This document shows, one piece after another, positions 1 through 64,000 of a DNA stretch of 64,000 nucleotides (positions are counted from its first letter, which is position 1; each line of letters starts with the position of its first letter). The notes below the pieces were generated by a model, which had not been told where the DNA came from, did no database searches, and saw only the letters and a program-made list of their open reading frames with translations. Both the position numbers and the translations under genes were made by a program. Origin of the DNA: a virus (lineage: Duplodnaviria > Heunggongvirae > Uroviricota > Caudoviricetes); the IMG/VR virus record IMGVR_UViG_3300033146_003879, positions 118,990-182,989 of that record; one strand, 5' to 3'.

Positions 1-3
1 GAT

Positions 4-3000
4 ATGTTTGCCCACCTGCGGATATACGATTACCATAACGCGAGATCACTTGATATAGTGAACGCACCAAAGCGAATAAGTACACTATCTGCATTCAAGA
101 CATACTTACCTGTTGGCAAAGAGAACGGAGGACCTATTTTCCCTACTATGACGGAGATGCAGAGTAAGGTTATAGAGGGCCTTGTTATGGCATCTAGTGC
201 AAAGAAAGCAAGCTCATCAGAAACAAAGACACTGTTATCTACGCTCACCGACATATATAGCTCTATAAATTACACACTGGTACCCTTGCTCAATAAGCCA
301 GTACACGCTGACAAGAGACTTGAGAGAAATTCATCCGGTGGATATAAACACAAGGTAGTCTCCAAAGGGTATATCGCCCCTGAGGTTATGGCGCAGCCTA
401 TATATAATCACTACGCACCTCCTTTATCAAATATTTTCTTCGGACCAGACATAGTGTCCGCAACCACAAAGGTTAGTGGTGGTATAAATAGCAAGTATCT
501 GTTTGTAGTTCGCCCCATCCTCCCCGCTATAAACTCACAAGACCTTCCTCCAAAGGTTTACACCATGGATATTGCATCCGGCCAAGCTACCCTAATAGAG
601 GAAACTGACAGCAACCTATCAGGAGCAGGTGATGCTGCTGCTAGTATTGACGTGGAATCTCCTGAGGACGTCGCATTTGAGTTAAATAATATCATCCAAC
701 GAGATATGTCACACGTCGTATCCCGTAAGTTAAAGTCGCTAATAAATGAGCCTGAAGTTAAACAATCGGTGGTTGATCCCGATGAAGAGGGTGTTAACAA
801 GATGCTCAGCTCAACTAAAGACCTGGAACTATATCTCAATACTGATCTTGTAGGCAATAGTGAGGAGCCTGTTAGTCAGGCCATAATAACACTAACCCTC
901 AACACAAACGAAAAGCCCAAAACAGAGTACAAAGACGTTACAACTACAACAGAAACATTCGATAACCACGATATATATCGTAAGTTCAAACAATCATTCC
1001 GCAAGGCTAACCTCGATGTTAACTGGGTTACTCGCTCGTTTGCTCCGGCATCAGAGGCTCCTCTCATAAAGGATGCCTTACTCTCAACGCAGGATTATGA
1101 CCCAGATGCGGATAAAGACGCTCCAAGCAGTAGCCTCGTTGTTGAAACGGTACTTGCACTTAAAGAAGTTACTACGAGGACAATAACAACAGATGAAGAG
1201 GGAAAAAGTGTTCATGCAGTATCAGGAGGAGCTATTCACACAAAGATAGCAATAAACGTTACTGCGCCATCGAAAGATGTGCTCACATCAATACTCCATC
1301 CTGCTGACGGTCTATTTGACACAGTAGTTAAGCCTCATATCGCTGCCTCAATATCGTACGGGTCTCTTGTTACAGTATCAACAAACACGGTGATGCGTAT
1401 TATATCTAACATTGTTACCGGGTACCTGCGCATACTTATACTAAGCGCCGTTAATAAGGTGTTCGATACATACAGGCAGCAACTTCGTAAAGGAAAGTCT
1501 GATGCGGAACTTATAAAGAATATGACAGAGTTCACAATGCTGTTTAAAAATATGCTTGCAAGCAACTCAACTAAGTTCCACGTTAAGATGATCGCTAAGA
1601 AGGGATTCCCTGTATCTGCAAAAATAGTTAGCGTATCGATGGAAGCCAAAGGGAGTATGCAGCGCCGGATACGAACAAGTTTCACAGGGTACGTGCTTGG
1701 TCAGTCAGGTGCCCCATCCGTAATAATAAACAACGCTTGGAACATAATAGAGTATTACACAACAACTATGTCTGCAGCAGCAATTAACCACGTAAAGGAT
1801 AACTCGAAAGATATGTACGGGGAGATGAATACGTACGGTATGCTATCTATTACTAAATTTACCAGGAAAGTAGGTGGTACGGCTACTCCCGGGAATCTTT
1901 ACGAGTATGTTCCTGTGTCGCCGGAATTAGCAAAGATGCTAAAAAAGAAGGATATAGTCGCACCGGCAACAGTAAATACGTTTGATATCACAAGCGTGAA
2001 CAAGAAAACCATAATGGGAACATTGGCGAACCTTATATTTGACCCTAAGTTATTGTTCCCTGTTAAGAAAGCACCTTGGTCAAAACTAGGATCCTTTACA
2101 CTTAATGCTACATCAGCATACCCTGTATGGGGCGAGAGCCTTTCGGGAGATAACGCCGTGTCATCACCTACTGCTAGTTTCACTAGTAACGGTAACATAA
2201 CCTCCTTAATGGACTCTCTGGCAGGATGTCTACTTGGGTGTGCACGGATAAGTGCTTCCGAAAAACTACACCACGGAATTGGTTTAAACAGAAGAGCTAC
2301 ACTTATGTCAAAACCAGATAACAACAAAGCTATTGTGCAAACAGTGCTGCAGGCAGCCCTCGTAAAAGGTGTTTCTGTATTTAATGACGTGATAGGGTCT
2401 AGTGTAGGCAAGTACATACAATTCTTGCAAGGTACAATAATAGCTGCTACTCACGTTGAGGTGTATCGCCCTGATATAAAGTCACCGCCTCCTGTTACGC
2501 AGACAACAGCGACAAACTCAGGTAAATCTACTGCATATAAGCTCACAAAGCTGTATCCATGGTTCTTACAGGGAACCAGTTCTCTTGGGGACGCAATAAC
2601 ATTGCGCAACCCGGCCACCGACACATTCAAGCCGCGGCATTACCTCGGGCCAAGAAAAGATGACACTCTCCACGTAGGACTTGACCTTATACTTACGCAG
2701 GGCATTAAGGGGAAGCCTTTGGGTAAGCTTTATGACTCAAAAGAAGCATTAGAGATACAACAAAAGGTGTGGGCTGACCCTACTGTTAAGTCAAAGGGGT
2801 CTGACATTCCTGTAGCAGTAGCTCCGTATGAAGGATATGTGTGCTACTCGCTAAATAACGGGTATGGAATTACTTGCAGATATGTCCCAAAAGATCGAAG
2901 GGTGGAGAGCAATAGTATTCCAGTATTTCTTCTCGGTCATAATGACCCTACATCATTCTTGTATGCTGGCCCCGCAAATGACACTCGTCTTCAGGTGTAT

Positions 3001-4761
3001 ATGCAGGGAATATTCAAACAGAAGTTACCGGATGCAGCAATCAAGAAGCTAAAGAGAATATCTGATGCAGATATTACGGATTATACTATATATAACTCAG
3101 CGGTTAAAGGACACGCTAAAGAGAACTTTGTCAGAATAAAAGATGCATACAAGAAAGATACGTACGCCTATTTCTTCTATGTATACATAAATTATTTCCA
3201 CGACCTTTACACCGAATCGGCAAGGCTTACTATAAAGGCTGCAACTAACATCGTGAAAGGGGTGATCAACGATGACCTTGCGAAGATACAGATGCGGGTT
3301 GCGGAAGGTGATGTACTATGCGTGTATGGTCATTCAGGAAGCAGTAGGACAAACTACCACTATGATGATGGTCACGCCGCACACATCCACTTTCTCCCGT
3401 ACCGTATACATAAGGATGGGCCTGTATGCAGGAAAAGTGGGAGGTTAAGGAAAATAGTTGAGAGGAGTTCCTCCTCCTTGAGTTCAGCAGAAGCATCTAC
3501 ATTGCTCATAAGTGGTGTGAATGGAATGCTTAAGTCAGTACACCCCTACCTAAAGAAAGAGAAAGACCTAAGAAGACTAACGTACAATCCAGACCTATTC
3601 TTGTATAATATCGATGAGATATCGACGGTATACCAATTCAGTAGGTCATCAGATGTCGGTGCAGCTTCTGACGAGGACGTTCGGGGTGAACTCAATGCTA
3701 CCGCGGACCCAGGAACGATACAGCTGAAGCACTTATATGAGAAAAGTGACTGGCGTAGATATATAGATTTTGAAGCGATGAATATAATGTTGGAGGAACA
3801 GTACTCGATAGATCTACCTTCTGTTTCTATGAGGTATTGTGATGTAGATGTTGCGGCTAACCTTCCTGCTGCGTACATCACATACGATGACATATATCTT
3901 GCGGGGATAAGGTCAACCGCCGTATCCGTTCGAGGAAACGGGTCTCATGTGGGAACTACAGTAAGCTTTACTAGAGGTATGTCGGTTAGGGCTCTTTGGC
4001 TTGTTATTCGTGCTCGAATAGAGCAAGGGGTGAGGGCGGAGCTTAAGATATCAAAACAAAGTGGGATATTTTCACTAGCGTACCTGCATGCTATGGGGAA
4101 GAGCTCGTCTGATATAGCTAACGCTGTGTCAAAGGCGGTTACTGCGACTCTGGCTTCTCCTTATATCCAACCAGCACTATCGGGGATATCACTCACCGTT
4201 GCAAACCATAGTGTAATTAAGAAGGAGTATGAAGATACGTTTGGTAAATCGGAGTTTGTGTTTGACTGGACTGAATATGTAACATTCTTGGATTTGTCAG
4301 GCCCGCACTATCTAAAAGATATACCTGAGTTGCTTGTTAGCAGTGATAATGTAGAAGATGCTCTGACCTTAGCGGTTGACATCATATTGAATCCCGGAAA
4401 TAATGGGAGGGTTCTTGATAAACAGGACCCTTACTTCAGGATAGAGGCCAGAAGCATTATGGCAGGGGAGGAGGGTCTACTGCAGGGAGAATTGGATCAG
4501 CTCTTAACAACAAGAGCCTGGGCTAATGATAGATACCTAACGTTCGATAAGTTCATAAATGAGCTAAAGATGTATTCTGATAAGACGGTTGTGTTTTCTA
4601 AAGACCCTGGAAAAGTTCTTGATATAACTACACGAGGACACGCACGCACGACTCTAGTTCAGAGCGCATTTGAGCGAGTATCGCTGATAACAGATAGATC
4701 TATGACGTATTATGATTGGTCAACTTCGTTCGGTGATGAGGATAAAAGTAAAGAAGAGTAG
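4..4761 (+). CDS. giant virion/structural-like protein, 5' end cut by window edge (>=1585 aa)
   Basis: Single uninterrupted ORF of 1585 aa on +. Converges with the minus-strand block at a shared hairpin terminator. No catalytic motif recognised. Confidence 0.5.
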   Translation: MFAHLRIYDYHNARSLDIVNAPKRISTLSAFKTYLPVGKENGGPIFPTMTEMQSKVIEGLVMASSAKKASSSETKTLLSTLTDIYSSINYTLVPLLNKPVHADKRLERNSSGGYKHKVVSKGYIAPEVMAQPIYNHYAPPLSNIFFGPDIVSATTKVSGGINSKYLFVVRPILPAINSQDLPPKVYTMDIASGQATLIEETDSNLSGAGDAAASIDVESPEDVAFELNNIIQRDMSHVVSRKLKSLINEPEVKQSVVDPDEEGVNKMLSSTKDLELYLNTDLVGNSEEPVSQAIITLTLNTNEKPKTEYKDVTTTTETFDNHDIYRKFKQSFRKANLDVNWVTRSFAPASEAPLIKDALLSTQDYDPDADKDAPSSSLVVETVLALKEVTTRTITTDEEGKSVHAVSGGAIHTKIAINVTAPSKDVLTSILHPADGLFDTVVKPHIAASISYGSLVTVSTNTVMRIISNIVTGYLRILILSAVNKVFDTYRQQLRKGKSDAELIKNMTEFTMLFKNMLASNSTKFHVKMIAKKGFPVSAKIVSVSMEAKGSMQRRIRTSFTGYVLGQSGAPSVIINNAWNIIEYYTTTMSAAAINHVKDNSKDMYGEMNTYGMLSITKFTRKVGGTATPGNLYEYVPVSPELAKMLKKKDIVAPATVNTFDITSVNKKTIMGTLANLIFDPKLLFPVKKAPWSKLGSFTLNATSAYPVWGESLSGDNAVSSPTASFTSNGNITSLMDSLAGCLLGCARISASEKLHHGIGLNRRATLMSKPDNNKAIVQTVLQAALVKGVSVFNDVIGSSVGKYIQFLQGTIIAATHVEVYRPDIKSPPPVTQTTATNSGKSTAYKLTKLYPWFLQGTSSLGDAITLRNPATDTFKPRHYLGPRKDDTLHVGLDLILTQGIKGKPLGKLYDSKEALEIQQKVWADPTVKSKGSDIPVAVAPYEGYVCYSLNNGYGITCRYVPKDRRVESNSIPVFLLGHNDPTSFLYAGPANDTRLQVYMQGIFKQKLPDAAIKKLKRISDADITDYTIYNSAVKGHAKENFVRIKDAYKKDTYAYFFYVYINYFHDLYTESARLTIKAATNIVKGVINDDLAKIQMRVAEGDVLCVYGHSGSSRTNYHYDDGHAAHIHFLPYRIHKDGPVCRKSGRLRKIVERSSSSLSSAEASTLLISGVNGMLKSVHPYLKKEKDLRRLTYNPDLFLYNIDEISTVYQFSRSSDVGAASDEDVRGELNATADPGTIQLKHLYEKSDWRRYIDFEAMNIMLEEQYSIDLPSVSMRYCDVDVAANLPAAYITYDDIYLAGIRSTAVSVRGNGSHVGTTVSFTRGMSVRALWLVIRARIEQGVRAELKISKQSGIFSLAYLHAMGKSSSDIANAVSKAVTATLASPYIQPALSGISLTVANHSVIKKEYEDTFGKSEFVFDWTEYVTFLDLSGPHYLKDIPELLVSSDNVEDALTLAVDIILNPGNNGRVLDKQDPYFRIEARSIMAGEEGLLQGELDQLLTTRAWANDRYLTFDKFINELKMYSDKTVVFSKDPGKVLDITTRGHARTTLVQSAFERVSLITDRSMTYYDWSTSFGDEDKSKEE

Positions 4762-4778
4762 CCCGTCGAAACGGGCTA
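4759..4778. terminator. bidirectional hairpin terminator between convergent genes
   Basis: Perfect hairpin tagcccg-tcgaaa-cgggcta that overlaps the stop codon of the + gene and lies just 3' of the minus gene ending at 4785. Confidence 0.6.
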
Positions 4779-4784
4779 GCGAGA

Positions 4785-5144
4785 TTACTCTGGTTTTTCG
4801 TCGCCTTCGATGATCTTTGCAATAATGTCATCAAGAGAACCGGCAATCTTTGGATCAGCTTCTGAAACAACTTCAGCAGGCTGAACATCAGGATCTGTTG
4901 GTGAATCTTCAGCAATCTTGCTCTTCTTCAGATCTTCCTGAAGTGAGGCGATGATTGATTTGTCAACTGCAGAAATAGCATCTGTGCTTGTTTCTGGCAG
5001 TTCCGGATCGGAAGCGGCTGCGTCTACTTTTGCGACAACCGCGTCAACAACTTCTGCAAATTTAAGCAATACAGTGTTAATGTTTGCTTGTTTCTCCATA
5101 AGCTTTTGCACTCCGATTGCGAGGATCTGTGTCTCTGTAAGCAT
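4785..5144 (-). CDS. acidic helical protein, scaffolding-like; start uncertain (5144, 5156 or 5231)
   Basis: Asp/Glu/Ala-rich and predicted helical. An internal ATG at 5144 is preceded by GGAGAG. Position next to a Cys-cluster protein and the giant structural genes. Confidence 0.35.
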   Translation of the reverse strand: MLTETQILAIGVQKLMEKQANINTVLLKFAEVVDAVVAKVDAAASDPELPETSTDAISAVDKSIIASLQEDLKKSKIAEDSPTDPDVQPAEVVSEADPKIAGSLDDIIAKIIEGDEKPE

Positions 5145-5230
5145 TGTACTCTCCATTATGTACGTTAACGTCAAAACACAGTTATTATAGATACTGTAGT
5201 GTTGGTAAAAAGGAGGTTCTGTGTAACCCA

Positions 5231-5938
5231 CTATTGAGAGACGTATGTTACCATGGCATTTATGTCTCCGTTAACAACGACATAGGAGATATCGAAGTAC
5301 ACCATTCCTGCATTTATCATATGTACAGGAACACCTTCGACGAAGTCAAGAAGCTGATACTTTACGTGGTCGCAGTGTTCACTTGTAGTACGTGCTCTGT
5401 TCCCACAGATAGAGCAGACATCATATTCAACACCGCATCCCATAGATACGAGGATGCCTTTTTTCTGTTTGAGCTTCCGGTATATTGTCGGTGCCGCTTT
5501 CTTCTTTACGGAAAGAACCAACTCAACTCGATGTTGTTCTTCGTTGTAATTCGCATAATAGATGTCCCCAATACTCTTGCTCGGGTCGTCACTTTTGTGA
5601 AACATATAAACACTTCCCTTTTCCATGTAAGTAGGGGTAGCTGCTGGTAGTGTCTGTGTCTCTGACACAAATGGCTTAAACGGCTTCTCGAATACGGAAT
5701 CTCCATTATCGTTCTCACCAAACACTTCAAATGGAAATACCGCGAAGCAGAGCGCTGTGATGGCCCCTTCTCCTGCTGCCTTCTGTGCTTTCTCTACTTC
5801 TTTTATAAGGTATTCTGCGGTGGTCTTTGCTGCCTTTTTTATAAGGCCACATCCAATCTTGCCGTTACAAGTTACTGAGTCTATCACTGTTAGGTTGCTT
5901 GTTAGTGTCTTCTCTAGCATCAGTGCCTCCGTGAGCAT
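5231..5938 (-). CDS. hypothetical protein with cysteine cluster (CGVEYDVCSICG ... EHCDH); possible Zn-binding or prohead-protease-like, unproven
   Basis: 235-aa ORF. Cys/His cluster visible in the translation. Position is adjacent to the scaffolding-like gene. Confidence 0.4.
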   Translation of the reverse strand: MLTEALMLEKTLTSNLTVIDSVTCNGKIGCGLIKKAAKTTAEYLIKEVEKAQKAAGEGAITALCFAVFPFEVFGENDNGDSVFEKPFKPFVSETQTLPAATPTYMEKGSVYMFHKSDDPSKSIGDIYYANYNEEQHRVELVLSVKKKAAPTIYRKLKQKKGILVSMGCGVEYDVCSICGNRARTTSEHCDHVKYQLLDFVEGVPVHMINAGMVYFDISYVVVNGDINAMVTYVSQ

Positions 5939-6137
5939 GTTCCATCAAACATATGAATTATAGAGGAAAAAAAAGAACGCCTAATAGATAGGCGCTCTTG
6001 ATACTTGTTCTTACGTTAATCTGCGTTTCTGCCTTCGCAAAGAGCTGCGTGTAAGGCTTCCTTGCACACCGCATCAGATTCAGGGACTCACTTGGGCAAG
6101 GTGTACTCGCCGCAGTCCTGGAGTGTCCCTCTCTGTG

Positions 6138-7126
6138 TCCGGATATTATCCGGATACAACAAGTGAATTCTCGGTTCTAAAGTGCGCGCGCTGCAGGGAG
6201 CGCCGGCCTGATACGTAACCCGCATGCGCATTACGGGCAGTAATGGCTCTCTCGCAGCCTGGCGGGATCACGGGAGCAACGAAGGAGTGATCCCGCGGCT
6301 GTTCCCTAATGGTAAGTGCTGAAGCTGATATTATCAGCAGACAACCGATAAAAATTACAATCTGAAGTACATCTCCGGTTAAATGGATAGGCCCATACCA
6401 GGATAGTCACAGATCAGGATTCACGCGGTCTCGCGCGAAGCAAGAGTCCGTTTGAATCCTGACAGTGTTGCTGATATTATCAGCGAACATTGTAATCAAT
6501 TCATTAAACTCATCTAAAGAGATCTTACAGATCTCATCCGGTACCTGAAGACCCAGGTTAGTGAATTGTTCGGTTTCACGAAGGTTGAAGGGGGAAGCGG
6601 GATTGCTGCACGTTCAAGCGGATGACAAGCACTCCATCCTGCGGTCCCAACGGGACAAGCAGGCAGTGAGTGGTTGCAGCGTGCTTGAACTAAGCTGGCG
6701 CGACACCTTCCCTTCTGAAACAGCCACAATGAGCTAATTGGGTCTTGTATGAGTGCCGATATTATCAGCAAACATGAGTTCTTTCGTGTGCTTCTTCATC
6801 TAACACTTGGCGCCGCGGGTTACCATCCAGATAACCATCTGCTCCGCCGACTCGAGCTCTCCGAGGGATGCGTAGCAGAGTGAGTCGAGCTCTGGCGGGC
6901 GGCTCATTTTTCCGACATTATCGGAAGACATGAAGAAATAACTTTTGTACATTCGTCTAATGTAGAATCACCGCGCAATTGCAGCCCGGGAACTAGTGTG
7001 ATCGCTGCAAGCATCTCATGAACACCTTCTGTGTGCCGGTCAAGCGCGTAGGCAGGAAATGGATTATTTTCTGTCCCAGCGCGTGAGGCGCACTGCAGGT
7101 GTATGTGATTTCCGATGTTATCGGAA
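6138..7126. repeat. six dispersed 15-17 bp inverted repeats with an ATATTAT centre inside a 1.2-kb GC-rich non-coding island
   Basis: Copies at 6138-6154 tccggatattatccgga, 6324-6338 gctgatattatcagc, 6470-6484 gctgatattatcagc, 6755-6769 ccgatattatcagc, 6910-6926 ttccgacattatcggaa, 7110-7126 ttccgatgttatcggaa. Each copy is followed by an ACA(T)G(A) tract. No ORF longer than 85 aa is present, and those that exist lack an RBS. Confidence 0.7.
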
Positions 7127-7149
7127 TGCATGAATGTATATTTTGTCAA

Positions 7150-7165
7150 CTTCTTATACCATAAT
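7150..7165 (-). promoter_or_regulatory. copy 1 of recurrent promoter-like motif (plus strand cttataccataat; minus strand reads TGGTATAAG, an extended -10)
   Basis: Member of the 14-copy motif family. Oriented so that minus-strand transcription would enter the 5940-7150 non-coding island. Confidence 0.4.
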
Positions 7166-7177
7166 AATAATGGAGTT

Positions 7178-8332
7178 TTACTCGAAAGATAAGCCGTTCT
7201 TTATCGTATGGACAATCTCTTTTGTTGCGTTATTAGCTGTTCGGTAAGGGAGCTTGGTTATACGGGCTATGTCAGTTACTTTTACATTGCCTTCTTCGCC
7301 AGAATCAAGAATCTTGCGCATAGCAGCAAATACCTTTTTCTTAATAGGCTCTTTCTCAAACTCCTTCTCGAGGATATCCATATCAAGACCCATATAGCGT
7401 TCTTTCCAGGGGATATTTGTTGTGTTTATTGAGGAGTCATTAAATACTTTACGACGCTCCGCTATTGCCTTCTCTATGTCAGCTACCGGCAGACCAGTCG
7501 CTGCGGCAAGAAGGTTCTTATCGTATTCGCCTGTCCCGTACTCGTGTTCATATGCCTCAAATGCTTTGTCGAGATCAGACCACTGGCTAATACGGTGCTC
7601 CGGTGTATGGAGCATAGGGCCGTATTTATTAACATATCTGTGTAGTTTCTGCAGTTGGTTTGTTACGTGTGTTGCTAACTTCGCTTTGCTGGGGTCCCAT
7701 GTGTCGATTGCGTGTGATGCAAGACCTACTCCTTTTCCGTATAGAGACCCGTGACTAATTGACTTGCTGACGTTTATCTCACCGACACGTTTCATTATGA
7801 GGGGTTTAAGTGCCTGGAGGGCTTTGTCTTTTGAATCCATATTACCTGTCTCGAGATACTGTTTAGCCCAGTATCCTTCATTGTATTTCTGATCCCGTTC
7901 AGGAACAGGCTCCTTAACTACTTCCTTAACTACATCATCGATCGCATCAGGTATGCCGTCAGCAGCCTTTGCTTCTTTAATAAGCCCGGCTATACAGTAA
8001 GCCAATGAGGATGTTTTCATTATGTCTTGTCTGAGATCCTCGAGGAACTGATCGTCATCTTTATTCTCATCTAACCTTCTGAATCGAGACTTCGTTCGTG
8101 TTGGTATCGGCCCAGCGCTGTCCAGCGGTGATGGATCTATTCCCAACTTAGCTACGACACTCCTTAGAATATCGTTTTCTTGTAATAACCTTACTAGCTC
8201 TCCTTTATTCAGCGCATTAGTTGCTACATTCATACTCTCCGATCGGGCACCAGAGCTTGCTGTGATAGCAGCTCTCCTTCCGGTCTTCGCAACCGATTTC
8301 AGCACTGCTGATGGGTTTATTCCTACTACCAT
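7178..8332 (-). CDS. putative sigma-70-like / helix-turn-helix transcription factor (low confidence)
   Basis: C-terminal segment VTDIARITKLPYRTANNATKEIVHTIKNGL resembles a sigma region-4 HTH. Segment GLASHAIDTWDPSKAKLATHVTNQLQKL resembles region 2. Based on motif resemblance only. Confidence 0.3.
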   Translation of the reverse strand: MVVGINPSAVLKSVAKTGRRAAITASSGARSESMNVATNALNKGELVRLLQENDILRSVVAKLGIDPSPLDSAGPIPTRTKSRFRRLDENKDDDQFLEDLRQDIMKTSSLAYCIAGLIKEAKAADGIPDAIDDVVKEVVKEPVPERDQKYNEGYWAKQYLETGNMDSKDKALQALKPLIMKRVGEINVSKSISHGSLYGKGVGLASHAIDTWDPSKAKLATHVTNQLQKLHRYVNKYGPMLHTPEHRISQWSDLDKAFEAYEHEYGTGEYDKNLLAAATGLPVADIEKAIAERRKVFNDSSINTTNIPWKERYMGLDMDILEKEFEKEPIKKKVFAAMRKILDSGEEGNVKVTDIARITKLPYRTANNATKEIVHTIKNGLSFE

Positions 8333-8343
8333 TATGGCTCCTG

Positions 8344-9294
8344 TTAAGATCCCATGAGGGTATTATATGATGCCTTATAGTCATCGTATGCTTTAACGCG
8401 TTTGCGAGCTGAGTATATTCTAGGTATATCACTCGCCATATATCCGAGGCCAAGTCCTGCGACAGCTGCTCCGGGTGTCCAGAATCTTGTCTTTGCGTCG
8501 ACCGCGTCTTGCGCTTTCTTATCAATATAACGCTTTGCAAACGGGAGGGCAGCAAGCGTTGTTCCGGTAGCTCCGAGGCCGATAAGTTGGGCTAATCTGC
8601 CGGTTGACATCGCATGTTTTATCAGATCTAACTCATTCGATGAGTACTTCCTTCCATATCGAGAAGCATTGCGAACGTTGCTTCGCATTGCAGCCATACT
8701 TCCTGTTGCGGCATTACCTCGTGTTATATAGTTGCGGGCAGAATCATTCAGCTTGTAGCCAAGTGCCCCTGTTGCTACTGCTGCGAGCAGTGCTCTTGGA
8801 ATACGTGTCATTGCTGTATGTTTTGCCCTATCTGTCGCGTCCTTCTTATAATCATATATCTTCTTGCCACCATAAGCTACAGTACCTGCCCCGAGGGCAG
8901 CAGCCGCTAGTTGTCCTACACTCATAGATTGTTTAGGCATACTAGGGATTGCAGGAGCTGCTGGTGATTGCCCGTTAACATTCCACGGCTGGAATTGAGG
9001 CTGTGTGGTTTGTACACTTTGCTGCTGCCACAAATCAGTGTACCCTGGAGTTGTACCTACTTTACCTATGTTTGAATAGTCGTTTATTCCGGTGTTGTTT
9101 GCGTCGGTCTGCCCTTTAGGTGCCATACCCATGTTATTACTTTCTACAGCCAGTGGTGTGAGGTCTGCTTGCTGCTGGGAAGGTTGAGCTTCGCTCTTCA
9201 TGGTCAGTGATGCTTCCGGCGTGCTAAGATTCATGTTGTTGTCACTAGAACTCTTGTTAAGGTTCTTGACAGCATACTTGTATAGTGCTCCCAT
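8344..9294 (-). CDS. hypothetical Q/N/G/A-rich protein (virion or ejection protein?)
   Basis: 316-aa ORF in the structural block with low-complexity composition. Confidence 0.45.
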   Translation of the reverse strand: MGALYKYAVKNLNKSSSDNNMNLSTPEASLTMKSEAQPSQQQADLTPLAVESNNMGMAPKGQTDANNTGINDYSNIGKVGTTPGYTDLWQQQSVQTTQPQFQPWNVNGQSPAAPAIPSMPKQSMSVGQLAAAALGAGTVAYGGKKIYDYKKDATDRAKHTAMTRIPRALLAAVATGALGYKLNDSARNYITRGNAATGSMAAMRSNVRNASRYGRKYSSNELDLIKHAMSTGRLAQLIGLGATGTTLAALPFAKRYIDKKAQDAVDAKTRFWTPGAAVAGLGLGYMASDIPRIYSARKRVKAYDDYKASYNTLMGS

Positions 9295-9309
9295 TACGAA
9301 ACCTCTTTG

Positions 9310-9894
9310 TTATTTCTTCCCACGTCGGCGGTAGTTGTGCTCTGATTCTACAAGGGTGTTCACCATCTCTGGTCGCAATGACATGGATCCAGAATCAATG
9401 GCCGTCTGCAAGATAGGTAGTATTGCAGAAGGGGCTGCGCTTGTTGCTTGCGGAGCAAGTGCTAGGACTTCACCTACAAGGTCACGAGCACGTTTACTTC
9501 CGATTGCCTGGATCTCAGGTGATTTTGACAGAGATCGCACAATAGCGTCAGCTGTACTTAGTGGTTGATATTTTGCTGTAGTGAAATCGGAGAGTGTTGT
9601 CCCCAAGCCTTTTCCTGTTGCTTTTGCGGCTTCCTCAGGAGTATTAAATAACATATTGTACATCATCTCTTTTGCACGAGTGCTTCTATACAAGTTGCCG
9701 TAGTCACTCATGAGTCTTGATTGACCTGAAGTCTCCCATACAGGCGCTGCTTGTGTAATGTACTTCTGTTTTATAACATCACCGATGTCGTCAACGATAT
9801 CATCGAGAGCGAGAGCTCCTGCGAGAGCGCCTCCACCAAGGCCGAGTGTCAGTAACGCAGGTCCCATTTTCGCTTGTTTATCCATCATAATCAT
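9310..9894 (-). CDS. hypothetical protein
   Basis: 194-aa ORF, tightly packed within the minus-strand operon. Confidence 0.45.
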   Translation of the reverse strand: MIMMDKQAKMGPALLTLGLGGGALAGALALDDIVDDIGDVIKQKYITQAAPVWETSGQSRLMSDYGNLYRSTRAKEMMYNMLFNTPEEAAKATGKGLGTTLSDFTTAKYQPLSTADAIVRSLSKSPEIQAIGSKRARDLVGEVLALAPQATSAAPSAILPILQTAIDSGSMSLRPEMVNTLVESEHNYRRRGKK

Positions 9895-9928
9895 TACCTC
9901 AAAGTAAACTCAACTTCTGCCATTGTAA

Positions 9929-11794
9929 TTATAGTAACGTGACTGCACACTCGTCTTTAATGATATTCTTCGGGAAAATTGACTCTGTTATAGGTAGTAT
10001 ATATTCTGTAGTATATAGTGCCCAGAGTGGCATAATATCATCTATGAAAGACAAGTCACTCAGAACGTGAATACCAGCTGTGGGGATACGTATTATTACC
10101 TTCAGGTGGGAGTTTTTGATGAGATCTTCCCAGATATAAGTATTGTATTCCTTTATTGTTACTCTATCTGGGAGAAGCTTATACTTCTCAGGAGATGTCG
10201 TTGTGAATACATCGTAGTTAGAATCTATGTCTCGTGTGAAGAAATCAAATGTTATTTGTTTCTGATCGGCACAGGGCGGCGGTGCTGTTGTGTATACCGA
10301 ATCGAGTGGAAAAAAAGAATCGGAGAAATCGTCCCTGACAAAGTAATCGCCGGGAGAAAATGTTGCAGTGTTACCGTCGAAATCAAGGTATGTTATTGCG
10401 GTGGCTGAGAGGGGTAGATGGAACACGTGGTACTCTTCACGGTGAAGCTGGTAGTCTGTTTGTGTTGGTAGTGTAGTAACGTCTCCTTTGAATATAAGGT
10501 TGCGGTAGCGCTCCCAACGCGTGCCGTCAGGTGCTACATAAAGAATGTCGCCCTTTACGTATGTCTGAGTATCTCCTCCCCGTTCTATCGGGTAGGATAA
10601 CACTATTGTGTCTGGTGTTACACGTAGGTAGTCTCCTGCTGCGTGAGGCGTCGCATCGAGGTCAAGGTCGCTAGGCACACTTGCTGTTCCAACATTATTG
10701 CGGAGCATTGCGTACTTGTAGTGCAGTGGTACTTCACCGGTTACATTTAATGTCGGTGTATACACACTAGCGGATACTGTTGTTGAAACCGGGGAATAGG
10801 GGTTTATTCGTACAAGGTGCTCACTGAATGTTGCTGGAGGAACACCTTCCTCAATAGTAACAACGGAGTGGAATGGGGTGTATACAGGAAGAGTTGCTCC
10901 GAGTAGTAGTATTCCATTATTAAACGGTATTGTGTTATCGAGTATGTATGTTTCTCTATCTGTCCTCACCTCTGTGTGGGTAGGACCTGGTGTTATTGAT
11001 ACAATAGTTTCTCCTTCATAAAGTGTTATAGGGAGTCCTATTATCGTATTTATAGATGCTTCCAGTGCGACCTTTGTTGTTCCGTGATAGTAGGTAAGCA
11101 TAAGCCCTACGATCTTTCTACGGTATTCTATTTCTGGCTCAATATCATTTATATCTCTGTAATATACCAGAGTTCCGTAGTCTCTGTAGAGAGGCCCTTC
11201 TTTAAACTCAATTCCCTGAAATAGGAATGATCCTGTGAGAACAGAGTAGGTCTTACCTGAGGGGCATACAATGTCACTGTGGGCCGCTCCCTTAATGGAC
11301 TCAATAGGGTCAACATCAAACCGCATGTAGTCTGTGAAACATGCGTAGTTTATGTCCTTTATCAGGAGAACCTCAGGAGCAAAATATCTATCTGTTACTT
11401 TTGAGACGTATTTTGTATCTTCGTAAAAAAGGTCGAACGATCCGAGGAAAGTAGAGAAACCACCAACCGGTTCATAGTGTTTCATAAGTACATTTCGCTC
11501 AATAAGGTATTCTCTGTCAACAGGAAGGAGGGTATCTTCGTCGTTGATGTTAACGAGTCTTCGTACTGACACGAACCGTACTGCAGCCGGACTTGTTATG
11601 TCCGCCAATTGAGGGTTAATACTGGCTTGCTCTGCGATTATCCCTTCAAGGATGTCATTCATAAGAAGGTTTCCCGCTTCAACAAAAGCAGCCTCCTTAT
11701 CGAAGGCGTACTTTATTACAGACCAGTAGAATGGCGTATTAACGGGTACGAGACTCATGTCTTGTATAATCATGTTACACTCCTGCTGGTACAA
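9929..11794 (-). CDS. hypothetical structural protein (621 aa)
   Basis: Long ORF in the structural block. Overlaps the next gene by about 20 nt, typical of operon packing. Confidence 0.5.
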   Translation of the reverse strand: MYQQECNMIIQDMSLVPVNTPFYWSVIKYAFDKEAAFVEAGNLLMNDILEGIIAEQASINPQLADITSPAAVRFVSVRRLVNINDEDTLLPVDREYLIERNVLMKHYEPVGGFSTFLGSFDLFYEDTKYVSKVTDRYFAPEVLLIKDINYACFTDYMRFDVDPIESIKGAAHSDIVCPSGKTYSVLTGSFLFQGIEFKEGPLYRDYGTLVYYRDINDIEPEIEYRRKIVGLMLTYYHGTTKVALEASINTIIGLPITLYEGETIVSITPGPTHTEVRTDRETYILDNTIPFNNGILLLGATLPVYTPFHSVVTIEEGVPPATFSEHLVRINPYSPVSTTVSASVYTPTLNVTGEVPLHYKYAMLRNNVGTASVPSDLDLDATPHAAGDYLRVTPDTIVLSYPIERGGDTQTYVKGDILYVAPDGTRWERYRNLIFKGDVTTLPTQTDYQLHREEYHVFHLPLSATAITYLDFDGNTATFSPGDYFVRDDFSDSFFPLDSVYTTAPPPCADQKQITFDFFTRDIDSNYDVFTTTSPEKYKLLPDRVTIKEYNTYIWEDLIKNSHLKVIIRIPTAGIHVLSDLSFIDDIMPLWALYTTEYILPITESIFPKNIIKDECAVTLL

Positions 11795-12284
11795 GCGTAT
11801 AGGTATATTCCAAGGTAAGTGCAGTTGCGTCGTCTATGTCGAGTGCCGATGAAAATGTTACTCGTGAAAATGCCGTGGTCGTGCCGCCGTGGTTCACGGA
11901 TACAGCTGCCATGTGTTGTGTTGTTGCTGGGAAGTACCCGGCGGGTATTCCTATCTCAAAAACAACTGAGGCGGGAACTGCAGGATCTGATGTGTATGCT
12001 ATTGTTGTAGATGAGGACACGGTAAGTGCTCCTTCCGATAACCCGGTTCCGTCAAGAGGGATGTCTGCGGTAGGAGGAGTTGTGAATGTTGTTGCTAGGG
12101 GTGCTTGTGAAGAGTCTTCGAGCGATAGTGTATCAGGTGCCAACAATGATGCAGGGTGTGCTGTGTAGGCAAGGAATGTTGCAAGGGCATTGACAGATCC
12201 AGTTGGATCAAGAGCGTTGAATTTGTCGACTATTTTGCCATTCTTCCTGACAAGTATTCTGCAGCGGCCTATTACTTTCATCAT
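11775..12284 (-). CDS. hypothetical protein (169 aa)
   Basis: ORF packed between two large structural genes. Confidence 0.4.
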   Translation of the reverse strand: MMKVIGRCRILVRKNGKIVDKFNALDPTGSVNALATFLAYTAHPASLLAPDTLSLEDSSQAPLATTFTTPPTADIPLDGTGLSEGALTVSSSTTIAYTSDPAVPASVVFEIGIPAGYFPATTQHMAAVSVNHGGTTTAFSRVTFSSALDIDDATALTLEYTYTLVPAGV

Positions 12285-12286
12285 AA

Positions 12287-15200
12287 TTATGACCCCTTCT
12301 TGACTGTTGAATATATCTTAACATTACGCATGCGCTGTGTTATTACTACTTTTCCTGGGCGGACGGTGGTGCGTTCTTGGGAGGCGAACTCATCAGAGTT
12401 TTGTGCTGTTAACAGCCCGCTATTTACTGTGCACGCAAACTTATTTTCCGTGTCAGCGGAGTACATTATTGCGTCCTGTATTGTTGAGTAAGGAACTAGG
12501 TCAGCATCTGTATCGTGAAAATAGAGAGGTAGGTATCCTATCGATACCGTGATTGGCACTGATAGCCCTGGAATAGATCCAGCATCTGACCATTGTGTGT
12601 GGTCTGCTGCTGTGTCGCCTACTTTTATTGCAGCTCGTGTTATACCTGAGTAAGGTGCTGTAAAGTCATCTGACAAAACAGTAGGGTCGGTACCCAACAC
12701 TAAGCCGTGATCGTGTAGCACATCTACTAGATCATCGACTAGGTCTATTTCTAAGCTTATTCCTAATGATAGGTCAGCAAATGCATTTATTGGGGAGATC
12801 TCTATCTCGTGATCTAGGTTTAGTGGATCAGTTGCTGTGCTAGGGGTGTTGAGTTTTATGTCTACGGCGATCTGTTCGAACGTGAGTTCCCGCAAAACAC
12901 TATCCGACACAGCCATGGCTATTGTGTGTAGAGTTGCTTTCCCAGGGACAGGCGGTGTATACATGTCAGGGTTACTAACAAGCACATTGTTGTCTTCAAA
13001 CACAATGTCAGTTGCTGTTCTTGTGATTATGAGAGGTGATGACACATCAGGGTAGTAGGAGAGATCACTGAGTGTATCGTTCATGGTCATGGTTTCAAGG
13101 GTTGTTTCTCGGGTACCATCAACACTGGATATGGTAGGGTCAGCAAGCTGTAGTACGTGGAACTCTCCGCTACTATCCTGTACGGAGGCGTCGTACTGTT
13201 GTCTTATGAATGTTGCGCTGTAGTCTTTCGCCGCTTCTGCCAGAGGAGGGTAGGCTACTATATCTTTGTTCCTTCCGAGAGAATCATCTCTATCAGCAAC
13301 GTACTTGGTAAGTCCTAGGTCTAATACAGTCCTCTCGGTACCTTTATATAAGTTGGTTATGTCGACACGGGTCTCCCCTGCTGCGTATACACCCGGGGTG
13401 CTCCTTATTAAGGTTACTTTTTTTATGTAGTTTGCAGCATCTACGTTGAAATACTTACGGGAAACACCGGGGGATACCTCTGATACTGCGTATACAGGAA
13501 GTGTAATCATTGCGAATGGAAATACCTTTGTTTTGTTTGCAGTAGAAGTTGCCCCTGCGAGCTTTATTTTCGATAACAGCCCTAAACTTTGCGCAAAGGA
13601 ACCTGAACCTAGATCTGAATCTGGACTATCTATTTCACGATAATAAGTAGACATTCTATATTTTTCTGAAGTGGGGTTGGTGTCGGTATTAGGCACTGTG
13701 TTTAACTGTATTGGGTTAAATACAAAAGTGTCGGATGCGGAGGTGGGGTCAGTTGTAGCATCAGTCTTTGTGGCAATTATTGATGGGTTAAACAAAGCTA
13801 TGTGAGCTATGTCGTATTGGGGTGCGGATGTATAGGTTGCTGCCCTTGATGATTCTATTGCTGGGTAGAACTTCTCTGTTGTTGTTGTTGCTGTTATGTA
13901 ATCTCCGTAAGTCGTGCTTGTTAAGGACTCATATGAAATCCCGTACACAAGAGCTAGTATGTACTCAGCGGAGAACAGTACAGATCTGTTTTTCGCACAA
14001 TTACCTCTAGCGCTAGAACTGAGCTTCAGGTCAGTATAATAGTCAACATCTACTGTGAAGTTGTCCACCATCGCATCCGGTAATGATCTGTTTAATGTCC
14101 TCTTTAAGTAAGTTTGTACCAGAGATGTGCTGTAGGTTTTTCTTAAAAGTGTTCTGAATCTTGTGAATGTATCGATTGTTAGTGTGTCGTGCGCTGGAGG
14201 TGGGCTGTAGTCAGAAAGGCTCTCCAAGACGTGCTGTACGTTGATGTATGTGTCTATGTTTGTGGCGGCAGATGTGAATACAGTTCTCCGTAACAGTGAT
14301 GCCTCATTATATCTGCCAAATGCTCGCTGATCGTGGCCGTTGGTCCCATCCGATCCCGCTACAGCGGTAGTGTAAATAGAATTAACTGTAGCGTCAACCA
14401 CCAGGTCTCCTGCTTGTCCGCCGAGGCGTGCTCCGGATGATTTGTCGTTTATTGCTATTGTTGTAGCTTGCCCCATTGATAGATTGCTTAGGAGATCCGA
14501 TAAAACGACGTGCATTGACGCCTGAGGCTCGTGGGTTATAGATATTGTGTCTGATATATCTCCGAAATGTATGGAGTATCCTGTTGCGGTGTCTCCTGTG
14601 TGTTCTATTTTTGTTTCATTAACGCCGCCGTATATACGTTTTGTGGATCCCCCGAGAAATAAGTTCAGAGATGAGTATATTGACGAATACCCTGTAAACT
14701 GGTCTCCTACTAATCCATGTTCAGGGGACTCAAGTGCAGGTAGAGGTCTTCTCATAATCGCTTGTTGAGGGAGAGGGGTGAATGGAGGTAACCCTTCACC
14801 ACTATTGGTTGTTGTTATAGCTCCGTTCGTCCCTATTATTGTTCCACCAGATCTAAAGTTCCCTACATTAACGCCGGGATCTCTCACATTACCTATGTAT
14901 GTGCTGCGTTTTGTTGCTCCTAGTATGTCTGTCACAACATACGCTTTTGGTTCTGCCCCGTGGGCATTGGGAGTTATTATGTTTATGAAACCTGTTGGTA
15001 GTATTGCCCCGACATATACAGGTGTTGTTGGGCTAGGCGTCCCTAGTAACAAAGGGATGAGAGGCAGTGTGTATGTTGTTGGTGATATTCTTTTCCATCT
15101 ATCAACGTGTATATTGTTTAAGTCGCTCGCCAAATCCGTTACCTCAATAGAGAACCCAACAGCAGATACTGTCTCAGGGTTTATCAACAACTCGGTACGC

Positions 15201-17101
15201 TTAACTGAATCAGGGTACACAGAAGATCTTCTGTTTATCAGCTCATAAAGAGCGGTAAACATCTGATCAATATACACAAGACTATCTTTTCCTGGTATTG
15301 TTGTGGTAGCCTCGTCTTGTGGTACTACTGGCCCTAACATTGTTGGAAATAGGTCTTTGTATGGCGCCGATGGGGTACCTCCCCACTCCTCTATGGCGTC
15401 GTAGGTTACGTTTGATAAGCGGGTTGCACCACCCGAAAAGAAACTTCCTCCAGACCCCGTCGACATAACGATGCTCGTCTCCCCTGTATGGAGAAAGTAG
15501 TCGAGATAATCATCGAGGTTTATTACTGTTCCATCAAGGAATGTTATCTTTTTCTCAGTAACAGTAAACATAGGTAAGAATGTGTCCTTCATGTATGCTG
15601 TACCGTCGCCAGGGTCAGGTGCACCTGTGTTGTGGTACAGGTAAGGATTGTTCTTATGGGAAGGTTTGTAGATGTCCCAAACTGGTACTTTCAGGCTTGG
15701 GTCAAACGTAGGATCTAGTTCTGTTGTTCCAGGCGCCATATTTGCTATAGCGTGTCCTAGTGATGCTGGTATGAATGCAAATTGAGCACTGGATGATGAT
15801 CCGTTTAAGTATTCGAAGTTTGTGTTTCCGGTTGAGGTTACGGTAGGGGTGTCGAACATTGATTTTTGTACCCCTTCTCTAGCAACAACAAATCCATAAG
15901 TTCCTGTATTTATGAAGTTAGCGTCGTATTTGGGGTGACCGTTTATCTCAGTGCTTGTGAGTTCGCCTGACACATCCCCTCGAGAAAACAAGAAGGGGTG
16001 GTGTCTTCCGTACGTAGGAACATCACCGTCATCAAGAGGTAGTTGATCATCAAATGAAACAGGTCTACCCTCAAACACAGGAGGAAACGCCGATGCTCCA
16101 GGGATCTCTATTCGGACACTACGTGGTTTTATTGTGGCTATGTAAGGTTTTTCTTCTCGGTTCTTCATGAATGTCATGTTGAGAGGGGTGGTCAACAAGG
16201 TGGATGGTGGTACTACCTCAGGGAATATCTTAACGTGAAGCGGGAATAAACCGTCATTAAACGTGCGTGCTGACCCAGCTGTAACAGACCCTAGTGCAGA
16301 TAACAAGTCACCTACAGTCATACTTGCAATGTCACACACAATGCGAATTGTAGTATACCTCTTTTTATTGTCAATAAGAACAGGATCCTCAACAAACGTA
16401 CCGTGCTTGTCTGCCTCAGTATTGTGCTCAACGATAATCGAGATGTTGTGATGTACTGCGGTCGTAAATATATCAGGGTTAGCACCCCCCTCATCAACGT
16501 ACAACATAAGAACTGTTTCTGCGTCGAAAGGAGATGGTTCGTCAGGTGATAGAGGTATCGCATGGTAGTATTCACCGTAACCTCCGAGCCCGTAGTTAAG
16601 AATCAGGGTGTAAGCGTCAGCTGTGTCAATAGATCCTGAAGAGTCCCAGTTACTTGCTGCCGCAAATCGAACCGGAACATATTGTAAGAGACGGCTGCCA
16701 GGAACACTTGTTCCGATAACACCAGAAAGGTCTCCCGGTTTCCATACTCGGATATTCACATCGCGGTCTTTCTTGTAGTAAGGGCTTCCGTAGGTCGCTT
16801 CCGGTGGGGGAGGAACAGCCGCAGGATGTCCCACAGCAGTTGCGCTAGGTTCACTTTGAGCGCTCATATACAGTTGGATCTTATCGAGGAACAACCTATG
16901 CTCAAGGCTTGACACCTCACTTTGGTTAATCCCATGCATTAGGCTAACCATCCGAGAATAAGCAGAACTACCGTAGAGCTCCGATTGACGAACGGGGTCA
17001 CAGTCCTTGTAAAAAATACCGCTGTTCTTAATGTTGTTCTTTTTGTAATCGCGAGCCATGAGTCTCCTCCTTGTTGTCACATCGAAATTATAGTAGAACA
17101 A
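12287..17101 (-). CDS. giant structural protein (1604 aa)
   Basis: Uninterrupted 4.8-kb ORF. First gene of the minus-strand structural operon, downstream of an AT-rich divergent control region. Confidence 0.6.
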   Translation of the reverse strand: MFYYNFDVTTRRRLMARDYKKNNIKNSGIFYKDCDPVRQSELYGSSAYSRMVSLMHGINQSEVSSLEHRLFLDKIQLYMSAQSEPSATAVGHPAAVPPPPEATYGSPYYKKDRDVNIRVWKPGDLSGVIGTSVPGSRLLQYVPVRFAAASNWDSSGSIDTADAYTLILNYGLGGYGEYYHAIPLSPDEPSPFDAETVLMLYVDEGGANPDIFTTAVHHNISIIVEHNTEADKHGTFVEDPVLIDNKKRYTTIRIVCDIASMTVGDLLSALGSVTAGSARTFNDGLFPLHVKIFPEVVPPSTLLTTPLNMTFMKNREEKPYIATIKPRSVRIEIPGASAFPPVFEGRPVSFDDQLPLDDGDVPTYGRHHPFLFSRGDVSGELTSTEINGHPKYDANFINTGTYGFVVAREGVQKSMFDTPTVTSTGNTNFEYLNGSSSSAQFAFIPASLGHAIANMAPGTTELDPTFDPSLKVPVWDIYKPSHKNNPYLYHNTGAPDPGDGTAYMKDTFLPMFTVTEKKITFLDGTVINLDDYLDYFLHTGETSIVMSTGSGGSFFSGGATRLSNVTYDAIEEWGGTPSAPYKDLFPTMLGPVVPQDEATTTIPGKDSLVYIDQMFTALYELINRRSSVYPDSVKRTELLINPETVSAVGFSIEVTDLASDLNNIHVDRWKRISPTTYTLPLIPLLLGTPSPTTPVYVGAILPTGFINIITPNAHGAEPKAYVVTDILGATKRSTYIGNVRDPGVNVGNFRSGGTIIGTNGAITTTNSGEGLPPFTPLPQQAIMRRPLPALESPEHGLVGDQFTGYSSIYSSLNLFLGGSTKRIYGGVNETKIEHTGDTATGYSIHFGDISDTISITHEPQASMHVVLSDLLSNLSMGQATTIAINDKSSGARLGGQAGDLVVDATVNSIYTTAVAGSDGTNGHDQRAFGRYNEASLLRRTVFTSAATNIDTYINVQHVLESLSDYSPPPAHDTLTIDTFTRFRTLLRKTYSTSLVQTYLKRTLNRSLPDAMVDNFTVDVDYYTDLKLSSSARGNCAKNRSVLFSAEYILALVYGISYESLTSTTYGDYITATTTTEKFYPAIESSRAATYTSAPQYDIAHIALFNPSIIATKTDATTDPTSASDTFVFNPIQLNTVPNTDTNPTSEKYRMSTYYREIDSPDSDLGSGSFAQSLGLLSKIKLAGATSTANKTKVFPFAMITLPVYAVSEVSPGVSRKYFNVDAANYIKKVTLIRSTPGVYAAGETRVDITNLYKGTERTVLDLGLTKYVADRDDSLGRNKDIVAYPPLAEAAKDYSATFIRQQYDASVQDSSGEFHVLQLADPTISSVDGTRETTLETMTMNDTLSDLSYYPDVSSPLIITRTATDIVFEDNNVLVSNPDMYTPPVPGKATLHTIAMAVSDSVLRELTFEQIAVDIKLNTPSTATDPLNLDHEIEISPINAFADLSLGISLEIDLVDDLVDVLHDHGLVLGTDPTVLSDDFTAPYSGITRAAIKVGDTAADHTQWSDAGSIPGLSVPITVSIGYLPLYFHDTDADLVPYSTIQDAIMYSADTENKFACTVNSGLLTAQNSDEFASQERTTVRPGKVVITQRMRNVKIYSTVKKGS

Positions 17102-17294
17102 AACAACAACGCAAATTTTTTAAGCAAAACACAAGAAAAACATAAGGTAGAGAAAATGTCAATAATCCTATGTGCGCGGGTGGCGCGGTATTAATTCTTA
17201 CGCGCGTTCGCGCCGGCGTAACTATTCTCTATATATTTTTTTCTTTCTTTAAAAAAGTTTTTTTCTGAGAGGAAACTTTTAAAAACGTGATTTT

Positions 17295-17570
17295 AGTCCC
17301 CAAATCAACGTAACTACCTGATAATACTACATGCACTTGGGGACTACTCGGGGACTTACTCTGATATTCGGGGACTTATTCCTCCTTTGCAAAGTAGCAT
17401 TAGTTGTATACTTTATTTAGTATCACAAGTGATACGTTAGGTTTACTGTAGTATACAATCCAAATAATTAAACGTCTTGTGTTCGTGTTTTTGTGTATTT
17501 CTGTGCAATGCTAGTCCCCAGATTTGCCGAGTAACTCCCCGGATCTTGGAATAACTCCCCAAATTTACCC
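17295..17570. promoter_or_regulatory. divergent control region with about 7 GGGGACT / AGTCCCC repeats
   Basis: agtcccca at 17295 and 17513, ggggact x3 at 17337-17385, actcccc at 17544 and 17564. Lies between the starts of 12287..17101 (-) and 17721..20115 (+). Confidence 0.45.
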
Positions 17571-17720
17571 TTCTGTTTTTCGCCACTTTATCCTCTTGTT
17601 TATTTTTGTGTGCGGCATTTTAATTAGACGCATATTTAATCAACAAATTATTTTTAATCAACCAGTACTTCCCCTTGTTATATACCCTATAATTAGAGTG
17701 ACGTTATTTTGGAGGCATAA

Positions 17721-20115
17721 AATGCATAATGTAAAACCGTATCAAGTTAGAAGACAAGCGGATGGTGAGCTCCACCCTGTAGCTATAACGGAGAGGCTAC
17801 TCGCTGTTCGTGACAAACAGTACTCAAGCCCTGTATTATTGCTTCGAGAACAACCCTACCTGCTTGATGGAACACCTACTGTTGCTGTGACACGTGTGTT
17901 AGCAGTGAGTTCACCACTAACAGAGGTTGCTCCTACGGCCGTTGTTCCTATAGAGTCCTTTGTTGTTAGTTACACAGAAGGCATTATATACCTGAACGAG
18001 TCTGAGGTCCCTACCGGAAGTGATGTAAGTGCTGCTTTATATATAGTAGAGTATAGTGGGCTAGGTACACTCGTCAGCACAAGAGATATTCTCAGCCGAG
18101 ACGCTGATGCGTCAAACGCGAGTGACACAAATAGTGCTCTCCAGCGCTTTAACGTAACAGATTCTTACAAACTGGACCCCTCATCATATACGGCGTCTGC
18201 ACAAACAACAGCAGACTCAGTCAATGATGTCTTCTCCTTCGTCCTCTCCGGGGTATATATAACTGTTGCGCGCAATTCTACGGTCTCGTTTATGGAGATG
18301 GATAGATCCACAGCAACACTGAACGCAGTAGCAATAACATCAGACGCGATACCTAATCTAGCAGCCTCAAACCCTGCAGATATATGCATCATATCAGAGT
18401 CTGCTACTGCAATACACGACGGGCTTGGCGGCTTACACTTATTTACCTTGTCAGGAACCTCTTCCGGGACAGCGCGCCGCCTCAAAGTAACATCATTTAA
18501 ACTAGGCTTTACTCCGATAAAACTTGCGGTATTATCACCAGGGAACGACTCTATTATTGTGACATATGTCATGGGTAACGGTACTGGTGCTTATTCCACA
18601 GGGTATTTGCGCTTAACATCCGGACTTATGTTGTTTGATCAAGTAAACATAGACATAAGTAGTCACATAGATACCGGGTTTATTGATATACTCAGTGTGT
18701 CCTCAATACAAGGACCAAACACAACATTTAGTATTTTACAGAGCACCGGAGGAACAACAGTAAGCGTGACGTCGCTGTACTTCAATAGTTATATTTACGA
18801 CGCTCCTGCAGGAGAAGTTATAAGAACAGGAACCCTACCATTTTCAGGGAACATGTACTCCTTCGCCGCCGGCTACGGACCCGACGGCTCTGTTGTAGTA
18901 GCAACGTTTGCCTCATTTACTATGGGACCAAATCTCTATACTACAGCAATACACCCAGATGGAGAGTGCACTACCCTAACCTTCCCGCTGATGCCGAACG
19001 AACAGATTGTGAGCACCACCCGATCACACGGACTCTACATAGGTGTTACTCGCTACCTCGACGGCTCGGATGTGCACTTAAGAACAGCGTTATTCGACTT
19101 TGCAAATTATGAGATAAGCCCCCCTTTAGACATAAATGCATCCGTCACAATCGGTCCGGTTGCACACAGAGAGAACCTTTCTGTATTTACCTATGAATAC
19201 GGAGGCTTTGCCCAAATTATTTACTACGACAACCGCACAGCGAGTAACACGAAGTACGTCCTTGACTATGCGCGGTTCGACACAAAAAGAGACGACTGCG
19301 TACATCCTGACGGACTGCTCCAATGGGAAGGCGACGTCATTAGTGACGAGACTTACATAGACGATACAACACCAGGAGTCCAACTTACTCTGCTAACAAC
19401 ATGTAAAGACACAGAGATTGAGGCAAATTCAGCAGGAACAATCGAGGCTACCGTAACAGGAAAACAAGATGTAACAGGGGACGTCGCGAGCTTCAGAGTT
19501 ACTGCAACTATTCATAATGATGGAATGGCAACAACTATTGTAGGGACCCCAACAACAACAGTACTCGCGAGCACGGCTGGTGCTACAGGCTGGGTAGCGC
19601 GCGCATACAATGCAGGAAACTATCTTATTATCTTTGTACATGCAGACGGCTCTACAAACAACGTACACTGGTCAGCAGAAGGGTTTGTTGTTAAAACAGA
19701 ACTACCTGCAGTTTACACACCAGGAAGCCTTGCTGTATGGGAAGGAGAGACGACAACAGATGAAACTTACGTCAACGATACGACACCAGGAACAAAGTTC
19801 ACATTAGTGCCGGCATCAACAGTAGATACACTAGCGAGTGGTGAGATTGCCAACGTATCAGCTGTAGTTACTGCCGCATCTGTTTCTGGTGAAGCTGCAA
19901 GCTTTAGAATAGAAGGGACTGTGCAGTATGACGGATCCACAACAATTCTTATAGGAACACCTACCGTGTCTGTTCTCGCAGCGTCTGCCGCCGCAGTTAC
20001 ATGGAGAGCACGTGTTTACTTCGATAGCAATCAGATCGTTATTTATGGACACGGGGACGGTAGTGGCGGCGACACTATTACTTGGAACGCCAAAGGTATT
20101 CTTATTAAGTTCTAA
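17721..20115 (+). CDS. tail-fibre / receptor-binding-like protein with internal ~130-aa domain duplication
   Basis: Start at ATG 17721 is preceded by ggagg. Two C-terminal repeats (TYIDDTTPG...WSAEGFVVK and TYVNDTTPG...WNAKGILIKF). Ser/Thr/Gly-rich composition typical of fibres. Confidence 0.5.
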
Positions 20116-20116
20116 T

Positions 20117-20154
20117 GAAAAAAAGAAAGCCCCCAACACGTAGTGTGTTAGGGG
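20117..20154 (-). terminator. rho-independent terminator for the minus-strand lipoprotein gene (hairpin cccccaacacg-tag-tgtgttagggg plus U-run on minus)
   Basis: GC hairpin at 20130-20154, followed on the minus strand by UUUCUUUUUUUC (20117-20128). Confidence 0.55.
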
Positions 20155-20163
20155 TGAACATAA

Positions 20164-20985
20164 TTAAGGTAGATGGTAATACACACCATCTACGTCTATG
20201 TCTATAAGGGCTTCAATTCGCCCTATAACCACTCCGGTCGCTACTGGACTATACGTAACAACCTCGTATGAGTCAGAATAATTGTAATCCAGAGATGTTA
20301 CGGTAAATGATAGATTATGCCTATCCCGCAGCATATCAACTGTCCTATCACCTAGTCGGGCTGGCATGCTCACGTTCGATTCTTTATTAAGTGTAAAGTA
20401 TAATGTAAGACTACTCATATCAGACACAACTGCGAAATACATAGTAAGTATGTAGCCGGAATAACGACCTACAAGCTCACACTCCATCACAGACCCGAGT
20501 AGTAGGTCACCGTCTTTCCTTAGAACCTCTTCACAAACAACATCTGTTATAGGCACGTCCGTGTCATCCGACTCCTCAGAATCATCAGCGACAGCGTCAT
20601 CATCAGCCGACTCCTCAGAATCAACAGTCTCATCGACACCACCAGCCGACTCATCAGAATCAACAGTCTCATCGACACCATCAGCCGACTCATCAGAATC
20701 AACAGTCTCATCGACACCATCAGCCGACTCATCAGAATCAACAGTCTCATCGACACCACCAGTAGCCTCCTCTGAGTCTACATCAGCAACTTCATCAGCA
20801 ACACAGATCGAGTCAATACACTCGAGCCTTGAATCACAGGTGTTATTATCGTAGCACTTTTCATGCCATCCTCCAACATCACCTGATCCTTTCGCCGCGT
20901 CTCCACCGCAGCTAACAACAAACATGTTCATCAAAACCACCAACAAAACCACCAACCACCCCTTTCTTCTTGTAACCTTAGTCAT
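20164..20985 (-). CDS. secreted lipoprotein with Cys-rich N-domain and acidic 13-aa tandem repeats (GVDETVDSDESAD x ~5)
   Basis: Start MTKVTRRKGWLVVLLVVLMNMFVVSCGG has GGAGG 7 nt upstream. Signal peptide plus lipobox VVSC. Repeats are visible in both protein and DNA. Confidence 0.65.
   Translation of the reverse strand: MTKVTRRKGWLVVLLVVLMNMFVVSCGGDAAKGSGDVGGWHEKCYDNNTCDSRLECIDSICVADEVADVDSEEATGGVDETVDSDESADGVDETVDSDESADGVDETVDSDESAGGVDETVDSEESADDDAVADDSEESDDTDVPITDVVCEEVLRKDGDLLLGSVMECELVGRYSGYILTMYFAVVSDMSSLTLYFTLNKESNVSMPARLGDRTVDMLRDRHNLSFTVTSLDYNYSDSYEVVTYSPVATGVVIGRIEALIDIDVDGVYYHLP
20569..20763. repeat. 5 x 39-bp tandem repeat inside the lipoprotein gene
   Basis: Unit ccgactcMtcagaatcaacagtctcatcgacaccaYcag repeated head-to-tail. 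Generates spurious shadow ORFs on both strands. Confidence 0.8.
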
Positions 20986-21225
20986 AACAACCTCCTGTTT
21001 TTTAACGTGGTTGTCTCCACATTGATATATACTACACAATAAAACCAGAAGTAATGGCTCAGACTACGCTTGCCTAGGCCTGTACGTAACTTCACGAGGT
21101 CTTTCTCCTCGCACACAGACATCTCAACACCTCCTCCTTTGTTGACATACCATACATATTCTTATACCTCAAAAACGCAGTTTTTATATCAAAAAAAGAA
21201 ACCCTGCAACTTAAGTAACAGGGTA

Positions 21226-21582
21226 TCATAACCCTCCATCTTGATTAATATTACGATGCCTAAGATCAATCCGAAAGCTCTTTTCAAATAACTTCGGGGG
21301 GAATACCAGCAGCGTACCATCTGTCCTACGTACTATATAGTCCCCTATGTTTGCTCCCGCATATGACTTGGCCCCATCCTGCATAAGCTGAGGCTTATTT
21401 GAGATAGGGCAAAGAACTATAGACAAATTCTTAATGTTTGTCCGTTTTGAGAACGCGTCGGCTTCCTCTTGGGTTTCTCCCCACCAGCGCTCAGCCATAA
21501 TTTCCTCTGCATGGGTTCCGGGACCCTTCTTGAACACATATCTATTCACAACACACCTCCTAGCGGTGGTATATTGTCGCAC
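21226..21582 (-). CDS. small protein, paralogue family A member 1
   Basis: Shares Y-x-[KR]...AAQW[LI]G[EN][TS]..AF and C-terminal GDY[VI]..G..[VI]F...F[EN][KR] motifs with three neighbouring ORFs. Confidence 0.5.
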   Translation of the reverse strand: MRQYTTARRCVVNRYVFKKGPGTHAEEIMAERWWGETQEEADAFSKRTNIKNLSIVLCPISNKPQLMQDGAKSYAGANIGDYIVRRTDGTLLVFPPKLFEKSFRIDLRHRNINQDGGL

Positions 21583-21902
21583 CTAAGATACACACCATAC
21601 CTACTATTAAAGAACTTCTCGGTAAACACCCTTATAACCCCCTTACCGTCGACAGCTATAAAGTTACCGTACTCGGCACTCCTAACTATTTTATCTTCAC
21701 CCGGTGTTACCACCACCTCCAGCTGTTGTGTGAAAGGATTTTCATCAAGAAATAGCCTACCTTGGAGTCCGTGTTCTTCCATGAACGCCTCCAGATCTTC
21801 CTTCGTATTACCTAACCACTGTGCTGCATAGAGTTCTTTGTCACACACCCTCCTATTATTGCTAAAGCCTGGAGGAGACCAACGTATTTTATACCTATCC
21901 AT
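21546..21902 (-). CDS. small protein, paralogue family A member 2
   Basis: LYAAQWLGNTKEDLEAF ... GNFIAVDGKGVIRVFTEKFFNSRY. Confidence 0.5.
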   Translation of the reverse strand: MDRYKIRWSPPGFSNNRRVCDKELYAAQWLGNTKEDLEAFMEEHGLQGRLFLDENPFTQQLEVVVTPGEDKIVRSAEYGNFIAVDGKGVIRVFTEKFFNSRYGVYLRCDNIPPLGGVL

Positions 21903-21944
21903 ATCTCACAACCCCCTTAGCAGTATACTGTTATTTATTAAGAA

Positions 21945-22493
21945 TCACCAATCAACATCATCGTCGTCCCAGCCATCATCATCGTCGTCCCAATCATCAT
22001 CATCGTCGTCCTCATCGTCCTCATCATCCTCATCCTCATCATACTCGCCAAGGAACTCCGCAGCTTCTTCATCATCACATGCGGCATAATCATACTTATT
22101 AGGATCTGATGCTGGGATATAGTCATCTCTCATGTTATCAACCCATATCTTTGGGAGCGATGGTTCGTAGGCACGCTCAAAGGGAATGCCTGGAATAATT
22201 AATATCTTTCCTGATTCACGCCTTACAACATAATCCCCTTGGCTAGCGTGTCTGAATGTCGCACCAAAACCCTCTTGCGTGAGCACCTTATTACCAGACC
22301 GGACACGAATAACCGTAAGCCCCTCAATTCCATGCTCCTCACCAAACACCTTAGCATAACACACGGTAGACCCGATCCAACACGCTGCGCGTATCCTTTC
22401 TGGTAAAGCCTTTCCTTCAGAGTCTGTTTTGTATCCGCTTTTCTTTAGTTTATACTCAATCACAACACCCTCCGCTACCCCATAGGTCCACAC
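21945..22493 (-). CDS. family A member 3 with a 60-aa poly-acidic, Trp-punctuated C-terminal tail
   Basis: Core matches family A (AACWIGS ... GDYVVRRESGKILIIPGIPFERAYE). Tail is EYDEDEDDEDDEDDDDDDWDDDDDGWDDDDVDW. Confidence 0.5.
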   Translation of the reverse strand: MWTYGVAEGVVIEYKLKKSGYKTDSEGKALPERIRAACWIGSTVCYAKVFGEEHGIEGLTVIRVRSGNKVLTQEGFGATFRHASQGDYVVRRESGKILIIPGIPFERAYEPSLPKIWVDNMRDDYIPASDPNKYDYAACDDEEAAEFLGEYDEDEDDEDDEDDDDDDWDDDDDGWDDDDVDW

Positions 22494-22912
22494 CCAACAG
22501 CTTTACCTGGAGTGCATAATTTCTCTCCTGGTACGAGGGCTTTTCTAGCTTCTTCCTCGCCCCCGAACGGAGTAAACCCGTGTATCAACAGGCGCATAAT
22601 TACCCCGTGGTTCTTTCTAATAGCAATCACACACATCACATTCTTATTGTGAGCGAGGATAGCTTGCTGAAGTGCTGACTCAACGTAATCTTCGCATGTT
22701 GTATTAGCAACACTCAGTAAGAGTGCGTCATGCACCCCTTGCAGTTCGCTTGTCCTCTGTTCCGTAGAAACGGCATCGACGGATATAACGAGCGCTACAA
22801 AGAACGCACTGCCAACCGCTGACCTGACAACAGCATCAGTCGTCTGTGCTGAGTGGGACTCGAGCACCAGAAACCCGATAATAAACAGAAATATCAGTAA
22901 TACAAAACTCAT
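22475..22912 (-). CDS. hypothetical protein with N-terminal signal/anchor
   Basis: Starts MSFVLLIFLFIIGFLVLES (hydrophobic). Confidence 0.4.
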   Translation of the reverse strand: MSFVLLIFLFIIGFLVLESHSAQTTDAVVRSAVGSAFFVALVISVDAVSTEQRTSELQGVHDALLLSVANTTCEDYVESALQQAILAHNKNVMCVIAIRKNHGVIMRLLIHGFTPFGGEEEARKALVPGEKLCTPGKAVGCGPMG

Positions 22913-22921
22913 GATCTCCTC

Positions 22922-23260
22922 CTAAATTAAACGCCCTTCTTGAGCAAGATTATTACCCACCAGCACAGGTTTTCTCACTTCTACATACTTCTTTTCGAAG
23001 ATATGCCTACTAAACACAGCTATACCGTTCTCCCAATCAAGAGCAACGTAATCACCCTGTTTTGCTACAGTAGATGCTATGAACGATCCTTTCAGTCTTA
23101 TGTGGTACACTTGTGAGTAATATGCTTTGTAGTATTTCAGCGCAGGTAACCCCTCTTTCTTTGCGAAAGCATCAGCATCAGCCTGGGACTCACCTAACCA
23201 CTGAGCCGCGTACAAAAAGCGCTCACCTATACCACGTCTCCGATACTTTTTCACAAACAA
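22922..23260 (-). CDS. small protein, paralogue family A member 4
   Basis: LYAAQWLGESQADADAF ... GDYVALDWENGIAVFSRHIFEKKY. Confidence 0.5.
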   Translation of the reverse strand: MFVKKYRRRGIGERFLYAAQWLGESQADADAFAKKEGLPALKYYKAYYSQVYHIRLKGSFIASTVAKQGDYVALDWENGIAVFSRHIFEKKYVEVRKPVLVGNNLAQEGRLI

Positions 23261-23353
23261 TGTCCTCCTACGACTTAAGATAAGCAGCGCCTTCTATACC
23301 GACAACCATCACACTGAATACTATAAAAGCAAGACCCCTTAATAAAAGTCTCT

Positions 23354-23665
23354 TCATTTCTTTCTCCTTATTACGTTCGTTGTGAATTCATATCTGTGAT
23401 CATAGACTCCTTTACACCCCCACACGGTTACTTTTGCCGGAGGGAACTTGAATCCACCGCACGAGTTATCAGGGAGTGCCTCTACAAAAGACGATACATT
23501 CACGGTAGGGTTATTCGGCTTAAGAGTAATCTCCCAAGACACATCGTCCCATCCGTACGGAATGACCTCTCCTAGCTTATCGTCAGAACTGTCGTTTCTA
23601 CCAGACATAATAGATGATAACAATAACGGGATAGCAAGGATCCCCATAATAACACTTACTTTCAT
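23354..23665 (-). CDS. small secreted protein (signal peptide)
   Basis: Starts MKVSVIMGILAIPLLLSSIMSG, followed by a hydrophilic domain containing CGG and GCKG. Confidence 0.45.
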   Translation of the reverse strand: MKVSVIMGILAIPLLLSSIMSGRNDSSDDKLGEVIPYGWDDVSWEITLKPNNPTVNVSSFVEALPDNSCGGFKFPPAKVTVWGCKGVYDHRYEFTTNVIRRKK

Positions 23666-23735
23666 TTTTTACTCCTGCGCTATCTGAGCGCAATTGTCAA
23701 TAAACATACACCGTGATAGTAACTATATACAGAGT

Positions 23736-24101
23736 TTAGTCAAGTTGCTTGGTTGTGACGTATTCCCTAACTGTCTTAGGAGACCCAGACACACGTATCT
23801 CTATTTGCGTGAACTCACTATATTTGCGAGACAGTATATAATCAACCACTTTCTGATAACAACTTGAGCTACAGGCATTTAGCTTCAAGGTAGCCCTACC
23901 TTGCACGTCACCTTTATCAATACCGCGTATTTCTACAAAATCATCTCGAGCACCTGCGTGAATACCTATTGTCTTTTCACACCCATCGCACTTTATGTGA
24001 TCTGGTTGATATTCACGATGCGTGTAACTCTCCACGGAGCTATTATCATCCACACGCTTTACACTCACGCTGCGCATAACCTCTCTTGCAACAACACTCA
24101 T
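23736..24101 (-). CDS. hypothetical protein with CDGC...C..SSSC cysteines
   Basis: 121-aa ORF immediately 3' of the tmRNA. Confidence 0.4.
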   Translation of the reverse strand: MSVVAREVMRSVSVKRVDDNSSVESYTHREYQPDHIKCDGCEKTIGIHAGARDDFVEIRGIDKGDVQGRATLKLNACSSSCYQKVVDYILSRKYSEFTQIEIRVSGSPKTVREYVTTKQLD

Positions 24102-24158
24102 GATGTAACCTCCTTAACGAATTTTAATTATTATCATATCACACCTGCTACTAAAAAT

Positions 24159-24499
24159 TGGTGGAGGCGGCGGGAATCGAACCCGCGTCCTAAAAACCTT
24201 CAAGATAGATACTACATGTTTAGTCCGTCTTTACTAAAATCTTCGGCGCCAACGGACAGGCCCCTCGAAGTTTCCTACGCTAAAGTTTTCGTGGCATCTC
24301 CCACATAGAAAGGATCAACCCTTAGTCTCACAGTTGTGCGCCCCAATTGGTGTCGTGAGCACCCCTCCAATAGGACGGCAGCTTATGCTGCTATGAGTTC
24401 AGTTTTTGCGTCTCTGAACGTGCCGCTTTTTACGAGGCCCGCGGCGCCTCGACATGCATCTATTCTCTCCGCGAATCCAGTCGAAACCAGGTCGCCCCC
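24159..24499 (-). ncRNA. ssrA: tmRNA (ssrA-like), about 341 nt, phage-encoded
   Basis: Minus strand reads 5' GGGGGCGACCUGGUUUCGACUGGAUUCG ... GGACGCGGGUUCGAUUCCCGCCGCCUCCACCA 3'. The 7-bp acceptor stem (GGGGGCG / CGCCUCC) carries a G3.U pair. T-arm GCGGG-UUCGAUU-CCCGC with terminal CCA. Internal putative tag frame ends ...ACU GAA CUC AUA GCA GCA UAA (TELIAA*). Confidence 0.8.
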
Positions 24500-24502
24500 A
24501 TA

Positions 24503-24907
24503 TTACAAACTACACTCCTTAACAATATGTTCTGTTCTCAAAGTGTCCTCAAACAACATAGAATGATAATACATCCTATGCCAACCGACCCAGGTAATGC
24601 TGTATGCATAGCAATACGCATGCTGGGAACGGAAATCAATAGATCCGTCAAAGATAGCGCTAACAGGAACTATCTCACCAGCGTATTCGATGATTCTCTC
24701 AGGCAGCAACAGGTAGCGCCCTCGCGCATACATCTTACCAAACGAGGTGAGCGCCTCCACATCTATTCTGTGGACCTTCCCCACTACCCCAATAACGGTA
24801 CCGACAAGGCCTTCATTAACAAGCTTACGCAAATAGGTCTCGCCCTTTATGCGCATATATTCGCGCAAGCTACCGTCAACTCTGTCACCATACATAGATC
24901 TAGCCAC
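24503..24907 (-). CDS. small protein, paralogue family B member 1 (probable GTG start)
   Basis: KIDVEALTSFGKMYARGRYLLLP motif shared with B2 and B3. Leader AGGGGG + 6 nt + GTG is conserved with B2. Confidence 0.45.
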   Translation of the reverse strand: MARSMYGDRVDGSLREYMRIKGETYLRKLVNEGLVGTVIGVVGKVHRIDVEALTSFGKMYARGRYLLLPERIIEYAGEIVPVSAIFDGSIDFRSQHAYCYAYSITWVGWHRMYYHSMLFEDTLRTEHIVKECSL

Positions 24908-24917
24908 AACGCACCCC

Positions 24918-25274
24918 CTAAACACTACCTATATTATCAACAGTTAAGCTATCAGTAAACAATAGAGGGCTAAGTATGATACCGCCTTCCGATATTCGGT
25001 AACCATCTACCATACCGTATGAAGACCTAAAGTCCGTGGCTAGCATAGGGCACACCTCCGCCTCTACCACCATACCTGCATTAGATATCATATCACAAGG
25101 CATCAACAAGAACTTGTTTCTACTAAACATCTTTCCGAATGTCTTAAGCATATTTATCCTTATTTTATATAAACCAGAGGGAGACCTTGTATCATTCACC
25201 CTTGAGTAAATCCCCTCATATATCATTCTCCCAAGGAACTCTGAACTCTGGACACGAAGTACTTTTGTCCGCAC
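24918..25274 (-). CDS. small protein, paralogue family B member 2 (GTG start)
   Basis: KIRINMLKTFGKMFSRNKFLLMP. About 65 bp of conserved upstream sequence shared with B1 (minus-strand TTTACT-17-TAATAT promoter-like). Confidence 0.45.
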   Translation of the reverse strand: MRTKVLRVQSSEFLGRMIYEGIYSRVNDTRSPSGLYKIRINMLKTFGKMFSRNKFLLMPCDMISNAGMVVEAEVCPMLATDFRSSYGMVDGYRISEGGIILSPLLFTDSLTVDNIGSV

Positions 25275-25413
25275 GCCACACCCCCTAAACGTTACCTATA
25301 TTACCAACAGTTAGGTTATCAGTAAACAATAAAGGGTTAAGTATAACACCATCACCCATAACCTTAGCGCCTATACCGCCAACAGAAACCCCAAGCCCTG
25401 TAACTACTTACAG

Positions 25414-25429
25414 TATCTTATACCACAAT
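25414..25429 (-). promoter_or_regulatory. recurrent promoter-like motif, copy 2
   Basis: cttataccacaat. Minus strand reads TGTGGTATAAG. Confidence 0.4.
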
Positions 25430-25668
25430 AGCAGCTCGTTAAATGTCACTGTCTGCAATATTGTTCACCATAAAACCAGTTGTAAATAGTGTAGGTTGGT
25501 AATGCAACGCATCATGCGTGCCGTCATTTACTAGGTCCCTAGGAATACCTTACTTTATATATGCACAGTAATCTCACCGCCTCTTACCATATAGCACTCT
25601 CCAATAAACGCCCCTCCCGAAGGAGAGGCAACACTATAAGCAGCGAGCTGCGCCCGCTTCCTAATACT

Positions 25669-26058
25669 TTAGATACCACCTAGATTATCCCCCAAGAGAC
25701 TATCGCGGAATAGTAATTGACTAAGACCGAATCCTCCATCCCGCAGTTGATACCCGACAGCATATCCTTTACTAGCGAAGTAATCGCACAACCAAGACTC
25801 ACTCGCCTTTACGTAGACAAGTCTATCAGCCATATCGAATAACTCTAAAGGAAGGACCAGGTAGTACTTCCTTCTATATAGCGGACCGAACGACATAAGC
25901 TTACCTACATCAATCTTATAGGCCTCACCTTCTCTTCCGTATGACCTAGCGACACTTCCTTCTTTAACCATTGTATCCAAAAAACCCCTACTCTGGGCAC
26001 GTACTACTCTTATAGCCACTCTACTTTCCCAATCAAACGGTCTCAGAATCTCACTCAC
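25669..26058 (-). CDS. small protein, paralogue family B member 3 (GTG start after GGAGGG)
   Basis: KIDVGKLMSFGPLYRRKYYLVLP. Confidence 0.45.
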   Translation of the reverse strand: MSEILRPFDWESRVAIRVVRAQSRGFLDTMVKEGSVARSYGREGEAYKIDVGKLMSFGPLYRRKYYLVLPLELFDMADRLVYVKASESWLCDYFASKGYAVGYQLRDGGFGLSQLLFRDSLLGDNLGGI

Positions 26059-26070
26059 AGCACCCTCCAC

Positions 26071-26094
26071 TCAAAACCCCGCCCGAAGGCGGGG
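26071..26094 (-). terminator. rho-independent terminator (ccccgcc-cgaa-ggcgggg plus U-run on minus)
   Basis: 7-bp GC stem with a CGAAG-type loop. Minus strand continues UUUUGAG. Lies after the radical-SAM operon. Confidence 0.5.
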
Positions 26095-26215
26095 TAACAC
26101 CACAACATTTACGAGCAGTGGCCGTTACCGCCACCCCCACTGTCTCCAGAACAATGGCCGTTACGGCCTTCATCCAAACGGCGAACAATTCGCCTCAATA
26201 GCCTTGTCCACATGC

Positions 26216-27079
26216 CTACCTCCATCCATTCGTCAGCGTCCCATCTTCATAGATTACGCCGTACTTGTTATTAACTGCTCCTGCGAGCGCCTTGTATGCC
26301 ACTTTCACTCCATCCATGACAGATGCTTTCAGCGTCTCTTCACACATAAAGCATGATCTCTTTAACAGCAACGGGGTCTTCATCCCAGGAAACAACCGGT
26401 TCGTGTCAATATGTTTCTGACACCCACTAAAGTAAGGGCTCCCGAGCTTAATGTCAAACACGTCCTCAAATGAGACGAAATACTCTTCTCCGTGCTGGAT
26501 CTCACTCAGCTTTATTTCACTGAATCCCATTGCGTCGTAGTGCCGGAGGCACGCTTCAATATCCTCTCTCTTATAGAGAAAAGGCTTCACGATGTTTATA
26601 TTGATCCGGATTTTCTCCTTGTGCGGCAAGCTGTTGTAAAACGCCTGCCTGTCATACTCAGACTTTGTTCTTCGTATCGAGTCTGCGACAGCTTCGTCAT
26701 GATGTTGCACACTCAGGTTGATACCGTCACACATGTCAATGAGTCGCTCAAACATCTCACGCTCATCATGGCATATCTTCGGGACCGCCGTCGTCACAAA
26801 CACTTTGAGTTTCGTGTTCGCTTTAATGAGGATAACACAATCAAGCAACTCTTTCAGATACAGAGCCGGTTCTCCTCCAAGAAACAACACATCATCATAC
26901 CCTTCAGCATTGTTCGCAACCGTATCAGCGATAGCATAGATGTCCGGTTTGTTAATACCGAACCCCGCATAGTGCGTATCGATGCAATGTGCACACTTGT
27001 TGTCACATGCACTTGTGAAGTGTATGTCGAAACTGTTGTATGTGCCGTCGCAGCTGTTTTTTACGAATTGGTTCTTCAT
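26216..27079 (-). CDS. radical SAM enzyme (CxxxCxxC), viperin-like features
   Basis: HFTSACDNKCAHC close to the N-terminus, LFLGGEPAL glycine-rich SAM motif, C-terminal ...TNGWR. Compare viperin HFTRQCNYKCGFC, SGGEPFL and its terminal Trp. Confidence 0.6.
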   Translation of the reverse strand: MKNQFVKNSCDGTYNSFDIHFTSACDNKCAHCIDTHYAGFGINKPDIYAIADTVANNAEGYDDVLFLGGEPALYLKELLDCVILIKANTKLKVFVTTAVPKICHDEREMFERLIDMCDGINLSVQHHDEAVADSIRRTKSEYDRQAFYNSLPHKEKIRININIVKPFLYKREDIEACLRHYDAMGFSEIKLSEIQHGEEYFVSFEDVFDIKLGSPYFSGCQKHIDTNRLFPGMKTPLLLKRSCFMCEETLKASVMDGVKVAYKALAGAVNNKYGVIYEDGTLTNGWR

Positions 27080-27100
27080 TCCACATCTCCATGCAAATTG

Positions 27101-27382
27101 TCAATCAAGATTCACAGCAAGAGCCCTCTCGATACTGTTGATAACGTCCTCTGTCGTAAAGGGAGCACTTTTACGCATAAAGAGTTTAATACCAACTTCA
27201 ATTTCTTCAAAGTTCTCGCCTTGCTGGCTAACACATGTTCCCCACAGCATCACTGCGTTCATCGGGTGCAGCACCTCATCAACAGAGACATCTGCATACC
27301 GATTTGAGAAGTGGGTAACAACAGCCTGCTTGTTTGCAGATACCGCTGCCCACTCCTCCACATTGTTATATTTCTTTTTCAT
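27101..27382 (-). CDS. hypothetical protein (93 aa) in the rSAM cluster
   Basis: ORF in a compact cluster. Confidence 0.4.
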   Translation of the reverse strand: MKKKYNNVEEWAAVSANKQAVVTHFSNRYADVSVDEVLHPMNAVMLWGTCVSQQGENFEEIEVGIKLFMRKSAPFTTEDVINSIERALAVNLD

Positions 27383-27398
27383 AGTCTTCTCCTATTGT

Positions 27399-28436
27399 TC
27401 ACTGCGCGAACTCACTCCATGATATAACTGGCTTAACAGGAACAGGGTAGTTCTCCTCATAAGTAAAGCTCCTCTTTCCTTCAATATCAGCCTCGCGCCG
27501 TGCGCACGCATCCCAATAAGCATGCAGCAGTGCACTGTTCTTACGCAGCTGTTTCTGCTGACCAGAAGTAAGCCTCTCTTCGATCACTTCCCAGACCTTG
27601 CTTAACGTAGACTCATTGTCATCAATGAATGTTCTGTCGAATTCGAGCTTCGGCCCAGCGTGCCCACGGCACCACTTGACAAAGGCAGCATCAGACATAA
27701 CGCGAAGATAAGGTAACTCTTGCACAAGGCCACCGTTCGTAAAACTAATGTCACCACAGACAACATTGTCGTACAGTTCAGAAGGAATCTTCTTGTTGAA
27801 GTCTCCTGTTGCACCACAATACAGATAGAGCGCCAGCGCTCTAAACTCCCCCTCCCGGAAATATGAGATCATATCATCGGTCTTATGAGCGAACATGTAC
27901 TTCAACTTCGCCTTAATGGCCTTATCCTCCATGTAGTAGCGATAGTCATACGCTCTTTGTGCAGACCGGCACACTATGGTTAGCCATTGATCAACACTCG
28001 CCTTCTTAATCTCCGGGGTAAACCCCGGGTCAAGTAGCAACGCCACATCGATCTTTCCAACAATCTCAGGGTACCATATTACGCGCTTATGCTCTTCGGG
28101 AGTCATTTCGTAAGGGTAGTACACCGCAGCGTACAGTGCAAACGTGTCAGAGTCACTGTTTTCGCTTTTCAATATATAGTGGTAGTACGCCCGCTCCTCG
28201 TCGGACAGAGGACTTACTTTCGACAGGCTCACAAGGAATGCCGAAGGATTTACATCACGTAACCATTTCTTCGCGTGCTTACCTAGCGCCTGCTTTCTTT
28301 CTTCGGATACTTTCCCAAAGGCGTCTATATTCTCCTTGGTACACCTCGGAAAGTATGGCGCCCTCACCCCCCTTCTCTCCTTGACAAGCTCGTTCAATAA
28401 CGGAACAAGTTTGTTTAACCTACTGATGTTACTCAT
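27399..28436 (-). CDS. hypothetical protein (345 aa) in the rSAM cluster
   Basis: ORF, no motif recognised. Confidence 0.45.
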   Translation of the reverse strand: MSNISRLNKLVPLLNELVKERRGVRAPYFPRCTKENIDAFGKVSEERKQALGKHAKKWLRDVNPSAFLVSLSKVSPLSDEERAYYHYILKSENSDSDTFALYAAVYYPYEMTPEEHKRVIWYPEIVGKIDVALLLDPGFTPEIKKASVDQWLTIVCRSAQRAYDYRYYMEDKAIKAKLKYMFAHKTDDMISYFREGEFRALALYLYCGATGDFNKKIPSELYDNVVCGDISFTNGGLVQELPYLRVMSDAAFVKWCRGHAGPKLEFDRTFIDDNESTLSKVWEVIEERLTSGQQKQLRKNSALLHAYWDACARREADIEGKRSFTYEENYPVPVKPVISWSEFAQ

Positions 28437-28445
28437 ATTACCCTC

Positions 28446-29267
28446 TCAAAAAGTTTTCCATTCTAAGTTCGGTTCATCAGGAGCCTCGTCCTGTTTTCCC
28501 CGATCATAATACGATTGTTCATCGTAGTACTTCCACATAATAGCCATGTTACGCGTAAGCTCCTCAGACACATCCTCAGAGAAGGAGTCCACCATCTGCA
28601 TAAGTAATGCGGGATACCCCGTAAGCTTACCGGTATACTCCTTTGCGATCTCCTTTAAGAAGTCAATCGGTAGTTTTTCCGGGATGACATCAAGCATACA
28701 CAGGTATTTTTCGACAAGATTATATCTCTTGAGCTCAGAAATAATCAACCTGATGTCTACGGAGGTAAGTTTCTCACGCATAACAGACATGAGCATGACA
28801 GCTATATAACTGCTTATTCTCTCTTCCTCAATACGTCTTACAGGAGCACGAGCAAACCAGTGATACCACGTGTTATCAACCAGCTTATCAAGGTTTCTAT
28901 TTTCCCCGAGAAGCTCAACTGTCACTGCACTCCGCACCGGAAGAGCAGCAAGCGCACGTAGCGCCTCCAGTTCCTCAGCAGGACTTTCATATTCTTCAAC
29001 ATGGCGCATCTTTGTGATGACATCAATAACGAACCCATCTGATGGATTCATGTCGTGCGCCGCATGCAGGAGTTGAGCGCGCCCTAGCTCTGTATCCCAC
29101 AACCCGTCAAACACCGTTCGCACAAACGGGTACTCTTCCTCCAACTCCCCGATTGACGCCTTCTCCCACAACCCTCTACGGGTAAGAGAAATAATATGGA
29201 AGATCTTTTCCTCTATGCTACATTGCTGCTGCAGATAGCAGAGGTGCTTCTCTTGCACTTCATTCAT
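28446..29267 (-). CDS. hypothetical protein (273 aa) in the rSAM cluster
   Basis: ORF, no motif recognised. Confidence 0.45.
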   Translation of the reverse strand: MNEVQEKHLCYLQQQCSIEEKIFHIISLTRRGLWEKASIGELEEEYPFVRTVFDGLWDTELGRAQLLHAAHDMNPSDGFVIDVITKMRHVEEYESPAEELEALRALAALPVRSAVTVELLGENRNLDKLVDNTWYHWFARAPVRRIEEERISSYIAVMLMSVMREKLTSVDIRLIISELKRYNLVEKYLCMLDVIPEKLPIDFLKEIAKEYTGKLTGYPALLMQMVDSFSEDVSEELTRNMAIMWKYYDEQSYYDRGKQDEAPDEPNLEWKTF

Positions 29268-29294
29268 GTAGGACTCTCCTTTTCCTAAGTATTT

Positions 29295-29807
29295 TCATAG
29301 TCGGAAATCCCTCATTGTTTCTCCTGTACCCTCTGCCCTTACATACTGTGCGTGTGCTAGTTCTGGTTCTCCTGCAGCGGTGAATATGTCGCCCTGCAAC
29401 TTGGCGAGTATAGCTCGTGACTCAGTAGAGTATCCAGAGTAGTACTCCGCCTTCTCCACAACGGCAATATACCGCCAGAACCACCTGTCATCATCACGTA
29501 GATCCCGTCGAACAAGAGCACTTCTTACAAATGTGTCTGCGATAGTTGCAGCATGTGCAATGTGATTAACATGTTCAAGCCTTCCCATGAAACGAACAAC
29601 ACAGTCAATAGCACCTACTTGACTAGTTGCCATCGACACGCACCGCCGCGCGTTAGCCTCCATCCGTGCTCTCGGTGCGGGCACAAGGGAATCATGTAGC
29701 TTCATAGCTACAGGAGCAACAATCAACAACAAAACCAAAGCAATCGCTATTAAGTCAATACAGGGAGACCAACAGAACTTCCCATCTAGTTTACATAAGT
29801 TAAACAT
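29295..29807 (-). CDS. hypothetical membrane-anchored protein (170 aa), first gene of the rSAM cluster
   Basis: Hydrophobic helix LIAIALVLLLIVAPVA. Promoter motif about 85 nt upstream. Confidence 0.45.
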   Translation of the reverse strand: MFNLCKLDGKFCWSPCIDLIAIALVLLLIVAPVAMKLHDSLVPAPRARMEANARRCVSMATSQVGAIDCVVRFMGRLEHVNHIAHAATIADTFVRSALVRRDLRDDDRWFWRYIAVVEKAEYYSGYSTESRAILAKLQGDIFTAAGEPELAHAQYVRAEGTGETMRDFRL

Positions 29808-29891
29808 AGCACTACCCCTATCAAATAAAAATAAACAACCAACAAGCCCATAACATTACATTACAGGATCGATACACAGCATAAGTCTCAT

Positions 29892-29907
29892 TATCTTATA
29901 CCATAAA
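29892..29907 (-). promoter_or_regulatory. recurrent promoter-like motif, copy 3
   Basis: cttataccataaat, upstream of 29295..29807. Confidence 0.4.
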
Positions 29908-29992
29908 TATGAGAAAATAGAGGCAGTTATCCAACAGCCCGTAAAACCCGGTCTCTGTAGGCCAGGCCCGACAAAGGCCGGGATATAAGGGC

Positions 29993-30367
29993 TTACTGAT
30001 TCTTAATGTATGTCTTGATGACTTCGAGCGGTGCGCCGCCAGAAGACGTAACGTAATAAGACGGGGACCATAATTTCTTGTGCCGTCTTAATTCCGGGTA
30101 TAAAGCTCTGAGCTTTTTGCTTGTTGGCCCCTTAACTGCCTGCACTATAGAGGAGATTGACTCTGTCGAAGGGTATTCAATAAGGAGGTGGACGTGATCT
30201 AAATCGCCGTTACATTCCTCAAGCGTGATCCCCTTCTTCTTGAACGCCTGTCTTGCATAATATGCGAAGTCTCCAAGTATTCTCGGAGAAAGCACCTTTC
30301 TCCTATACTTCGTTACCAATACGAGGTGTGCATGCAAGCTGCTTATGTTTGTTCTTGACTTCCTCAT
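29993..30367 (-). CDS. tnpA: IS200/IS605 Y1 (HUH) transposase TnpA
   Basis: LHAHLVLVTKYRRKVL ... DHVHLLIEYP (HuH) ... LWSPSYYVTS (catalytic Tyr). Confidence 0.85.
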   Translation of the reverse strand: MRKSRTNISSLHAHLVLVTKYRRKVLSPRILGDFAYYARQAFKKKGITLEECNGDLDHVHLLIEYPSTESISSIVQAVKGPTSKKLRALYPELRRHKKLWSPSYYVTSSGGAPLEVIKTYIKNQ

Positions 30368-30389
30368 AACCCTAAGTATACTCTTTTGT

Positions 30390-31508
30390 ATGAAAGTGTC
30401 AAGAGCATATAAATACCGCCTTTACCCTACGCGAGAACAAGAGATTAAGTTGTCTCAGTTCGTTGGAAACAATAGATATCTCTGGAACTTCGTTCTATCC
30501 GCTCTCGAAGGCAAGAAGTGGGACCGATTCGCTGTTTCCAAACAACTTCCTTCACTTAAGTCTGAAATACCATTCCTTAAAGAATCTCCGTCTCAAGCGT
30601 TTCAACAATTGTTAATTGATATGGATGCTGCATTTAAGAGCTTCTTTCGGAAGAAACACGGATATCCGAAGTTTAAGAAACGCGGTATGCACGACTCTTT
30701 TAGAATACCGGTTGTGAAGTCCCCTGAATCTATAAACAAGAATAGCTGCGTCTGGATACCAAAATTGGGTTTTGTGGAACTGCGTTTGTCGCGTGAGGTG
30801 AGAGGAGAAGCGAAGTCTATCACTGTGTCTCGGAGAGCGGGAAAATGGTTTGTCTCAATATTGACGAAAAGCGAGATGCAGGAAACAGGCGGAAAGACAG
30901 GAAATAGTGTAGGAATTGATCTCGGCGTTAAACACTTCGCGACAACGTCGGGCGGAAAGCATATACATGCTCCAGAGGAAAGAGTGCGCTATTTAGAGAA
31001 GAGAATAGAGCGCATGCAGAGGAAAGTCAGTAGAGCGAAGAAAGGATCAAGCAACAGAAGCAAGTTGCGTCTTAAATTAAGTAGACTCCACTTAACTCTC
31101 GCGAATGTGAAAGAAGACTTCTTGCACAAGGTGAGCACACAGTTAATCAAGAACCACGATTTACTTGTGCTCGAAGACCTTGGTGTAAAGGAGATGACAG
31201 AAGCAGGAGCGAGAAAAGCGAAGTTAAATAGAGCAATCTTGCGTCAAGGTTGGTATAAATTTAGGACTTTACTTGAGTATAAGAGTATGTGGTATGGCTG
31301 TGCCGTAGTGTTCGTCCCGCCTCAATTCACGAGTCAGCGCTGTAGCGAATGCGGGAATATAAACGCAGCAAACAGAAAGACACAATCGTCATTTAAATGC
31401 CTTTCGTGTGGCCATACTGAAAACGCTGATATAAACGCAGCTAAGAACATTTTCACCGTCGGGCAGACGGGTAGAGCCTTTGGAGACGCCGCGCTAGCGG
31501 GTCGATGA
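30390..31508 (+). CDS. tnpB: TnpB (OrfB, RuvC-like, RNA-guided nuclease family)
   Basis: N-terminus KVSRAYKYRLYPTREQ, GIDLGVKHFATTSGG (RuvC-I), C-terminal zinc finger CSECG...CLSCGH, DINAAKNI. Confidence 0.85.
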   Translation: MKVSRAYKYRLYPTREQEIKLSQFVGNNRYLWNFVLSALEGKKWDRFAVSKQLPSLKSEIPFLKESPSQAFQQLLIDMDAAFKSFFRKKHGYPKFKKRGMHDSFRIPVVKSPESINKNSCVWIPKLGFVELRLSREVRGEAKSITVSRRAGKWFVSILTKSEMQETGGKTGNSVGIDLGVKHFATTSGGKHIHAPEERVRYLEKRIERMQRKVSRAKKGSSNRSKLRLKLSRLHLTLANVKEDFLHKVSTQLIKNHDLLVLEDLGVKEMTEAGARKAKLNRAILRQGWYKFRTLLEYKSMWYGCAVVFVPPQFTSQRCSECGNINAANRKTQSSFKCLSCGHTENADINAAKNIFTVGQTGRAFGDAALAGR

Positions 31509-31526
31509 ATTAGGAATCCCGGTCTT

Positions 31527-32180
31527 TCAAGGCCGGGAGGATGTCAAGACGTTGAAACCCATCTCAATCAACTTTACGAGATGTTCTGGGCTGTGCCCGA
31601 CATTAAGTGTATAGGGGCCTCCACCGACAGTGTAATCCAACATAACGCTGGAGTCTCCCTCATTGAAGCGTAGTTTACCAAACTTCGCAATCATGATTCC
31701 TGGGAACCAACTCTCAATAATCTTTTTCTCATGCTCTTTGATGTCGGACAGGAGCCTACTGCCCATTTTAACCCTACAAGGTTCACCGCAGTTTACCATT
31801 CTATCCTCCCCAAATACATCGCATATTTCATACACGATTTGATTACTACCGTTAAACCGAGACACAGGAAGCTTTCTAGCCACCATCTTATCCTGGTTAT
31901 GCCACACAGAACCTCTTGGAGACAGTGCTACAAATCGCGTTTCCCAGTCTTTAACCTTATCAAGGTAGTGTTTATAGTGCTCCGGGGAAATATCATATGA
32001 GATATCAGTTATTTCATTGCTTGCTGCTATATCAGACAGTGCCTGCATAGCGACTTCATGCTGCCCTACATTCCCGACAGGAATATAGATTGGACTAAAG
32101 TGCTTTTTGTCTTCCCAGTCTTTCTGGGAGACTCTCTTAATCGATTCGATTTGTTCTTTGCTGAGACTTTCTTTAACCAC
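31527..32180 (-). CDS. hypothetical protein (217 aa) next to the RNA ligase
   Basis: ORF. No clear phosphoesterase or kinase motifs seen. Confidence 0.4.
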   Translation of the reverse strand: MVKESLSKEQIESIKRVSQKDWEDKKHFSPIYIPVGNVGQHEVAMQALSDIAASNEITDISYDISPEHYKHYLDKVKDWETRFVALSPRGSVWHNQDKMVARKLPVSRFNGSNQIVYEICDVFGEDRMVNCGEPCRVKMGSRLLSDIKEHEKKIIESWFPGIMIAKFGKLRFNEGDSSVMLDYTVGGGPYTLNVGHSPEHLVKLIEMGFNVLTSSRP

Positions 32181-32598
32181 TCTTCTCCTCCCATTTTCTC
32201 AACTGTTTCATCAAACTTCCATCAACATCAAGGCGTCCGTCACCCATGGGATTTCCAAAACTGAACCACCCACCATCGACGGTACGAGTAAATGTTAGCG
32301 GGGTATTTTCTTCATCATCCAGATGACCATATACTAGCACGTCAGTTTCCTTTGCATACAATCCCGAGCACTGGTCAACCTCTTGTTTCCACAGCTCTCT
32401 CAGATCCTTTCGCGCGGTATTAAAGGAAGCAACGGTTTGTATATAGGCCCGGTTGTGCCGGGTCATTTTGACCTTTCCGTCGTCGAAGAAGTCATACTCC
32501 TCCCCTACCAACGGGACAGGCATTAATTTTCTAACTCCCATAGTGTTCCCCTCCATCTCCGTGGTTAGTAACAGCCGCTCTAATACCCTCTGCGACAC
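32173..32598 (-). CDS. hypothetical protein (141 aa); part of it is duplicated at 34156-34400
   Basis: PLVGEEYDFFDDGKVKMT...SGLYAKETDVLVYGHLDDEE recurs in the downstream ORFs. Confidence 0.4.
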   Translation of the reverse strand: MSQRVLERLLLTTEMEGNTMGVRKLMPVPLVGEEYDFFDDGKVKMTRHNRAYIQTVASFNTARKDLRELWKQEVDQCSGLYAKETDVLVYGHLDDEENTPLTFTRTVDGGWFSFGNPMGDGRLDVDGSLMKQLRKWEEKSG

Positions 32599-33511
32599 TT
32601 CCGATAGCTATAACACCATCGATAAGGAGCATGCCGAGATGAATTAGTGTTTTAACGCTATCATGCTGTACCCCAGACACAGGTAAAGAAGGGTTAACCT
32701 CTTTCCCTGACACCGCGAGCTTCCCATCGTCTGCCGCAGAGAATTCAACATCAACAAGAATATCTTTGACACCCTCTCGAACAGAGTCAAGAACAGCAGG
32801 ATCTTTGATAAACAACTCAACATCCTTTCTTGTAGCGGGAACAGGCTCCATATCCCACTCTTCAATGATATTCCTCTCCGGCTTTATCTTAACCATGATA
32901 CGCTTACCACTTCTGGTGAGCATACCAAGAGGCGCCTTCAATACGACACCTTCTGCGGGATACTCTTTGTTCTCCGCAATTAACGACTTGAAGTCGTTGT
33001 TGACCAGGGCATCTGCTTCGGCAAGACTCATGTTTCCGAGAAACGGAACAACAAGAATCCCTATACGGGCCGCAATGTTTTCTATATCTTTTCTCTGCAA
33101 CCACCAGCCCCCTACACGAATATCAAACAGAATGAAGGACACATCTTTCTTTATGTAGTTCCCTCCTTTCTGAATCTTCACACCATACCCTTCTCCATAG
33201 AGACAGACGACCTGTCCACCCTCAAGAGTAAACCCTTTCTTAAGAGTCTCCGGAGTAAACAACTCATGCAGCTTCTTGTCAAGGTGCCCCGGCAAGATAG
33301 CTTTATCCGTCTTACCCCGGATATCGACTTTCTCTCCATCCCAGATAACACGAATGTTCGTGCCGTCTATTTTCTCTGTTGCTTCCCACAGGGCGTTCTC
33401 GAGTACCTCAAATTCAGGCATTGCGTACGCGCCTCTTATGAGAGGCTTATTTTTCATATGCATAGCCCTCTTCCACAAAGAGTTTATCTTTGTATACTTT
33501 CCTCCGTTCAT
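32531..33511 (-). CDS. ATP-dependent RNA ligase, Rnl2-like
   Basis: Motif I EKIDGTN (compare T4 Rnl2 EKIHGTN), motif IV EGVVLK, motif V IMVKIKPE. Start MNGG is preceded by GGAGGGAGAAGG. Confidence 0.7.
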   Translation of the reverse strand: MNGGKYTKINSLWKRAMHMKNKPLIRGAYAMPEFEVLENALWEATEKIDGTNIRVIWDGEKVDIRGKTDKAILPGHLDKKLHELFTPETLKKGFTLEGGQVVCLYGEGYGVKIQKGGNYIKKDVSFILFDIRVGGWWLQRKDIENIAARIGILVVPFLGNMSLAEADALVNNDFKSLIAENKEYPAEGVVLKAPLGMLTRSGKRIMVKIKPERNIIEEWDMEPVPATRKDVELFIKDPAVLDSVREGVKDILVDVEFSAADDGKLAVSGKEVNPSLPVSGVQHDSVKTLIHLGMLLIDGVIAIGSVAEGIRAAVTNHGDGGEHYGS

Positions 33512-33524
33512 CCTTCTCCCTCCT

Positions 33525-33806
33525 CTAAACACTATCAATAAACTTGAGAAGCTCCTCTTTCTTTTTCTTGACCTCTGGAGTCAGTTCCACCTCGTGTCTC
33601 CTGATCCTCGGGAACACACCGTACTCATCTTCATAGATACTATACATTATACCCAGACCTACAGCAGGCTCTACGTATCCAAACAGATGAGAAGGCAGGG
33701 ATAACGTCACTTTCCCAAACCTAACGGAAACGAACTCGTCACTGTACGAAACTATTACACCTGACTTCTCTGCTATCAGGTTAATCATCTGCTTTCCCGT
33801 CCACAA
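33525..33806 (-). CDS. hypothetical protein (93 aa)
   Basis: ORF. Confidence 0.35.
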   Translation of the reverse strand: MWTGKQMINLIAEKSGVIVSYSDEFVSVRFGKVTLSLPSHLFGYVEPAVGLGIMYSIYEDEYGVFPRIRRHEVELTPEVKKKKEELLKFIDSV

Positions 33807-34050
33807 CAGTAGCTCTATCGCCCGCTACATAACACTCCCTCCCCACGAGTTCCGGGTATACATCCTTCAGCAATCTCCACGCCTTCGCCCTCAACCGCCC
33901 TTGTTCTTTCGCCAAGGCTATTATCTTTTTCGTAGTAAAGGGGAAACGGCATAGTCTCTCCAAAGTCACCCTACACCCTGTTGCCTCATCAAACAGCAGC
34001 ATAATATCTTGTGGGACTACCCACTCTTGTTTCTTTTCCTTAGCACTCAT
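33781..34050 (-). CDS. hypothetical protein (89 aa)
   Basis: ORF. Confidence 0.35.
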   Translation of the reverse strand: MSAKEKKQEWVVPQDIMLLFDEATGCRVTLERLCRFPFTTKKIIALAKEQGRLRAKAWRLLKDVYPELVGRECYVAGDRATVVDGKADD

Positions 34051-34170
34051 GTACTTCTCCTCCTAATAAGATTATTCTGTTCTTCTAAACCCCCGACTGG
34101 ATTGTGAGCTCAATTATCCTCTCCGCTCCTCCTACAGCCACCAATACCTCTAGTACTATTCCTCCCTTAT

Positions 34171-34378
34171 GTCCTTCCTCGCGGTGTTAAAGGAGGTAAC
34201 GGTTTGTATATAGACCTGCCTGAGGCTTGTCATTTTGCCCTCCCCGTCGTCGAAGAAGTCATACTCTTCCCCCACCAACGGGATAGGTTTCCTCATCCTC
34301 AAAGCGTCCGTATACGAACACGTCAGTTTCCTTTGCATACAACCCTGAGCACCGGCCAACCTCTTGTTTCCTCCTGTT
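34171..34378. repeat. about 200-bp duplicated and circularly permuted copy of 32300-32520
   Basis: cgtcgtcgaagaagtcatactc..ccaacggga, cggtttgtatata and cgtcagtttcctttgcatacaa blocks all recur, but in permuted order. Confidence 0.7.
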
Positions 34379-34792
34379 CCGCTCGGGCTTTATTTTACCC
34401 ATCTCCTCTCCGCGAGAAGTGTCTCGGTTCTCTTCTGCCACGAGCGTCACCGTAACATCCATTGGGCCAAGATCACGCAAATAACCACCGGACTCGGGGC
34501 CAGTATTCTTGACAACAAAGAACACTTTTTCCTCCCCTGCTATTTCGATTAGACGCTCTTTCGTTATTTCGATAACACGGAAGCCGGCGTCTACGTAGAC
34601 ATGCGTGACCTGAGGCAGTACATCAACAAGTTCATTATTCCCAGCCCTAAGCATGCGCACTTGCTCTCTCTTTACTTTTAATTCAGATTCGGTCGCCGCG
34701 AGCTCCACGTTAGACTTATTTAACGCGTCTGCAAGAAAAGCAACAAAAGTGGCAGCGATCAGCACTGCGATTACAAATAGGATGTATATCAT
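34259..34792 (-). CDS. hypothetical membrane-anchored coiled-coil protein (carries the duplicated fragment in its C-terminus)
   Basis: N-terminal TM helix MIYILFVIAVLIAATFVAFL and a helical region. C-terminus is SGLYAKETDVFVYGRFEDEE. Confidence 0.4.
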   Translation of the reverse strand: MIYILFVIAVLIAATFVAFLADALNKSNVELAATESELKVKREQVRMLRAGNNELVDVLPQVTHVYVDAGFRVIEITKERLIEIAGEEKVFFVVKNTGPESGGYLRDLGPMDVTVTLVAEENRDTSRGEEMGKIKPERNRRKQEVGRCSGLYAKETDVFVYGRFEDEETYPVGGGRV

Positions 34793-35313
34793 AGCAATCC
34801 TTCCTCCATCATCCTGTCCACCACCTCTTTGAGGTAGTAGTGTGTTTGTAGCAACGCGGTTACGTCAGTAAACTCCCTGATAGCAGTGAATAGAGCATCT
34901 TCCTCCTGATCAGTCACTTTTCTAATAGACGCCACCTTTCCCATGTCCCCTACTCTTTGCGCCATGAGGAATTGGTCTGCATTCTGTGCCTCTGCCTGCC
35001 TCCTCGCAATTGTCTTGAGTATATCTTGTGTTAGCTCCGGGCGAGTATCCCTGACAAAAACATCAGGGTAGTCCCGAATAAGAACACGCTGCCCAAGGGC
35101 CGCCTGACATATATGTATGCCATCGGCCCAATTCCTCCCAACATCTTCTCGGAGGACAGGGAGTCGCGCATACTTGTTATGCGCTTCGATGAGCAGGTCC
35201 ATTACCTCCCGCTCCTCCTCGGTAAAGGGGTCTTTACTAGTCATAATTTTCTCCCCCGTCAACAATAACATCGAGTTCTTTAGTTGTAACAGTACCACCT
35301 TCGCGGACGGCAT
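34789..35313 (-). CDS. hypothetical protein (174 aa)
   Basis: ORF. Confidence 0.4.
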   Translation of the reverse strand: MPSAKVVLLQLKNSMLLLTGEKIMTSKDPFTEEEREVMDLLIEAHNKYARLPVLREDVGRNWADGIHICQAALGQRVLIRDYPDVFVRDTRPELTQDILKTIARRQAEAQNADQFLMAQRVGDMGKVASIRKVTDQEEDALFTAIREFTDVTALLQTHYYLKEVVDRMMEEGLL

Positions 35314-35623
35314 AACTTAACTTCCGCGTAAGAGCCTCACGCAGTATCTCATCTCTACCAATTGGGACCTCGACTCCTGAGATTGTCATAAATAATCGAC
35401 ACTCCCTACTTTCAATCAAGGAAATAAGTTTATCGTTGCCTGCCTTCACGCGATACAGCGTAAACGCAGCTTCCTCTTTATCCTCTTGCAGCCTTTTTAT
35501 GTAGTCACTAAGGTCTGCTAGTGTTTTGTTTGCCTCCCACAGTAGTAGTGAGGTAACGGTTGCTATTATTGTCATACACAAAGCGAGCATTGGCATAAAT
35601 ATATTAAATAAATCAACAGGCAT
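35237..35623 (-). CDS. hypothetical membrane-anchored protein (128 aa)
   Basis: N-terminal helix FMPMLALCMTIIATVTSLLLW. Confidence 0.4.
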   Translation of the reverse strand: MPVDLFNIFMPMLALCMTIIATVTSLLLWEANKTLADLSDYIKRLQEDKEEAAFTLYRVKAGNDKLISLIESRECRLFMTISGVEVPIGRDEILREALTRKLSYAVREGGTVTTKELDVIVDGGENYD

Positions 35624-35638
35624 AATATTGCCCTCCTT

Positions 35639-36235
35639 TTAAAAGTTAACAATCCCCGTCGCATCAGGCAACGTCTCAGTAGGGTCCCTATCTCCATTCT
35701 TATTGAGCTCCCAATTTACCATATGAGGGTATCGGATAGCCTCCCAGTTTATGTTGTATTTAACTGGGAGCAGGGCAAGTATTTTCTTAACCCCATCCTC
35801 TACCTCAGCAGGCAGTACGCCACAGAGCGAATCCCCTACTTTGAATCGTTTTGCAATATGACGAGCTTTCCTCTCAACTTCCTTAGAAGAAGGACTGTTG
35901 TAGAAAGAGTCAGTCTTCACGTGTACGACATTGAAGCTCTTATCGATAACGACTTTCAGTGGAGCTTTAGTCACGTGACTTGCGCCTCCACCCCAATCAC
36001 CGTAGCCTGATATGACACTACCGAACCCGATCTCGAGGCATTTACTGTTATACAGTTTTTTGTCGGTTATAGATGTATAACCAACACCGTTTCTCACACG
36101 AATATCCTTCCCGAGCACATCTGCTATTCTGAGTAGCTTCTTCTCGACAACAACCTCCCTCTCTGGCTGAATCAATGTAAAGATTGCTCCTGAAAGCGCG
36201 ATGGCGAATACCAATACTACTATCCACATAATCAC
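35639..36235 (-). CDS. hypothetical membrane-anchored protein (198 aa)
   Basis: N-terminal helix MIMWIVVLVFAIALSGAIFTLI. Confidence 0.4.
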   Translation of the reverse strand: MIMWIVVLVFAIALSGAIFTLIQPEREVVVEKKLLRIADVLGKDIRVRNGVGYTSITDKKLYNSKCLEIGFGSVISGYGDWGGGASHVTKAPLKVVIDKSFNVVHVKTDSFYNSPSSKEVERKARHIAKRFKVGDSLCGVLPAEVEDGVKKILALLPVKYNINWEAIRYPHMVNWELNKNGDRDPTETLPDATGIVNF

Positions 36236-36471
36236 TTACCCTCCTTTTTGTAGTCGTCAAGCCCTTTTAAGTATTGCCCCTTAATCGGCGTACACTCGAA
36301 CTCAACAACAGTTTCATCACCCGCAGCTCTAACACATTTGGCTTCCACTTTGACACCAAAAATAGGTCCGAGCACTCCTGCAACAGAATCGGCATCTGTG
36401 TCAAGAAGCCATGCAACTAACGCATTGTGCGCCTCGTTGTCTGTTACTGTAAATGTCTTTTTATTACTCAT
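36232..36471 (-). CDS. hypothetical protein (79 aa)
   Basis: ORF. Confidence 0.35.
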   Translation of the reverse strand: MSNKKTFTVTDNEAHNALVAWLLDTDADSVAGVLGPIFGVKVEAKCVRAAGDETVVEFECTPIKGQYLKGLDDYKKEGK

Positions 36472-36537
36472 GATTAAACTCCTATTATCGTATATATACT
36501 AATGCATCTTCCAGCTCAGCTAACCTTTCCTCTATTG

Positions 36538-36918
36538 TCATAAATTGCCCCCCTCAACTATATTAGACTCAAATCGCGTACCCTTAATATCTGTGATACC
36601 TGTAGGTACCACGCGAGCACCATACCTACTCACTGAGATTAGGTCCTGATGCGTGATTACCATCCGTCCTTGCGGCAATCGATTAAATGAGCAGTGCGAC
36701 ACCAGCAGTACCTCAGCGTAGGGATGTATGACTACATCCTGCCCTTCCCTCCAGTAAATACCCATTTCGAATAGGGCCAACTGTATTCTACGGGATGCAG
36801 CAGCGCTGGTTGGATAGATAGCGAGGAGTAAAGGCTCACCTGTTGTCACACTGATTTTCATCGCGTCAGCACGCGCATCAATAATGCGAGCAAGATAACT
36901 TTTATGGTAACTACACAC
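36538..36918 (-). CDS. hypothetical protein (126 aa)
   Basis: ORF. Confidence 0.4.
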   Translation of the reverse strand: MCSYHKSYLARIIDARADAMKISVTTGEPLLLAIYPTSAAASRRIQLALFEMGIYWREGQDVVIHPYAEVLLVSHCSFNRLPQGRMVITHQDLISVSRYGARVVPTGITDIKGTRFESNIVEGGNL

Positions 36919-36939
36919 ACCTCACCTCTCAAATAACTG

Positions 36940-37656
36940 TTACACAATATCCCGTATTAACGTTTCAATGCGTTTAAGCTTCCTTTCGCTATCCCGCAAC
37001 CGATCCAACTCCCGATGTTTAATAATAACCACGTCAATCTCAAACTGAGATTCTTCGTGCTTACTACTGTCTGCATACACCGTCCCAGCTATATCAACAA
37101 GCATCTTAATGTCGGTAATCGGAATACTGTGCAAGAAGTGCAGGAACTTCTCCTGTAATCTGGTAGTAGCATTGAGCAGACTCGTATTCGCATCCGCCTC
37201 TTCATCAACTAGCTTAATTGCTATCTCTACCTTCCTGCGCCTCTCCAGATAACTCTCACGTTCGACATGCATAGTAGAACTATCTCCTACCACAAACTTC
37301 TTAACCGCTTCTATGTTGTCCGTAACAATAGAAACGTAGTTCGTGAACTCAGTCGCCGCAGCCTCAACCTCTGTAGAAATATCGATAGTATGTACCACAA
37401 ACTGCTTCGCGTCTCGAACTACCACATTAACCGTCACACCATCACTGAACGCATGAACTTCTTCTCTAAGCATACTCCGCAGCATCTTACTCGTACACTC
37501 ATAAGGGGCCTGAGTCTCCACATGGACAATTGCATTAAGTGGGTGCACAAAGCCATCAATACCAACAACTGAGGCACCTATCTCATCCTCAATAAGCTTG
37601 AATTTCATACCCGTTGCATATAACAACACTACGCTATTCTTATGCATAACATACAC
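36940..37656 (-). CDS. hypothetical protein (238 aa)
   Basis: ORF. Confidence 0.4.
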   Translation of the reverse strand: MYVMHKNSVVLLYATGMKFKLIEDEIGASVVGIDGFVHPLNAIVHVETQAPYECTSKMLRSMLREEVHAFSDGVTVNVVVRDAKQFVVHTIDISTEVEAAATEFTNYVSIVTDNIEAVKKFVVGDSSTMHVERESYLERRRKVEIAIKLVDEEADANTSLLNATTRLQEKFLHFLHSIPITDIKMLVDIAGTVYADSSKHEESQFEIDVVIIKHRELDRLRDSERKLKRIETLIRDIV

Positions 37657-37819
37657 CTCTCATAAATTGTTATTAAAAGTCGCTCGACCTACGTCTTACC
37701 TCAATGCTCATGATCACCCCCGGTTAGTATCAACAGCAGCGTTCTCTTTCGCAATAGGAAGCAGCGTAAACATATCCGTACCCCAGTCTCCTATAAAAAT
37801 TAAAGATATATTGTTACAG

Positions 37820-37835
37820 TATCTTATACCACAAT
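37820..37835 (-). promoter_or_regulatory. recurrent promoter-like motif, copy 4
   Basis: cttataccacaatac. Confidence 0.4.
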
Positions 37836-37874
37836 ACATAAAAAATAGGGCGTAGAATTAACCACGCCTTATCT

Positions 37875-38303
37875 TTAGTTTACGACTACGCAGTTTATCT
37901 GCTCCTCAATGATACGAGTCGCATCCTCCTTATTTTTTGCGTCATATACAAACACCATACGCTCTTGGTACGATGCTATTGGGCAATTCTTGATGAGCCA
38001 TAAGTCCGCTTCATAGGAAGTGCTCCATATAGCTACATCCGCTTCACCCTCTGCCTCAACCCACTCGAGGTCCTTCTTGTTGGTTGCGAGTATTCTTGGT
38101 GTAGGCTCCACTTCCGCATCGAGCTCGAGTAGTGCGAACGGATACAACCAAATGCACCTACCTAACTCTTCCATCATCTTGTCGTAGTTAGCAATCCACC
38201 ACTCTCGGTAGATCTTGTATTCCTTTCCAGGAACGTACGTCTTGTCAATTCCAGCCACGTCACCCTCCAAACAGGTTAGTAAGAACAATCTAAAAGCCCC
38301 CAC
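37875..38303 (-). CDS. hypothetical protein (142 aa)
   Basis: ORF. Confidence 0.4.
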   Translation of the reverse strand: MGAFRLFLLTCLEGDVAGIDKTYVPGKEYKIYREWWIANYDKMMEELGRCIWLYPFALLELDAEVEPTPRILATNKKDLEWVEAEGEADVAIWSTSYEADLWLIKNCPIASYQERMVFVYDAKNKEDATRIIEEQINCVVVN

Positions 38304-38673
38304 CGGACTCCAACATGCGGTAGCTAAAGTAGACGAGCCCTGTTCCTGTTGAAAAAGCTAACACAGCAACACTCATACTAACGATAACAAACACTACATT
38401 TACTATAAAATGAAATGCCATGCCCACTGTGATCCTTAACCTGTACGCCAACAGCACAAACCATCGCCTACCAAACGTACGTCTCAGGTAAGATGCTAAT
38501 ACTCCCCCATACGTCCACGTACAGGATTCTCCGCGAGTGCCGACGCTATGGACTCAACAGCAATATAAAGCAACGACGGACCAATAAACAAAACCGTAAT
38601 CATACCGAACGTGCCTGCCCCAGGTATAAAAGGAACAGCATCTTGTTAGCTATATCAAGGTCAGGAGCAGGCA

Positions 38674-38970
38674 TTACGTAATCTCCTTAAGCGCAATAAT
38701 AAGGTCTTTTCTCTGGTCGGATGTAAGACCGTAGTACCCTGAGATAGCCATCTCAACAGCAGCGTCATCAAGCTTACCCTCATCAATGAACTGTCTAACA
38801 TCGCTAGGAGTTACGCCTGTCTTGCTTTCAAGTAGCCTCCCCTCATTCATGCCAACAATGTCGTCTACATTTTTGTAAACCTTATCTGAGGCATGTAAGA
38901 ATAGCGGCAACATAGTAACGAGCGTTGTCGCTCTGCCTACAGCGTGCTCCAATACATCACGATCACTCAT
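38674..38970 (-). CDS. hypothetical protein (98 aa)
   Basis: ORF. Confidence 0.4.
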   Translation of the reverse strand: MSDRDVLEHAVGRATTLVTMLPLFLHASDKVYKNVDDIVGMNEGRLLESKTGVTPSDVRQFIDEGKLDDAAVEMAISGYYGLTSDQRKDLIIALKEIT

Positions 38971-38980
38971 ACGATTCTCC

Positions 38981-39006
38981 TTTAGAATAAAAGCCCCCGA
39001 AGGGGC
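38981..39006 (-). terminator. rho-independent terminator (gcccc-cgaa-ggggc plus U-run on minus)
   Basis: Hairpin at 38993-39006. Minus strand continues CUUUUAUUCUAAA. Confidence 0.45.
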
Positions 39007-39011
39007 CTTTG

Positions 39012-39386
39012 TTAAACTTCAATCTCGAACGTGCCATCCCAGGCAGGCTCATTAACTGGCATCTCTCTGATTGCTGCAGCAAACACCTTTATCATGAGCG
39101 TAAGCTGCTTCTTTGGAAGCTCAATTAACAAGACTCCGGCAGGGTTTATGTTTTTATCCCGCAGGTTAAAGACCTTGGAAACTGAGTTACTTGATACAGA
39201 TACCTCTCCGGCAGGTCTGCCATCAGCATCGACGATGCTTGCACCGTGAACGCCGGGGTACTTCCCTACCGCTTTTGACAAAGCGTCAATAAGCCCCGCT
39301 TCGTCAATAGCCGTAGATCCATCAACAGTAATAAACACACCACTCTTACCAACTTTTACTCTTTTACTCATACCTTTGATCCCCAA
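39012..39386 (-). CDS. hypothetical protein (124 aa)
   Basis: ORF. Confidence 0.4.
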   Translation of the reverse strand: MGIKGMSKRVKVGKSGVFITVDGSTAIDEAGLIDALSKAVGKYPGVHGASIVDADGRPAGEVSVSSNSVSKVFNLRDKNINPAGVLLIELPKKQLTLMIKVFAAAIREMPVNEPAWDGTFEIEV

Positions 39387-39401
39387 ATATATGGTTTCTA
39401 T

Positions 39402-39635
39402 TTAAGATTCCTTTTCTCCCTCATCTACCTCACCAACGGCGCGATCACTCTTTTTATAGGCCTCACCAGACTTACAATCTTTTGTAAGTTCAATAAATGC
39501 GGTATACGCATCGAGTATACGTATTTTCTCATCGATAATATTGTATCTATTCCGGATATACCCTCTGATCACCATACTAAGCACGGCTACCAGTAATATA
39601 CCTAGCCCAAGACCTGTTGCAATAACACTACTCAT
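39402..39635 (-). CDS. small membrane protein (about 78 aa; the long ORF is trimmed to avoid overlapping the upstream gene)
   Basis: MSSVIATGLGLGILLVAVLSMVI. Confidence 0.35.
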   Translation of the reverse strand: MSSVIATGLGLGILLVAVLSMVIRGYIRNRYNIIDEKIRILDAYTAFIELTKDCKSGEAYKKSDRAVGEVDEGEKES

Positions 39636-40122
39636 GATCTTCCTCCTTTGTGTTAGCGTCCAATCCTGTAGCTGGGTACTGCGGCCGTGCCCCTTCATAA
39701 TTACCCCACAACTTAAACATACAATTACATGTGAAATGTTCCCAATGCGGTAACCCGCTATCAGGATCAACATCCAGTAGATGGTCAATCTCGTTATCTG
39801 CTCGACTCCGCCCGTTAAACACAGATGCAAGGTGTCTTATAGAGGCGCTAAAATAACGCTCTTGGAAATTAGCGAGATACTTCCAATTGTCAATACCGTA
39901 TTTTAATGCTCCGTGTTGCATAACCTCCTCTGTTGCCGCGATAGCAATGAGTCTCCAATCATCACCTACTTCCCCCGCATCAAACACAATACTTATGGCG
40001 TCCTTAACCATCTTAACGAGATGGTCATCATTTTTTTCATATAGAAGCTCAACCATTCTCTCAGGAATAAGTACGCGAGGCTTGTTACTATCATACTTAG
40101 TTCCTACTACCTCCTTACTCAT
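39628..40122 (-). CDS. dATP/dGTP pyrophosphohydrolase-like domain protein
   Basis: KYDSNKPRV ... MQHGALKYGIDNWKY, the motif pattern of the phage dATP/dGTP PPHase N-terminal domain. Based on motif resemblance only. Confidence 0.45.
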   Translation of the reverse strand: MSKEVVGTKYDSNKPRVLIPERMVELLYEKNDDHLVKMVKDAISIVFDAGEVGDDWRLIAIAATEEVMQHGALKYGIDNWKYLANFQERYFSASIRHLASVFNGRSRADNEIDHLLDVDPDSGLPHWEHFTCNCMFKLWGNYEGARPQYPATGLDANTKEEDHE

Positions 40123-40477
40123 GGCTCATTACCTCCAACCATTTACAGTTCCACAAATCAACATCTGGAGAAACACCTTTACGATGTCCATACCACAAAC
40201 CATTACTCTTTCTACGCACAGTACACTTAACAGTGTCACCTTTAGAACCCGCTCGCGGGTGATGCACCAACACGATATCATGCTCATATATAGCAACACC
40301 GTTTCTATCAACCCTCCCAATGTACTCACCTTCGGTACCCCTAACACAGGTGGTGAATAGCATTTCACGAGGGGCCTTTATGCAAGGTACCCCTCTATCG
40401 TAAACAAGATCACCATACATGAATTTACCGAATTTCGATATGTCGTCAGGCCGAGCTCTAAATACTCTTCTTTTCAA
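40115..40477 (-). CDS. hypothetical protein (120 aa)
   Basis: ORF. Confidence 0.4.
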   Translation of the reverse strand: MKRRVFRARPDDISKFGKFMYGDLVYDRGVPCIKAPREMLFTTCVRGTEGEYIGRVDRNGVAIYEHDIVLVHHPRAGSKGDTVKCTVRRKSNGLWYGHRKGVSPDVDLWNCKWLEVMSHE

Positions 40478-40691
40478 TCTTCCCCTCCTTATACAACTTC
40501 AGAAATGCTCTTTTCTCCAGTCCTTCCGGAAGAAGTTTGCATTTATGGTCAGGACGAGATGCTTCATAGCGGACAATCCGCTTGACAAGATCTAGCTCAC
40601 TATCGGCCGACAGTATCTCACCAACCTCAATATCAATGACTTCTCCGAGGGCAGTGTCCTCGGTTATCACAACATACATCTTCTCAGACAT
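40458..40691 (-). CDS. hypothetical protein (77 aa)
   Basis: ORF. Confidence 0.35.
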   Translation of the reverse strand: MSEKMYVVITEDTALGEVIDIEVGEILSADSELDLVKRIVRYEASRPDHKCKLLPEGLEKRAFLKLYKEGKIEKKSI

Positions 40692-40704
40692 GATATTACA
40701 CCCC

Positions 40705-41517
40705 CTACCTTAGGTTACGAATCACAGGTATGCCATTTGCACCCGAAGGTATATAAACAGTCGTGTGGTTTGGGGAATTTGCCATCTTCTTCTGAGCAGA
40801 GATGGCTTCATGCTGCAGGTAATTCTTTGTGAGAGTCGCGTTAATAATACGCTGCGCCTCCGCAATACCTTTCGCCTCTTCAATGCGTATCTCTGCATCT
40901 TTCTTGGCGATCTCCCTCTGCGTCTCTTTTTCTTCAAGTTTTTGTTTTGCAGCGAGCTTCTTTTCGACAGCTTTTGTAACAACGTCGGGATAATTTATGT
41001 TACCGACTACAGCTGAGATGAGTATAAAAGGTGTATCTTTCAAGTACTCCTGCATCTTCTTCATTACCGCTTTCGCAATAACAATACGTTGCGCTTTAAC
41101 AGCCCTACTGTTTAAAGGTTGTACATTCTCACGAACGGCAGAACGTAAAGGCTCATGAATATATTTCTCGTAGAACTTCGCTCCCGAGAACTCTTCTACA
41201 ACTCTCCGAATCGTTCCTTTCCGCACCTTTATGATTGTTTGGAACCTGAACCCAATGTTTAGCTCATCTTTCGCAAGGATCCTAAATCCCTCCGTATATG
41301 TCTGCGGACGGAAGTCCACGTTCTCAACCTCGTTACGCCACAGCGACACCCCGAAGTTACCTGGACCAGTAATCGCTCCTTGAAATCCACCGGAACCAAA
41401 GATTCGTGGATCCTCGAATACATATCCTTCATGCCCGGCAGGAGTGCTTGGGTTGCTGCAACTGATAGATGCAAGGGATACGAACAACAACATAATAACA
41501 AACAAGATCTTTTTCAT
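40705..41517 (-). CDS. lipoprotein with SPFH (band-7 / prohibitin / HflC-like) domain
   Basis: Signal peptide plus lipobox LASISC. Charged Ala/Glu/Lys-rich helical tail (KAVEKKLAAKQKLEEKETQREIAKKDAEIRIEEAKGIAEAQRII) typical of SPFH proteins. Confidence 0.55.
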   Translation of the reverse strand: MKKILFVIMLLFVSLASISCSNPSTPAGHEGYVFEDPRIFGSGGFQGAITGPGNFGVSLWRNEVENVDFRPQTYTEGFRILAKDELNIGFRFQTIIKVRKGTIRRVVEEFSGAKFYEKYIHEPLRSAVRENVQPLNSRAVKAQRIVIAKAVMKKMQEYLKDTPFILISAVVGNINYPDVVTKAVEKKLAAKQKLEEKETQREIAKKDAEIRIEEAKGIAEAQRIINATLTKNYLQHEAISAQKKMANSPNHTTVYIPSGANGIPVIRNLR

Positions 41518-41519
41518 TT

Positions 41520-42096
41520 CTTCTTCTCCAATAATTGTTTAAGTTTTTCTTTCATCTCCGGAATATTATTCTCAAGACTTCTTGTCTTGTACGACTCCAT
41601 ACTATCGTCTCCTGATAATAGGTAGTATTCTTTCAAGTAGTTCTGCACCAAGCGCTAGAGCGACTCTAGCGAGATGGAAATCCTCCTCCGTGACGTCGAT
41701 AATTTCTTTACCGTAACCGTTGTCAGGATCTTCCCCTTCACCTCTATCATCGCGTCTTAGTTCTTCAAGCTCTTCCGCGAAGTAGCGGATACGCCTCTAC
41801 TCATAGTCGAAGTGACTTCCACTACCTCAATGTAATCTCCATCTTTACTCATAACCGAGCTCCGCGAACAACTATAAATAGTAATGTTAGTAATATACCT
41901 CCCTTGGTACGGGAGCAAATCCTTTCGGATATCTTTCCAGGGCAGCATTTGCAAGCTCCACTTTCTCATCTCGTGAAGCCTTGTTGTACTTCGCAAGATA
42001 CTTCCTAATGGCTGTAGCGTTGATGGCACAACCTGTTAGCAGCTCTCCTAACAGTAGAGCATGCGTCCCGGCCAATACACTTCTATCTCTTACCAT
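41520..42096 (-). pseudogene. possible frameshift-disrupted gene (three overlapping partial ORFs in three frames)
   Basis: 41887..42096, 41757..42029, and a start-less acidic ORF fragment at about 41600-41760 sit in different frames and tile the region. A 28-aa ORF (41518-41604) overlaps the next start by ATGA. Confidence 0.25.
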
Positions 42097-42097
42097 C

Positions 42098-42346
42098 TTA
42101 AACCCCTGTAATATGTCTGAAAAGTTCCTTGTTTAGTACCTCAAGATTCTGCAAGTAATAATATAGATATTTGGAATCTATCTTGGTGCGATCGTACTCA
42201 AAAACAACGTCACCACGCACCACATGCACAGTAATACCCTTTGGTACGAACTCAATCTGTTTATCTTTCGACCGGAAAATAACAGCGTCACCAACAACGT
42301 CACCATCCTTTTCTACACTATTCGATGTAAGTTCACCTCTACTCAC
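42098..42346 (-). CDS. hypothetical protein (82 aa)
   Basis: ORF. Confidence 0.35.
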   Translation of the reverse strand: MSRGELTSNSVEKDGDVVGDAVIFRSKDKQIEFVPKGITVHVVRGDVVFEYDRTKIDSKYLYYYLQNLEVLNKELFRHITGV

Positions 42347-42355
42347 AACAGCCTC

Positions 42356-42883
42356 CTAATAGTTAAACGAGTCAAGGTGCCACGCCATAACGTTAAGCTC
42401 CTTCTCTGTTATTTTCCCATCCACAGCGCGGAATACACCAGGCATTCCTGTCATAGTATCAAGCATAGAGGGTAGCTCGACGACAATACAGTAGCGTCTG
42501 AACTTATGAGTACGGTGCTCATCTATCCAGGTACTCACACTAACCATATTTCCAGACCCTCCCTTTATGCGCACAACCTCGGCTTTGTACTCCTTAACGA
42601 AGTCAGCTAAGCCATCTTCATCAATCCCTTCCTCAAGGAATATGACAGGGGCAGCTAAATGAGGTCTTAACAACACCTCTCCTTTAGTAAGCTCCTTCAA
42701 CGTAAGTACGCATCTGTTAACGAGGGCAACGCGACTTGTGCACGCAACACCACTAGGGGTTCTCCCGTGGGCGTGCTTGCATTTACCTACTTCACCCTTG
42801 TTGTACACACAAGGGTTTTCTTTACTGTCCTGACATAACAACGACAACGACGCTCGGTTATCTCTTAACTTTTCTTCACACAT
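42356..42883 (-). CDS. hypothetical Cys-rich protein (start MCEEKL after GGAGG)
   Basis: ORF with an internal RBS-supported start. Confidence 0.4.
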   Translation of the reverse strand: MCEEKLRDNRASLSLLCQDSKENPCVYNKGEVGKCKHAHGRTPSGVACTSRVALVNRCVLTLKELTKGEVLLRPHLAAPVIFLEEGIDEDGLADFVKEYKAEVVRIKGGSGNMVSVSTWIDEHRTHKFRRYCIVVELPSMLDTMTGMPGVFRAVDGKITEKELNVMAWHLDSFNY

Positions 42884-42893
42884 CACCACCTCC

Positions 42894-43274
42894 TTAGTTC
42901 CACAAGCTGAGGAAATTTTCCCCAAGCAACTTGAGTCCTTCCTCCACCTTTTCCTTCTCACCTTCCACAGTAAACAATCCTCCTCCCCCTTCCTTGATTA
43001 TCATCTCAAGTGCGACAACAATCTTGTCAAGGTCACTAATAAACTCTGCACTCTGTTCTGCATCTCCAGGGTATGTGTCCCTGAATTCTTTTATTCTCGG
43101 GAGCATGAACTTCGAGAGAGTAAGATCGAGGCTCCACAATTCACTTTCATCAAACCCACGCGCTAGGCGCTGTTCCCTGAACTGCTCCACCCTACCATCA
43201 TCTTCTGATACAGCAGTGAAGTTTACGTTTGGCACCCCGCACTCTTTCGGGTCAAAAATCCTTCTTTCAGACAT
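42894..43274 (-). CDS. hypothetical acidic protein (126 aa)
   Basis: aggaggagg RBS. Preceded by a 500-nt structured leader. Confidence 0.45.
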   Translation of the reverse strand: MSERRIFDPKECGVPNVNFTAVSEDDGRVEQFREQRLARGFDESELWSLDLTLSKFMLPRIKEFRDTYPGDAEQSAEFISDLDKIVVALEMIIKEGGGGLFTVEGEKEKVEEGLKLLGENFLSLWN

Positions 43275-43781
43275 AATAGTAACCTCCTCCTCCTTTTGCT
43301 ATAAAAAATGTGGCTTCCGCCAGTAAAACATCCTGCAGTAGTTAGCAAGACAACGTCACACAGACATCCTCGTGTGGCAATAACGGCTCCCTTATATAGC
43401 AGGGAACTGCAGACGTGAGTGTAGAGCAAAGGGCCACCTTCGCTACGCACACTCACTAATTTTATGCACAGAGTCCATCTTGTGCAACCTCCTATCGCGG
43501 AAGGGTTCGGCCTCACCCGTAGTAGTAAACTCATACACCGGTGAGGAGATATATGAGCCGTAGAAGCATAGCCGTGGAGCCAGGAAGCTATCCCAACTTC
43601 GCACGAACTATAACTTTTACACACGTTGCTTAAGCGTGCAACCTGGCTCCTGCAGGTATAGGGTATGTCCAGTCTTCACTACGGGATAGGACATACAAAC
43701 GTCCCGCAGAGCCCCGTTCTTACACGAGGATTTTACCGTCAGCTAATACGGCTTAATGAATATACATTGATATTCATTCAA

Positions 43782-43797
43782 CTTCTTATACCACATA
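43782..43797 (-). promoter_or_regulatory. recurrent promoter-like motif, copy 5
   Basis: cttataccacatatctaggatttttacact. Confidence 0.4.
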
Positions 43798-43807
43798 TCT
43801 AGGATTT

Positions 43808-46442
<2,635 letters not shown>

Positions 46443-46578
46443 TACCCTCCTCTTTCGTCTCTACCTCAATCTCTACGGGGTTGTGCTCGACAGCCTCCCC
46501 AACAGGAACAGGCTTCTCTTTAAGGAACATCTTAAATACATTAAACATGATTACCTCCAAGGTAAATAAATTATCCAT

Positions 46579-46594
46579 AATCTTATACCATAAA
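46579..46594 (-). promoter_or_regulatory. recurrent promoter-like motif, copy 6 (divergent region; a separate TATAAT + GGAGG serves the + gene)
   Basis: cttataccataaacaccctccTATAATttac. Confidence 0.4.
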
Positions 46595-46633
46595 CACCCT
46601 CCTATAATTTACACAGAATAGATGGAGGGTAAT

Positions 46634-47506
46634 ATGGGAAGCTTTCTTAAGTATGCTAAATTAATGCTCGACATAAATATCGGAGATATTATGTTAACCG
46701 GTCGATTCAAGAATCACCGCGAGGTAGTAAAAACAATGGGTACTGACGAGCTTGGGCAGCCACTGATAAATGGGAAGAAACTACTTGATATGCGCATCGA
46801 GAAGAAACTCCCTTTTGAGAAGAGAAGTAAGAAGACAAAGGAAGAGTCAGGAAAGAGTGTAAAGAAGTTCAGTAAGAAAGCGGACCAAAAGTCAATGGTG
46901 ATAGACGGCGACAAGATACAAGGCGTAGGCATGAGAAGAACACTGCATGACTATCTTGATGAAAAAGGAATTAAAGGCGTTGCTGTTAATGATGCGAAGA
47001 CCGGGAATGTCGAGGTGACTGTAGATGCCCCAACAAAAGACGATGCGGTGCGCGCTCTTGAAGAACTAAAGGTGATCGCAAACAACCGTGTTGGTGAACC
47101 GCTGCGCTACAATATGCCTAAGCGTCCTCTACCGTTACGGGACGCAGTAATAACAAACGAGGACATGGAGCGGTTCAACACAAAGTCATACGAAAGCTTT
47201 CTCCGATCACGTAAGCTTCATCCTGAAATGCGGTTCTCAACAGGTAGACTTCCGCTTGAAGATGTCATAAGGGAAACAGCAGAACGCTATCGACTACAGC
47301 GCGGAGAAGGTGATGTTGCCTTGCAAGGACTCGTCACAGCAAGAGCATTACGGCAACTCCTAAACAAGGAAACACAATACGAATTCATGCGTAGAGAGAA
47401 CCTTGTTCGCAGTAAAGCCGAGGGGTATGCGTTACTCGCTAAGATAAAAGCGATGCGTGAGGCAAATGGAAGAGGAGACGACACCGACTGGCCATCAAAA
47501 AAATAA
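46634..47506 (+). CDS. protein with acylphosphatase-like domain
   Basis: IDGDKIQGVGMRRTLHDYLDEKGIKGVAVNDAKTGNVEVTV matches the acylphosphatase V-x-G-x-VQGV-x-FR signature. GGAGGG RBS. Confidence 0.45.
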   Translation: MGSFLKYAKLMLDINIGDIMLTGRFKNHREVVKTMGTDELGQPLINGKKLLDMRIEKKLPFEKRSKKTKEESGKSVKKFSKKADQKSMVIDGDKIQGVGMRRTLHDYLDEKGIKGVAVNDAKTGNVEVTVDAPTKDDAVRALEELKVIANNRVGEPLRYNMPKRPLPLRDAVITNEDMERFNTKSYESFLRSRKLHPEMRFSTGRLPLEDVIRETAERYRLQRGEGDVALQGLVTARALRQLLNKETQYEFMRRENLVRSKAEGYALLAKIKAMREANGRGDDTDWPSKK

Positions 47507-48016
47507 ATAACGCCACCACCACAGTATGCGGGAATGGGGCACTATCAATGCATAACAACAGCTGTCTTCAGCCAATCGCTCCAAACCGCTACGCCGTGAA
47601 GGCTCGGTGGATTGAGATGTTATGCATTGATAGTTGCACACCAGATTTGATTTTTACTTCCAGTTTTCTCTGGAACCCAAGTTTCACCACTGCCTCCTGT
47701 GTGGATCCCCCGGGGAGCAACTCTTGTTTATCCCGGCGTCGCAGTGCTATCGCGACGGAGCACACCCTCTGTTTTTAAGTGGTATCGGGTGCTCCCTTCC
47801 ACTGGTTATTGATGGCTGTTCGCGCAGCTCGGGATGTGAGTCCCGCCATCTAGGTATGGCAATCGTCACCCTAACCACCCTACTTACCGCGAGGTGGAAG
47901 CGTCTGACAGTTTTCACTGTCGGTCGGGTGCTAACTAACGTGTTCGACCATTACGCTCGCATAGTTTTCCATCTATACGAGTATGACGTATACATCGGGA
48001 GTATACTTCATATCAT

Positions 48017-48032
48017 ATTCTTATACCACAGA
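48017..48032 (-). promoter_or_regulatory. recurrent promoter-like motif, copy 7
   Basis: catattcttataccacagaatacgattttttgcagg. Confidence 0.45.
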
Positions 48033-48083
48033 ATACGATTTTTTGCAGGGTATTTAGGGCGGATCTATCTGGAACCCGGATCG

Positions 48084-48136
48084 AAAAAAATATACTTACT
48101 CCCAGGGGACACCGCTCGTCAGCGGCTACCCCTGGT
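48084..48136 (-). terminator. rho-independent terminator (ccaggggacaccgctcgtcagcggctacccctgg plus U7 on minus)
   Basis: Long GC hairpin. Minus strand continues GAGUAAGUAUAUUUUUUUCG. Confidence 0.55.
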
Positions 48137-48378
48137 TTCAGGCACCCCTCTACAACTAGGCTCTAGCCTAGACCAATACCCTTGAGGGGAAAGTATATTG
48201 GTCACCGCGTTTCTTTTTACCCATGAGGCTCGCGGCTAGCCTCTGCGGATGACCTTTCTCAAGGCTCCGCTTCCTTTATTCTCTTCATGATCTCTGCACC
48301 TCCCAGTGCTTGCCCGGTGACCAACCCGGATAATGGCCAATAGTATCCCGGCTGCCTGGCAGGGATACTTCATATCAT
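48084..48378 (-). ncRNA. candidate about 290-nt structured ncRNA bounded by a promoter (48379-48394) and a terminator (48084-48136)
   Basis: No ORF with an RBS. GC-rich, with multiple hairpins. Discrete promoter-to-terminator unit on the minus strand. Confidence 0.3.
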
Positions 48379-48394
48379 GTTCTTATACCATAGA
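48379..48394 (-). promoter_or_regulatory. recurrent promoter-like motif, copy 8
   Basis: catgttcttataccatagaatcacagtttttgcagg. Confidence 0.45.
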
Positions 48395-48605
48395 ATCACA
48401 GTTTTTGCAGGTGCCTATCTGGAAGCCGAAAAAAGAAACGCACTGCTGAGTACTACGCAGTTTGTTCCTTTTACCACGTGGCGTTCGTGGATTTGTGCAT
48501 CGTCTTTTCTATGTACTACGGGGCGGATTGCAGTTCCCCTCATGTCTATTTATATTTTGTTTTACATCAGCGCCAACACGGCGAGCGCTGATAGACGGCC
48601 AAGGC

Positions 48606-49115
48606 TCAACCCACAGGAGGAGTAGAGACGATAGGTCCGTAGTAGACCCACACCTCATGATATGAGCCCACTATGCTCACACCATACTCCACACCATACT
48701 CCTTGCTAAGGTCCGCCTTAATCTCCTCGAGATCAGGGTACCCATTCACAGGAGCATCTGTGCAGTGATCTGCTACTTGGTAGTAGATGTCACCCTCTAC
48801 ATCGTAGAGTTTGCCACTTACCTCGCAGATCTTGAGATCAGACAGACTGATGTCTTTGGCATGAAGGTCCACCAGAAGTGCGTATGCACCTCTCGAGTAC
48901 TTCAATGCGTCAGCATCAGATGTCCCTTTATCAACAATACCCTTATCACGGGCACAGTCGAGTATAAGGGCAGCACCGATACGGTGCATGTCCGCTAGGC
49001 CCTCATGCAGAATCTTTGCTGCACGAACACCCAGGATCTCATTCTTGTAGTCACGTACCGTTGCGACGTACTCCCAAACGGAGCGTCGAACGATAGAACC
49101 ACAAGCCTCCACCAT
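48606..49115 (-). CDS. hypothetical protein (169 aa)
   Basis: ORF. Confidence 0.45.
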   Translation of the reverse strand: MVEACGSIVRRSVWEYVATVRDYKNEILGVRAAKILHEGLADMHRIGAALILDCARDKGIVDKGTSDADALKYSRGAYALLVDLHAKDISLSDLKICEVSGKLYDVEGDIYYQVADHCTDAPVNGYPDLEEIKADLSKEYGVEYGVSIVGSYHEVWVYYGPIVSTPPVG

Positions 49116-49232
49116 CTTTATAGACAGTATGTTATCAACACACCTCCTACAAAGAGAGAGCCCACCTCAATCAGGGCAGCACGCATACACCTATACACGT
49201 ACCAGCGATCTACACAATGTATAGACTACCAT

Positions 49233-49248
49233 ATTCTTATACCACAGA
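49233..49248 (-). promoter_or_regulatory. recurrent promoter-like motif, copy 9
   Basis: catattcttataccacagaaaac. Confidence 0.45.
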
Positions 49249-49518
49249 AAACAAGTTCTTACGAAAAAAGAGAAGGGCACATATTATAAACACATGCCCT
49301 TTGTCGACCTACCAGATCTTCCCGGTATTTCTATCCCGCCCCGGTCGGCGGTAAGCAGTGTGTGACCCCCGAAGGGGTCTCTTACTCTTCTTTGTCGCGG
49401 CTTGCCTTGCGGGCGAATTTCTTCGCTCCGCGTACAATCCAATAGCCCGCCACGTAGGCTATTGCAAGGTCTACTGCGACCACAGCCGCTTTTACAACAC
49501 TTCCCATAAAATTCTCCC

Positions 49519-50367
49519 CTAGGTTTGTGGCAACGCTTCCGTCACCAGTTTTTTGTACTCCGATTCATCAGACGGGATGAAGTTCAACAAGAATCCGCCC
49601 TTATGGGCGAACACAAGGTTCTTCGGTCTTGACTTCACAAAGTCGAGACCAGCGTCCTCTCCTTGCCGGGTTCGGAACAGGGTGCGTGTCTTGCCGGCGA
49701 GGTCACGAGGATCAAACGAGTATGTTGCAACTGCATCATACTTGTTGATTAACTCCCCTTGGGCCGCGTTCACGACTGCTGTCTCAAGCCCTGCGGCTCT
49801 CGGGTTAGACAACAATTCAATGACCGCATGCCCACCGACGGTAACAACAGCGTGGTTCTCCTCCAACCACGCCCCTGCCTCCTTTACGGAGCGCATGAAC
49901 TCGAGGCGATCTTTCACGATCTCCCCTACAAGCCCTGCGACATCCGTCGGCGCATGCTCGAAGAGTCGGATAAGCCCGAACTCGAGCGTGAGCAGCGGAG
50001 CCACTCTGTTCCCGCCAAACTCCGCGTCCAACGAACGGAGGCCGCCGTTATCTTGAATCTCGACTAGCTTCAAGAACGGACCCCATACGGAGTCCTTGAG
50101 AAGATCTGGAGCAAACGCCTGGGAGATCAGAGTCGCCGCGCATTCGCCTGCAACAGCAGCCTCCTTTTGATGATGATCAAACAGACGGACTCCGTCATAC
50201 TGACCACCTACGTCGAGGATATAATCCTCGTCGCCGGTGGGGTTATTCGTACGAATTACTTCATACGAACCTTGGTACCACCCTTTTGCCGCGATGAGTA
50301 TGCCTGCGGCAAGCAGGTCATCCTTGTGTGCGGCCCCGGCATGGACCGCAATAATTATTTTCTTCAT
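49519..50367 (-). CDS. putative metal-dependent hydrolase (H-x-G-x-x-H-x-DD N-terminal motif plus DHHQ); family assignment tentative (MYG1/UPF0160-like?)
   Basis: IIAVHAGAAHKDDLLAAGIL ... LFDHHQ. GGAGG RBS. Confidence 0.3.
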   Translation of the reverse strand: MKKIIIAVHAGAAHKDDLLAAGILIAAKGWYQGSYEVIRTNNPTGDEDYILDVGGQYDGVRLFDHHQKEAAVAGECAATLISQAFAPDLLKDSVWGPFLKLVEIQDNGGLRSLDAEFGGNRVAPLLTLEFGLIRLFEHAPTDVAGLVGEIVKDRLEFMRSVKEAGAWLEENHAVVTVGGHAVIELLSNPRAAGLETAVVNAAQGELINKYDAVATYSFDPRDLAGKTRTLFRTRQGEDAGLDFVKSRPKNLVFAHKGGFLLNFIPSDESEYKKLVTEALPQT

Positions 50368-50460
50368 AATAGTACCTCCTAAGTACTTTCCCGGAGACTA
50401 ATCCGGATTAAGTCTTATCAGCACGCAGACTACTGCGCGTACCGAAACATATACATTCAC

Positions 50461-50476
50461 ATTCTTATACCACAGA
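50461..50476 (-). promoter_or_regulatory. recurrent promoter-like motif, copy 10
   Basis: cacattcttataccacagaatgtgagttcttgcat. Confidence 0.45.
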
Positions 50477-50548
50477 ATGTGAGTTCTTGCATAAAAAATA
50501 AACGCACAAAGAGCAGCCACCAACCCCGAAGGGTTGGCAGCGGAGATA

Positions 50549-51463
50549 TCACATGCATCCTGAGTTGTAAATAAACTCATTGAATGCAAGGCTGTCTAAC
50601 TCATCAGAAAGGGCTTGCACAGAAATGGCTACTTGTACTTGCGCCTTATTCATGTTTGCAATGTTTCCTCGGACGAACGCTGCGAGAATACCACGCAGGC
50701 TGTGTCCCCTACTTCTTATTGAGGACGCATACTTACGTACAGCTTTTATGCGCTTCATCTGACGTTGCTGTACGATTCCCGTTTTCATACCCTTGCCATT
50801 TTTGTCATAGGCAAGAACTTCTTCTCGACCGGTATATGACTTCGCAAGGGTCGGTAATACTTCTTCGACCTGCTCGACAGAGACATGGATAGGAGCCCAC
50901 ATGTGAGCCAACCACGTCAGTGAACCATCAGGCATAGTTACAATAATATCATGCACTGGATCAGCGTGCATCTGCGGGGTGTCTGTTAGAATGACAATAG
51001 TGTACACCCCCTCCTCCTCAACTTCGTGATTCTTCAGCACGATGCCGAGCTCCGCATCCGTACCAACCTCATTGAGGTTGACTCGTATAATGTCTCCTAC
51101 TTCACAGTAGGGATTTCCTGCAGTAAACCCAGCAATGGAGTAAGTAAGGTCTGATAGTTTAACCCACTCCTTACCGAGTTGCTCCAGCATGTCATCAGTA
51201 CCGCCCGCGAGCGATATCTCCTCCGAAATGGCGCGCACGTCCTTCATCATAGTACGTGCTTGCTCTCGCATATCTCTCTTCTCCGCATCAGAGCTTCCGA
51301 GAGCGTTATCGAGGTCGCTCCTGAACTCATGCACTGCGTGGGACAACCCACCAATTATCTCAGAGAGACTATCTACGTCTCCTGAAGATGCGGTTACCTT
51401 CTCTTTGTACTCTTTTATCACCACTCTCTCCCGTGTAGTTGCTACCGAGCACATGAAGCTCAA
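50549..51463 (-). CDS. hypothetical protein (304 aa)
   Basis: ORF. Confidence 0.45.
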   Translation of the reverse strand: MSFMCSVATTRERVVIKEYKEKVTASSGDVDSLSEIIGGLSHAVHEFRSDLDNALGSSDAEKRDMREQARTMMKDVRAISEEISLAGGTDDMLEQLGKEWVKLSDLTYSIAGFTAGNPYCEVGDIIRVNLNEVGTDAELGIVLKNHEVEEEGVYTIVILTDTPQMHADPVHDIIVTMPDGSLTWLAHMWAPIHVSVEQVEEVLPTLAKSYTGREEVLAYDKNGKGMKTGIVQQRQMKRIKAVRKYASSIRSRGHSLRGILAAFVRGNIANMNKAQVQVAISVQALSDELDSLAFNEFIYNSGCM

Positions 51464-51695
51464 TAATTACAAATAATACCGTAGGTGTCATGAACGCCAC
51501 CATAACCCAGAACGTACCTCCCGTTCCGAGCGCACTCGCCTGCCACGCATACGACGTGATAAGAGCCCCTGCCATAATACCAGACAGGGAATCAACTACT
51601 CCAGGCCTGATGAATAGATAGTTCTTAATAGTACGAAACAGTGTGTACTGTGCAGCAAATACTAATGCTACGGACACCCATACACAACTAGACAT
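51369..51695 (-). CDS. small polytopic membrane protein
   Basis: About 3 hydrophobic helices (VWVSVALVFAAQYTLF, GIMAGALITSYAW, FWVMVAFMTPTVLFVIIEL). Confidence 0.35.
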   Translation of the reverse strand: MSSCVWVSVALVFAAQYTLFRTIKNYLFIRPGVVDSLSGIMAGALITSYAWQASALGTGGTFWVMVAFMTPTVLFVIIELHVLGSNYTGESGDKRVQREGNRIFRRRR

Positions 51696-52311
51696 TTTGC
51701 ACCCCCTTAATTTCAGGATATGTTTCTTCAATCGCCTCTTCGTAATATCGCTCTACAGCCATCACAACACGCTCACCTCGGTTAAGCAATCGGCTTACGT
51801 CAAGTACGCGTTTAGCAATATCGTCAGCAGCTTCCCTCGCCTTTGCTGAGTACCTATCTCCGTGTACTCCTGCATAGGCTAGAGAATACAGCCTATGCGT
51901 TAAGACTAACGCCTGGGCAGCACCTACTAGATCCATGTCGAAGTCTTCTGCTCGTCTTGCCAGACCAACAACGGAATTCAACATATCACCCGGTCTCCCG
52001 GTCCGCAGTTCATCCCACACTGCCGCATACTTATTATTACGCATACCGCCTCGAGTAACTTCCCCACGCAAGGCTGTATCCCGATACAAAAGAACGTATG
52101 CATGGAGTAACGTATACTCTCGCAGCTGCCTGGTATTTATGAATATACCAAACATAGTGTCCGAAACACTACGCGCTTTTATGGCTGCGTCCATGTTGTT
52201 GTGTGATATGTACCACTGCCATTTGTGCAGTAGCACGAGGTCATAAGCCACAAGGATAGCGGCAGTTAGTATCTGCAGCGCTATCATTATGAAGATAGTT
52301 TTGACGTCCAT
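51688..52311 (-). CDS. hypothetical membrane-anchored protein (207 aa)
   Basis: N-terminal helix IFIMIALQILTAAILVAY. AAGGAGGG RBS. Confidence 0.45.
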   Translation of the reverse strand: MDVKTIFIMIALQILTAAILVAYDLVLLHKWQWYISHNNMDAAIKARSVSDTMFGIFINTRQLREYTLLHAYVLLYRDTALRGEVTRGGMRNNKYAAVWDELRTGRPGDMLNSVVGLARRAEDFDMDLVGAAQALVLTHRLYSLAYAGVHGDRYSAKAREAADDIAKRVLDVSRLLNRGERVVMAVERYYEEAIEETYPEIKGVQNV

Positions 52312-52505
52312 TACGCCGCCCTCCTTTATAAAAATTAAAGTACCTCATGCAGGTTGACCCTCTCCTGGTTGGGAGGGGTCGGTGTCCTGCACTAACCGTA
52401 TTAACTGACGGCTAACAGCGCGATAGATTAACTGCTATCACTGGTGATGCTTTCGCTGACGGAGTCACTTACCCGGGCCCTTTACGTCTAGCCGTAGACG
52501 GGTTA

Positions 52506-52676
52506 TTATTTTACATCCAGTATGCTCTGGAGTGTTGGGCGAACGCCCCGGGCATGCTGAGCAGCATGGTAGATCCCACGACCTTTAGGAAGGCCGTACC
52601 TATTACGTACAACAGGTAAGCTGTTAGAAGTGGGGCTTGCACGCGGGGTTTCCCCCGTCATAAGTTCATAATACAT
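52506..52676 (-). CDS. small ORF (56 aa) with a strong RBS inside a long leader
   Basis: GGAGG + 7 nt + ATG. Leader and start are near-identical over about 50 nt to those of gene 49519..50367. Falls below the 60-aa ORF-track cutoff. Confidence 0.3.
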   Translation of the reverse strand: MYYELMTGETPRASPTSNSLPVVRNRYGLPKGRGIYHAAQHARGVRPTLQSILDVK

Positions 52677-52790
52677 AATAGTACCTCCTAAGTACCTTCC
52701 CGGCGACCAACCCGGATAATAGTCATCGCACCAACCACACGGTCAATACTTATAGGAGGTATGCTATTACATGCGCAAATCTCCTATCAT

Positions 52791-52806
52791 ATTCTTATAC
52801 CACAGA
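52791..52806 (-). promoter_or_regulatory. recurrent promoter-like motif, copy 11
   Basis: catattcttataccacagaatctgaatttttacact. Confidence 0.45.
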
Positions 52807-52848
52807 ATCTGAATTTTTACACTGATTCTAGGCACCTATCTGGAAGCC

Positions 52849-52880
52849 GAAAAAAGAAACCCCCAGCGTTTAGCTAGGGG
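52849..52880 (-). terminator. rho-independent terminator after gene 52889..53263
   Basis: Hairpin cccccagc-gttta-gctagggg, followed on minus by UUUCUUUUUUCGG. Confidence 0.5.
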
Positions 52881-52888
52881 TGTGCATG

Positions 52889-53263
52889 TTATTTCTTTGC
52901 GGTGTCAGGCATCAGTCTGAACCTCCGCATGGTGGCTTTTGCTTTCCTGAGCTCTCCACGAACTATGTGCTCGTAGAACCGCAGACGTTTCCAATCTGTC
53001 TTGTTTTCAAACTCTTTTAGTGAGGCACGCAAACCTTCAGCGTCACGTTTTATGTCCGCTATGTACTTTTCCTTGTCCTCCTCAAGTACCGAGACATGCG
53101 TCGCGTCAGCTATGAGCTGTAGAGCAACGGCGTTCAGCCGTCCCGCCTCTTCTATCAGGTCATCCGCCTTCTTCTCGAGCGCTTCATAGTTAACGCCCTC
53201 CCACGCTTGTTTTTCGTTACTACTCATAATCTCCTCCACCTTCATTAATAATATACCTGTCAT
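52889..53263 (-). CDS. hypothetical helical protein (124 aa)
   Basis: ORF. Confidence 0.45.
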   Translation of the reverse strand: MTGILLMKVEEIMSSNEKQAWEGVNYEALEKKADDLIEEAGRLNAVALQLIADATHVSVLEEDKEKYIADIKRDAEGLRASLKEFENKTDWKRLRFYEHIVRGELRKAKATMRRFRLMPDTAKK

Positions 53264-53513
53264 CCAGCCACTGGATTAGCTCCGCATTCTCGTTACACAC
53301 TTCGAGCTCACCTCGGGCAATTGCGAACCCTGCAATCCCATCGGGAGTTATAAGTGTATACCCATTAATGTCGACCTCCCAGTTCTCAGGGTTACTCAAA
53401 GGTCTGTCCGAGATACTGCTGCTTGTTGGTCCAATGTACTCACGGCTGACGTCCTCGATGACTTGTACTCCGGCATCTACAGCACGATCAACGTTAAACA
53501 TAACTACTTTCAT
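53220..53513 (-). CDS. hypothetical protein (alternative longer start at 53630)
   Basis: MKVVMFNVD start is preceded by GGAGG. The ORF track extends the ORF to 53630. Confidence 0.4.
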   Translation of the reverse strand: MKVVMFNVDRAVDAGVQVIEDVSREYIGPTSSSISDRPLSNPENWEVDINGYTLITPDGIAGFAIARGELEVCNENAELIQWLDDRYIINEGGGDYE

Positions 53514-54041
53514 AACTACCTCCTGCGGTATGAAAAATAATATCTTAGTAATGTATTTTGTTAAGAAACATAAGGGGCGCCGCGCAGGTTTCTGTACAGA
53601 TCCGAAAGGATCCATGCTCCACCTGCGCATGATTCAGTTTCCTTCGCCGGAACGCACGTTCCGGTTCAGATACGTACAGCATGTCGGCCGAACCACACCG
53701 TTTGCTGCACGAGAAGTAAGTAGAGGTGCACCCCTAATTACTTCTTTGATTTTTCAGAGCTCGCATTACATTCCTGCTCCCTAGGGTTTACTCCCTGACC
53801 TACCGCCCGATTGTTTTTTATAGCAGTATTCACCGGTAGGTGCCCTCTGCAACCGCACTCCAAGGTACGGAGGTCCTTAATTTATATTGCGGTTCGACCC
53901 TGCCCGCTAACTCTGTTGCCCTCTGAGAGGTGTCGGCTGAGTTTACATGCGCCTTGTGTGTGCTTGGTGGTTAACCTAACGTCTCGCCCAGACGCTACGT
54001 ATCACTACGTAGTAAAGAATCACGTGAAGATACTTTATCTA

Positions 54042-54057
54042 ACTCTTATACCACAAA
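54042..54057 (-). promoter_or_regulatory. recurrent promoter-like motif, copy 12 (a TATAAT for the + gene follows at about 54073)
   Basis: ctaactcttataccacaaacctcagatttttcacactacTATAAT. Confidence 0.4.
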
Positions 54058-54114
54058 CCTCAGATTTTTCACACTACTATAATTACCATGTACCACTCGA
54101 TGGAGGGAGCCGTG

Positions 54115-54594
54115 GATAAGGAAGCAAAGAAGCTAACGACGTACGCTCGTAAACACATAGCAGACAAGAACTTCGCAGGTAAAAAGAAATCATATCCTAT
54201 ACATGATATATCCCATGCAAGATCTGCTCTATCTTACGGATCACGTTTCCTGCCGAAGGATGAGTACAGTAAGCTGCGGACACGCGTTCACAAGAAGTAT
54301 CCAAGTCTCGCTAAAAAGAGTAATCTCACAAGCTACGTTGGGAGCATGTTGAAGGAATCTGCGTATGACCCGCTCCCACAAGAGCTCGGTCACTTCGTGG
54401 GGAGAAAGGCAGCCCGCGATCAAGATGCTCGATACAGTTACGGCGGAGCAGCGACAGCAGCTCTCGGAACAGCTGCTCTTACAAGTCTCTTCGGTGAAAA
54501 CAAGTGGAAGGCACTGCGTAACGGAACGCTCGCTATCTTCCCAGGAATGTTTGCAGGTGAAGCTGCGAAGCATTATGTAAATAACAAAAAATAG
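54115..54594 (+). CDS. hypothetical protein (GTG start after GGAGGG; ORF track extends to 54088)
   Basis: ORF with an RBS. Confidence 0.4.
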   Translation, partial: DKEAKKLTTYARKHIADKNFAGKKKSYPIHDISHARSALSYGSRFLPKDEYSKLRTRVHKKYPSLAKKSNLTSYVGSMLKESAYDPLPQELGHFVGRKAARDQDARYSYGGAATAALGTAALTSLFGENKWKALRNGTLAIFPGMFAGEAAKHYVNNKK

Positions 54595-54787
54595 TACAAA
54601 CAGGCTGCATAATTCCAAAGGGAGACCCCAAGGCCCTCCTTATTTCAAGTTACTTATAATTCATCGAGCTATAACTGCGCGCCCTCTGTCTAGTGCCTTT
54701 GATATCTGGGTCAAAAGGCGCTGCTGCATGTTATCCCACACTATTTAATAAATTACATCTGCGCAGGATGAAGTGAACACAAGAAAA

Positions 54788-54848
54788 AATAAAACAACAA
54801 AACAACAAAACAACAAAGCAATAAAGCAATAAAGCAATAAAACAACAT
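54788..54848. repeat. short tandem repeats (aacaaaac)x3 followed by (caataaag)x3
   Basis: aaaacaacaaaacaacaaaacaacaaagcaataaagcaataaagcaataaaa, in a 1.1-kb non-coding stretch. Confidence 0.8.
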
Positions 54849-55648
54849 CGGCGCAGTCCCCTGAGTGTTCGGGGTACGTAGCGCCATGGTAGCATTTTTA
54901 ACCTTTCGGCCATTACACACACCCACATTTCTGTAGGTAGCCACCAGAAACACAGCAGATAAGTTCTGCCGCAAACTCCTGCGCTGCTCATCATAGGTTT
55001 CCTCTGCTAGCAACCCCTTTGGTAGGGTTCAACGACTCCCGCCGTTTATTGTCCAACATTTTCCGCCTCACAGTTCACCTTGTGGGATTCCTGCGTCATC
55101 ATTTTTCAGATGAATAAGTTTCTTTTCAGAATCAGCGCCTACACCGCTTTTTACCATTTGTTTTCTTGATTAATAGTCAAGTAGTTGATTTCGAGTCGCC
55201 GGTGTAGCCGATAACCTAGATGCCTTTTGAGCACCCGTGCGGTCCTACGCCTCGTTGTTTCAAGTTAGACCGGGTAAGGTCCTGAAACGGGAATCTTTTC
55301 TTGAACCGCGTGATTTCGCACGTGGCCCAAAAGTCCTTACGTAAAGCCCTTGCTCCTCAGCTCGAACAATACACAGTGCAACCCCCTATTGCCTCTCAGC
55401 TCACCTACCATACTACTGATAGGCATTACCACTTCTGCGCCGCCAGTTGGCCTTGCATTCCCGTGATAACGGTAGTTGTACTCCTCTCTACGGTCACGGT
55501 TTAACCCGCGCGCATCCGTGGTTCACTTTCCACTAAATGCCTTTTAGGCTCATCACTGAGCTTACCCTAACGACAAGAAGGCTGCCGTCGCAAAGATATA
55601 CGGTAGATGTTTCTAACTAGGTTAGCATACAAACATATACCTTTGCAA

Positions 55649-55664
55649 CTACTTATACCAGGTT
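55649..55664 (-). promoter_or_regulatory. recurrent promoter-like motif, copy 13 (divergent variant: cttataccaggttttactgtgagttttacact)
   Basis: Oriented towards the 54600-55645 non-coding stretch. Confidence 0.35.
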
Positions 55665-55847
55665 TTACTGTGAGTTTTACACTTATTTCTCAGCTAGTCT
55701 CTGTTTCTGTCTCGAAGTTAGATTTAATACCACTTAGCCATCTATCCCGTGTCTTTGTAGACACCATAAAATCGTGATACCAATCTGCTGCAGTATCGTT
55801 GCCCCACGGCTTCGGTCCCCATGTTCCCATATTAAACCTCCAGCTTA

Positions 55848-56432
55848 CTAATTGTAATTGTACCCAATCCAACGGGCAATAGTGATAAGTGAAGCACGCT
55901 TCACCTTGCCGTGATCATCAACGTAATCCGGCTCTAGCTTAGGAAGCAGCCTTTCAAGGTCTTCTCTATTTCTACTTACGTGCACTGAGTCAACATCCCG
56001 CATAACGTAGCCAAAGTAGTCATCAACTATTGTATAAAATACTTTTGCCGCCGTAAATTTTATATTTGATATTATCCCAGTATGAATGCCAAACTTCAAG
56101 TTACTATGCTCATTCAAGTTATCTGCCATAGGTATGTAATTCACGCTCTCGCCTAGATTCAGGTTGCTTATGAATGTAGGTCTCACCTCATCAGGCGGAC
56201 GCTCGTTAAGTAACTCCATTGAACGCTGGTATAGAGGTCCAAGCATGTACCCGCCCTCGTCAACAAGTGATGCTTGGGGGAGATCTTCGCTGAATAGTAC
56301 TGACGTGATAGGTCCTGTCGCCGCCTTCCCGCTTCCGTTATTCTTTGTGCGAACAATGTCGCCGATAGCAACTTTAGAAGAGAACATCTCTTCGGCAAAC
56401 TTTAAGAGTCTGTTAGTCATCACTTCCCCCAT
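55848..56432 (-). CDS. hypothetical protein, paralogue family C member 1
   Basis: N-terminal TNRLLKFAEEMFSSKVAIGD is shared with the next two ORFs. Confidence 0.45.
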   Translation of the reverse strand: MGEVMTNRLLKFAEEMFSSKVAIGDIVRTKNNGSGKAATGPITSVLFSEDLPQASLVDEGGYMLGPLYQRSMELLNERPPDEVRPTFISNLNLGESVNYIPMADNLNEHSNLKFGIHTGIISNIKFTAAKVFYTIVDDYFGYVMRDVDSVHVSRNREDLERLLPKLEPDYVDDHGKVKRASLITIARWIGYNYN

Positions 56433-56559
56433 ATGCGTTTACTATGTTCCTGTCGGGAACGTCCCTTATCATAAGGCTTGTCTCAGCATCAAGTATATCG
56501 TACAAGATACCTTTGCGTGTGAAGATGACACCCATAACAGTTCCTGCTCGAGGTTCATC

Positions 56560-56886
56560 TTACTTGACATCAGGATCCTTGTACACATCTTCTGGCATAT
56601 ATATAATCGAATCACCTAAATCAACATCACTTTGGTAGATCACGTCGGAATAATCAGGGTGCTCACCATGGTAATCAAATACATGACTTAAGTTATGTTC
56701 GAGATTAGAACCGCTAACCATCTGAGGCATACCATTGTCATTACGATTACCCTCAGTGAATGCTATCCTTGAAACAATACCGTTAATAGAGTCGCTATTA
56801 TTCTCGTTAATTGCTCTAGCACGCTCACCAATCCTTATGTTTGACTTGAATAATGCCTTTCTTGCAAATTTAAGAAGCGTTGCCAC
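56560..56886 (-). CDS. hypothetical protein, paralogue family C member 2
   Basis: MATLLKFARKALFKSNIRIGERARA. Confidence 0.4.
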   Translation of the reverse strand: MATLLKFARKALFKSNIRIGERARAINENNSDSINGIVSRIAFTEGNRNDNGMPQMVSGSNLEHNLSHVFDYHGEHPDYSDVIYQSDVDLGDSIIYMPEDVYKDPDVK

Positions 56887-56892
56887 GACAAC

Positions 56893-57177
56893 CTACCTAT
56901 GAACATACGCAAGTATGTCTACATACACGGACGCGAGTGATTGCATCTGAGAGACAGTCTTCTTTTTAAGCCCACTACCGATATTGCTTTCTTGAATACT
57001 TCGTATGAGTTCTTTTACGTTAATCTTCTTCTTAGCTGCAGATGAGACTGCGTCACCTCCGGCATTTAAGATCTTACTCTTATTCTTGTTGAATAACTCA
57101 GCAAGAGCGCGTTTTGCTGGTCCGATGCTTTTCATCTCAAGTCTAGCATATTTAAGAAGTCTTCCCTCAGTAATCAT
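56893..57177 (-). CDS. hypothetical protein, paralogue family C member 3
   Basis: EGRLLKYARLEMKSIGPAKRA. Confidence 0.4.
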   Translation of the reverse strand: MITEGRLLKYARLEMKSIGPAKRALAELFNKNKSKILNAGGDAVSSAAKKKINVKELIRSIQESNIGSGLKKKTVSQMQSLASVYVDILAYVHR

Positions 57178-57192
57178 TAGCTCCTCCTATCG

Positions 57193-57747
57193 TTACTTAT
57201 TTTTATTGTAGATATCGTAACCAACACCGCCAGCAACCCCTGAGCTAACTAAGCCTGCAAGAGCTTGCTTCCTTGCTTTGGCAACAAGCGCATCCTGATA
57301 GGAAACTTCACGCGCCGCTTTTGCAAGGAAAGGGGAGTGTGCAATGTTTCCGAAGATGAGACTAGGGTTTGGTACCCCTTGTGCGAGACGTAGTTTTGGG
57401 TGTGTCGCAAGCATGTTATACACAGCTTGAGGATTCCCTACTCCGAGGTTACTTAAATAGTTAGGATCAAACTTCGTAGCAAACTCCTTAACGATATCGT
57501 CAGTTACGTTTGCCTGCCCCTCCTTTACCCACTTCCCGAAGTCCAGAGAGGCAAGGGACTTCCACGAATCTACTTTAAGAGGAACGCGGCTGAATATCTT
57601 CTTTTGTTTAGCAAGAGCAGCAGCGTAAGCAGCTATAGCCTCCATACGCTGAGACTCCACAATCCCTTTAACGTTATTCAGATTAGAAACAGCATCACGG
57701 GCAGATGTCCCCAACACGCGGCTTATAAACTTAGTTACTTTACCCAT
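57193..57747 (-). CDS. hypothetical protein (184 aa)
   Basis: ORF. Confidence 0.45.
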   Translation of the reverse strand: MGKVTKFISRVLGTSARDAVSNLNNVKGIVESQRMEAIAAYAAALAKQKKIFSRVPLKVDSWKSLASLDFGKWVKEGQANVTDDIVKEFATKFDPNYLSNLGVGNPQAVYNMLATHPKLRLAQGVPNPSLIFGNIAHSPFLAKAAREVSYQDALVAKARKQALAGLVSSGVAGGVGYDIYNKNK

Positions 57748-57833
57748 TAGCGTTTACCTCGTATATGGGTTACCCTTCCTTCAGCCATGTTCGTCTCCAC
57801 ATAAATCATCAGCTGATATAATTATAGGCTAAC

Positions 57834-58130
57834 TCAAGAAGGATTAGATGCATTACCGACAATAGCGAACAGATCTTTTGCGGCGATGAGCAAGCATGTC
57901 TGACCATCGACGACTACCTCTCTACCACTGTAGCTATTGTACAGCACTATATCATCTTTCTTGATAGGAAGTTCAACATCATCTGCGGCGTCCATAACAA
58001 TACCCTCTGGGATACCAGGCTTGTCATCATCGTCAATTGATACTGGTATGATAATACCACCAGCTGTCTTTCTCTCATCTGCCTCTGGTTTGTCAACACT
58101 TAGCAATACATGTCCGTTCAATGGCTTCAT
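57834..58130 (-). CDS. groES: co-chaperonin GroES (Hsp10) homologue
   Basis: MKPLNGHVLLSVDKPEADERKTAGGIIIP ... KKDDIVLYNSYSGREVVVDGQTCLLIAAKDLFAIV. Compare E. coli GroES KSAGGIVL...VGDIVIF..YG..EV..D..E.L...E.DILAIV. Confidence 0.75.
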   Translation of the reverse strand: MKPLNGHVLLSVDKPEADERKTAGGIIIPVSIDDDDKPGIPEGIVMDAADDVELPIKKDDIVLYNSYSGREVVVDGQTCLLIAAKDLFAIVGNASNPS

Positions 58131-58224
58131 AGCAATCTCCTTATAGTGTTTTATTAAAATAACACAGCCCAAAAAAACTGACGCACGGCATTTAGCTGTG
58201 CGTCATAGGTACTGTTTTACAATT

Positions 58225-59322
58225 TTACTTATTAGACTTACGTCTATTACAGCTCTTACAAAGCACCTGGCAGTTAGCGGAGATGGTTTTCCCACCTTCG
58301 CTCCACGGTGTAATGTGGTCAGCCTCCATGTCCTCTATGATAAACTTCTTCTTGCACATAGAACATTTCTTTTTCTGTTTCTCATACACAGCTATTTTCA
58401 TAGCAGGTGTGAACGCACGGATTGATAAGTAGCGCTCATCTCCGGTAAGAACGTAGGAGTACATGCCGCGTTTTGCTGTGACGTCATCATCAAGTATTAG
58501 TCTAGCGATCTCGACTTCGAGGGCATCGGTGTCATAGGTGTTATCCTTGAACGCATTGTACAGGTAGCCCCACTCAACACCCTTCATGAATTTTGTTCTG
58601 CCCTTATTGTATTTCACTGGAAAAGTATCCTCTACCCATGTCACTACCGATTGAAAATACCTCCACAGTGCTCCTGCGTTTTGTTCTCCTTGGTGTTTTG
58701 CCATGTACGCTTCGATATTATCATCCGATATCCATCGAATCGCAGTCTCGAGATAATCTTGCCGAATAGCGGATCCAGTCAGGTACACACTTCCGATACG
58801 GTGTGCTGTGCACCCGGTCTTGCTGAAGCGCGCTTTAGCAGCAGTTACCCACGGCCCAGAATAAACAGCGTTGCGCAACTCTTGATCAGTAAGCTTCATA
58901 CCTGAGATATTAACCGTTTTAAACCACTCAAGCTTGTCGCTGTCCCCACCCTCACAGAAGTACACCATTAACTCGTAATTAAGAACCTCTTCTTTCTTAT
59001 CGGATGGGAGGTTGCTAAACAACATACCCTCAACAGAGAAGTCATCGTTAACATACTGGCATATAGACAACGTGCGCTGCTGACCATCTATTATCTCGAA
59101 TGATTCTTCTGAATTCACTGCCCAGTAGATAGCACTGAGCGGGAACCCTTTCATAACAGTGTCAATAACAGCAGCGCGCTGCTTATCATTATACACAAAC
59201 TCTCTCTGATAAGGAGGCCTGATGTCAAGTTTTCCATCTAACCCAACAACACCCCCTTCGTCAGCATCCTTGAATCCATGAACAACATCTCTTACTGTAA
59301 CTCTTTTTAATTCAACTCGCAC
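58225..59322 (-). CDS. DUF262 (ParB-like, DGQQR) + HNH nuclease fusion, GmrSD / type-IV-restriction-like
   Basis: N-terminal EIIDGQQRTLSI. C-terminal CSMCKKKF...ADHITPWSEGGKT...NCQVLCKSCNRRKSN (HNH). Confidence 0.65.
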   Translation of the reverse strand: MRVELKRVTVRDVVHGFKDADEGGVVGLDGKLDIRPPYQREFVYNDKQRAAVIDTVMKGFPLSAIYWAVNSEESFEIIDGQQRTLSICQYVNDDFSVEGMLFSNLPSDKKEEVLNYELMVYFCEGGDSDKLEWFKTVNISGMKLTDQELRNAVYSGPWVTAAKARFSKTGCTAHRIGSVYLTGSAIRQDYLETAIRWISDDNIEAYMAKHQGEQNAGALWRYFQSVVTWVEDTFPVKYNKGRTKFMKGVEWGYLYNAFKDNTYDTDALEVEIARLILDDDVTAKRGMYSYVLTGDERYLSIRAFTPAMKIAVYEKQKKKCSMCKKKFIIEDMEADHITPWSEGGKTISANCQVLCKSCNRRKSNK

Positions 59323-60415
59323 TTGATTCTCCTTTTCTTCTTATTAAAACTCTAGCGTACGGGACAACTACTACCTCTTCTGAGACCATATACAAGTCTC
59401 CGTCCACCGCTCCTCTTTTTTGAACATCCCTACGGTACTCCCTGTGCTCTACCGTATAGGGGCGTACCCCTATTTCCGTACCAGATCCTGCTATCCCTAA
59501 CCCAATAACCTCAAATTGTTCAGGATTATACTTAGATAGGAACGTCACAGGGACACCCATGACACCGTCATAGTCCTCTGGTATGTCAGAAACCTTGTCG
59601 ATATTTATAGCATCGTAGTTATAATATCTTGTATACAGCAGAGGATCATATTTACGGTACATTAATAGGTCTACGTGCCTCTTTGTAATATCCAGGTTTG
59701 TAAACCAGCAAATGTTTCCAAACTTTCGTAATTCGTAATCTGAACCGCCTCTCTCCCGCGCACCGCCAACAGGAGAACGGAAACTCATAGCACCACTTCT
59801 ATACCCTAACCATACTCTGTCTTCCTTTATTAATGCAAATATCGCTTTATACGTCAACGCATTCATGTTACCTATAATCAGGAACTGTTTGTTATTTGAA
59901 ACAAGCGCATGCATGAACTCTCTGAACAAAGAGAATGGAGGATTTGTAACAACTACGTCAGCCTCACGCATTAAAGCTAAGCACTCTTCACTGCGAAAAT
60001 CACCATCACCAGCAAGAGCGGTAGCCACATTACCATCATGCAGTAACAGGTGTTCGACGTCAAATATGTTTACCGACCCGTCACCGGTGTAATCGCGTAC
60101 CTCTGTGATCTCAATCTTTATAGGTGCTCCCCGGTCACTCTCTGCTATACCTTGCATATCGCTAATAGAAACCTGATCCCCGATTATAGGAGAGCTGACG
60201 TAACTTGTAGCTATAAGCTTCTTCAGCCCGAGTATATTAAATTGCATAGCGAAGTACTTGAAAAAGTTACTCTCGAAAGGGTCGTCTGCATTACAGTACA
60301 CAGTTTTCCCTCTAAAGTAATGCTTATAGTGCTTTAGCTCCTTCTCAATATCTGATAACTGAGTGTAGAACTCGTCATTCTTATTCTGCTTCGCATTCCG
60401 TAAACTAGCGTTTGC
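59312..60415 (-). CDS. N6-adenine DNA methyltransferase (NPPF motif IV)
   Basis: NDEFYTQ near the N-terminus. VVVTNPPFS. Size and layout fit gamma-class adenine MTases. Confidence 0.65.
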   Translation of the reverse strand, partial: ANASLRNAKQNKNDEFYTQLSDIEKELKHYKHYFRGKTVYCNADDPFESNFFKYFAMQFNILGLKKLIATSYVSSPIIGDQVSISDMQGIAESDRGAPIKIEITEVRDYTGDGSVNIFDVEHLLLHDGNVATALAGDGDFRSEECLALMREADVVVTNPPFSLFREFMHALVSNNKQFLIIGNMNALTYKAIFALIKEDRVWLGYRSGAMSFRSPVGGARERGGSDYELRKFGNICWFTNLDITKRHVDLLMYRKYDPLLYTRYYNYDAINIDKVSDIPEDYDGVMGVPVTFLSKYNPEQFEVIGLGIAGSGTEIGVRPYTVEHREYRRDVQKRGAVDGDLYMVSEEVVVVPYARVLIRRKGESSAS

Positions 60416-60462
60416 CATAATTAACACATCCTCAATAAAATGTTGTATAAGATACCATCCAC

Positions 60463-60478
60463 TATCTTATACCACAAA
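60463..60478 (-). promoter_or_regulatory. recurrent promoter-like motif, copy 14
   Basis: cttataccacaaacaac, 35 nt upstream of the MTase start. Confidence 0.45.
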
Positions 60479-60499
60479 CAACACTCAGTTGCACTACAC

Positions 60500-60868
60500 C
60501 TATCTTTTACCATCACCGCGTTTCTCTCGACGCCTGCGAGCTTTCTCTAACGCGTCATACCGCAAGTGATCTAGCTGGCACATAGCACGCAGCCTATCAT
60601 CAGCAACCTCTTCATTCTCTTCATCATGATCAAGGTGAGCAACAGTAAGCACCACCTTCACATCTTTCCCTTTGTCCCAAATATCATTGTCAATGTGAAG
60701 CTTATAGTGCATTGGTAACCACTGTCTAAATCCATCAGTCCCAATAACGCTGCGTACGGTATCCCCGTTCTCTAGCCCGCAAACTTCGCATCTATTGTTT
60801 GCGCGTTCCAGTATGCGTGCTCTTGTTTCCTTCCAGTCTTTTGGGTACCTATTGTAGTCAATTGGCAT
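60500..60868 (-). CDS. HNH endonuclease (start trimmed to MPIDYNRY)
   Basis: NRCEVCG ... VAHLDHDEENE ... LRAMCQLDH (C..C...H..H..N...C..H pattern). Confidence 0.6.
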   Translation of the reverse strand: MPIDYNRYPKDWKETRARILERANNRCEVCGLENGDTVRSVIGTDGFRQWLPMHYKLHIDNDIWDKGKDVKVVLTVAHLDHDEENEEVADDRLRAMCQLDHLRYDALEKARRRREKRGDGKR

Positions 60869-61469
60869 TCTTTCTGTCACTCCGGATGTGGTTGTACCAG
60901 GCCTCAATGATGTACGCGTCGTACAGTGAATTGTGTTTCTGCACCCCTCTCTCCTCGGCGTCGCCAAAGGTAGGTGTATGCAGGTCAACTACATCTTCCC
61001 GCGTGACATCGGGGTCGATGCCGGACATCTTCATAAGAGTAGCTATATCAAAGGGGATATAATATACTTGTTTCGGCAAGTTCGGGTAACCATTCTCGTA
61101 TGTTGCGAAGATCTTGTTGAATAACACCCAATCGTAAGCGAGGACATCGGACCACATCTCTACATCCTCTCCTGCTAGATCGTCACGCAGCCAGTACCCA
61201 AATGCATCACGTACTGTATCGGTATTTCCACACACTGTTGTGTGTACGCCATTCGTATGAACTCCTGAAGTGCCAACTCTTCCTAGAAGCGTAAGCTTAT
61301 CAAGTACGTTCTTTTGCAGCCAGTCATTTATATGGGACTTATCATAATCAGTGAACTCAGCGTAGAACGTGTGTCCTGTCTCCGATACGATACCTATAGA
61401 TATAGGCGTTGTGTCTTGTCTCAATCCAGTAAACTCCATATCAAAAAAAAGCTTAAGTCGCTCACTCAT
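60858..61469 (-). CDS. DnaQ-like DEDDh 3'-5' exonuclease
   Basis: Exo I LFFDMEFTGL. Exo III HNSLYDAYI. Start MSERLK after GGAGG. Confidence 0.7.
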   Translation of the reverse strand: MSERLKLFFDMEFTGLRQDTTPISIGIVSETGHTFYAEFTDYDKSHINDWLQKNVLDKLTLLGRVGTSGVHTNGVHTTVCGNTDTVRDAFGYWLRDDLAGEDVEMWSDVLAYDWVLFNKIFATYENGYPNLPKQVYYIPFDIATLMKMSGIDPDVTREDVVDLHTPTFGDAEERGVQKHNSLYDAYIIEAWYNHIRSDRKNAN

Positions 61470-61902
61470 TATCAAGTTCCTCCAAAGCAGACTCAAGCAC
61501 TCCTGTATAGACTTCTCCTGTAGCATTTCTCACAACAGTATAGGTAGCTGCATCTCGTGTGAACCGGATGGAACTGACGGTAACCTTGTGCCTCATCACA
61601 ATAGGAGGGTCACATGCTGCATCTACGTACACTAACTGCTGTACCTGGTTACCTACGCGAAACTTGTGAAGCAGTCCCCTACGAACAGGCGTGTCTCTGA
61701 CGTTTTCCACAGGAACAGAGTCGTGGGTTGTTTTTGGAGTACGAACGATATCCTCTTCTTTAAGTGTGCAGGTAGCTCCTGTATAATCAACTAGCTCGTA
61801 GAAGTTTGACACCCCGTCATAGACAATAAAGCATATTGTCCCTACGAAAGGTGAATACTGTTTTTGAACGACGTCATTAAATGAAAAAGAAGGTACATGC
61901 AT
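61462..61902 (-). CDS. hypothetical protein
   Basis: Start MHVPSF after GGAGG. Confidence 0.4.
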   Translation of the reverse strand: MHVPSFSFNDVVQKQYSPFVGTICFIVYDGVSNFYELVDYTGATCTLKEEDIVRTPKTTHDSVPVENVRDTPVRRGLLHKFRVGNQVQQLVYVDAACDPPIVMRHKVTVSSIRFTRDAATYTVVRNATGEVYTGVLESALEELDNE

Positions 61903-62008
61903 ATTACCTCCTCTCACCTCTTTACTTGCCGATTTACTCATGATTAACCTCCAAGGATCATTTACTGGCTGCAGGAGAGATTATTACATCTCCCCTGCAG
62001 TGTCAAGT

Positions 62009-62641
62009 TTATAGTGATGCTAACAACTCTTGGATATCGAACTTCGATATGTCGTTCTCACCAACCGCTTTAAGCTTCTCATTTTGCATCTCAGCGTAAG
62101 GAGCCTGAGCAATCGCCTCCTTCTCCGCTTCTTTTGCAGTAGCATACCACCCAACAGGATACCCGTCGACATATCCGCAGAATGGACGTTTAAATTGAAC
62201 ACCTTCGTAAATAACAGTTATGACTCTTCCGTCAACAACTCGACGTACCGCTGCCTTTGTATCACCATTACCATCTCTTGCATGTATAGCATCAGATAGC
62301 TTTCCAAATACACCCAGTGTGAGTCCTCTGCTAGAGGTTGAATTGGATAAAGCGGTAAAAGTGACGCTCCCATCTGCGTACGCTCTTTTATATATCCTCG
62401 GTGCTACCTTCTCTTTGTTAATTAGAGTACGATCTTTCTGATTAGCAACAATACAGTTATCTTCCGAATAGACACCTAATCGGCTCCTTCTACGTACAGT
62501 AGGTGAAACTATGCCCTTACTATTCTTGTTAAACCACTCCTCAAACACAGAGAAGTCTTCCCACTCCGAAGACACACCTACCCCATTCTTGAGCTGCCTC
62601 CAACGAAGTATTAGTTTCTTTCCCTTACCTTTCTTCTGCAT
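62009..62641 (-). CDS. hypothetical basic protein (DNA-binding?)
   Basis: Start MQKKGKGKK after GGAGG. Lys/Arg-rich N-terminus. Confidence 0.4.
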   Translation of the reverse strand: MQKKGKGKKLILRWRQLKNGVGVSSEWEDFSVFEEWFNKNSKGIVSPTVRRRSRLGVYSEDNCIVANQKDRTLINKEKVAPRIYKRAYADGSVTFTALSNSTSSRGLTLGVFGKLSDAIHARDGNGDTKAAVRRVVDGRVITVIYEGVQFKRPFCGYVDGYPVGWYATAKEAEKEAIAQAPYAEMQNEKLKAVGENDISKFDIQELLASL

Positions 62642-63062
62642 CGGGATCCTCCCCCATTGAAACAAATATCTCCCTGTCTATCTCAGCAACAAGATCAATT
62701 ATCGAGCCCCTATACTGAACAGCACGTTTCCGGAAATCAGACAACTCTTCATCAGGATCACGTTGAGGTATATTATCCGGGACATCACGGTCATAGGAAT
62801 CTGCCTCAAGTATTGACTCGACCCATTGATTGGCTATACGGAATGGATCTTCATGCATTCCGTCCCACACATAGAAGGAGTACAACGTGTCGGATTCTTC
62901 GGAAGGTACCGCCGGTAAGACACGGCCAAGGAGGTTATTAATCTCGCTTGTATACAGTGCCCCTTCTGGGCTGAGAAATCCTCCCATGTAGTTACTGTAG
63001 CCTCCGTCTACTGATAGCACTGCCCGCATGTCTTCTACGGACTTCATCTTAACAAATAGCAT
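62625..63062 (-). CDS. hypothetical acidic protein (145 aa)
   Basis: ORF. Confidence 0.4.
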   Translation of the reverse strand: MLFVKMKSVEDMRAVLSVDGGYSNYMGGFLSPEGALYTSEINNLLGRVLPAVPSEESDTLYSFYVWDGMHEDPFRIANQWVESILEADSYDRDVPDNIPQRDPDEELSDFRKRAVQYRGSIIDLVAEIDREIFVSMGEDPDAEER

Positions 63063-63572
63063 TTATTCCTCCGGGAATAGTTCACGAGCCGTGTTCTCAA
63101 GAATATGACACAGCTGGTCAGATAAGCCAAACCTTTTCTTGTTTATCTTGATAGACTCAAATATATTACCGTCAGCATGGCGTTCTGACGCAGCCTTCCA
63201 ATCGAAGAACATCTCAATGAGATCGAATAAGTCAAAGCCATCAACACCATTCTCGTAATGTTCCGGGTGGTGGCTGTTGTTCTCATAGTGGTGTTTAAGT
63301 GCAACACCTAGCCCTTTGAGTAACTCTGCATACTCAGGACTCCCATAAGTAGATCCTTTCAGCTTCGGTGTATATTCGTCGAACAACTCTTTCTCTTCCT
63401 TGCTCAACTTAGACAAGTCGTGATCGATACCACGTCTCCTTAACTCGGAAGAAGCTTCCTCGAGCAACTCTCTAACTCGGTTAATATGAGCTTCCGTGTC
63501 TCTCCTGCTATCATACTTCTTCATATCATTCTCCCATGATGTCTGCGAACATCGTGTCAACGATTGCTGCAA
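63063..63572 (-). CDS. HD-domain phosphohydrolase-like protein
   Basis: RRGIDHDLSKL (HD motif) followed by H-rich KHHYENNSHHPEHY. Confidence 0.5.
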   Translation of the reverse strand: MQQSLTRCSQTSWENDMKKYDSRRDTEAHINRVRELLEEASSELRRRGIDHDLSKLSKEEKELFDEYTPKLKGSTYGSPEYAELLKGLGVALKHHYENNSHHPEHYENGVDGFDLFDLIEMFFDWKAASERHADGNIFESIKINKKRFGLSDQLCHILENTARELFPEE

Positions 63573-63900
63573 ATAATTTATCCTTCATCTTTTCAGACTT
63601 AGGTAGTTTCCCGTATGGAACCATACTGGGGTGGGTCTTTGCTTCCGCGTCTTTTACCTTACCGTATACCCATCCTTCTTTCTCTTTTTTCTTAACCCAC
63701 TCCTCATGCAGTGCTTTAGCACTTACTTTCGGGTTATTAATCTTAAACTGAACACCTGCTATTGCTGATTTCCGCTGCCACTGAGGAGCTTTATCCCAAA
63801 CTACCTGAGATCGGTCACCCGTATACACACTGAACACTCTGTTTACTTCATGACATAACCTAGCTGCTTCTAACAATGCAGCGTCTGATACTACAACCAT
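63526..63900 (-). CDS. RyR-domain protein (phage ryanodine-receptor-like domain)
   Basis: HEEWVKKKEKEGWVYGKVKDAEAKTHPSMVPYGKLPKSEKMKDK fits the RyR-domain pattern HE.W...K..EGW.YG......K.HP.LVPY..L...EK..D. Confidence 0.5.
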   Translation of the reverse strand: MVVVSDAALLEAARLCHEVNRVFSVYTGDRSQVVWDKAPQWQRKSAIAGVQFKINNPKVSAKALHEEWVKKKEKEGWVYGKVKDAEAKTHPSMVPYGKLPKSEKMKDKLFAAIVDTMFADIMGE

Positions 63901-64000
63901 TACGCAATCCTCCGTCTATGTACTAAGTAATAACAGATACACGTTAGCAAATGTGGATTTTGAAGTCAAGTTATTTGCGAAATGCTTTTTGTTGCTCCTT

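Follow-up and report, generated by a model that had tools for sequence, protein, structure and literature searches.

Few mobile elements are commoner than those of the IS200/IS605 family that carry TnpB. The best-described systems that bear on the element considered here are IS605 and IS608 of Helicobacter pylori and ISDra2 of Deinococcus radiodurans. In IS605 and IS608, a Y1 transposase of the HUH type, TnpA, is accompanied by TnpB, the ends are marked by imperfect subterminal palindromes on one strand rather than by terminal inverted repeats, and the element inserts 3′ of a short target without duplicating it. In IS608 the sequence GR is GAAT (PMC5934647) and CR is TCAA, located 10 nt 3′ of the IPR (PMC3201880). 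A mechanism of action for TnpB and its ωRNA has been described for ISDra2 and IS605 (PMC8612924; 10.1101/2023.11.20.567912); in ISDra2 the RNA scaffold overlaps the 3′ end of tnpB and the right end (RE) of the element, the guide comes from the right flank, and the TAM is the transposon target itself. Finally, the RNA HgcC (RF00062) has been linked to tnpB 3′ ends, and a UUCA tetraloop has been described both for tnpB 3′-end RNAs and for HgcC (PMC4615843).

Here we describe an element of this kind in a 64,000-nt stretch of viral DNA (the window). Positions 29932–31547 (1616 bp) hold a complete IS605-group element composed of TnpA, TnpB and a predicted guide-RNA scaffold (Table 1), and the analysis established which genes it carries, that their catalytic residues are intact, where exactly it ends and what its target motif is, as well as the conservation and covariation of its scaffold and purifying selection on tnpA and tnpB. 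Very probably it is an autonomous insertion sequence of the IS605 group (IS200/IS605 family) whose tnpA and tnpB diverge, carried by what is most likely a large (~183 kb) uncultured phage and presumably operating in the manner of IS608 and ISDra2. The element belongs to a known kind, and IS200/IS605 elements have already been recorded in phages.

Table 1. Features of the element and of its immediate flanks, in window coordinates
Feature	Position	Strand	Remarks
Left neighbour, orphan ORF	29295–29807		
Target/TAM, TTATC	29927–29931	+	Adjoins LE directly
Left end (LE)	29932–29992	+	15-nt linker including GTAAAA, then imperfect palindrome, then ATATAAGGGC
LE palindrome, 5′ arm	29947–29954	+	CCCGGTCT
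LE hairpin-loop insertion, 16 nt	29957–29972	+	Window copy only; placement ambiguous by a few nt
LE palindrome, alternative proximal arm	29959–29966	+	AGGCCAGG
LE palindrome, distal 3′ arm	29975–29982	+	AGGCCGGG
tnpA, Y1 HUH transposase, 124 aa	29993–30367	-	HUH is H58-V59-H60; catalytic Y120; Q124
Divergent promoter-like sites (putative)	30355–30402	both	Overlapping, with common palindromic -10 (AGTATACT)
tnpB, predicted RNA-guided nuclease TnpB, 372 aa	30390–31508	+	RuvC D177/E262/D347; zinc ribbon C318, C321, C337, C340
Predicted ωRNA scaffold, ~138 nt	~31410–31547	+	Overlaps last ~33 tnpB codons and entire RE; 5′ limit approximate
Scaffold internal stem-loop	31485–31503	+	GACgCCGC-GCTA-GCGGGTC; covariation
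GAAT	31514–31517	+	5′ of foot of RE hairpin
RE subterminal hairpin	31517–31538	+	CCCGGTCT-TTCA-AGGCCGGG; closing T:A, UUCA tetraloop
Right neighbour, orphan phage ORF, 217 aa	31527–32180	-	Last six codons and stop (LTSSRP, stop) come from the right end of the IS
TCAA, site of right-end cleavage and 3′ terminus of the IS	31544–31547	+	10 nt 3′ of hairpin foot
Predicted ωRNA guide	31548–31563	+	GACGTTGAAACCCATC; read through from right flank

Two sets of relatives were used for comparison. The closest relative of the element, hereafter the sister IS, is just 70% identical to it in DNA (72% in TnpB and 71% in TnpA); its 1600-bp copies, 100% identical to one another, lie on 13 contigs and have at least six different flanks. 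Samples in which it is present include JGI 3300005915, 3300005916 and 3300005935 and ENA ERZ27315452. These contigs are at most 2.8 kb long and are chimeric across the IS copies, with one left flank being paired with different right flanks, and the genomic origin of the sister IS is therefore uncertain. The second set consists of loci from bacterial genomes (L023–L102; Proteobacteria, Desulfovibrio, Eubacteriales and others), which we refer to as the TTATC/GTCAA clade; ~70 of its members served, with the sister IS, to fix the ends of the window element. The clade shares the end motifs of the window element, as does, together with the divergent gene order, a copy in Morganella phage IME1369_01 (KY653118.1), but its TnpB proteins are just 37–43% identical to that of the window. 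In the window lineage, moreover, the C-terminus of TnpB and the internal ωRNA stem are shorter than in the clade, the LE loop carries the 16-nt insertion, and all occurrences known so far are in metagenomic, phage-like contexts.

Both genes were found where the original prediction had placed a Y1 transposase and a full-length TnpB, and both products match the expected Pfam domains. TnpA matches Y1_Tnp (PF01797, E 4e-34) over profile positions 2–121 of 121. In alignment with IS608 TnpA (2a6m/2vhg), its H58-V59-H60 and Y120 correspond to the HUH motif and Y127 of the IS608 protein, and the HUH, tyrosine and glutamine residues are in register with the IS608 structures (DHIHIL/DHVHLL and VVKQYIENQ/VIKTYIKNQ). 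The two proteins are distant relatives (phmmer E 1e-14), and the 155-aa IS608 TnpA has a C-terminal tail that is missing from the window protein. The divergent arrangement of tnpA and tnpB is what we take, from ISfinder descriptions, to be the IS605 order; in ISDra2, in contrast, tnpA lies upstream of tnpB and in the same orientation.

TnpB matches HTH_OrfB_IS605, OrfB_IS605 and Cas12f1-like_TNB, and its residues 4–356 align to ISDra2 TnpB (8bf8/8exa/8h1j, E 6e-47), with D177, E262 and D347 at the catalytic positions and the zinc ribbon conserved, although at 372 aa it is shorter than the 408-aa ISDra2 protein. The catalytic and zinc-binding residues are invariant across an 18-sequence alignment. 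Both catalytic sets are thus intact, and TnpB, as proposed originally, is by its sequence probably an ωRNA-guided nuclease. Because exapted copies of tnpB on its own are common, we considered whether the protein might now serve as a nuclease-dead regulator of the TldR kind, or have been recruited to some other function outside transposition. Nothing specific speaks for this, and we regard it as extremely unlikely given the intact RuvC triad and zinc cysteines, the presence of tnpA, LE and RE, and a guide position that abuts the transposon end. Comparison with the sister IS gave a dN of 0.23 for tnpA, with dS saturated, and a dN of 0.21 and a dS of 2.2 for tnpB; for both genes dN/dS is ~0.1, indicating purifying selection.

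The ends of the element could be defined by alignment with its relatives, as had been suggested. They had been placed at 29930 and 31545; the ends were indeed definable and close to these positions, but the true ones, 29932 and 31547, differ by 2 nt each. On the left, similarity to the sister IS begins at 29932, immediately after TTATC, and TTATC directly precedes the common sequence in all seven distinct left flanks (the one in the window and those of six sister-IS flank types). The clade consensus for this end is GCGCCGTAAAAC-hairpin-GATATAAGG, which at the 13 clade loci with a readable left end follows the target after five nucleotides ([T]TTATC, then N5-GCGCCGTAAAAC-hairpin-GATATAAGG, as in the window element); [T]TTATC stands at the same place at 11 of these 13 loci and in the Morganella phage. 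The target is thus TTATC, the norm of the clade, and not the TTAC-like site that had been anticipated at the left flank. It is not repeated in the right flank, and so was not duplicated. On the right, the element ends in ...GGAGGATGTCAA (31547) and similarity to the sister IS stops at GTCAA. The sequence common to the 13 sister contigs runs as far as ...GGAGGATGTCA(A), the A being present in six of seven distinct right flanks, and GTCAA is the terminus at 72 of 80 clade loci, which have the right end ...TAGGAATC-hairpin-GGAGGATGTCAA, the motif of the window element, with TTCA or TTTA as the loop.

The shared hairpin motif predicted for the two ends is present at both, on the + strand. In the form CCCGGTCT-N4-AGGCCRGG it occurs on the + strand of the 64 kb only at 29947–29966 and 31518–31537, with zero occurrences expected (100 shuffles). 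Each end therefore has an imperfect subterminal palindrome, both of them on one strand, in agreement with the single-stranded DNA folds. There are no terminal inverted repeats; rather, the ends form a direct repeat (AAACCCGGTCT... and AATCCCGGTCT...). Together with a Y1 HUH transposase and insertion 3′ of an unduplicated target, these are the hallmarks of the IS200/IS605 family. RE has the geometry of IS608: GAAT lies on the 5′ side of the hairpin, and TCAA follows 10 nt beyond its 3′ foot. The left end departs somewhat from IS608: TTATC replaces TTAC as the target, the cleavage site is 15 nt rather than 19 nt from the foot of the hairpin, and the foot is preceded by AAAA where IS608 has AAAG.

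The left end is also where the window copy differs from its relatives, and this bears on whether the element still moves. Pairwise alignment with the sister IS opens a single 16-column gap in the LE hairpin loop, and the clade, whose loops are 4–5 nt long, has no counterpart of this insertion, which could impair binding by TnpA. The element might therefore be structurally intact and yet no longer mobile, a fixed resident with a damaged left end, inherited vertically and perhaps retained through the action of TnpB. Consistent with this, it is present as a single copy: pattern scans revealed neither a second copy nor a solo end within the 64 kb, and no identical copy was found in the collections searched. 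Against it, LE has lost neither the canonical 5′ arm nor the distal 3′ arm nor the ATATAAGG tail; its single-stranded fold still closes a long hairpin despite the insertion (-14.5 kcal/mol, z -2.7); and both ORFs and every catalytic residue are intact. Moreover, IS608 TnpA reads the stem of the hairpin and not the loop. On balance we consider loss of mobility unlikely; known from a single copy with no identical relative in the collections searched, the element may still be active, as the original prediction took it to be.

The right end appears to do more than mark a boundary. DNA identity with the sister IS climbs from ~70% to 88–95% across 31410–31547, a region that includes the 3′ end of tnpB. 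Synonymous differences number just 6/29 in the last 33 codons, as against 118/227 upstream (Fisher p 0.0015), and dS, saturated elsewhere, falls to 0.42 in this part of the gene. Because the tnpB stop codon is just 39 nt from the end of the element, the scaffold lies almost wholly within coding sequence. Across the clade, the scaffold helices are 93% paired, compared with 40–58% in slid controls, a level reached by none of 500 shuffles. The minimum free energy of the whole scaffold has a z-score of just -1.1, so thermodynamics alone lends no support and the case for an ωRNA rests on conservation and covariation. A structured ωRNA encoded by the 3′ end of tnpB and RE, and ending at the transposon boundary, would account for these features, much as in ISDra2. 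The original proposal of an ωRNA scaffold at the right end is upheld in that the region behaves like one in its conservation, synonymous suppression and covariation; its extent, given as 31480–31545, was too short, the region being ~31410–31547.

Two helices of the predicted scaffold deserve comment. The internal stem-loop carries two compensatory changes between the window and the sister IS (A:U to C:G and C:G to U:A), both within coding sequence. The equivalent clade helix shows covariation at six of six pairs, but in the 49-sequence MAFFT alignment the window stem is out of register with it, and so support for the window stem comes only from the two-sequence comparison. The RE helix, in the same alignment, is 95% paired with double changes at seven of nine pairs. 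The RE hairpin may have a double role, being read by TnpA as single-stranded DNA and serving as the last helix of the ωRNA, and its conservation could in part reflect the requirement of TnpA for single-stranded DNA.

A gathering-mode scan of Rfam returned no family at threshold. Below threshold there was a weak match to HgcC at 31483–31560 (24.4 bits, E 0.005, against a gathering score of 50); the other sub-threshold matches (CRISPR-DR16, miRNAs and lncRNAs) were noise. Hence the search for an ωRNA or HEARO family, recommended as a check, brought no family-level match and only HgcC worth noting. The resemblance to HgcC, and to the sotRNAs of IS1341-type tnpB genes, lies in a sense transcript over the 3′ end of tnpB and a UUCA-tetraloop hairpin followed by GAGGAnGUCA. 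By the Rfam threshold the scaffold is not a member of HgcC, which is defined in archaea.

By analogy with IS608 and ISDra2, the element would work as follows. TnpA would bind both subterminal hairpins on the single-stranded + ("top") strand and cut 3′ of TTATC on the left and 3′ of TCAA on the right. The IS would leave as a single-stranded circle, the donor being resealed by TnpA, and the circle would reinsert 3′ of another TTATC. TnpB would be made from the + strand, and the 3′ part of its own transcript (~31410–31547) would fold into the ωRNA scaffold, with extension of the transcript into the flank supplying a guide of ~16 nt (31548–63), a sequence with no second match in the window when up to three mismatches are allowed. 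Guide and TTATC together would specify the empty donor site, as in the ISDra2/IS605 mechanism (PMC8612924; 10.1101/2023.11.20.567912), with TTATC taking the place of the ISDra2 TAM, TTGAT. TnpB-ωRNA would thus cut those copies of the locus that lack the IS, at TTATC followed by a match to the guide, and recombinational repair from an IS-bearing copy would restore or spread the element. The analogy extends to transcription of the window element, processing of its ωRNA, cleavage and present-day mobility, all of which would be expected of it.

How widely is the element distributed? Megablast against 50,697 phage records gave no match; exact-protein look-ups of TnpA and TnpB found neither on record; and a 40-nt degenerate RE pattern had no matches in genome contigs or viral contigs and just three in metagenome contigs, all to the sister IS. 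An identical or near-identical copy was absent from phage records, IMG/VR, JGI metagenome contigs, 185,579 species genomes and a protein-position index, so that the identical copies that a search of host-type genomes was meant to reveal were not found in the collections examined. Among the 185,579 bacterial and archaeal species genomes there was no relative of TnpB closer than 43%; the best matches (37–43%) were spread over many phyla and were uninformative as to the host. Homologues of TnpB were found in 625, and those of TnpA in 108, of the 50,697 phage records and, with a member of the same clade in Morganella phage IME1369_01, to call such an element uncommon in a phage is an overstatement. 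Nor could the proposed recent acquisition be read from composition: GC content (45.2% for the IS and 45.5% for the window) is uninformative, and the IS stands out in tetranucleotide signature (r 0.23, compared with 0.50 +/- 0.10 for random 1.6-kb pieces), which marks it as foreign but does not date its insertion.

The surroundings of the element are, on indirect evidence, consistent with a phage genome. PHROG matches in the window include RNase H, endolysin, GroES, ligases (an NAD DNA ligase among them) and, weakly, a head maturation protease (E 7e-6). Most of the 68 window ORFs are orphans and none matches a capsid, portal or terminase protein; the host molecule is most likely a large uncultured phage. 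The IS had been described as lying exactly between the promoter of a radical SAM cluster and an RNA-ligase module, whereas its immediate neighbours are orphan ORFs, with radical SAM three genes away and RNA ligase two. The right-hand neighbour is fused into RE, as is a flank ORF at one sister locus (L010). It has no relatives in IMG/VR and among 5.8 billion proteins matches itself alone, so no IS-free allele was available for comparison.

Given that the window derives from a single metagenome contig and that the sister contigs are clearly chimeric, we asked whether the IS could be an assembly artefact, either a repeat joining unrelated metagenomic contigs or a misplaced host IS. The tetranucleotide signatures of the two sides agree as well across the IS (r 0.68–0.80) as within each side (0.73–0.80), bacterial controls giving r 0.09–0.22. 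Gene orientation and GC content continue across the element, the junctions are the exact canonical TTATC/GTCAA ends, and the flank ORF reads through. An artefact is on these grounds very improbable, and the IS is a real insertion rather than a mis-join.

The flanks of the sister IS raise a further question. One (L010) matches window ORF 46622–47506 (72% over 78 aa) and another (L012/L017) matches window ORF 32173–32598 (38% over 116 aa, E 7e-24). Because two of about six sister flank types thus encode homologues of genes of this phage, the lineage may be phage-borne. A Pfam scan of eight flank ORFs of the sister IS and the two window homologues points the same way, 9 of the 10 proteins having no match above the curated cut-off and looking phage-like, as does the lack of anything more than 43% identical in the bacterial and archaeal species genomes. 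It is possible, if doubtful, that the lineage is phage-borne and that the main role of TnpB is RNA-guided homing when phages co-infect a cell: by cutting the IS-free allele of related phages, it would cause the IS and adjoining genes to be copied in, or the competitor to be destroyed, a role comparable to that of the free-standing homing endonucleases found in T4-like phages. PMC13565253 discusses, as a concept, non-restorative homing of transposons during phage co-infection. Weighing against it are the short, chimeric sister contigs of uncertain origin, the failure to find an IS-free allele when the flank protein was searched among 5.8 billion proteins, and the purifying selection on tnpA, which argues for ordinary transposition. 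Similarly, we put forward only tentatively, and regard as rather improbable, the idea of a small IS605 lineage, made up of the window IS and the sister IS, that resides in phage genomes and not in bacterial chromosomes and in which TnpB-ωRNA is a homing or marker-exclusion nuclease that drives horizontal spread by cutting IS-free alleles, and not TnpA transposition only. If the lineage were truly phage-borne, it would offer a natural case for transposon homing between co-infecting phages. By itself, an element of so common a type, with phage cases on record, is of little consequence; its practical value lies in a compact 372-aa TnpB with TTATC as TAM, a ~138-nt scaffold and a sister for comparison, which make it a candidate for the catalogue of miniature RNA-guided nucleases.

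Finally, we note two smaller features. A 13-nt inverted repeat between the start region of tnpA (30353–65) and the tip of RE (31537–49) is at chance level, about one being expected by estimate. The stretch from 30347 to 30406, around the tnpA and tnpB starts, is the best-conserved internal part of the element, being 93% identical to the sister IS compared with 70% overall, and a consensus scan revealed in it promoter-like sites for tnpB (TTGACT-16-TATACT, 10 of 12 consensus matches, + strand) and for tnpA (TTGACA-16-TATACT, 11 of 12, - strand).

The window contains a genuine IS605-group element (here, the IS), both complete and canonical and of a kind that is already known, with divergent tnpA and tnpB genes, both ends and the catalytic residues all present. 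The original prediction of such an element was correct in substance, with details in need of correction. Its two ORFs were confirmed by Pfam matches, and its two hairpins by the motif CCCGGTCT-N4-AGGCCRGG, which is found on the + strand of the 64 kb only at 29947–29966 and 31518–31537 (chance expectation, 0). The ends could be defined, as had been proposed, by alignment with relatives. One is a 70%-DNA-identical element (the sister IS) on short metagenome contigs, of which 13 copies were recovered, all of 1600 bp and identical except for the last base of one, with at least six different left and at least six different right flanks. Every left flank of the sister IS ends in TTATC, as does that of the window, and similarity, both among the sister copies and between them and the window, starts directly after TTATC and stops at ...GGAGGATGTCAA; the limits of the window element (see the table) therefore follow. 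Thus, the left target is TTATC instead of the TTAC-like sequence that had been expected. The other relatives form a clade of TTATC/GTCAA elements, mostly from bacterial genomes, for which a TnpB alignment, searched against 185,579 species genomes, yielded 80 loci (37–43% identity). The right terminus has the same form as in the window, TAGGAATC-hairpin-GGAGGATGTCAA, at 72 of the 80 loci, and the 13 readable left ends have the form N5-GCGCCGTAAAAC-hairpin-GATATAAGG, preceded by [T]TTATC in 11 cases and by TTTACC in two.

Features of the IS and its surroundings (window positions)
Feature	Position	Strand	Basis or remark
IS605-group element	29932–31547 (1616 bp)		limits of similarity to sister IS
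Target and left cleavage site, TTATC	29927–29931		adjoins left end; common to all sister-IS left flanks
tnpA, 124 aa	29993–30367	-	Pfam Y1_Tnp (PF01797), E 4e-34, whole profile covered
tnpB, 372 aa	30390 (ATG) to 31508	+	Pfam HTH_OrfB_IS605, OrfB_IS605, Cas12f1-like_TNB
Orphan ORF left of IS	29295–29807	-	ORF list
Orphan ORF right of IS, 217 aa	31527–32180	-	last six codons and stop from right end
Radical SAM gene	26216–27079		three genes from IS
RNA ligase gene	32531–33538	-	PF09414, E 2e-16; two genes from IS
tmRNA gene, full-length	24159–24499	-	Rfam RF00023, 173.6 bits; ARAGORN tag peptide AKTELIAA*

The right end has the same geometry as that of IS608 of Helicobacter pylori (PMC3201880, PMC5934647), in that GAAT immediately precedes the hairpin foot on the 5' side and TCAA follows it at 10 nt on the 3' side. 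Between the two left ends there are differences in the target (TTATC in the window, TTAC in IS608), in the linker (15 nt as against 19 nt) and in the bases that precede the foot (AAAA as against AAAG).

A check for inactivating changes found the critical residues of both proteins in place. When TnpA was aligned with the crystal-structure sequences of the IS608 and ISDra2 (Deinococcus radiodurans) transposases, H58/H60 (HUH), the catalytic Y120 and the terminal glutamine were in register. TnpB aligns with ISDra2 TnpB over residues 4–356 (E 6e-47), and an alignment of 18 relatives shows no variation at D177, E262 and D347 or at the cysteines C318, C321, C337 and C340. For tnpA and tnpB alike, dN relative to the sister IS is 0.21–0.23 and dS is saturated, and hence purifying selection has acted on both genes since the lineages of these elements split. 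The 22-nt gap between the start codons lies within two overlapping promoter-like sites with a common palindromic -10, the best-conserved internal part of the element (93% identity to the sister IS). An inverted repeat of 13 nt, matching at 12 positions, pairs the tnpA start and the tnpB -35 region (30353–30365) with the tip of the right end (31537–31549), but we set it aside, as by our estimate chance would produce about one such repeat in 2 kb.

The prediction of an ωRNA, the guide-RNA scaffold of TnpB, at the right end was upheld by conservation and covariation but not in its extent: we conclude from these comparisons that the putative scaffold would be about 138 nt long (about 31410 to 31547) and mostly within coding sequence. 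Over this stretch the DNA is 88–95% identical to that of the sister IS, as against 70% overall. Synonymous differences at conserved degenerate codons number 6/29 in the final 33 tnpB codons and 118/227 upstream (p 0.0015), and dS is 0.42 in those 33 codons and saturated elsewhere. A stem at 31485–31492/31497–31503 keeps its pairing across two double substitutions between the window and the sister IS. In a 49-sequence alignment of the clade we tested three helices (17 pairs): the terminal hairpin, the internal helix on its 5' side and a helix of two pairs enclosing the latter. They were 93% paired, as against 40–58% with partners slid, with double changes at 14 of the 17 pairs, and none of 500 shuffles reached the observed values. 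The internal stem of the window is shorter than, and out of register with, the clade helix; for the window copy, clade-wide support applies to the terminal hairpin only. Conservation of that hairpin may have a further cause in TnpA's requirement for it in single-stranded DNA. The predicted guide would be 31548–31563 (GACGTTGAAACCCATC). The suggested Rfam scan for ωRNA or HEARO gave no match at threshold; the sole suggestive one was HgcC (31483–31560, 24.4 bits, E 0.005, below threshold). HgcC and its UUCA tetraloop have been tied to RNAs from tnpB 3' ends (Gomes-Filho et al., PMC4615843), and the loop of the right-end hairpin is TTCA.

The protein search found the TnpB of the window on one 182,989-bp JGI contig only, with one close relative, that of the sister IS on many short contigs (72% identity), and all others at 46% or less. 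The proposed search for identical copies found no second copy, either within the window or across the collections searched. The right-flank ORF has no relative among 5.8 billion proteins, and for this reason there is no empty-site allele for comparison. The hairpin loop of the left end carries a 16-nt insertion (about 29957–29972, +), a partial duplicate of the 3' arm (AGGCCAGG versus AGGCCGGG), that neither the sister IS nor any examined left end of the clade has; even so, the long hairpin is still able to fold. The IS has the GC content of the phage and a foreign tetranucleotide signature (r 0.23, as against 0.50 ± 0.10 for random pieces), which fits horizontal acquisition and gives no date. 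Its two sides share one signature, which argues against a chimeric assembly of the window.

Such elements are not uncommon in phages, contrary to what had been supposed: of 50,697 phage records, tblastn found 625 with TnpB and 108 with TnpA. Morganella phage IME1369_01 (locus L110, KY653118.1 about 34460–36206) has a complete member of this clade, whose ends and divergent gene order are those of the window IS. That public record is mis-annotated, as tnpA is unannotated and tnpB is labelled 'putative virulence protein'.

In two of its approximately six flank types, the sister IS is bordered by ORFs homologous to window genes. The right-flank ORF of contig locus L010 (1653–2792, -) matches window ORF 46622–47506 (+) at 72% over 78 aa, and the left-flank ORF of L012/L017 (L017 216–584, -) matches ORF 32173–32598 (-), one gene from the IS, at 38% over 116 aa (E 7e-24). 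Other relatives of ORF 46622–47506 adjoin a Peptidase_M15_3 gene on short contigs, and nearly all sister-IS flank ORFs have no Pfam or PHROG family. These homologues suggest that the sister IS resides in phages related to that of the window, and hence the lineage may circulate among a group of such phages. In that setting the role of TnpB could resemble that of a homing endonuclease when genomes co-infect; PMC13565253 discusses such a scenario. Among L010–L019, contigs that share a left flank continue into different right flanks, and vice versa; identical IS copies have therefore led to chimeric assemblies. Given that the contigs of the sister IS are both short and chimeric, we offer the phage-borne lineage and homing as hypotheses only.

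Indirect evidence from gene content makes the phage identity of the window plausible; no tRNA genes were found in it. The IS does not lie exactly between the radical SAM and RNA-ligase modules, as had been stated, its neighbours being orphan ORFs. Most surrounding genes, including both orphans, are on the - strand. Within the IS, tnpA has the orientation of the phage genes, whose antisense strand carries tnpB and the ωRNA. The right-hand neighbour gene, in the window as in L010, reads into the right end, which supplies its last codons and its stop (LTSSRP*, window 31527–31547, -; DILPALKDQDS*, L010 1653–1690, -). As the complement of the target is GATAA, insertion at or near stop codons may be favoured.

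Large ORFs at 4–4761 (+), 12287–17101 (-), 17524–20115 (+) and 9929–11794 (-), of 1585, 1604, 863 and 621 aa, respectively, have no Pfam or PHROG match. The gene for an EcoRI-type adenine methyltransferase (PF13651, E 2e-127) has that for a GmrSD_N and HNH protein directly downstream of it (58225–60427, -), and the two may be a restriction or anti-restriction pair. Finally, the putative phage has an NAD-dependent DNA ligase (43808–45796, -; PHROG 3869, E 2e-171) alongside its RNA ligase.

Follow-up and report, generated by a model that had tools for sequence, protein, structure and literature searches.

The 64-kb window analyzed here (64,000 nucleotides, one strand of DNA from a 183-kb viral element that is probably a large phage) carries an ATP-dependent polynucleotide ligase next to two small genes without functional annotation. 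Phage RNA ligases provide the sealing step in the classic counter-defense against tRNA-cutting host nucleases, and the locus therefore raises the question of whether the three genes work together in RNA repair and, if so, what the two smaller products would contribute. As an explanation of the block as a whole, we favor a co-translated set of three genes headed by the ligase, at a probability of roughly 0.45; a function in RNA repair is plausible and has partial support, and a role in counter-defense is inferred.

Organization of the three-gene block

According to the ORF list, all three ORFs lie on the minus strand at coordinates unchanged from the preliminary description, which had called them co-oriented, and adjoining genes overlap, by 11 nt between the ligase and 122-aa genes and by 8 nt between the 122-aa and 217-aa genes (Table 1). 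Strong ribosome-binding sites precede all three: AGGAGGGAGAAGG, a strong Shine-Dalgarno site, stands directly before the ligase ATG, GGAGGGG before the ATG at 32541, and GGGAGGAG directly before the GTG of the 217-aa ORF. The middle gene had been taken to encode a 141-aa protein; the corresponding ORF does exist (32173..32598, from a GTG), but the real product is probably the 122-aa protein starting at 32541, in agreement with the gene call in a public protein collection. The 8-nt overlap and the Shine-Dalgarno site of the 217-aa gene mark its translational coupling to the 122-aa gene. Promoter and terminator scans stayed at or near shuffled expectation and defined no operon. Megablast of positions 31000-35500 against 50,697 phage genomes returned no match, and the big ORFs adjoining the block had no PHROG or INPHARED match. 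Throughout the window, genes overlap and carry Shine-Dalgarno sites as a rule, and dense packing is general in the element.

Table 1. Features of the ligase locus (window positions)
Feature	Position	Strand	Description and basis
Ligase gene	32531..33511	-	326 aa; NTase domain plus unique C-terminal extension; ORF list, PF09414, phrog_548
NTase (adenylyltransferase) domain, aa 1-212	32876..33511	-	Motifs I, III, IIIa, IV, V; invariant columns
Motif I EKIDGTN	33356..33376	-	K47 is the predicted AMP-accepting lysine; Asp (not His) two residues on
Motif IV (EGVVLK, aa 187-192) to motif V (VKIK, aa 207-210)	32882..32953	-	Family alignment, T4 Rnl2 alignment
114-aa C-terminal extension, aa 213-326	32534..32875	-	Absent from all relatives examined; codon usage coding-like
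122-aa protein gene	32173..32541	-	Unannotated family recurring near RNA ligases; profile and neighborhood evidence
217-aa protein gene	31527..32180	-	GTG start; no detectable relative; codon usage, start overlap, Shine-Dalgarno site
Scrambled, degenerate relic of a second ligase-partner cassette	34162..34402	-	1.5 kb upstream; nucleotide matches and family profile

The ligase has an intact catalytic domain and belongs to an NTase-only clade

The ligase matched Pfam PF09414 (RNA_ligase) over aa 42-209 with E=1.5e-16 and 61.5 bits (gathering cut-off 27), and phrog_548 ('RNA ligase') with E=5.9e-19. Motifs I, III, IIIa, IV and V occur in order and align to their T4 Rnl2 counterparts: motif I is E46-K47-I-D49-G50-T-N52 (EKIHGTN in T4 Rnl2), followed by III (G106-E107-G-Y-G), IIIa (F129-D130), IV (E187-G-V-V-L-K192) and V (K208-I-K210). 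Invariance was judged on a 14-sequence family alignment, in which the columns of K47, D49, G50, E107, F129, D130, E187, K208 and K210 are invariant. The motifs I, IV and V named in the preliminary description are thereby borne out, all of them lying in invariant columns, and the lysines of motif I (K47) and motif V (K208, K210) are both present on careful alignment. The codon-usage log-odds of the NTase domain is +0.26 in frame. Its sequence thus identifies the product as an ATP-dependent member of the RNA-ligase (PF09414) superfamily, and an intact one.

The narrower label 'Rnl2 family', also given in the preliminary description, did not hold. In a profile search against the PDB, T4 Rnl2 was the closest solved structure (E=5e-11, compared with 3e-3 for NgrRnl and Pab1020), and the window ligase shares with the T4 Rnl2 N-domain (PDB 1s68, 2hvq) the N-terminal start of the domain as well as motifs III (GE), IIIa (FD), IV (EGxVxK) and V (KxK). 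However, sequence identity to T4 Rnl2 is low, the alpha-helical C-terminal domain of Rnl2 is absent, and the NCBIfam equivalog TIGR02307 reached 20.4 bits, below its cut-off of 197.15. Moreover, motif I of Rnl2 enzymes is KxHG, with a signature His (PMC1807946), whereas the window ligase reads KIDG, and D49 is invariant across its clade. Membership in Rnl5 (DraRnl/NgrRnl) was not indicated either: the catalytic domain starts at residue ~5, with no N-terminal OB-like module before it, and neither PF21189 nor TIGR02306 matched.

We assign the ligase, by its homologues, to a very large clade of ~215-aa, NTase-only proteins annotated as 'RNA ligase' in phages, including crAss-like phages (IAS virus; cr116_1, QOR59384.1), Prevotella phages and Streptomyces phages of the Stanwilliamsviridae (TunaTartare gp208). 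More than 7000 homologues were found at E<=0.001, and the alignments of the best 120 of these all end ~63-64% of the way along the query. Hundreds of clade members are collinear with the window ligase at 40-56% identity over aa 5-210, with 51 invariant columns in common. The crAss-like, Prevotella and Streptomyces phage proteins, at 33-56% identity over this stretch, share its invariant residues and its N-terminal Y-x-K-I ... R segment. A group of this abundance, crAss-like gut phages included, thus carries the catalytic domain alone; a search of the literature found no biochemical study of it.

The window ligase departs from the clade at its C terminus. Clade ORFs measure 204-307 aa, mostly 204-248 aa (76 loci), with no tail past the profile end at the median; clade proteins end 2-16 residues past motif V, whereas the window ligase, the longest of 77 ligase ORFs, runs 114 residues further. 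The other length outlier, the ligase of locus L042, has a ~90-aa tail unrelated to this extension. With a codon-usage log-odds of +0.39 in frame and negative values in the other frames (the mean of the window genes is 0.24), the extension looks like genuine coding sequence. It contains a hydrophobic stretch at aa 288-314 (32570-32650; Kyte-Doolittle 19-residue maximum 2.0), and matched no Pfam family or PDB chain by sequence; neither the window nor any of the fetched loci contained a paralogue.

The block encodes no recognizable healing enzyme

Pnkp–ligase systems of RNA repair (T4 Pnkp with Rnl1, or the kinase–metallophosphoesterase–ligase arrangement of the Clostridium thermocellum type) offer a comparison. 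The window block has the ligase part of such systems and differs from them in having no kinase or phosphatase, whereas relatives' loci L115 and L217 combine a ligase with a metallophosphoesterase and an AAA_33-type kinase. Searches of Pfam, PHROGs, NCBIfam, PADLOC and the PDB, together with motif regular expressions, confirmed that neither flanking protein carries a Pnkp signature, as had been noted at the outset, and no kinase, phosphatase or 2H enzyme was recognized in them by sequence. A linked 5'-kinase was sought in the flanking ORFs, which contained no Walker A motif or kinase family match, and among the 58 other window ORFs, again without a hit; the same two sets yielded no 2',3'-phosphatase or cyclic phosphodiesterase (HAD, metallophosphoesterase or 2H). 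Likewise, no RtcB or tRNA gene was found in the 64-kb window, and no PADLOC defense model matched.

The 217-aa protein found itself alone among 5.8 billion cluster representatives and had no match in Pfam, PHROGs, NCBIfam, PADLOC or the PDB (sequence search, E<=10). Its codon usage is coding-like (+0.17); its single-sequence AlphaFold (AF2) model, with a pLDDT of 35, was unusable.

The 122-aa protein, on the other hand, belongs to a sizeable unannotated family, with seven homologues by word search and about 540 clusters (541) by profile search, found only in viral or metagenomic sequences. The family signature, Y-x-F-D-D-G-K ... R ... L-Y-A-x-E-T-D-Y-F ... F-x-R-T ... G-G-W-F-S ... G-R-L-D-V, is conserved at 75-99% in 157 representatives and is complete in the window protein. 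The AF2 model (pLDDT 90.2) is a small beta-barrel with two helices, for which Foldseek returned nothing at E<=0.001 against the PDB and BFVD; it shows no kinase, phosphatase or 2H fold. Fused forms of the family carry heterogeneous extra regions, none of them a ligase, RtcB, kinase or phosphoesterase, and the idea that the family is a detached ligase domain was rejected, as no family-ligase fusion occurs among the 157 representatives. In the family member P0229, the fused region gives a weak Pol-beta NTase match.

The 122-aa family recurs near unrelated RNA ligases

To evaluate the association between the 122-aa family and RNA ligases, we compared 52 dereplicated family contexts (418 kb). An RNA ligase lay <=5 kb from the family gene in 9 of the 52, and the ligases fell into four classes: NTase-only, Rnl5-like, Rnl1-like and RtcB. 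Besides the window itself, these contexts include L005, where the family gene directly follows an NTase-only ligase; L002-4, where it sits between a metallophosphoesterase and an Rnl5-like ligase; and L115, where it lies upstream of an Rnl5 ligase, a metallophosphoesterase and an AAA_33 kinase. The family gene is near RtcB in L006-8 and L116 and near Rnl1-type ligases in L204 and L089/91/92, and in L217 it has a metallophosphoesterase directly upstream and a kinase and an Rnl1-like ligase downstream. Three of the nine contexts immediately adjoin a ligase and three a metallophosphoesterase; overall, metallophosphoesterases are often found near ligase-linked family genes, a kinase in two loci, and tRNA genes in none. 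The profile of the ligase clade, run on 80 viral family loci, had matched only the Rnl5-type enzyme in L115, and the RtcB, Rnl1-like and other Rnl5-like ligases were added by later screens.

Taking the INPHARED phage collection as background, with about 1.07 such ligase genes per Mb, 0.45 contexts would be expected; the nine observed correspond to roughly 20x this crude background (Poisson P=1e-9, or 5e-4 at a fivefold background), a figure that is rough because the background is a different, redundant collection and the ligase screen used ad hoc queries. Comparative evidence thus links the 122-aa family to RNA ligases and RNA-repair cassettes.

A further indication came from upstream of the block, where a degenerate relic of the cassette begins, on the minus strand, with 26 nt that match ligase motif V; the central portion of the partner gene follows, and the 5' part of that gene comes last. 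Positions 34402-34377 correspond to 32896-32871 (22/26 nt), 34371-34279 to 32390-32299 and 34287-34162 to 32520-32395 (the latter two at 82-90% identity), and the internal junction falls at the microhomology CCTATCCCG. The 122-aa family profile matches both relic ORFs (E=6.5e-10 and 1e-7). Since the relic holds the 3' end of a ligase together with the partner gene, the pair was evidently adjacent in the second copy too.

These observations have to be weighed against the possibility that the three genes are mere neighbors, that the ligase acts alone or with unlinked healing enzymes, and that the proximity of family and ligase reflects shared, variable accessory islands of large phages. A conserved operon of ligase and 122-aa gene was indeed rejected: the family occurred within 6 kb of a clade ligase in 0 of 80 viral ligase loci, and direct adjacency of the pair was seen in the window and L005 alone. 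In most family loci the surroundings lack a ligase (none detected <=5 kb in 43 of the 52 contexts), the largest family clade (29 loci) adjoins an AAA-type ATPase-like protein and small genes without assigned function, and P0123, the closest relative of the window protein (52% identity), lies after a gene that is not a ligase. Gene overlaps with Shine-Dalgarno sites, being usual in the window, also fit a chance arrangement. Simple proximity would nevertheless have to account for nine independent contexts with four ligase classes, far above the crude background, for the immediate adjacency to a ligase or a metallophosphoesterase in three contexts each, for the placement between phosphoesterase and ligase in L002-4, and for the relic as a sign that a second copy of the pair was linked as well. 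We therefore regard the neighbors-only explanation as somewhat unlikely; were it correct, and the link between the ligase and the 122-aa protein not functional, the locus would be one more unannotated accessory gene array. The RNA-repair module proposed in the preliminary description accordingly gains from the recurrence of the 122-aa family near RNA ligases and repair cassettes, but adjacency is general to neither family.

RNA is a more probable substrate than DNA

A second alternative is that the ligase serves DNA metabolism, where it might seal nicked DNA, or intermediates of replication, recombination or repair that are RNA-primed or RNA–DNA hybrids. Its motif I has the KxDG form that is classical for DNA ligases and Rnl1, rather than the KxHG of Rnl2 (PMC1807946), and the top single-sequence matches in the PDB are chains named 'ATP dependent DNA ligase'. 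In crAss-like and Streptomyces phages, the clade typically has genes for replication and nucleotide metabolism as neighbors (PolA, ThyX, a dUTPase-like protein and endonuclease VII). The match to the DNA-ligase family PF01068, however, is weak (E=0.003; 17.8 bits, compared with 61.5 for PF09414), and the profile is much nearer to the T4 Rnl2 catalytic domain than to any DNA ligase. The window ligase also lacks the OB domain that ATP-dependent DNA ligases need for adenylylation (PMC1807946). Furthermore, a complete NAD-dependent DNA ligase, LigA, is already encoded by the element at 43808-45796, so the PF09414 ligase would not be needed for DNA replication, and clade members stand directly beside other RNA-repair genes, with RtcB immediately after the ligase in L065 and an Rnl1-like ligase in L048. 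Metallophosphoesterases lie <=6 kb from a clade ligase in about 9 loci. On balance, a role in DNA metabolism appears doubtful.

Proposed mechanism and comparison with known systems

In the RNA-repair reading that we favor, ATP would adenylylate K47 of motif I, the AMP would be transferred to a 5'-phosphate end, and attack by a 3'-OH would seal the break. Because of the Rnl2-like catalytic domain, and because clade members sometimes stand beside RtcB, Rnl1-type ligases or metallophosphoesterases, the most likely substrate would be broken RNA: a tRNA or another RNA that is nicked while infection proceeds, or a duplex whose 3'-OH strand is RNA. The 5' kinase and 2',3'-phosphatase would have to be supplied by the host or by another part of the 183-kb element.

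Deprived of its C-domain, T4 Rnl2 neither recognizes nor adenylylates nicks (PMC1807946). Rnl2, Rnl5 and DNA ligases all depend on an additional domain to recognize nicks and to carry out 5'-adenylylation; the clade has no such domain, and another component would have to take on these tasks. Candidates for substrate recognition are the 114-aa extension, the 122-aa beta-barrel protein, or both. We consider the 122-aa family to be a putative accessory factor that associates with RNA ligases and may cooperate with the one encoded here; as it recurs beside four mechanistically different ligases, it more probably acts on a common substrate or threat than as a domain of one ligase. The protein might, for example, keep hold of broken RNA ends or mark them, or it might block the host nuclease.

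Taken furthest, this would make the 122-aa family a new, phage-specific class of RNA-repair accessory that serves unrelated ligases (NTase-only, Rnl5, Rnl1 and RtcB) by capturing or presenting broken RNA ends or by neutralizing the nuclease that made them, and that here, perhaps with the extension, provides recognition in trans. We put this forward as a speculative proposal, with the odds against it; if true, it would also account for the ability of >7000 'domain-less' ligases of one clade to act. The 122-aa protein is in any case a concrete candidate, inexpensive to test, for a missing part of phage RNA repair, as RlaP once was before its characterization.

Archease, a small stand-alone RtcB activator that is encoded beside an RNA ligase and boosts catalysis, may serve as a functional model for the 122-aa protein; the two share no sequence or fold similarity, and the Pfam archease family did not match. 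There is also a precedent for the line of argument, in that an RNA-repair role was proposed for a Pol-beta-fold family purely from its recurrent linkage to unrelated ligase classes, namely RtcB and 5'-phosphate ligases (PMC7824862, PMC12776372). The 122-aa family is likewise linked to unrelated classes, and differs from the precedent in being a small beta-barrel with no recognized enzymatic motif and a weaker linkage.

A mobile element adjoins the block

An IS605-type element adjoins the block, and its right-end hairpin (31518-31538) contains the last codons and the stop of the 217-aa ORF. This overlap, the microhomology junctions of the scrambled relic 1.5 kb upstream and the lack of relatives of the extension could point to a decaying locus, with the extension a by-product of rearrangement (a lost native stop or a fused remnant) and the ligase no longer functional, which we consider very improbable given that all catalytic residues are intact, that the extension, read in the ligase frame, equals or beats bona fide genes in its codon usage, and that all three genes have strong ribosome-binding sites. 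The best relative of the TnpB protein is only 41% identical to it.

Gene block and proposed function

The three co-oriented genes reported for 31527-33511 were confirmed as minus-strand ORFs that overlap by 11 nt (ligase/middle gene) and 8 nt (middle/last gene), each preceded by a strong GGAGG-type Shine-Dalgarno site (31527-33538). The ATG is the likeliest start of the middle gene, giving a product of 122 aa in agreement with the gene call in the public protein collection. Such strong GGAGG-type sites in all three genes argue against a Bacteroidota host; in contrast, the closest relatives of the ligase are Prevotellaceae-associated sequences.

The reading that we favor, at a probability of roughly 45%, is that an intact ATP-dependent RNA-type ligase from a domain-less clade, coupled to a member of a protein family that associates with RNA ligases, works on broken RNA in the course of infection. 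Recognition of the substrate would fall to an extension unique to this ligase, to the 122-aa protein, or to both, and the end-healing enzymes would come from elsewhere on the element or be borrowed from the host. The preliminary description is supported in part: it holds in its ligase call and in the absence of Pnkp, but its 'Rnl2-family' label goes too far.

Features of the gene block and its surroundings in the window
Feature	Position	Strand	Remarks
Ligase gene	32531..33511	-	326-aa ORF
Middle gene	141 aa from GTG at 32598; 122 aa from ATG at 32541	-	from ORF list
Last gene	31527..32180	-	217-aa ORF
Scrambled relic	34162-34402	-	inside and after ORF 34259-34792
IS200/IS605-type element	~29935-31545		TnpA and TnpB divergent
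TnpA (Y1 transposase)	29993-30367	-	
TnpB	30345-31508	+	
tmRNA gene	24159-24499	-	full-length
Radical SAM gene	26216-27079		
NAD-dependent DNA ligase	43808-45796	-	complete; phrog_3869, E=2e-171
HNH gene	58225-59322		
Very large ORF	4-4761	+	1585 aa; no PHROG match
Very large ORF	9929-11794	-	621 aa; no PHROG match
Very large ORF	12287-17101	-	1604 aa; no PHROG match

The 122-aa family and its association with RNA ligases

A word-based search returned seven relatives of the 122-aa protein (35-52% identity), and the profile built from them retrieved 541 clusters (50% identity), of which 395 reached E<=1e-10. The family, which has no name in any library compared, carries the signature Y-x-F-D-D-G-K, R, L-Y-A-x-E-T-D-Y-F, F-x-R-T, G-G-W-F-S and G-R-L-D-V, conserved at 75-99% among 157 representatives. 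The AlphaFold model (pLDDT 90.2, pTM 0.83) is a small beta-barrel with two helices. Since Foldseek comparison of this confident model with PDB and BFVD returned nothing at E<=0.001, the protein is predicted not to be a kinase, phosphatase or 2H phosphoesterase of any known fold.

That the genes of the block are mere neighbors is the strongest alternative, albeit one we consider somewhat unlikely. Direct adjacency of ligase and family is rare: none of 80 viral loci of ligase relatives has a family gene within 6 kb, and P0123, the closest relative of the 122-aa protein, is preceded by a gene other than a ligase. On the other side stand fetched loci (L-numbers) in which family genes lie near RNA-repair genes. 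In L005 a family gene follows a ligase of the domain-less (NTase-only) clade after 19 nt, and in L002-4 the order is metallophosphoesterase, family gene and a 530-aa Rnl5-like ligase (PHA02142 OB domain; motifs KVHGT, GE, EGIVIRK and KLK). RtcB lies 1.9 kb upstream of the family gene in L006-8 and 1.3 kb downstream in L116 (PF01139, E=4e-61). An Rnl1-type ligase is found 1.9 kb away in L089/91/92 and 3.8 kb away in L204, and in L115 an Rnl5-type ligase, with a metallophosphoesterase and an AAA_33 kinase after it, lies 1.7 kb downstream of the family gene. A metallophosphoesterase directly precedes the family gene in L217, with a kinase and an Rnl1-like ligase 3 kb downstream, adjoins it in L134 and is near it in L122. 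L204, a 90-kb metagenome contig, carries in addition a gene for a full-length homologue of ribosomal protein L9 (7962-8408, +; PF01281 E=2e-21, PF03948 E=2e-26).

After dereplication of the family contexts into 52 groups (418 kb in total), 9 groups had an RNA ligase within 5 kb. The same four ligase queries matched 683, 615, 65 and 1095 records in 2.3 Gb of INPHARED genomes (about 1.07 per Mb), a crude background that comes from a different collection than the family loci, is redundant and relies on ad hoc ligase detection. Against it, 0.45 contexts were expected (Poisson P ~1e-9; 5e-4 at a five-fold and 0.04 at a ten-fold higher background). With so crude a background, the enrichment is suggestive but does not amount to proof. 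The proposed RNA-repair module gains a real, though modest, comparative link for the 122-aa protein; the 217-aa protein lacks relatives on which such a link could be based. Since family genes occur with ligases of both the 3'-phosphate (RtcB) and the 5'-phosphate type, the family more likely acts on a shared substrate or against a shared threat than as the dedicated subunit of one enzyme. As a candidate accessory factor in phage RNA repair that can be put to the test, the 122-aa protein is the most useful product of this analysis.

A relic of a second ligase-partner cassette

A degenerate copy of pieces of the cassette sits 1.5 kb upstream. On the minus strand, it comprises a 26-nt match to ligase motif V (22/26 nt identical; G-K-I-K-P-E-R-N for V-K-I-K-P-E-R-N), then the middle and then the 5' part of the 122-aa gene, at 82-90% identity and with an internal junction at the 9-nt microhomology CCTATCCCG. 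Both gene fragments are matched by the family profile, and the terminal codons of the 177-aa ORF (34259-34792) derive from the relic. The ligase 3' end thus adjoined the partner gene in the second copy as well; the pair has therefore moved as a unit, by duplication or exchange, before illegitimate recombination scrambled it. Just upstream, a 174-aa ORF (34789-35313, -) matches phrog_13916 'DNA ligase' over aa 28-86 (E=2e-10); this PHROG spans 67 positions, neither Pfam nor NCBIfam backs the match, and the label is perhaps spurious.

Ligase motifs and class

The ligase matched Pfam PF09414 (61.5 bits, threshold 27; E=1.5e-16) and PHROG 548 'RNA ligase'. Its motifs I (E46-K47-I-D-G-T-N52), III (G-E107-G), IIIa (F129-D130), IV (E187-G-V-V-L-K192) and V (K208-I-K210) occupy invariant columns of the family alignment, aligned with those of T4 Rnl2, so that the motifs I, IV and V named earlier are real, including K47 and the motif V lysines. 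The solved structure nearest to the family profile was the T4 Rnl2 N-terminal domain (E=5e-11), with NgrRnl (Rnl5) and Pab1020 (Rnl3) a distant second (3e-3). Assignment to the Rnl2 family was nevertheless too strong: going by the Rnl2-defining features (PMC1807946), motif I carries the classical Asp (KIDG) where Rnl2 and DraRnl have their signature His, the C-terminal helical domain of Rnl2 is missing, and the TIGR02307 score of 20 bits falls short of the 197-bit cut-off. Deprived of its C-domain, T4 Rnl2 self-adenylylates and seals a pre-adenylylated nick, but is unable to recognize or adenylylate the nick (PMC1807946).

Among 5.8 billion cluster representatives, we found more than 7000 relatives of the ligase, the best 120 of which (209-255 aa) align only to the first 63-64% of the query. 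Relatives end 2-16 residues past motif V (consensus KIKTxDF), and the ORFs of 76 loci, taken from viral contigs and other sources, measure 204-307 aa, mostly 204-248, with a median C-terminal tail of zero past the profile end. By these limits, the clade is a stand-alone nucleotidyltransferase (NTase-only) domain. It is annotated 'RNA ligase' in GenBank phage records and occurs in crAss-like phages (IAS virus, cr116_1), Prevotella phages and ~40 Streptomyces phages; we found no biochemical work on it in the literature. In six crAss-like loci (L035, L037, L039 and related), a 64-aa HicA-type toxin-like gene overlaps the ligase stop; in L174 (cr116_1, 5723-5926) the HicA-type gene is annotated 'mRNAse / HicA toxin'.

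Directly after the NTase-only ligase follow RtcB in L065 (3622-4899) and an Rnl1-like ligase in L048 (6899-8026); some phages thus carry adjacent RNA ligases of two different classes. Together with the metallophosphoesterases near the ligase in ~9 loci, these neighbors support an RNA-repair setting for the clade. Replication and nucleotide-metabolism genes are commoner surroundings than repair genes, and a role on DNA or hybrid nicks has to be weighed here, although we judge it improbable. The window encodes a complete NAD-dependent DNA ligase, so the small ligase is dispensable for replication, and the element has two ligases of different cofactor classes.

The C-terminal extension

The window ligase runs 114 residues beyond K210-P-E (aa 213-326), an extension missing from every relative examined. 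Patterns derived from it had no match in the viral contigs scanned, and the extension had none among Pfam or PDB sequences and no second copy in the fetched loci or the window. Junk read-through was ruled out by codon usage: the ligase frame has log-odds of +0.39 (halves +0.49 and +0.29), compared with a mean of 0.24 for long genes of the window, and the other two frames score negative. A decaying locus, to which one might attribute the scrambled relic nearby, is very improbable next to the intact motifs of the ligase. The extension contains a hydrophobic stretch at aa 288-314 (Kyte-Doolittle 19-residue maximum 2.0). One other clade member (L042) has a tail, of ~90 aa and unrelated, so C-terminal add-ons crop up sporadically in the clade.

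Window context and the 217-aa gene

The reported lack of a Pnkp signature in the flanking proteins was borne out by Pfam, PHROGs and NCBIfam, by a motif scan of the 217-aa protein and by the fold search with the 122-aa protein. A Pfam scan of the 58 other window ORFs also found no Pnkp, HAD, 2H, RtcB or RlaP. It did identify an EcoRI-type adenine methylase (E=1.9e-127), DUF5662, GmrSD_N, Band_7/SPFH, a MazZ-like dATP/dGTP diphosphohydrolase N-domain, Cpn10/GroES, an RyR domain, MYG1 exonuclease, an Rv2179c-like 3'-5' exoribonuclease and YopX. The 64-kb window, part of a 183-kb contig, has no tRNA genes, no SmpB match and no recognized virion genes; its tmRNA (Rfam RF00023, 173.6 bits, cut-off 47) has the ARAGORN tag peptide AKTELIAA*. 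The 621-aa and 1604-aa ORFs had no tblastn match in 50,697 phage genomes. It resembles a large phage or mobile element; we infer that the element is a phage from its gene style, its YopX, HNH and endonuclease VII-type genes and the viral provenance of relatives.

The 217-aa protein matched only itself among the 5.8 billion cluster representatives and nothing in Pfam, PHROGs, NCBIfam, PADLOC or PDB; Walker A, HAD, metallophosphoesterase and paired H-x-T/S motifs were sought and are absent. Its single-sequence AlphaFold model (pLDDT 35) is unusable, and codon usage identifies the ORF as coding. The right-end hairpin (31518-31538) of the adjoining IS605-type element takes in the final codons and the stop of the 217-aa ORF, so the insertion may have altered the C-terminus of the protein. 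The element has imperfect palindromes CCCGGTCT..GGCCGGG at both ends, and a weak HgcC-like RNA match at 31483-31560 is compatible with an omega-RNA region. Among 185,579 reference genomes, the closest TnpB is just 41% identical.

Follow-up and report, generated by a model that had tools for sequence, protein, structure and literature searches.

The minus-strand region 43275-43807, a 533-nt gap between a DNA ligase gene and the operon that follows it, is non-coding, is headed by a member of a repeated promoter-motif family, and folds with a stability above that of its shuffles and of the genome background. We propose, with a probability of about 40%, that this region encodes a self-contained structured RNA domain, which would be co-transcribed with the operon, perhaps processed, and would act as an RNA in the manner of the phage RNA GOLLD.

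In the proposed mechanism, one long minus-strand non-coding RNA would be made from its own promoter at 43795-43784, probably together with read-through from the ligase gene. The RNA would begin with two protective hairpins, continue into a self-contained multi-helix domain of ~366 nt (43731-43366), for which closure by a 10-bp helix is predicted, and end in a plain spacer of ~90 nt that leads to the very strong ribosome-binding site of a 126-aa gene. The domain would be made together with the downstream mRNA, could possibly be cut out of it, and would then act as an RNA, as the GOLLD-like RNA of the same genome presumably does. We infer the transcription of the region, the long-range helix P1, any processing and the action in trans. 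As a single-member prediction, the RNA of the region is to be regarded as a good candidate and not as a discovery.

The region, its promoter and its coding status

The window, which is the whole 64,000-nt stretch of DNA that was analysed, is labelled phage on the basis of its gene organisation, of matches to HNH, RNA-ligase and transposase families in PHROG, of a tmRNA and of a GOLLD-like RNA; no virion hallmark protein was recognised in it. The genes and promoter elements flanking the region are as follows:

43808-45796, minus strand: NAD-dependent DNA ligase gene, adjoining the region upstream
43805-43812, minus strand: -35-like element TGTAAAAA, read from the sequence, 9 nt upstream of the extended -10 motif
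43784-43795, minus strand: extended -10 motif TGTGGTATAAGA (TGn + TATAAG), from motif matches and alignment of the copies
42894-43274, minus strand: 126-aa gene, the first of a minus-strand operon (coding score 0.228)
42359-42883, minus strand: 175-aa orphan gene, following the 126-aa gene

The region extends from the stop codon TAA of the ligase gene (43810-43808) to the ATG of the 126-aa gene (43274), so that the coordinates and anatomy given in a sequence-only reading of this DNA proved to be right. The start of the ligase was placed at 45766 by means of a protein database and a scan for ribosome-binding sites, which gives a protein of 652 aa.

That reading had also described the region as free of ORFs, and the six-frame stop census, the codon scores and the domain scans all agree with it. 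The stop codons TAA, TAG and TGA are mixed in all six frames, which rules out stop-codon recoding as an explanation. Codon usage was scored as a log-likelihood ratio (LLR) trained on 22 long genes of the window, on a scale where gene segments reach 0.256 +/- 0.054 LLR per codon in frame and -0.384 +/- 0.114 off frame; the 133-aa ORF at 43223-43624 scored -0.18 and the smaller ORFs of the region from -0.17 to -0.02. Scans of the ORFs inside the region against Pfam and PHROG gave no significant match. On these three lines of evidence a hidden or recoded protein gene was rejected. A split gene or an intron in the 126-aa gene was rejected as well: its nearest non-self homologue (P0002, 51% identical) is 54 aa longer at the N-terminus, and these extra residues could not be traced anywhere in the window by tblastn. 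An upstream leader peptide of 11 codons, suggested by the pattern AGGAGG-N9-ATG at 43478, was rejected as not significant: this pattern, followed by a short frame, occurs ~18 times on the minus strand of the window, which gives an expectation of ~0.14 per 500 nt.

The description of the region as GC-rich holds relative to the ordinary intergenic spacers (36-44% GC) and for the structured core (51.1%), but not otherwise, since the region as a whole reaches only 47.0% against 45.5% for the window. The sequence CTGCAG occurs three times in the region and is only mildly enriched across the window.

The promoter motif reported at the head of the region was confirmed as TGTGGTATAAGA at 43795-43784. 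With at most one mismatch, the pattern TCTTATACCAYA has 15 matches in the window against 0.7 expected, and all but one of them (14) are oriented for minus-strand transcription. Alignment of the copies revealed TG(C/T)AAAAA at equal spacing, 9 nt upstream, in several other promoters of the family. The motif thus combines what characterises sigma-70 extended -10 promoters: a TATAAT-like hexamer, TGn, a -35-like element at a fixed distance, and repetition before genes. We therefore take it as a candidate promoter of this type, which by its sequence would drive transcription of the region from a start at about 43777. As the stop codon of the ligase gene lies inside the -35-like element, transcripts of the ligase operon probably read through into the region as well. 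Behind most of the strong promoter copies a hairpin is predicted close to the transcript start, with a sequence that differs from copy to copy.

Predicted structure and folding statistics

The structural evidence on the region is thermodynamic prediction from one sequence, in which position 1 of the RNA corresponds to position 43780 of the window. The minus-strand RNA is predicted to contain the following elements, in 5' to 3' order:

43778-43755, minus strand: H0, hairpin AAUGAAUAU/AUAUUCAUU, pair probability 0.95
43752-43735, minus strand: H1, hairpin GCCGU/ACGGU, pair probability 0.50
43731-43366, minus strand: structured core, 366 nt long, with P1 as its predicted closing helix; GC 51.1%
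43731-43722 with 43375-43366, minus strand: P1, putative 10-bp long-range helix of AUCCUCGUGU with ACACGAGGAU, pair probability 0.63, enclosing 346 nt
43713-43645, minus strand: P2, long hairpin made up of two lower stems that stack, a 6x6 internal loop and an upper stem of 8 bp, GUAUGUCC/GGACAUAC, pair probabilities 0.84-1.00, local z = -3.18
43642-43625, minus strand: P3, small hairpin of the predicted fold
43620-43560, minus strand: P4, irregular, near-continuous hairpin of ~25 bp with a 5-nt loop, pair probabilities 0.69-0.99, local z = -3.99
43559-43528, minus strand: P5, 12-bp hairpin of the predicted fold; with its loop partner the element spans 43559-43511
43486-43465, minus strand: P7, small hairpin of the predicted fold
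43456-43415, minus strand: P8, 18-bp hairpin GUGAGUGUG.G.AGCGAAGG / CCUUUGCU.C.UACACUCAC, pair probability 0.99, local z = -4.76
43407-43386, minus strand: P9, 7-bp hairpin GUUCCCU/AGGGAGC with an 8-nt loop, pair probability 0.92, local z = -3.62
43365-43275, minus strand: 3' spacer of ~91 nt with no significant structure (z = -0.74)
43321-43303, minus strand: weak GGC-GGAA-GCC hairpin followed by U6, inside the 3' spacer, too short to count on as a terminator
43293-43283, minus strand: triple Shine-Dalgarno sequence GGAGGAGGAGG, 8 nt before the ATG of the 126-aa gene

The minimum free energy (MFE) of the minus-strand RNA from 43780 to 43275 is -184 kcal/mol, compared with -154.4 +/- 5.6 kcal/mol for dinucleotide shuffles (z = -5.28), and that of the core at 43731-43366 is -148.8 kcal/mol (z = -5.61). 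For a control internal to the genome, 64 windows of 500 nt were taken every 1 kb on the minus strand. Most of them have z-scores from +2 to -3, with about -4 as the extreme for coding sequence, whereas 43301-43800 (z = -5.0) is the second lowest of the 64, behind 6301-6800 (z = -7.3). The earlier description of the region as structured is thereby well supported. Both the ensemble diversity and the positional entropy of the core are below those of ~95 of 100 shuffles. Several of the folds are significant when taken in isolation, with z-scores of -3.2 for P2, -4.0 for P4, -4.8 for P8, -3.6 for P9 and -2.7 for the two 5'-terminal hairpins H0 and H1 together (43778-43735, z = -2.67). P8 is the stem that had been singled out by eye from the sequence, and it proves to be real in this sense. 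At a pair probability of just 0.63 for P1, the region could also be a string of independent hairpins.

The loop of P5, CCUCACC, is complementary to GGUGAGG at 43517-43511, which would allow a pseudoknot or an alternative hairpin, and the alternative wins when the piece is folded alone; by our own estimate, a 7-nt match of this kind is no rarer than chance. Self-complementary loops (AGCU, GCUUAAGC and UAUAUA) were considered as evidence of multimerisation and discarded, being likewise not above chance in our estimate.

The plus strand of the region also folds well (z = -4.61), and a fold that is present on both strands proves by itself neither which strand is functional nor whether the functional form is RNA or DNA. 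The free-energy advantage of the minus strand, ~21-22 kcal/mol, is compositional, since it is equally present in the shuffles (-154 vs -132 kcal/mol), and strand asymmetry was accordingly rejected as proof of selection at the RNA level. There are 21 G-U pairs in the minus-strand fold and 9 on the plus strand, which reaches only -151 kcal/mol when it takes the mirror image of the minus-strand fold; this excess of G-U pairs fits an RNA on the transcribed strand, although it does not prove it.

The downstream operon and competing explanations

No convincing terminator was found in a scan of the region, which returned two weak candidates with 3 G-C pairs each. As no strong terminator separates the domain from the 126-aa gene, the region is formally a 5' leader, and 5' leaders are the usual place for cis-regulators. 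It could thus be a cis-regulatory leader, in which the domain would control elongation or translation of the operon by binding RNA polymerase, a ligand or a protein of the phage or the host; processive antitermination is exemplified by the HK022 put and lambda nut-type leaders. We consider this explanation somewhat unlikely. It is favoured by position, as the region follows a promoter and leads straight into a gene from which no strong terminator separates it, and it can also draw on three potential pairings: the 3' strand of P1 has a weak alternative partner in the downstream UGUGUG (43376-43357), the sequence GUGAC..UCUU is able to pair with the Shine-Dalgarno region in a helix that would mask the ribosome-binding site with a pair probability of about 0.4, and the CUCCUC of the P5 loop, as read from the sequence, is complementary to the GAGGAG of the ribosome-binding site. 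Against it, no expression platform, either as a terminator/antiterminator or as a site-masking helix more stable than chance, was detected in the 3' 91 nt, which include the proposed masking helix and are no stabler than their shuffles (z = -0.74). The predicted unpaired probabilities of the ribosome-binding site (0.28-0.38) and of the start codon (0.69-0.75) are ordinary for this genome, lying within the range of 28 other genes of the window (0.10-0.85 for the site). The domain is moreover several times bigger than known riboswitch aptamers, and a search of 43100-43950 against Rfam 15 at E <= 10 returned three chance matches, none of them to GOLLD, ROOL, OLE, an intron, a riboswitch, a T-box or a ribozyme.

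The genomic context of the downstream gene argues against a cis-regulatory leader as well. The 126-aa protein matches phrog_11543, and its AlphaFold model (pLDDT 78) is a helical bundle, for which the only significant fold match is an uncharacterised phage protein (BFVD, E = 6e-6). Homologues of the gene were compared in five other contigs, four of them (L001-L004) with 43-47% identity over part of the protein and the fifth (L005) with 51%; the ORFs upstream of the gene were read in L001 and L003 among the first four. None of the five has a comparable leader, the upstream sequences being short and unstructured, such as a 105-nt AT-rich spacer, or the genes being packed in tight arrays. The suggestion that the region may act as a riboregulator is therefore not upheld by the structureless 3' 90 nt, the ordinary accessibility of the site, the missing terminator and the homologues without a leader, and a switch for the downstream gene is not the reading adopted here.

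Alternatively, the long hairpins may serve as RNase III-type sites and nuclease barriers, which would free the downstream message from that of the ligase and determine the half-life of the former. Such a processing or stability element accounts for a part of the observations. P4 (~25 bp) and P2 (19 bp with a symmetric internal loop) are sized and shaped like phage RNase III sites, and in the predicted fold both of them are irregular hairpins of ~20 bp or more in a transcribed spacer, which is the structural criterion for such a site. Ligase transcripts would be expected to enter the region because of the position of the stop codon within the -35 element, and the hairpins that follow most strong promoter copies suggest that protection of the 5' end matters in the host. 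However, one or two hairpins would be enough for this purpose, the other junctions of the genome use leaders of 30-110 nt, and a domain of ~366 nt with at least seven helices, a closing helix and raised GC would be left unexplained. We regard this explanation as unlikely.

It is very unlikely that the region has no RNA function and is a decayed gene or a spacer with DNA palindromes, or else acts at the level of DNA, for example as a signal for single-strand initiation or replication or as a set of protein-binding inverted repeats: both strands do fold similarly (z of -5.3 and -4.6), so that most helices are Watson-Crick palindromes at the DNA level, but a z-score of -5 is far beyond a genome background in which coding sequence does not go below about -4, several hairpins are significant one by one, the GC content is raised as in the GOLLD-like and other structured segments, the region lies directly downstream of a promoter in the sense of transcription with 21 vs 9 G-U pairs, no remnant of a P0002-type longer N-terminus or of any other protein is detectable, and the region is not associated with a turning point of the GC skew.

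Other structured segments, relatives and known systems

The self-contained RNA domain that we prefer is in line with a habit that the genome appears to have of making large stand-alone RNAs, as judged from three other segments behind the same class of promoter: a GOLLD-like RNA, a segment with no gene behind it and a segment with a terminator. When 46400-56000 was scanned against Rfam with permissive settings, 54858-55252 on the minus strand matched GOLLD (RF02032) over its full length, with E = 6.6e-15 and 63.3 bits, which is below the gathering score of 150. This match falls inside a segment (54600-55645) that had been listed earlier among the promoter-headed non-coding segments, and it is preceded by the promoter variant TGGTATAAGT at 55660-55651. 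Together with its 5' part and a U-rich repeat tail, the GOLLD-like RNA spans about 55642-54785, i.e. ~860 nt, which is the size reported for GOLLD, an RNA of phages and prophages that forms RNA-only cages (PMC12286853). The segment 47500-48012 (~500 nt, z = -5.34) has a promoter at 48030-48019 and no plausible minus-strand gene behind it, and it runs into the end of the convergent gene 46622-47506. The segment 5960-7150 (1.15 kb), with a promoter at 7163-7152, is the most structured of the window and ends in a clear intrinsic terminator. It contains six copies of the palindrome GATAAYRTC, which has 8 matches against 0.4 expected and is absent from 43275-43807. Two sister segments are weaker, with z = -3.2 for 52312-52786 and z = -1.9 for 53631-54037.

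The architecture of the region had been said to match that of these segments. This is true only coarsely, of the promoter and of a 5' hairpin, and does not extend to further sequences or motifs: searches by blastn (word size 7) and nhmmer and counts of shared k-mers find just the promoter in common among the promoter-headed segments, and paralogy of the region with them was rejected. They do resemble each other in composition, since the long structured segments all have about 50% GC, and the elevation of the core of the region to 51% over the 36-44% of ordinary spacers recurs in the others. The claim that such a long leader is unusual for a phage stands to the extent that the region is promoter-headed, non-coding and structured over ~500 nt, far longer than typical phage elements, and has other such segments beside it in the same genome.

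At gathering thresholds, Rfam 15 gave no match of the region to any family, including raiA, group I and II introns, RNase P and 6S, in a scan of the whole window. A tmRNA at 24159-24499 on the minus strand is the only match of the window at these thresholds.

No relative of the region, and no related genome, was found in the collections searched. The ligase, the 126-aa protein and the 175-aa protein are all singletons in protein clustering, with only the self match from the source contig. The 175-aa gene has no homologue other than itself; besides itself, the 126-aa gene has just one homologue, at 51%, in an unrelated 4-kb contig; and the next matches of the ligase have at most 49% identity, the two contigs inspected having bacterial gene neighbourhoods. 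In GenBank phages, no match of the ligase exceeds 41% identity, and nothing matches the 126-aa protein. A blastn search of the region against phage records returned nothing, and none of the metagenome, viral and genome collections contains the exact 20-mers taken from P8 and P4, so the source contig is evidently not among their sequences. Scans with the promoter pattern yielded 6 + 3 loci, none with protein similarity to the window, which we take to be chance matches.

More speculatively, and with a rather low probability, the region could represent the first member of a new class of large "ornate" phage RNA acting in trans, one of at least four long structured RNAs expressed from one promoter family. 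Under such a scheme, the GOLLD-like RNA at ~55642-54785, the segments 47500-48012 and 5960-7150 and the RNA of the region would form a co-regulated set in an orphan 183-kb element and, by analogy with GOLLD and ROOL, might undergo higher-order RNA assembly. If real, this would be a new class within a known kind, the large structured phage RNA, of which GOLLD and ROOL are among the most striking without an assigned function. A single genome would then express a GOLLD-like RNA and several unrelated RNAs of similar size from one promoter family, which would suggest that these RNAs work as a set, and it would offer new large folds to structural biologists. The most interesting aspect is the collective one, since an orphan element that carries a tmRNA and a GOLLD-like RNA would make at least three further long structured transcripts.

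The RNase III sites of the T7 early region and of the lambda N leader are single hairpins of about 50-70 nt. The region resembles them in its predicted irregular hairpins of ~20-25 bp, which contain internal loops and lie in a presumably transcribed spacer that separates early genes, and differs in its at least seven helices within a domain of ~366 nt. Like riboswitches, T-boxes, put and EAR, it would be a structured RNA that follows a promoter and precedes the first gene of an operon. Unlike them, it has no recognisable aptamer or significant expression platform, is much larger, and is not kept upstream of homologous genes. The structured-RNA candidates described from IMG/VR phages are, like the region, unannotated structured elements in phage intergenic sequence upstream of a gene; they have a median length of about 65 nt, an average of 67 nt and a range of 29-151 nt, with covariation in at least three loci (PMC10690425), whereas the region is about five times longer and unique. 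In size (the ~350-650 nt class), number of helices and phage association, it resembles ROOL (RF03087), OLE and raiA (PMC12286853), though it matches none of their covariance models, and those classes are defined by covariation across many members, while the region is one member.

The comparison with GOLLD (RF02032) is the nearest at hand. The region gives no match to the covariance model of GOLLD at thresholds up to E <= 10, has about half its length, and, in place of a U-rich tail or terminator of its own, has a gene directly behind it and no tRNAs nearby. What it shares with GOLLD is the character of a large, highly structured, multi-helix non-coding RNA of raised GC that is borne by a phage, and at a distance of 11 kb the genome carries a GOLLD-like RNA headed by a variant of the promoter motif found here.

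Promoter-headed non-coding RNAs

Two further minus-strand segments are headed by copies of the extended -10 promoter motif, and both are strongly folded as measured by z, the folding free energy relative to dinucleotide shuffles.

5960-7163, minus strand: promoter-headed non-coding transcript of 1.15 kb
47500-48030, minus strand: promoter-headed RNA of ~500 nt (z = -5.34, 51% GC)

The longer segment contains the top-ranking structure in the window (6301-6800, z = -7.3) and six palindromes of the form NNCNGATAAYRTCNGNN, spaced at ~150-285 nt, and its transcript is ended by a clear intrinsic terminator at ~5998-5967. An Rfam search of this segment at E <= 1 returned no match. The shorter RNA is convergent with the plus-strand gene 46622-47506, and no plausible gene was found behind it; a 183-aa plus-strand ORF (47634-48185) has the score of non-coding sequence.

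Regulatory cassette, tmRNA and sequence repeats

48305-48446, 50346-50497 and 52655-52867: repeated regulatory cassette, recognized by recurring sequence and hairpin
24159-24499, minus strand: gene for a tmRNA, scoring 173.6 bits against Rfam

In the cassette, two promoters have TTTCTTTTTTCGGCTTCCAGATAGG upstream, and at three places the hairpin CCGGGTTGGTCRCCGGG lies immediately 5' of the ribosome-binding site AGGAGGTACTATTATG. This recurrence may reflect a common protein-binding or processing site. The tag peptide of the tmRNA was predicted by ARAGORN as AKTELIAA, and the whole window has no tRNA genes. Directly upstream of the tmRNA region lies a 79-nt direct repeat (24905-24983 versus 25272-25350, 85% identical), and the gene 20164-21039 contains a tandem array of 39-nt units at 20525-20782.

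Two adjacent repeats in direct orientation, one of 126 nt and one of 84 nt (32307-32520 versus 34162-34371), are 82-83% identical and ~1.8-2 kb apart, suggesting a duplicated gene segment. One location, immediately 3' of the RNA-ligase-like gene 32531-33538, is where the ends of the ORFs 32173-32598 and 31527-32180 overlap; the other lies at the 3' end of the gene 34259-34792.

Transposase and nucleic acid-related genes

30345-31508, plus strand: 387-aa transposase (phrog_506, E = 5e-108)
Repair/processing set: RNA-ligase-like protein (phrog_548); MYG1-like exonuclease (PF03690); radical SAM protein; NAD-dependent DNA ligase (43808-45796)

Several nucleic acid repair or processing genes (32531-33538, 49519-50367, 26216-27079 and 43808-45796) are found near the structured RNAs. 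The transposase, encoded on the strand opposite to its neighbours, could be a TnpB-type (IS200/IS605) protein, judged by its size. None of the four large proteins (1585, 1604, 863 and 621 aa) matched a Pfam or PHROG family.

A GOLLD-like RNA

54785-55660, minus strand: GOLLD-like RNA (RF02032 match, upstream promoter variant, downstream U-rich tail)

This RNA, ~860 nt overall, has the promoter variant TGGTATAAGT in front of it at 55660-55651, and 8-nt repeats on its 3' side form the U-rich tail (54783-54837, plus-strand coordinates). Scoring 63.3 bits (E = 6.6e-15), under the gathering score of 150, the match at 54858-55252 (minus strand) covers the full Rfam model of GOLLD, a large structured phage RNA.

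Follow-up and report, generated by a model that had tools for sequence, protein, structure and literature searches.

What does a phage encode in an interval of about 1.1 kb that offers no credible open reading frame? The interval considered here (47507-48605; 1099 nt, GC 0.50) is an ORF-free stretch at a convergent gene junction within the 64,000 nucleotides of viral DNA that were analysed, which we call the window. An initial annotation had described it as tandem promoter-to-terminator units on the minus strand and had proposed that these units are duplicated members of a family of structured non-coding RNAs. We examined the units, which we call B and C, for promoter and terminator signals, coding potential, folding and homologues, and we considered the genes and RNAs around them.

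The window appears to come from a large phage that is an orphan in the databases. Its genes lie on the minus strand almost throughout, and most of their products are ORFans. Among the window products that could be recognised are an RNA ligase, an RNase H and a weak head-protease-like match, along with HNH endonucleases and an IS605-type TnpB (30345-31508, the sole TnpB in the window). An NAD-dependent DNA ligase has its best tblastn matches, within the phage collection, in jumbo and other phages at 37-40% identity. Both genes flanking the interval found only singletons in a set of 5.8 billion protein clusters, all of them from one 182,989-bp JGI contig. No T4-like core gene was recognised among 30 window proteins scanned against PHROGs, and by its gene content the phage is not recognisably T4-like. 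A tmRNA is present in the window and tRNA genes are absent from it throughout; neither kind of gene occurs in the 1.1-kb region. RNA-handling enzymes, the RNA ligase and a MYG1-like exonuclease, are encoded alongside the RNA genes, and the MYG1-like gene lies a short way upstream of the interval.

Putative promoter cassettes of the interval

The window has three long gaps: the 1099-nt interval, an interval of 1253 nt (GC 0.46) that holds a GOLLD RNA (discussed below), and the interval 5939-7177 (1239 nt, GC 0.49), which is a 1.2-kb array punctuated by hairpins. The GC content of the 1099-nt interval matches that of the short tmRNA gap (401 nt, GC 0.49), while several ordinary gaps have 36-39% GC. 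The main landmarks of the interval and its edges are these:

46622..47506, plus strand: the convergent gene at the junction
48018-48048 and 48380-48410, minus strand: promoter-like motif copies (48048-48018 and 48410-48380), one heading each unit
48433..48605, minus strand: region A, by sequence and fold the 3' untranslated tail of the 169-aa gene (48606..49115)
48380..48428, minus strand: cassette copy B, with spacer CGGCTTCCAGATAG, -35-like element CTGCAAAAA (48410-48402) and extended -10-like element TGGTATAAGAA (48390-48380)
48018..48078, minus strand: cassette copy C, with spacer GGGTTCCAGATAG (48065-48078), -35-like element CTGCAAAAA (48048-48040) and extended -10-like element TGGTATAAGAA (48028-48018)

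Region A has a 9-bp hairpin (48592-48566) right after the stop codon of the 169-aa gene and a weak terminator of the A-tract/U-tract kind, which has GCGUUUCUUUUUU at its end (48441-48429). Its fold z-score is only -1.2, and coding signal is absent.

The motif CTGCAAAAA-N12-GGTATAAG matches the minus strand exactly at 48048-48020 and 48410-48382; with up to three mismatches allowed there are six matches in the window, against 0.19 expected. The description of two motif copies, each at the head of a GC-rich segment, thus holds, the GC content of the units and interval being 0.50-0.53 against about 0.45 for the whole window. The flanks said to be common to both units were also recovered, as a 70-nt direct repeat of 76% identity found by a repeat finder (47980-48049 and 48342-48411) and a repeat of CTATCTGGAASCCG (48065-48078 and 48415-48428). 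A 25-mer, GGTATAAGAANATGATATGAAGTAT, spans the -10-like element and the first transcribed bases and occurs only at these two promoters (0 expected), and the two cassette copies are 87% identical over 47 nt.

The cassette is not confined to the interval. Its -10-like core, [AT]GGTATAAG[AT]N, occurs in about 15 copies on the minus strand, mostly intergenic, against a chance expectation of about three over both strands combined. When eight copies are aligned, GGTATAAGAA is invariant, TGYAAAAA lies upstream of it and, a few bases past it, a TG is conserved. In three relatives (L001-L003, 62% amino-acid identity), TTATGGTATAAGA[AT]TATG is kept at the syntenic divergent-promoter position although the flanks have diverged. 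Because the cassette is over-represented, strand-biased, intergenic and conserved in syntenic position despite diverged flanks, we regard it as this genome's standard promoter-like element, probably read by a sigma-70-type polymerase through the extended -10-like element.

Several copies have more than the promoter in common. Those at 48382, 48020 and 52794 also share a preceding U-tract and a CGG..TTCCAGATAG spacer, so that the composite of U-tract, CGG..TTCCAGATAG and TGYAAAAA-N12-GGTATAAGAA is present at 48441-48380, 48090-48018 and 52860-52792. A downstream leader, UUAUCCGGGUUGGUCRCCGGG...GUACUUAGGAGGUAC...AUG, is common to the copies at 48382, 52794 and 50464. Protein genes are headed by the copies at 52794 (a 57-aa ORF), 50464 (the MYG1-like gene) and 49244 (the 169-aa gene). 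Units B and C would each be launched from their own copy of TGYAAAAA-N12-GGTATAAGAA, and the same cassette may drive the neighbouring protein genes and the GOLLD RNA.

It is here that the proposal of duplicated RNA genes has to be weighed. The 70-nt repeat includes the first 20 or so transcribed nucleotides, and both units start with a stem-loop built on a conserved GUAU, as duplicated members of one structured-RNA gene family might. The alignments contradict this interpretation, since similarity between B and C ends after the 5' stem-loop: what is alike is the terminator tail, the promoter and those first transcribed nucleotides, and beyond the cassette the bodies resemble neither each other nor the rest of the window, whether compared as DNA or by tblastx. 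The repeated part is, moreover, common to cassettes that head protein genes and GOLLD, and the two units differ in length (290 against 500 nt) and in predicted architecture. As judged from these comparisons, the sequence common to B and C is a reiterated cassette of terminator tail and promoter, in some copies with a leader, and not the core of an RNA gene. We therefore consider a duplicated family extremely unlikely.

Architecture and folding of units B and C

Both units are bounded by recognisable signals. The features of unit B are:

48378->48084, minus strand: unit B, a putative transcript of about 290 nt, its start placed from the promoter position
48368-48343, minus strand: 5' stem-loop
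48334-48298, minus strand: mRNA-type leader, common to the 52794 and 50464 genes
48303-48299, minus strand: Shine-Dalgarno sequence GGAGG
48288 to 48259, minus strand: ATG at 48288 and 9 codons (MKRIKEAEP), with the stop TGA at 48261-48259
between the ORF and the terminator hairpin, minus strand: unit B body, about 110 nt
48145-48092, minus strand: terminator hairpin, core 48135-48102, dG -31.2 kcal/mol, z -4.9, followed by U7 at 48090-48084

Those of unit C are:

48012->47497, minus strand: unit C, a putative transcript of about 500 nt, drawn from the promoter, hairpins and U-tract
48011-47983 and 47982-47955, minus strand: two 5' stem-loops
47955-47640, minus strand: GC-rich body with many short helices in the predicted fold
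47634-47541, both strands: 94-nt hairpin whose outer arms, 60 nt apart, pair perfectly over 17 bp
47540-47512, minus strand: terminal hairpin
47510-47497, minus strand: U-tract UUAUUUAUUUUUUU, overlapping the stop codon of the convergent plus-strand gene

Each unit is predicted to be Rho-independent. In unit B the promoter is followed by the strong terminator hairpin and an immediate U7, much as first described, the core lying one base from the position originally given; in unit C two hairpins lead into UUAUUUAUUUUUUU, and the U-tract puts the predicted end of this unit at the stop of the plus-strand gene. With a stem-loop at the 5' start and a hairpin and U-tract at the end, both units would be expected to yield discrete and fairly stable RNAs.

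The 94-nt hairpin of unit C folds on both strands (z -3.9 and -5.3), and since U-rich sequence follows it on both strands it is probably a bidirectional terminator, shared by unit C and the convergent gene 46622..47506. Such a symmetrical element also raises the question of a function at the level of DNA. In phage T7 the primary origin is one at which replication is primed from tandem promoters, and the interval might be a replication origin of that kind, or might carry protein-binding palindromes at the convergent junction. Tandem promoters that appear to transcribe ORF-free DNA, the 17-bp perfect inverted repeat and the equal folding of the two strands would fit such an element. We found, however, no AT-rich unwinding region (GC is above that of the genome), no iterons or repeated short motifs in the unit bodies and no inflection of cumulative GC skew beyond the effect of gene orientation, and a DNA-level element seems very unlikely.

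Unit B has features of an mRNA. Its Shine-Dalgarno sequence and ATG are intact, which suggests an mRNA origin, and the hairpin containing the Shine-Dalgarno sequence has undergone a compensatory change (GUAC/GUAC to GCAC/GUGC, one pair only). The reading frame that starts at the ATG has four in-frame stops in 70 codons. We also considered an "anti-leader" role, as CGGUGACCAA (48207-48198) is complementary to the conserved leader sequence UUGGUCACCG, but when the whole minus strand was scanned for duplexes with three leaders, the CGGUGACCAA segment of unit B was not among the best partners, and we rejected the idea. Unit B also holds AAAAAGAAACGC, which is complementary to the upstream terminator tail.

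To place the folding of the units on a scale, whole-unit z-scores were computed against dinucleotide shuffles, with 36 length-matched coding segments as controls:

unit B, whole: z -3.5 to -4.3
unit B, body between leader and terminator: z -1.1
unit C, whole: z -4.9 to -5.2
unit C, body without the terminal hairpins: z -3.6
GOLLD unit: z -4.1
tmRNA: z -1.3
36 coding controls: mean z -0.6, standard deviation 1.2, minimum -3.1

By this measure unit C is predicted to fold as strongly as the GOLLD unit does, and it falls beyond the range of the coding controls. In unit B the structure signal comes from the 5' hairpin and leader and from the terminator only, given the z-score of its body; this too speaks against the structured-RNA family first proposed. 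The plus strand folds almost as well as the minus strand in whole-unit z, and folding of a single sequence is in any case no evidence for conserved structure (PMC8250186). Whole-unit scores with coding controls were used in place of a 150-nt sliding scan, which we rejected as a discriminator because it is noisy: 5% of the whole window falls below z -3, the tmRNA goes undetected, and the adjacent coding region at 48.5-50.6 kb scores equally low.

Coding potential and possible small proteins

Coding potential was scored with a 3-periodic Markov model, for which 27 long ORFs of the window served as the training set. All ORFs in the span score negative, as do out-of-frame noise ORFs, against +92 and +33 bits for the two flanking genes. 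In sliding best-of-three-frame scores the medians are -6.7 for unit B and -7.2 for unit C (maximum +1.9), resembling the tmRNA and GOLLD controls; by the same score, small genes outside the training set reach a median of +9.4, with their 5th percentile at +1.0, and B and C fall below that percentile. No single stop-codon reassignment opens a frame in the 1.1-kb span. Its concatenated six-frame translation matched no protein at E <= 1 among the 5.8 billion clusters, a set that includes the called genes of the source contig itself. No pseudogene or paralogue remnants were seen, tblastx against the window giving cassette matches only. The span thus has neither genome-like coding statistics nor a protein homologue.

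The initial annotation was right that no ORF here is credible, none scoring as coding, although it erred in stating that the only ORFs are antisense and lack a ribosome-binding site. Sense-strand ORFs exist at 47589..47765, 47747..47917 and 48236..48373, and GGAGG is followed by a start codon twice in the sense orientation, at 48303 (ATG, 9 codons) and 47697 (GTG, 32 codons). It could be supposed, then, that unit B makes the 9-aa peptide MKRIKEAEP and that unit C is an mRNA with a long structured 5' UTR and a product of 32 aa (from GTG 47687) or 58 aa (47589..47765). The distance from GGAGG to the start codon, 10 nt for the ATG at 48288 and 5 nt for the GTG at 47687, is in favour of this, as is the 58-aa ORF, within which GGAGG-N5-GTG lies and which has the least negative score in the span (-1.5 bits, near the 92nd percentile of noise ORFs). 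On the minus strand, however, a GGAGG ahead of a start codon is no rarity by chance, and 87 of the 141 GGAGG motifs there have no start codon downstream that opens an ORF of at least 30 codons. The coding scores are at noise level, the six-frame search was empty, and the stop codon common to the 58-aa ORF and its 32-codon GTG version falls within the long terminal hairpin. An exhaustive HMMER search with the 58-aa ORF gave only a spurious multi-repeat match to an ankyrin-like protein of 1022 aa, and we rejected the ORF as a protein candidate. Translation of small proteins from B or C is accordingly an unlikely explanation of the interval.

Known RNA families, relatives and the origin of the units

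The initial annotation had suggested looking for GOLLD, ROOL, HEARO and similar RNAs, an apt idea for this phage, as a divergent GOLLD lies 6.8 kb from units B and C under the same promoter type. The GOLLD model (RF02032) has a full-length match at 54858-55252 with 63.3 bits (E = 7e-16 to 1e-15 in two local searches and 4e-14 over the whole window), which was missed at the default Rfam threshold because its score is below the gathering score of 150. The alignment retains the hallmark loops and helices, and on this sequence evidence we assign 54858-55252 as a divergent GOLLD RNA. The GOLLD unit is ORF-free and headed by TGGTATAAGTA at 55660-55650, and about 390 nt of variable sequence between promoter and match bring it to about 800 nt, from about 55643 to 54858. 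GOLLD RNAs are phage-borne, with a conserved 3' region and a variable 5' region, and many members exceed 800 nt (PMC12286853); a unit with a variable upstream part and a 3' match fits that description. Its promoter suggests that the genome uses the cassette for a large non-coding RNA, and thereby raises the prior that other promoter-headed, ORF-free units are RNA genes.

Units B and C themselves match no known family. A cmscan of 47300-48800 with Rfam 15 at E <= 10 found no GOLLD, ROOL (RF03087) or HEARO/omega RNA, returning only noise at E 0.78 to 8.5 (snoRNA, NEAT1, DUF805b), and Rfam at the gathering threshold over the whole window gave no match for either unit. No IscB or TnpB gene adjoins them. 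GOLLD and ROOL, which occur in phages and prophages, are large, ornate RNAs that assemble into nanocages made of RNA only (PMC12286853). Units B and C resemble them in being phage-encoded, hundreds of nucleotides long, ORF-free and GC-richer than their surroundings, and they have the promoter type in common with the GOLLD of this window. They differ in matching neither model at E <= 10, in being shorter (290 and 500 nt against about 580 to more than 800 nt) and in lying in a window with no tRNA genes. Phage small RNAs and small stable RNAs, such as T4 species 1 and 2 and prophage anti-sRNAs, are likewise discrete promoter-to-terminator non-coding transcripts made during infection, as B and C would be, although they are mostly shorter than 150 nt and base-pairing or tRNA-linked (for a review, see PMC12197685). 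Neither B nor C has extended or significant complementarity to other transcripts of the window.

No homologue of unit B or C was found by blastn against phage and plasmid sequences, in IMG/VR, in JGI metagenome contigs or in GTDB genomes. IMG/VR was scanned with both flanking proteins and the promoter pattern, and the metagenome contigs with two cassette patterns; the sole metagenome pattern match (L008) was an unrelated chance match. That blastn, the search of phage genomes proposed at the outset, gave no match is weak evidence, since it does not recover the GOLLD unit from the phage collection either. No close relative turned up in any of these collections.

The junction itself appears to vary. 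The nearest relatives of the plus-strand gene in the 5.8-billion-cluster protein set are 62-76% identical and lie on contigs of 1-4 kb. Searching that set with neighbouring proteins brought up distant relatives only, on contigs from which the region of B and C is missing. In these relatives the place of B and C is taken by a peptidase M15 gene convergent to the plus-strand gene, behind which come a 64-aa ORF and an HD-domain gene. As relatives carry protein genes instead of these units, the junction is a variable cargo site, or cargo-exchange hotspot, at which debris could accumulate.

A useful comparison is with a kind of repeat found in T4-type phages, the promoter-early stem-loop (PeSL) cassette, a composite of terminator and promoter through which modules are shuffled and indels arise (PMC2839356, PMC4122927). 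The cassette of B and C likewise joins a terminator tail, a conserved spacer and a promoter, and in some copies a leader; it recurs between genes on one strand, and the cargo at this locus differs between relatives. The motif here (TGYAAAAA / TGGTATAAGAA, with G at the last -10 position) departs from the T4-type early promoter consensus, however, and some of the cassettes here head ORF-free payloads. The relatives, at 62% amino-acid identity, have other genes at this junction, but they are distant and lie on contigs of 2-4 kb; a role of the cassette in recombination here would be conjectural.

This comparison brings in the main rival to our reading, namely that recombination between reiterated cassettes in a hyperplastic region left B and C behind as remnants of early-gene cassettes, decayed or truncated, which are still transcribed into RNAs that have no selected function. 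Unit B looks the part: it has the leader of a protein gene, a Shine-Dalgarno sequence and an ATG, yet ends after nine codons, and its body is unremarkable in its folding (z -1.1). Other protein-coding cargo at the same junction in relatives, and the indels mediated by PeSL composite cassettes in T4-type phages (PMC2839356, PMC4122927), would be in keeping with such an origin. Unit C is harder to reconcile with it, having no residual coding periodicity in any frame, no paralogue and no protein match, and being more structured than any of the 36 coding controls and GC-richer than the genome. The promoters, 5' stem-loops and terminators are intact in both units, and even in unit B the Shine-Dalgarno hairpin has its compensatory change, if of one pair only. 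We regard gene debris as possible for the two units together, though on balance doubtful.

The most likely reading, to which we would give roughly an even chance, is that the interval consists of two independent non-coding transcription units, of which C is a structured RNA and B is vestigial. The earlier interpretation survives in part, as non-coding promoter-to-terminator units on the minus strand are plausible while a duplicated structured-RNA family is not. Unit B would most likely be a vestigial or truncated cassette of the mRNA type, and its short RNA may have a role or none. Unit C, a credible orphan structured RNA on the basis of its modelled folding, would most likely be a stable and highly structured RNA of an undescribed class. 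Since it has no significant complementarity to other transcripts, it may work as a folded particle, be it as a binder or as a GOLLD-like scaffold, rather than as an antisense regulator.

For annotation, the lesson is that sequence common to ORF-free units can be a regulatory cassette and not a common RNA gene. Unit C is a singleton candidate, to be valued as a lead rather than a result, and possibly represents a new RNA class among the large non-coding RNAs encoded by phages. The genome offers candidate RNA classes together with a natural context of co-expression, in that GOLLD and at least one more long, strongly folding, ORF-free unit, presumably transcribed, have a common promoter type. More tentatively, and as something we would call possible rather than probable, unit C may be the first member of a new class of large, structured RNAs in phages, and may be co-expressed from GOLLD's promoter type in an unusually RNA-rich phage, in which RNA genes (the tmRNA, GOLLD, units B and C and the 1.2-kb hairpin array) would take up several kb of the 64-kb window. 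The GOLLD- and ROOL-type RNAs of phages are abundant, structurally spectacular and functionally unexplained, and if unit C does found such a class, this phage would allow the biology of GOLLD-type RNAs to be studied beside new partners.

Distribution of the promoter-like motif

The promoter-like motif, with consensus TGYAAAAA-N12-[AT]GGTATAAG[AT]N-NN-TG, occurs in about 15 copies in the window, in every case on the minus strand and for the most part between genes. The last position of its -10 hexamer is a G in place of the usually invariant T, and in about half of the copies a 5' stem-loop lies within 40 nt downstream. The contigs of three distant relatives (L001-L003) keep the motif at the syntenic site.

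Copies of the promoter-like motif (minus strand)
7161, 21169, 25425, 29903, 37831, 43793, 46590, 48028
48390, 49244, 50472, 52802, 54053, 55660, 60474

The GOLLD RNA unit and further ORF-poor segments

Two ORF-poor units and their elements are as follows.

~55660 to ~54790, minus strand: ORF-free unit containing a GOLLD match
54858-55252, minus strand: divergent GOLLD RNA (RF02032), 63.3 bits over the full model (1-416)
5960-7161, minus strand: ORF-poor 1.2-kb unit, starting with TGGTATAAGAA (7161-7151) and closing with a hairpin and T-run
7122, 6922, 6766, 6481, 6335 and 6150, minus strand: GATAAYRTC hairpins, spaced 146-285 nt apart

The match to GOLLD, a large phage RNA family, has an E-value of 7e-16 locally and 4e-14 when the whole window is searched, and because its score falls below the gathering score of 150, it is overlooked at the default threshold. 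The unit is headed by a promoter, TGGTATAAGTA at 55660-55650, of the type common to units B and C (the ORF-free promoter-to-terminator segments at the convergent junction), and its variable 5' sequence is about 390 nt long. No relative of the unit was found by blastn in the phage collection. At its 3' end (54790-54860, minus strand) lies a short, imperfect tandem repeat rich in T, ttgttttattgctttattgctttattgctttgttgttttgttgttttgttgttttatttttt.

The unit at 5960-7161 has no Rfam match and a fold z (folding energy against dinucleotide shuffles) of -7.1. Its six palindromic hairpins share the core GATAAYRTC and a single orientation, and compensatory changes are seen in their stems. Four of the six are preceded by an ATG, giving M-x-[SA]-D-N-[IV]-[GS]; the ORFs there are 13-75 aa long and lack GGAGG, and the coding score is confined to the first ~250 nt of the unit. 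The unit could be a processed precursor of multiple RNAs, or else a set of protein-binding palindromes.

At 52802 the cassette (the reiterated terminator-tail/promoter element) heads a segment spanning 52312-52792, with a 57-aa ORF on the minus strand (ATG at ~52675). Between this ORF and the next gene, about 220 nt (52312-52530, minus strand) are ORF-free and hairpin-rich, with z-scores of -3.2 to -3.6 in 150-nt windows, and may form a further structured element.

RNA-related genes and the TnpB insertion

RNA-handling enzymes are encoded near the RNA units, and a TnpB gene is inserted opposite to the prevailing gene direction. The phage carries its own tmRNA. No tRNA genes were found in the entire 64 kb window.

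24159-24499, minus strand: tmRNA (Rfam match of 173.6 bits; tag peptide AKTELIAA according to ARAGORN)
49519-50367, minus strand: MYG1-like exonuclease (PF03690 at 36 bits), located 1 kb upstream of unit B
32531-33538, minus strand: RNA ligase (phrog_548)
60858-61526, minus strand: RNase H (phrog_2259)
30345-31508, plus strand: IS605-type TnpB (Pfam OrfB_IS605, Cas12f1-like TNB, HTH_OrfB_IS605)

The convergent junction in relatives

Upstream of unit B, the gene for a 169-aa protein contains a perfect tandem duplication of 12 nt (CACACCATACTC twice, 48678-48701), which produces an EYGVEYGV repeat in the product. Relatives share 62% amino-acid identity in the plus-strand gene convergent to unit C. 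In L001 (2738-3908) and L002 (1243-2578), the place of units B and C at the junction is taken by genes for a peptidase M15 and an HD-domain protein, together with an ORF of 64 aa. The convergent junction holding units B and C is a variable cargo site.
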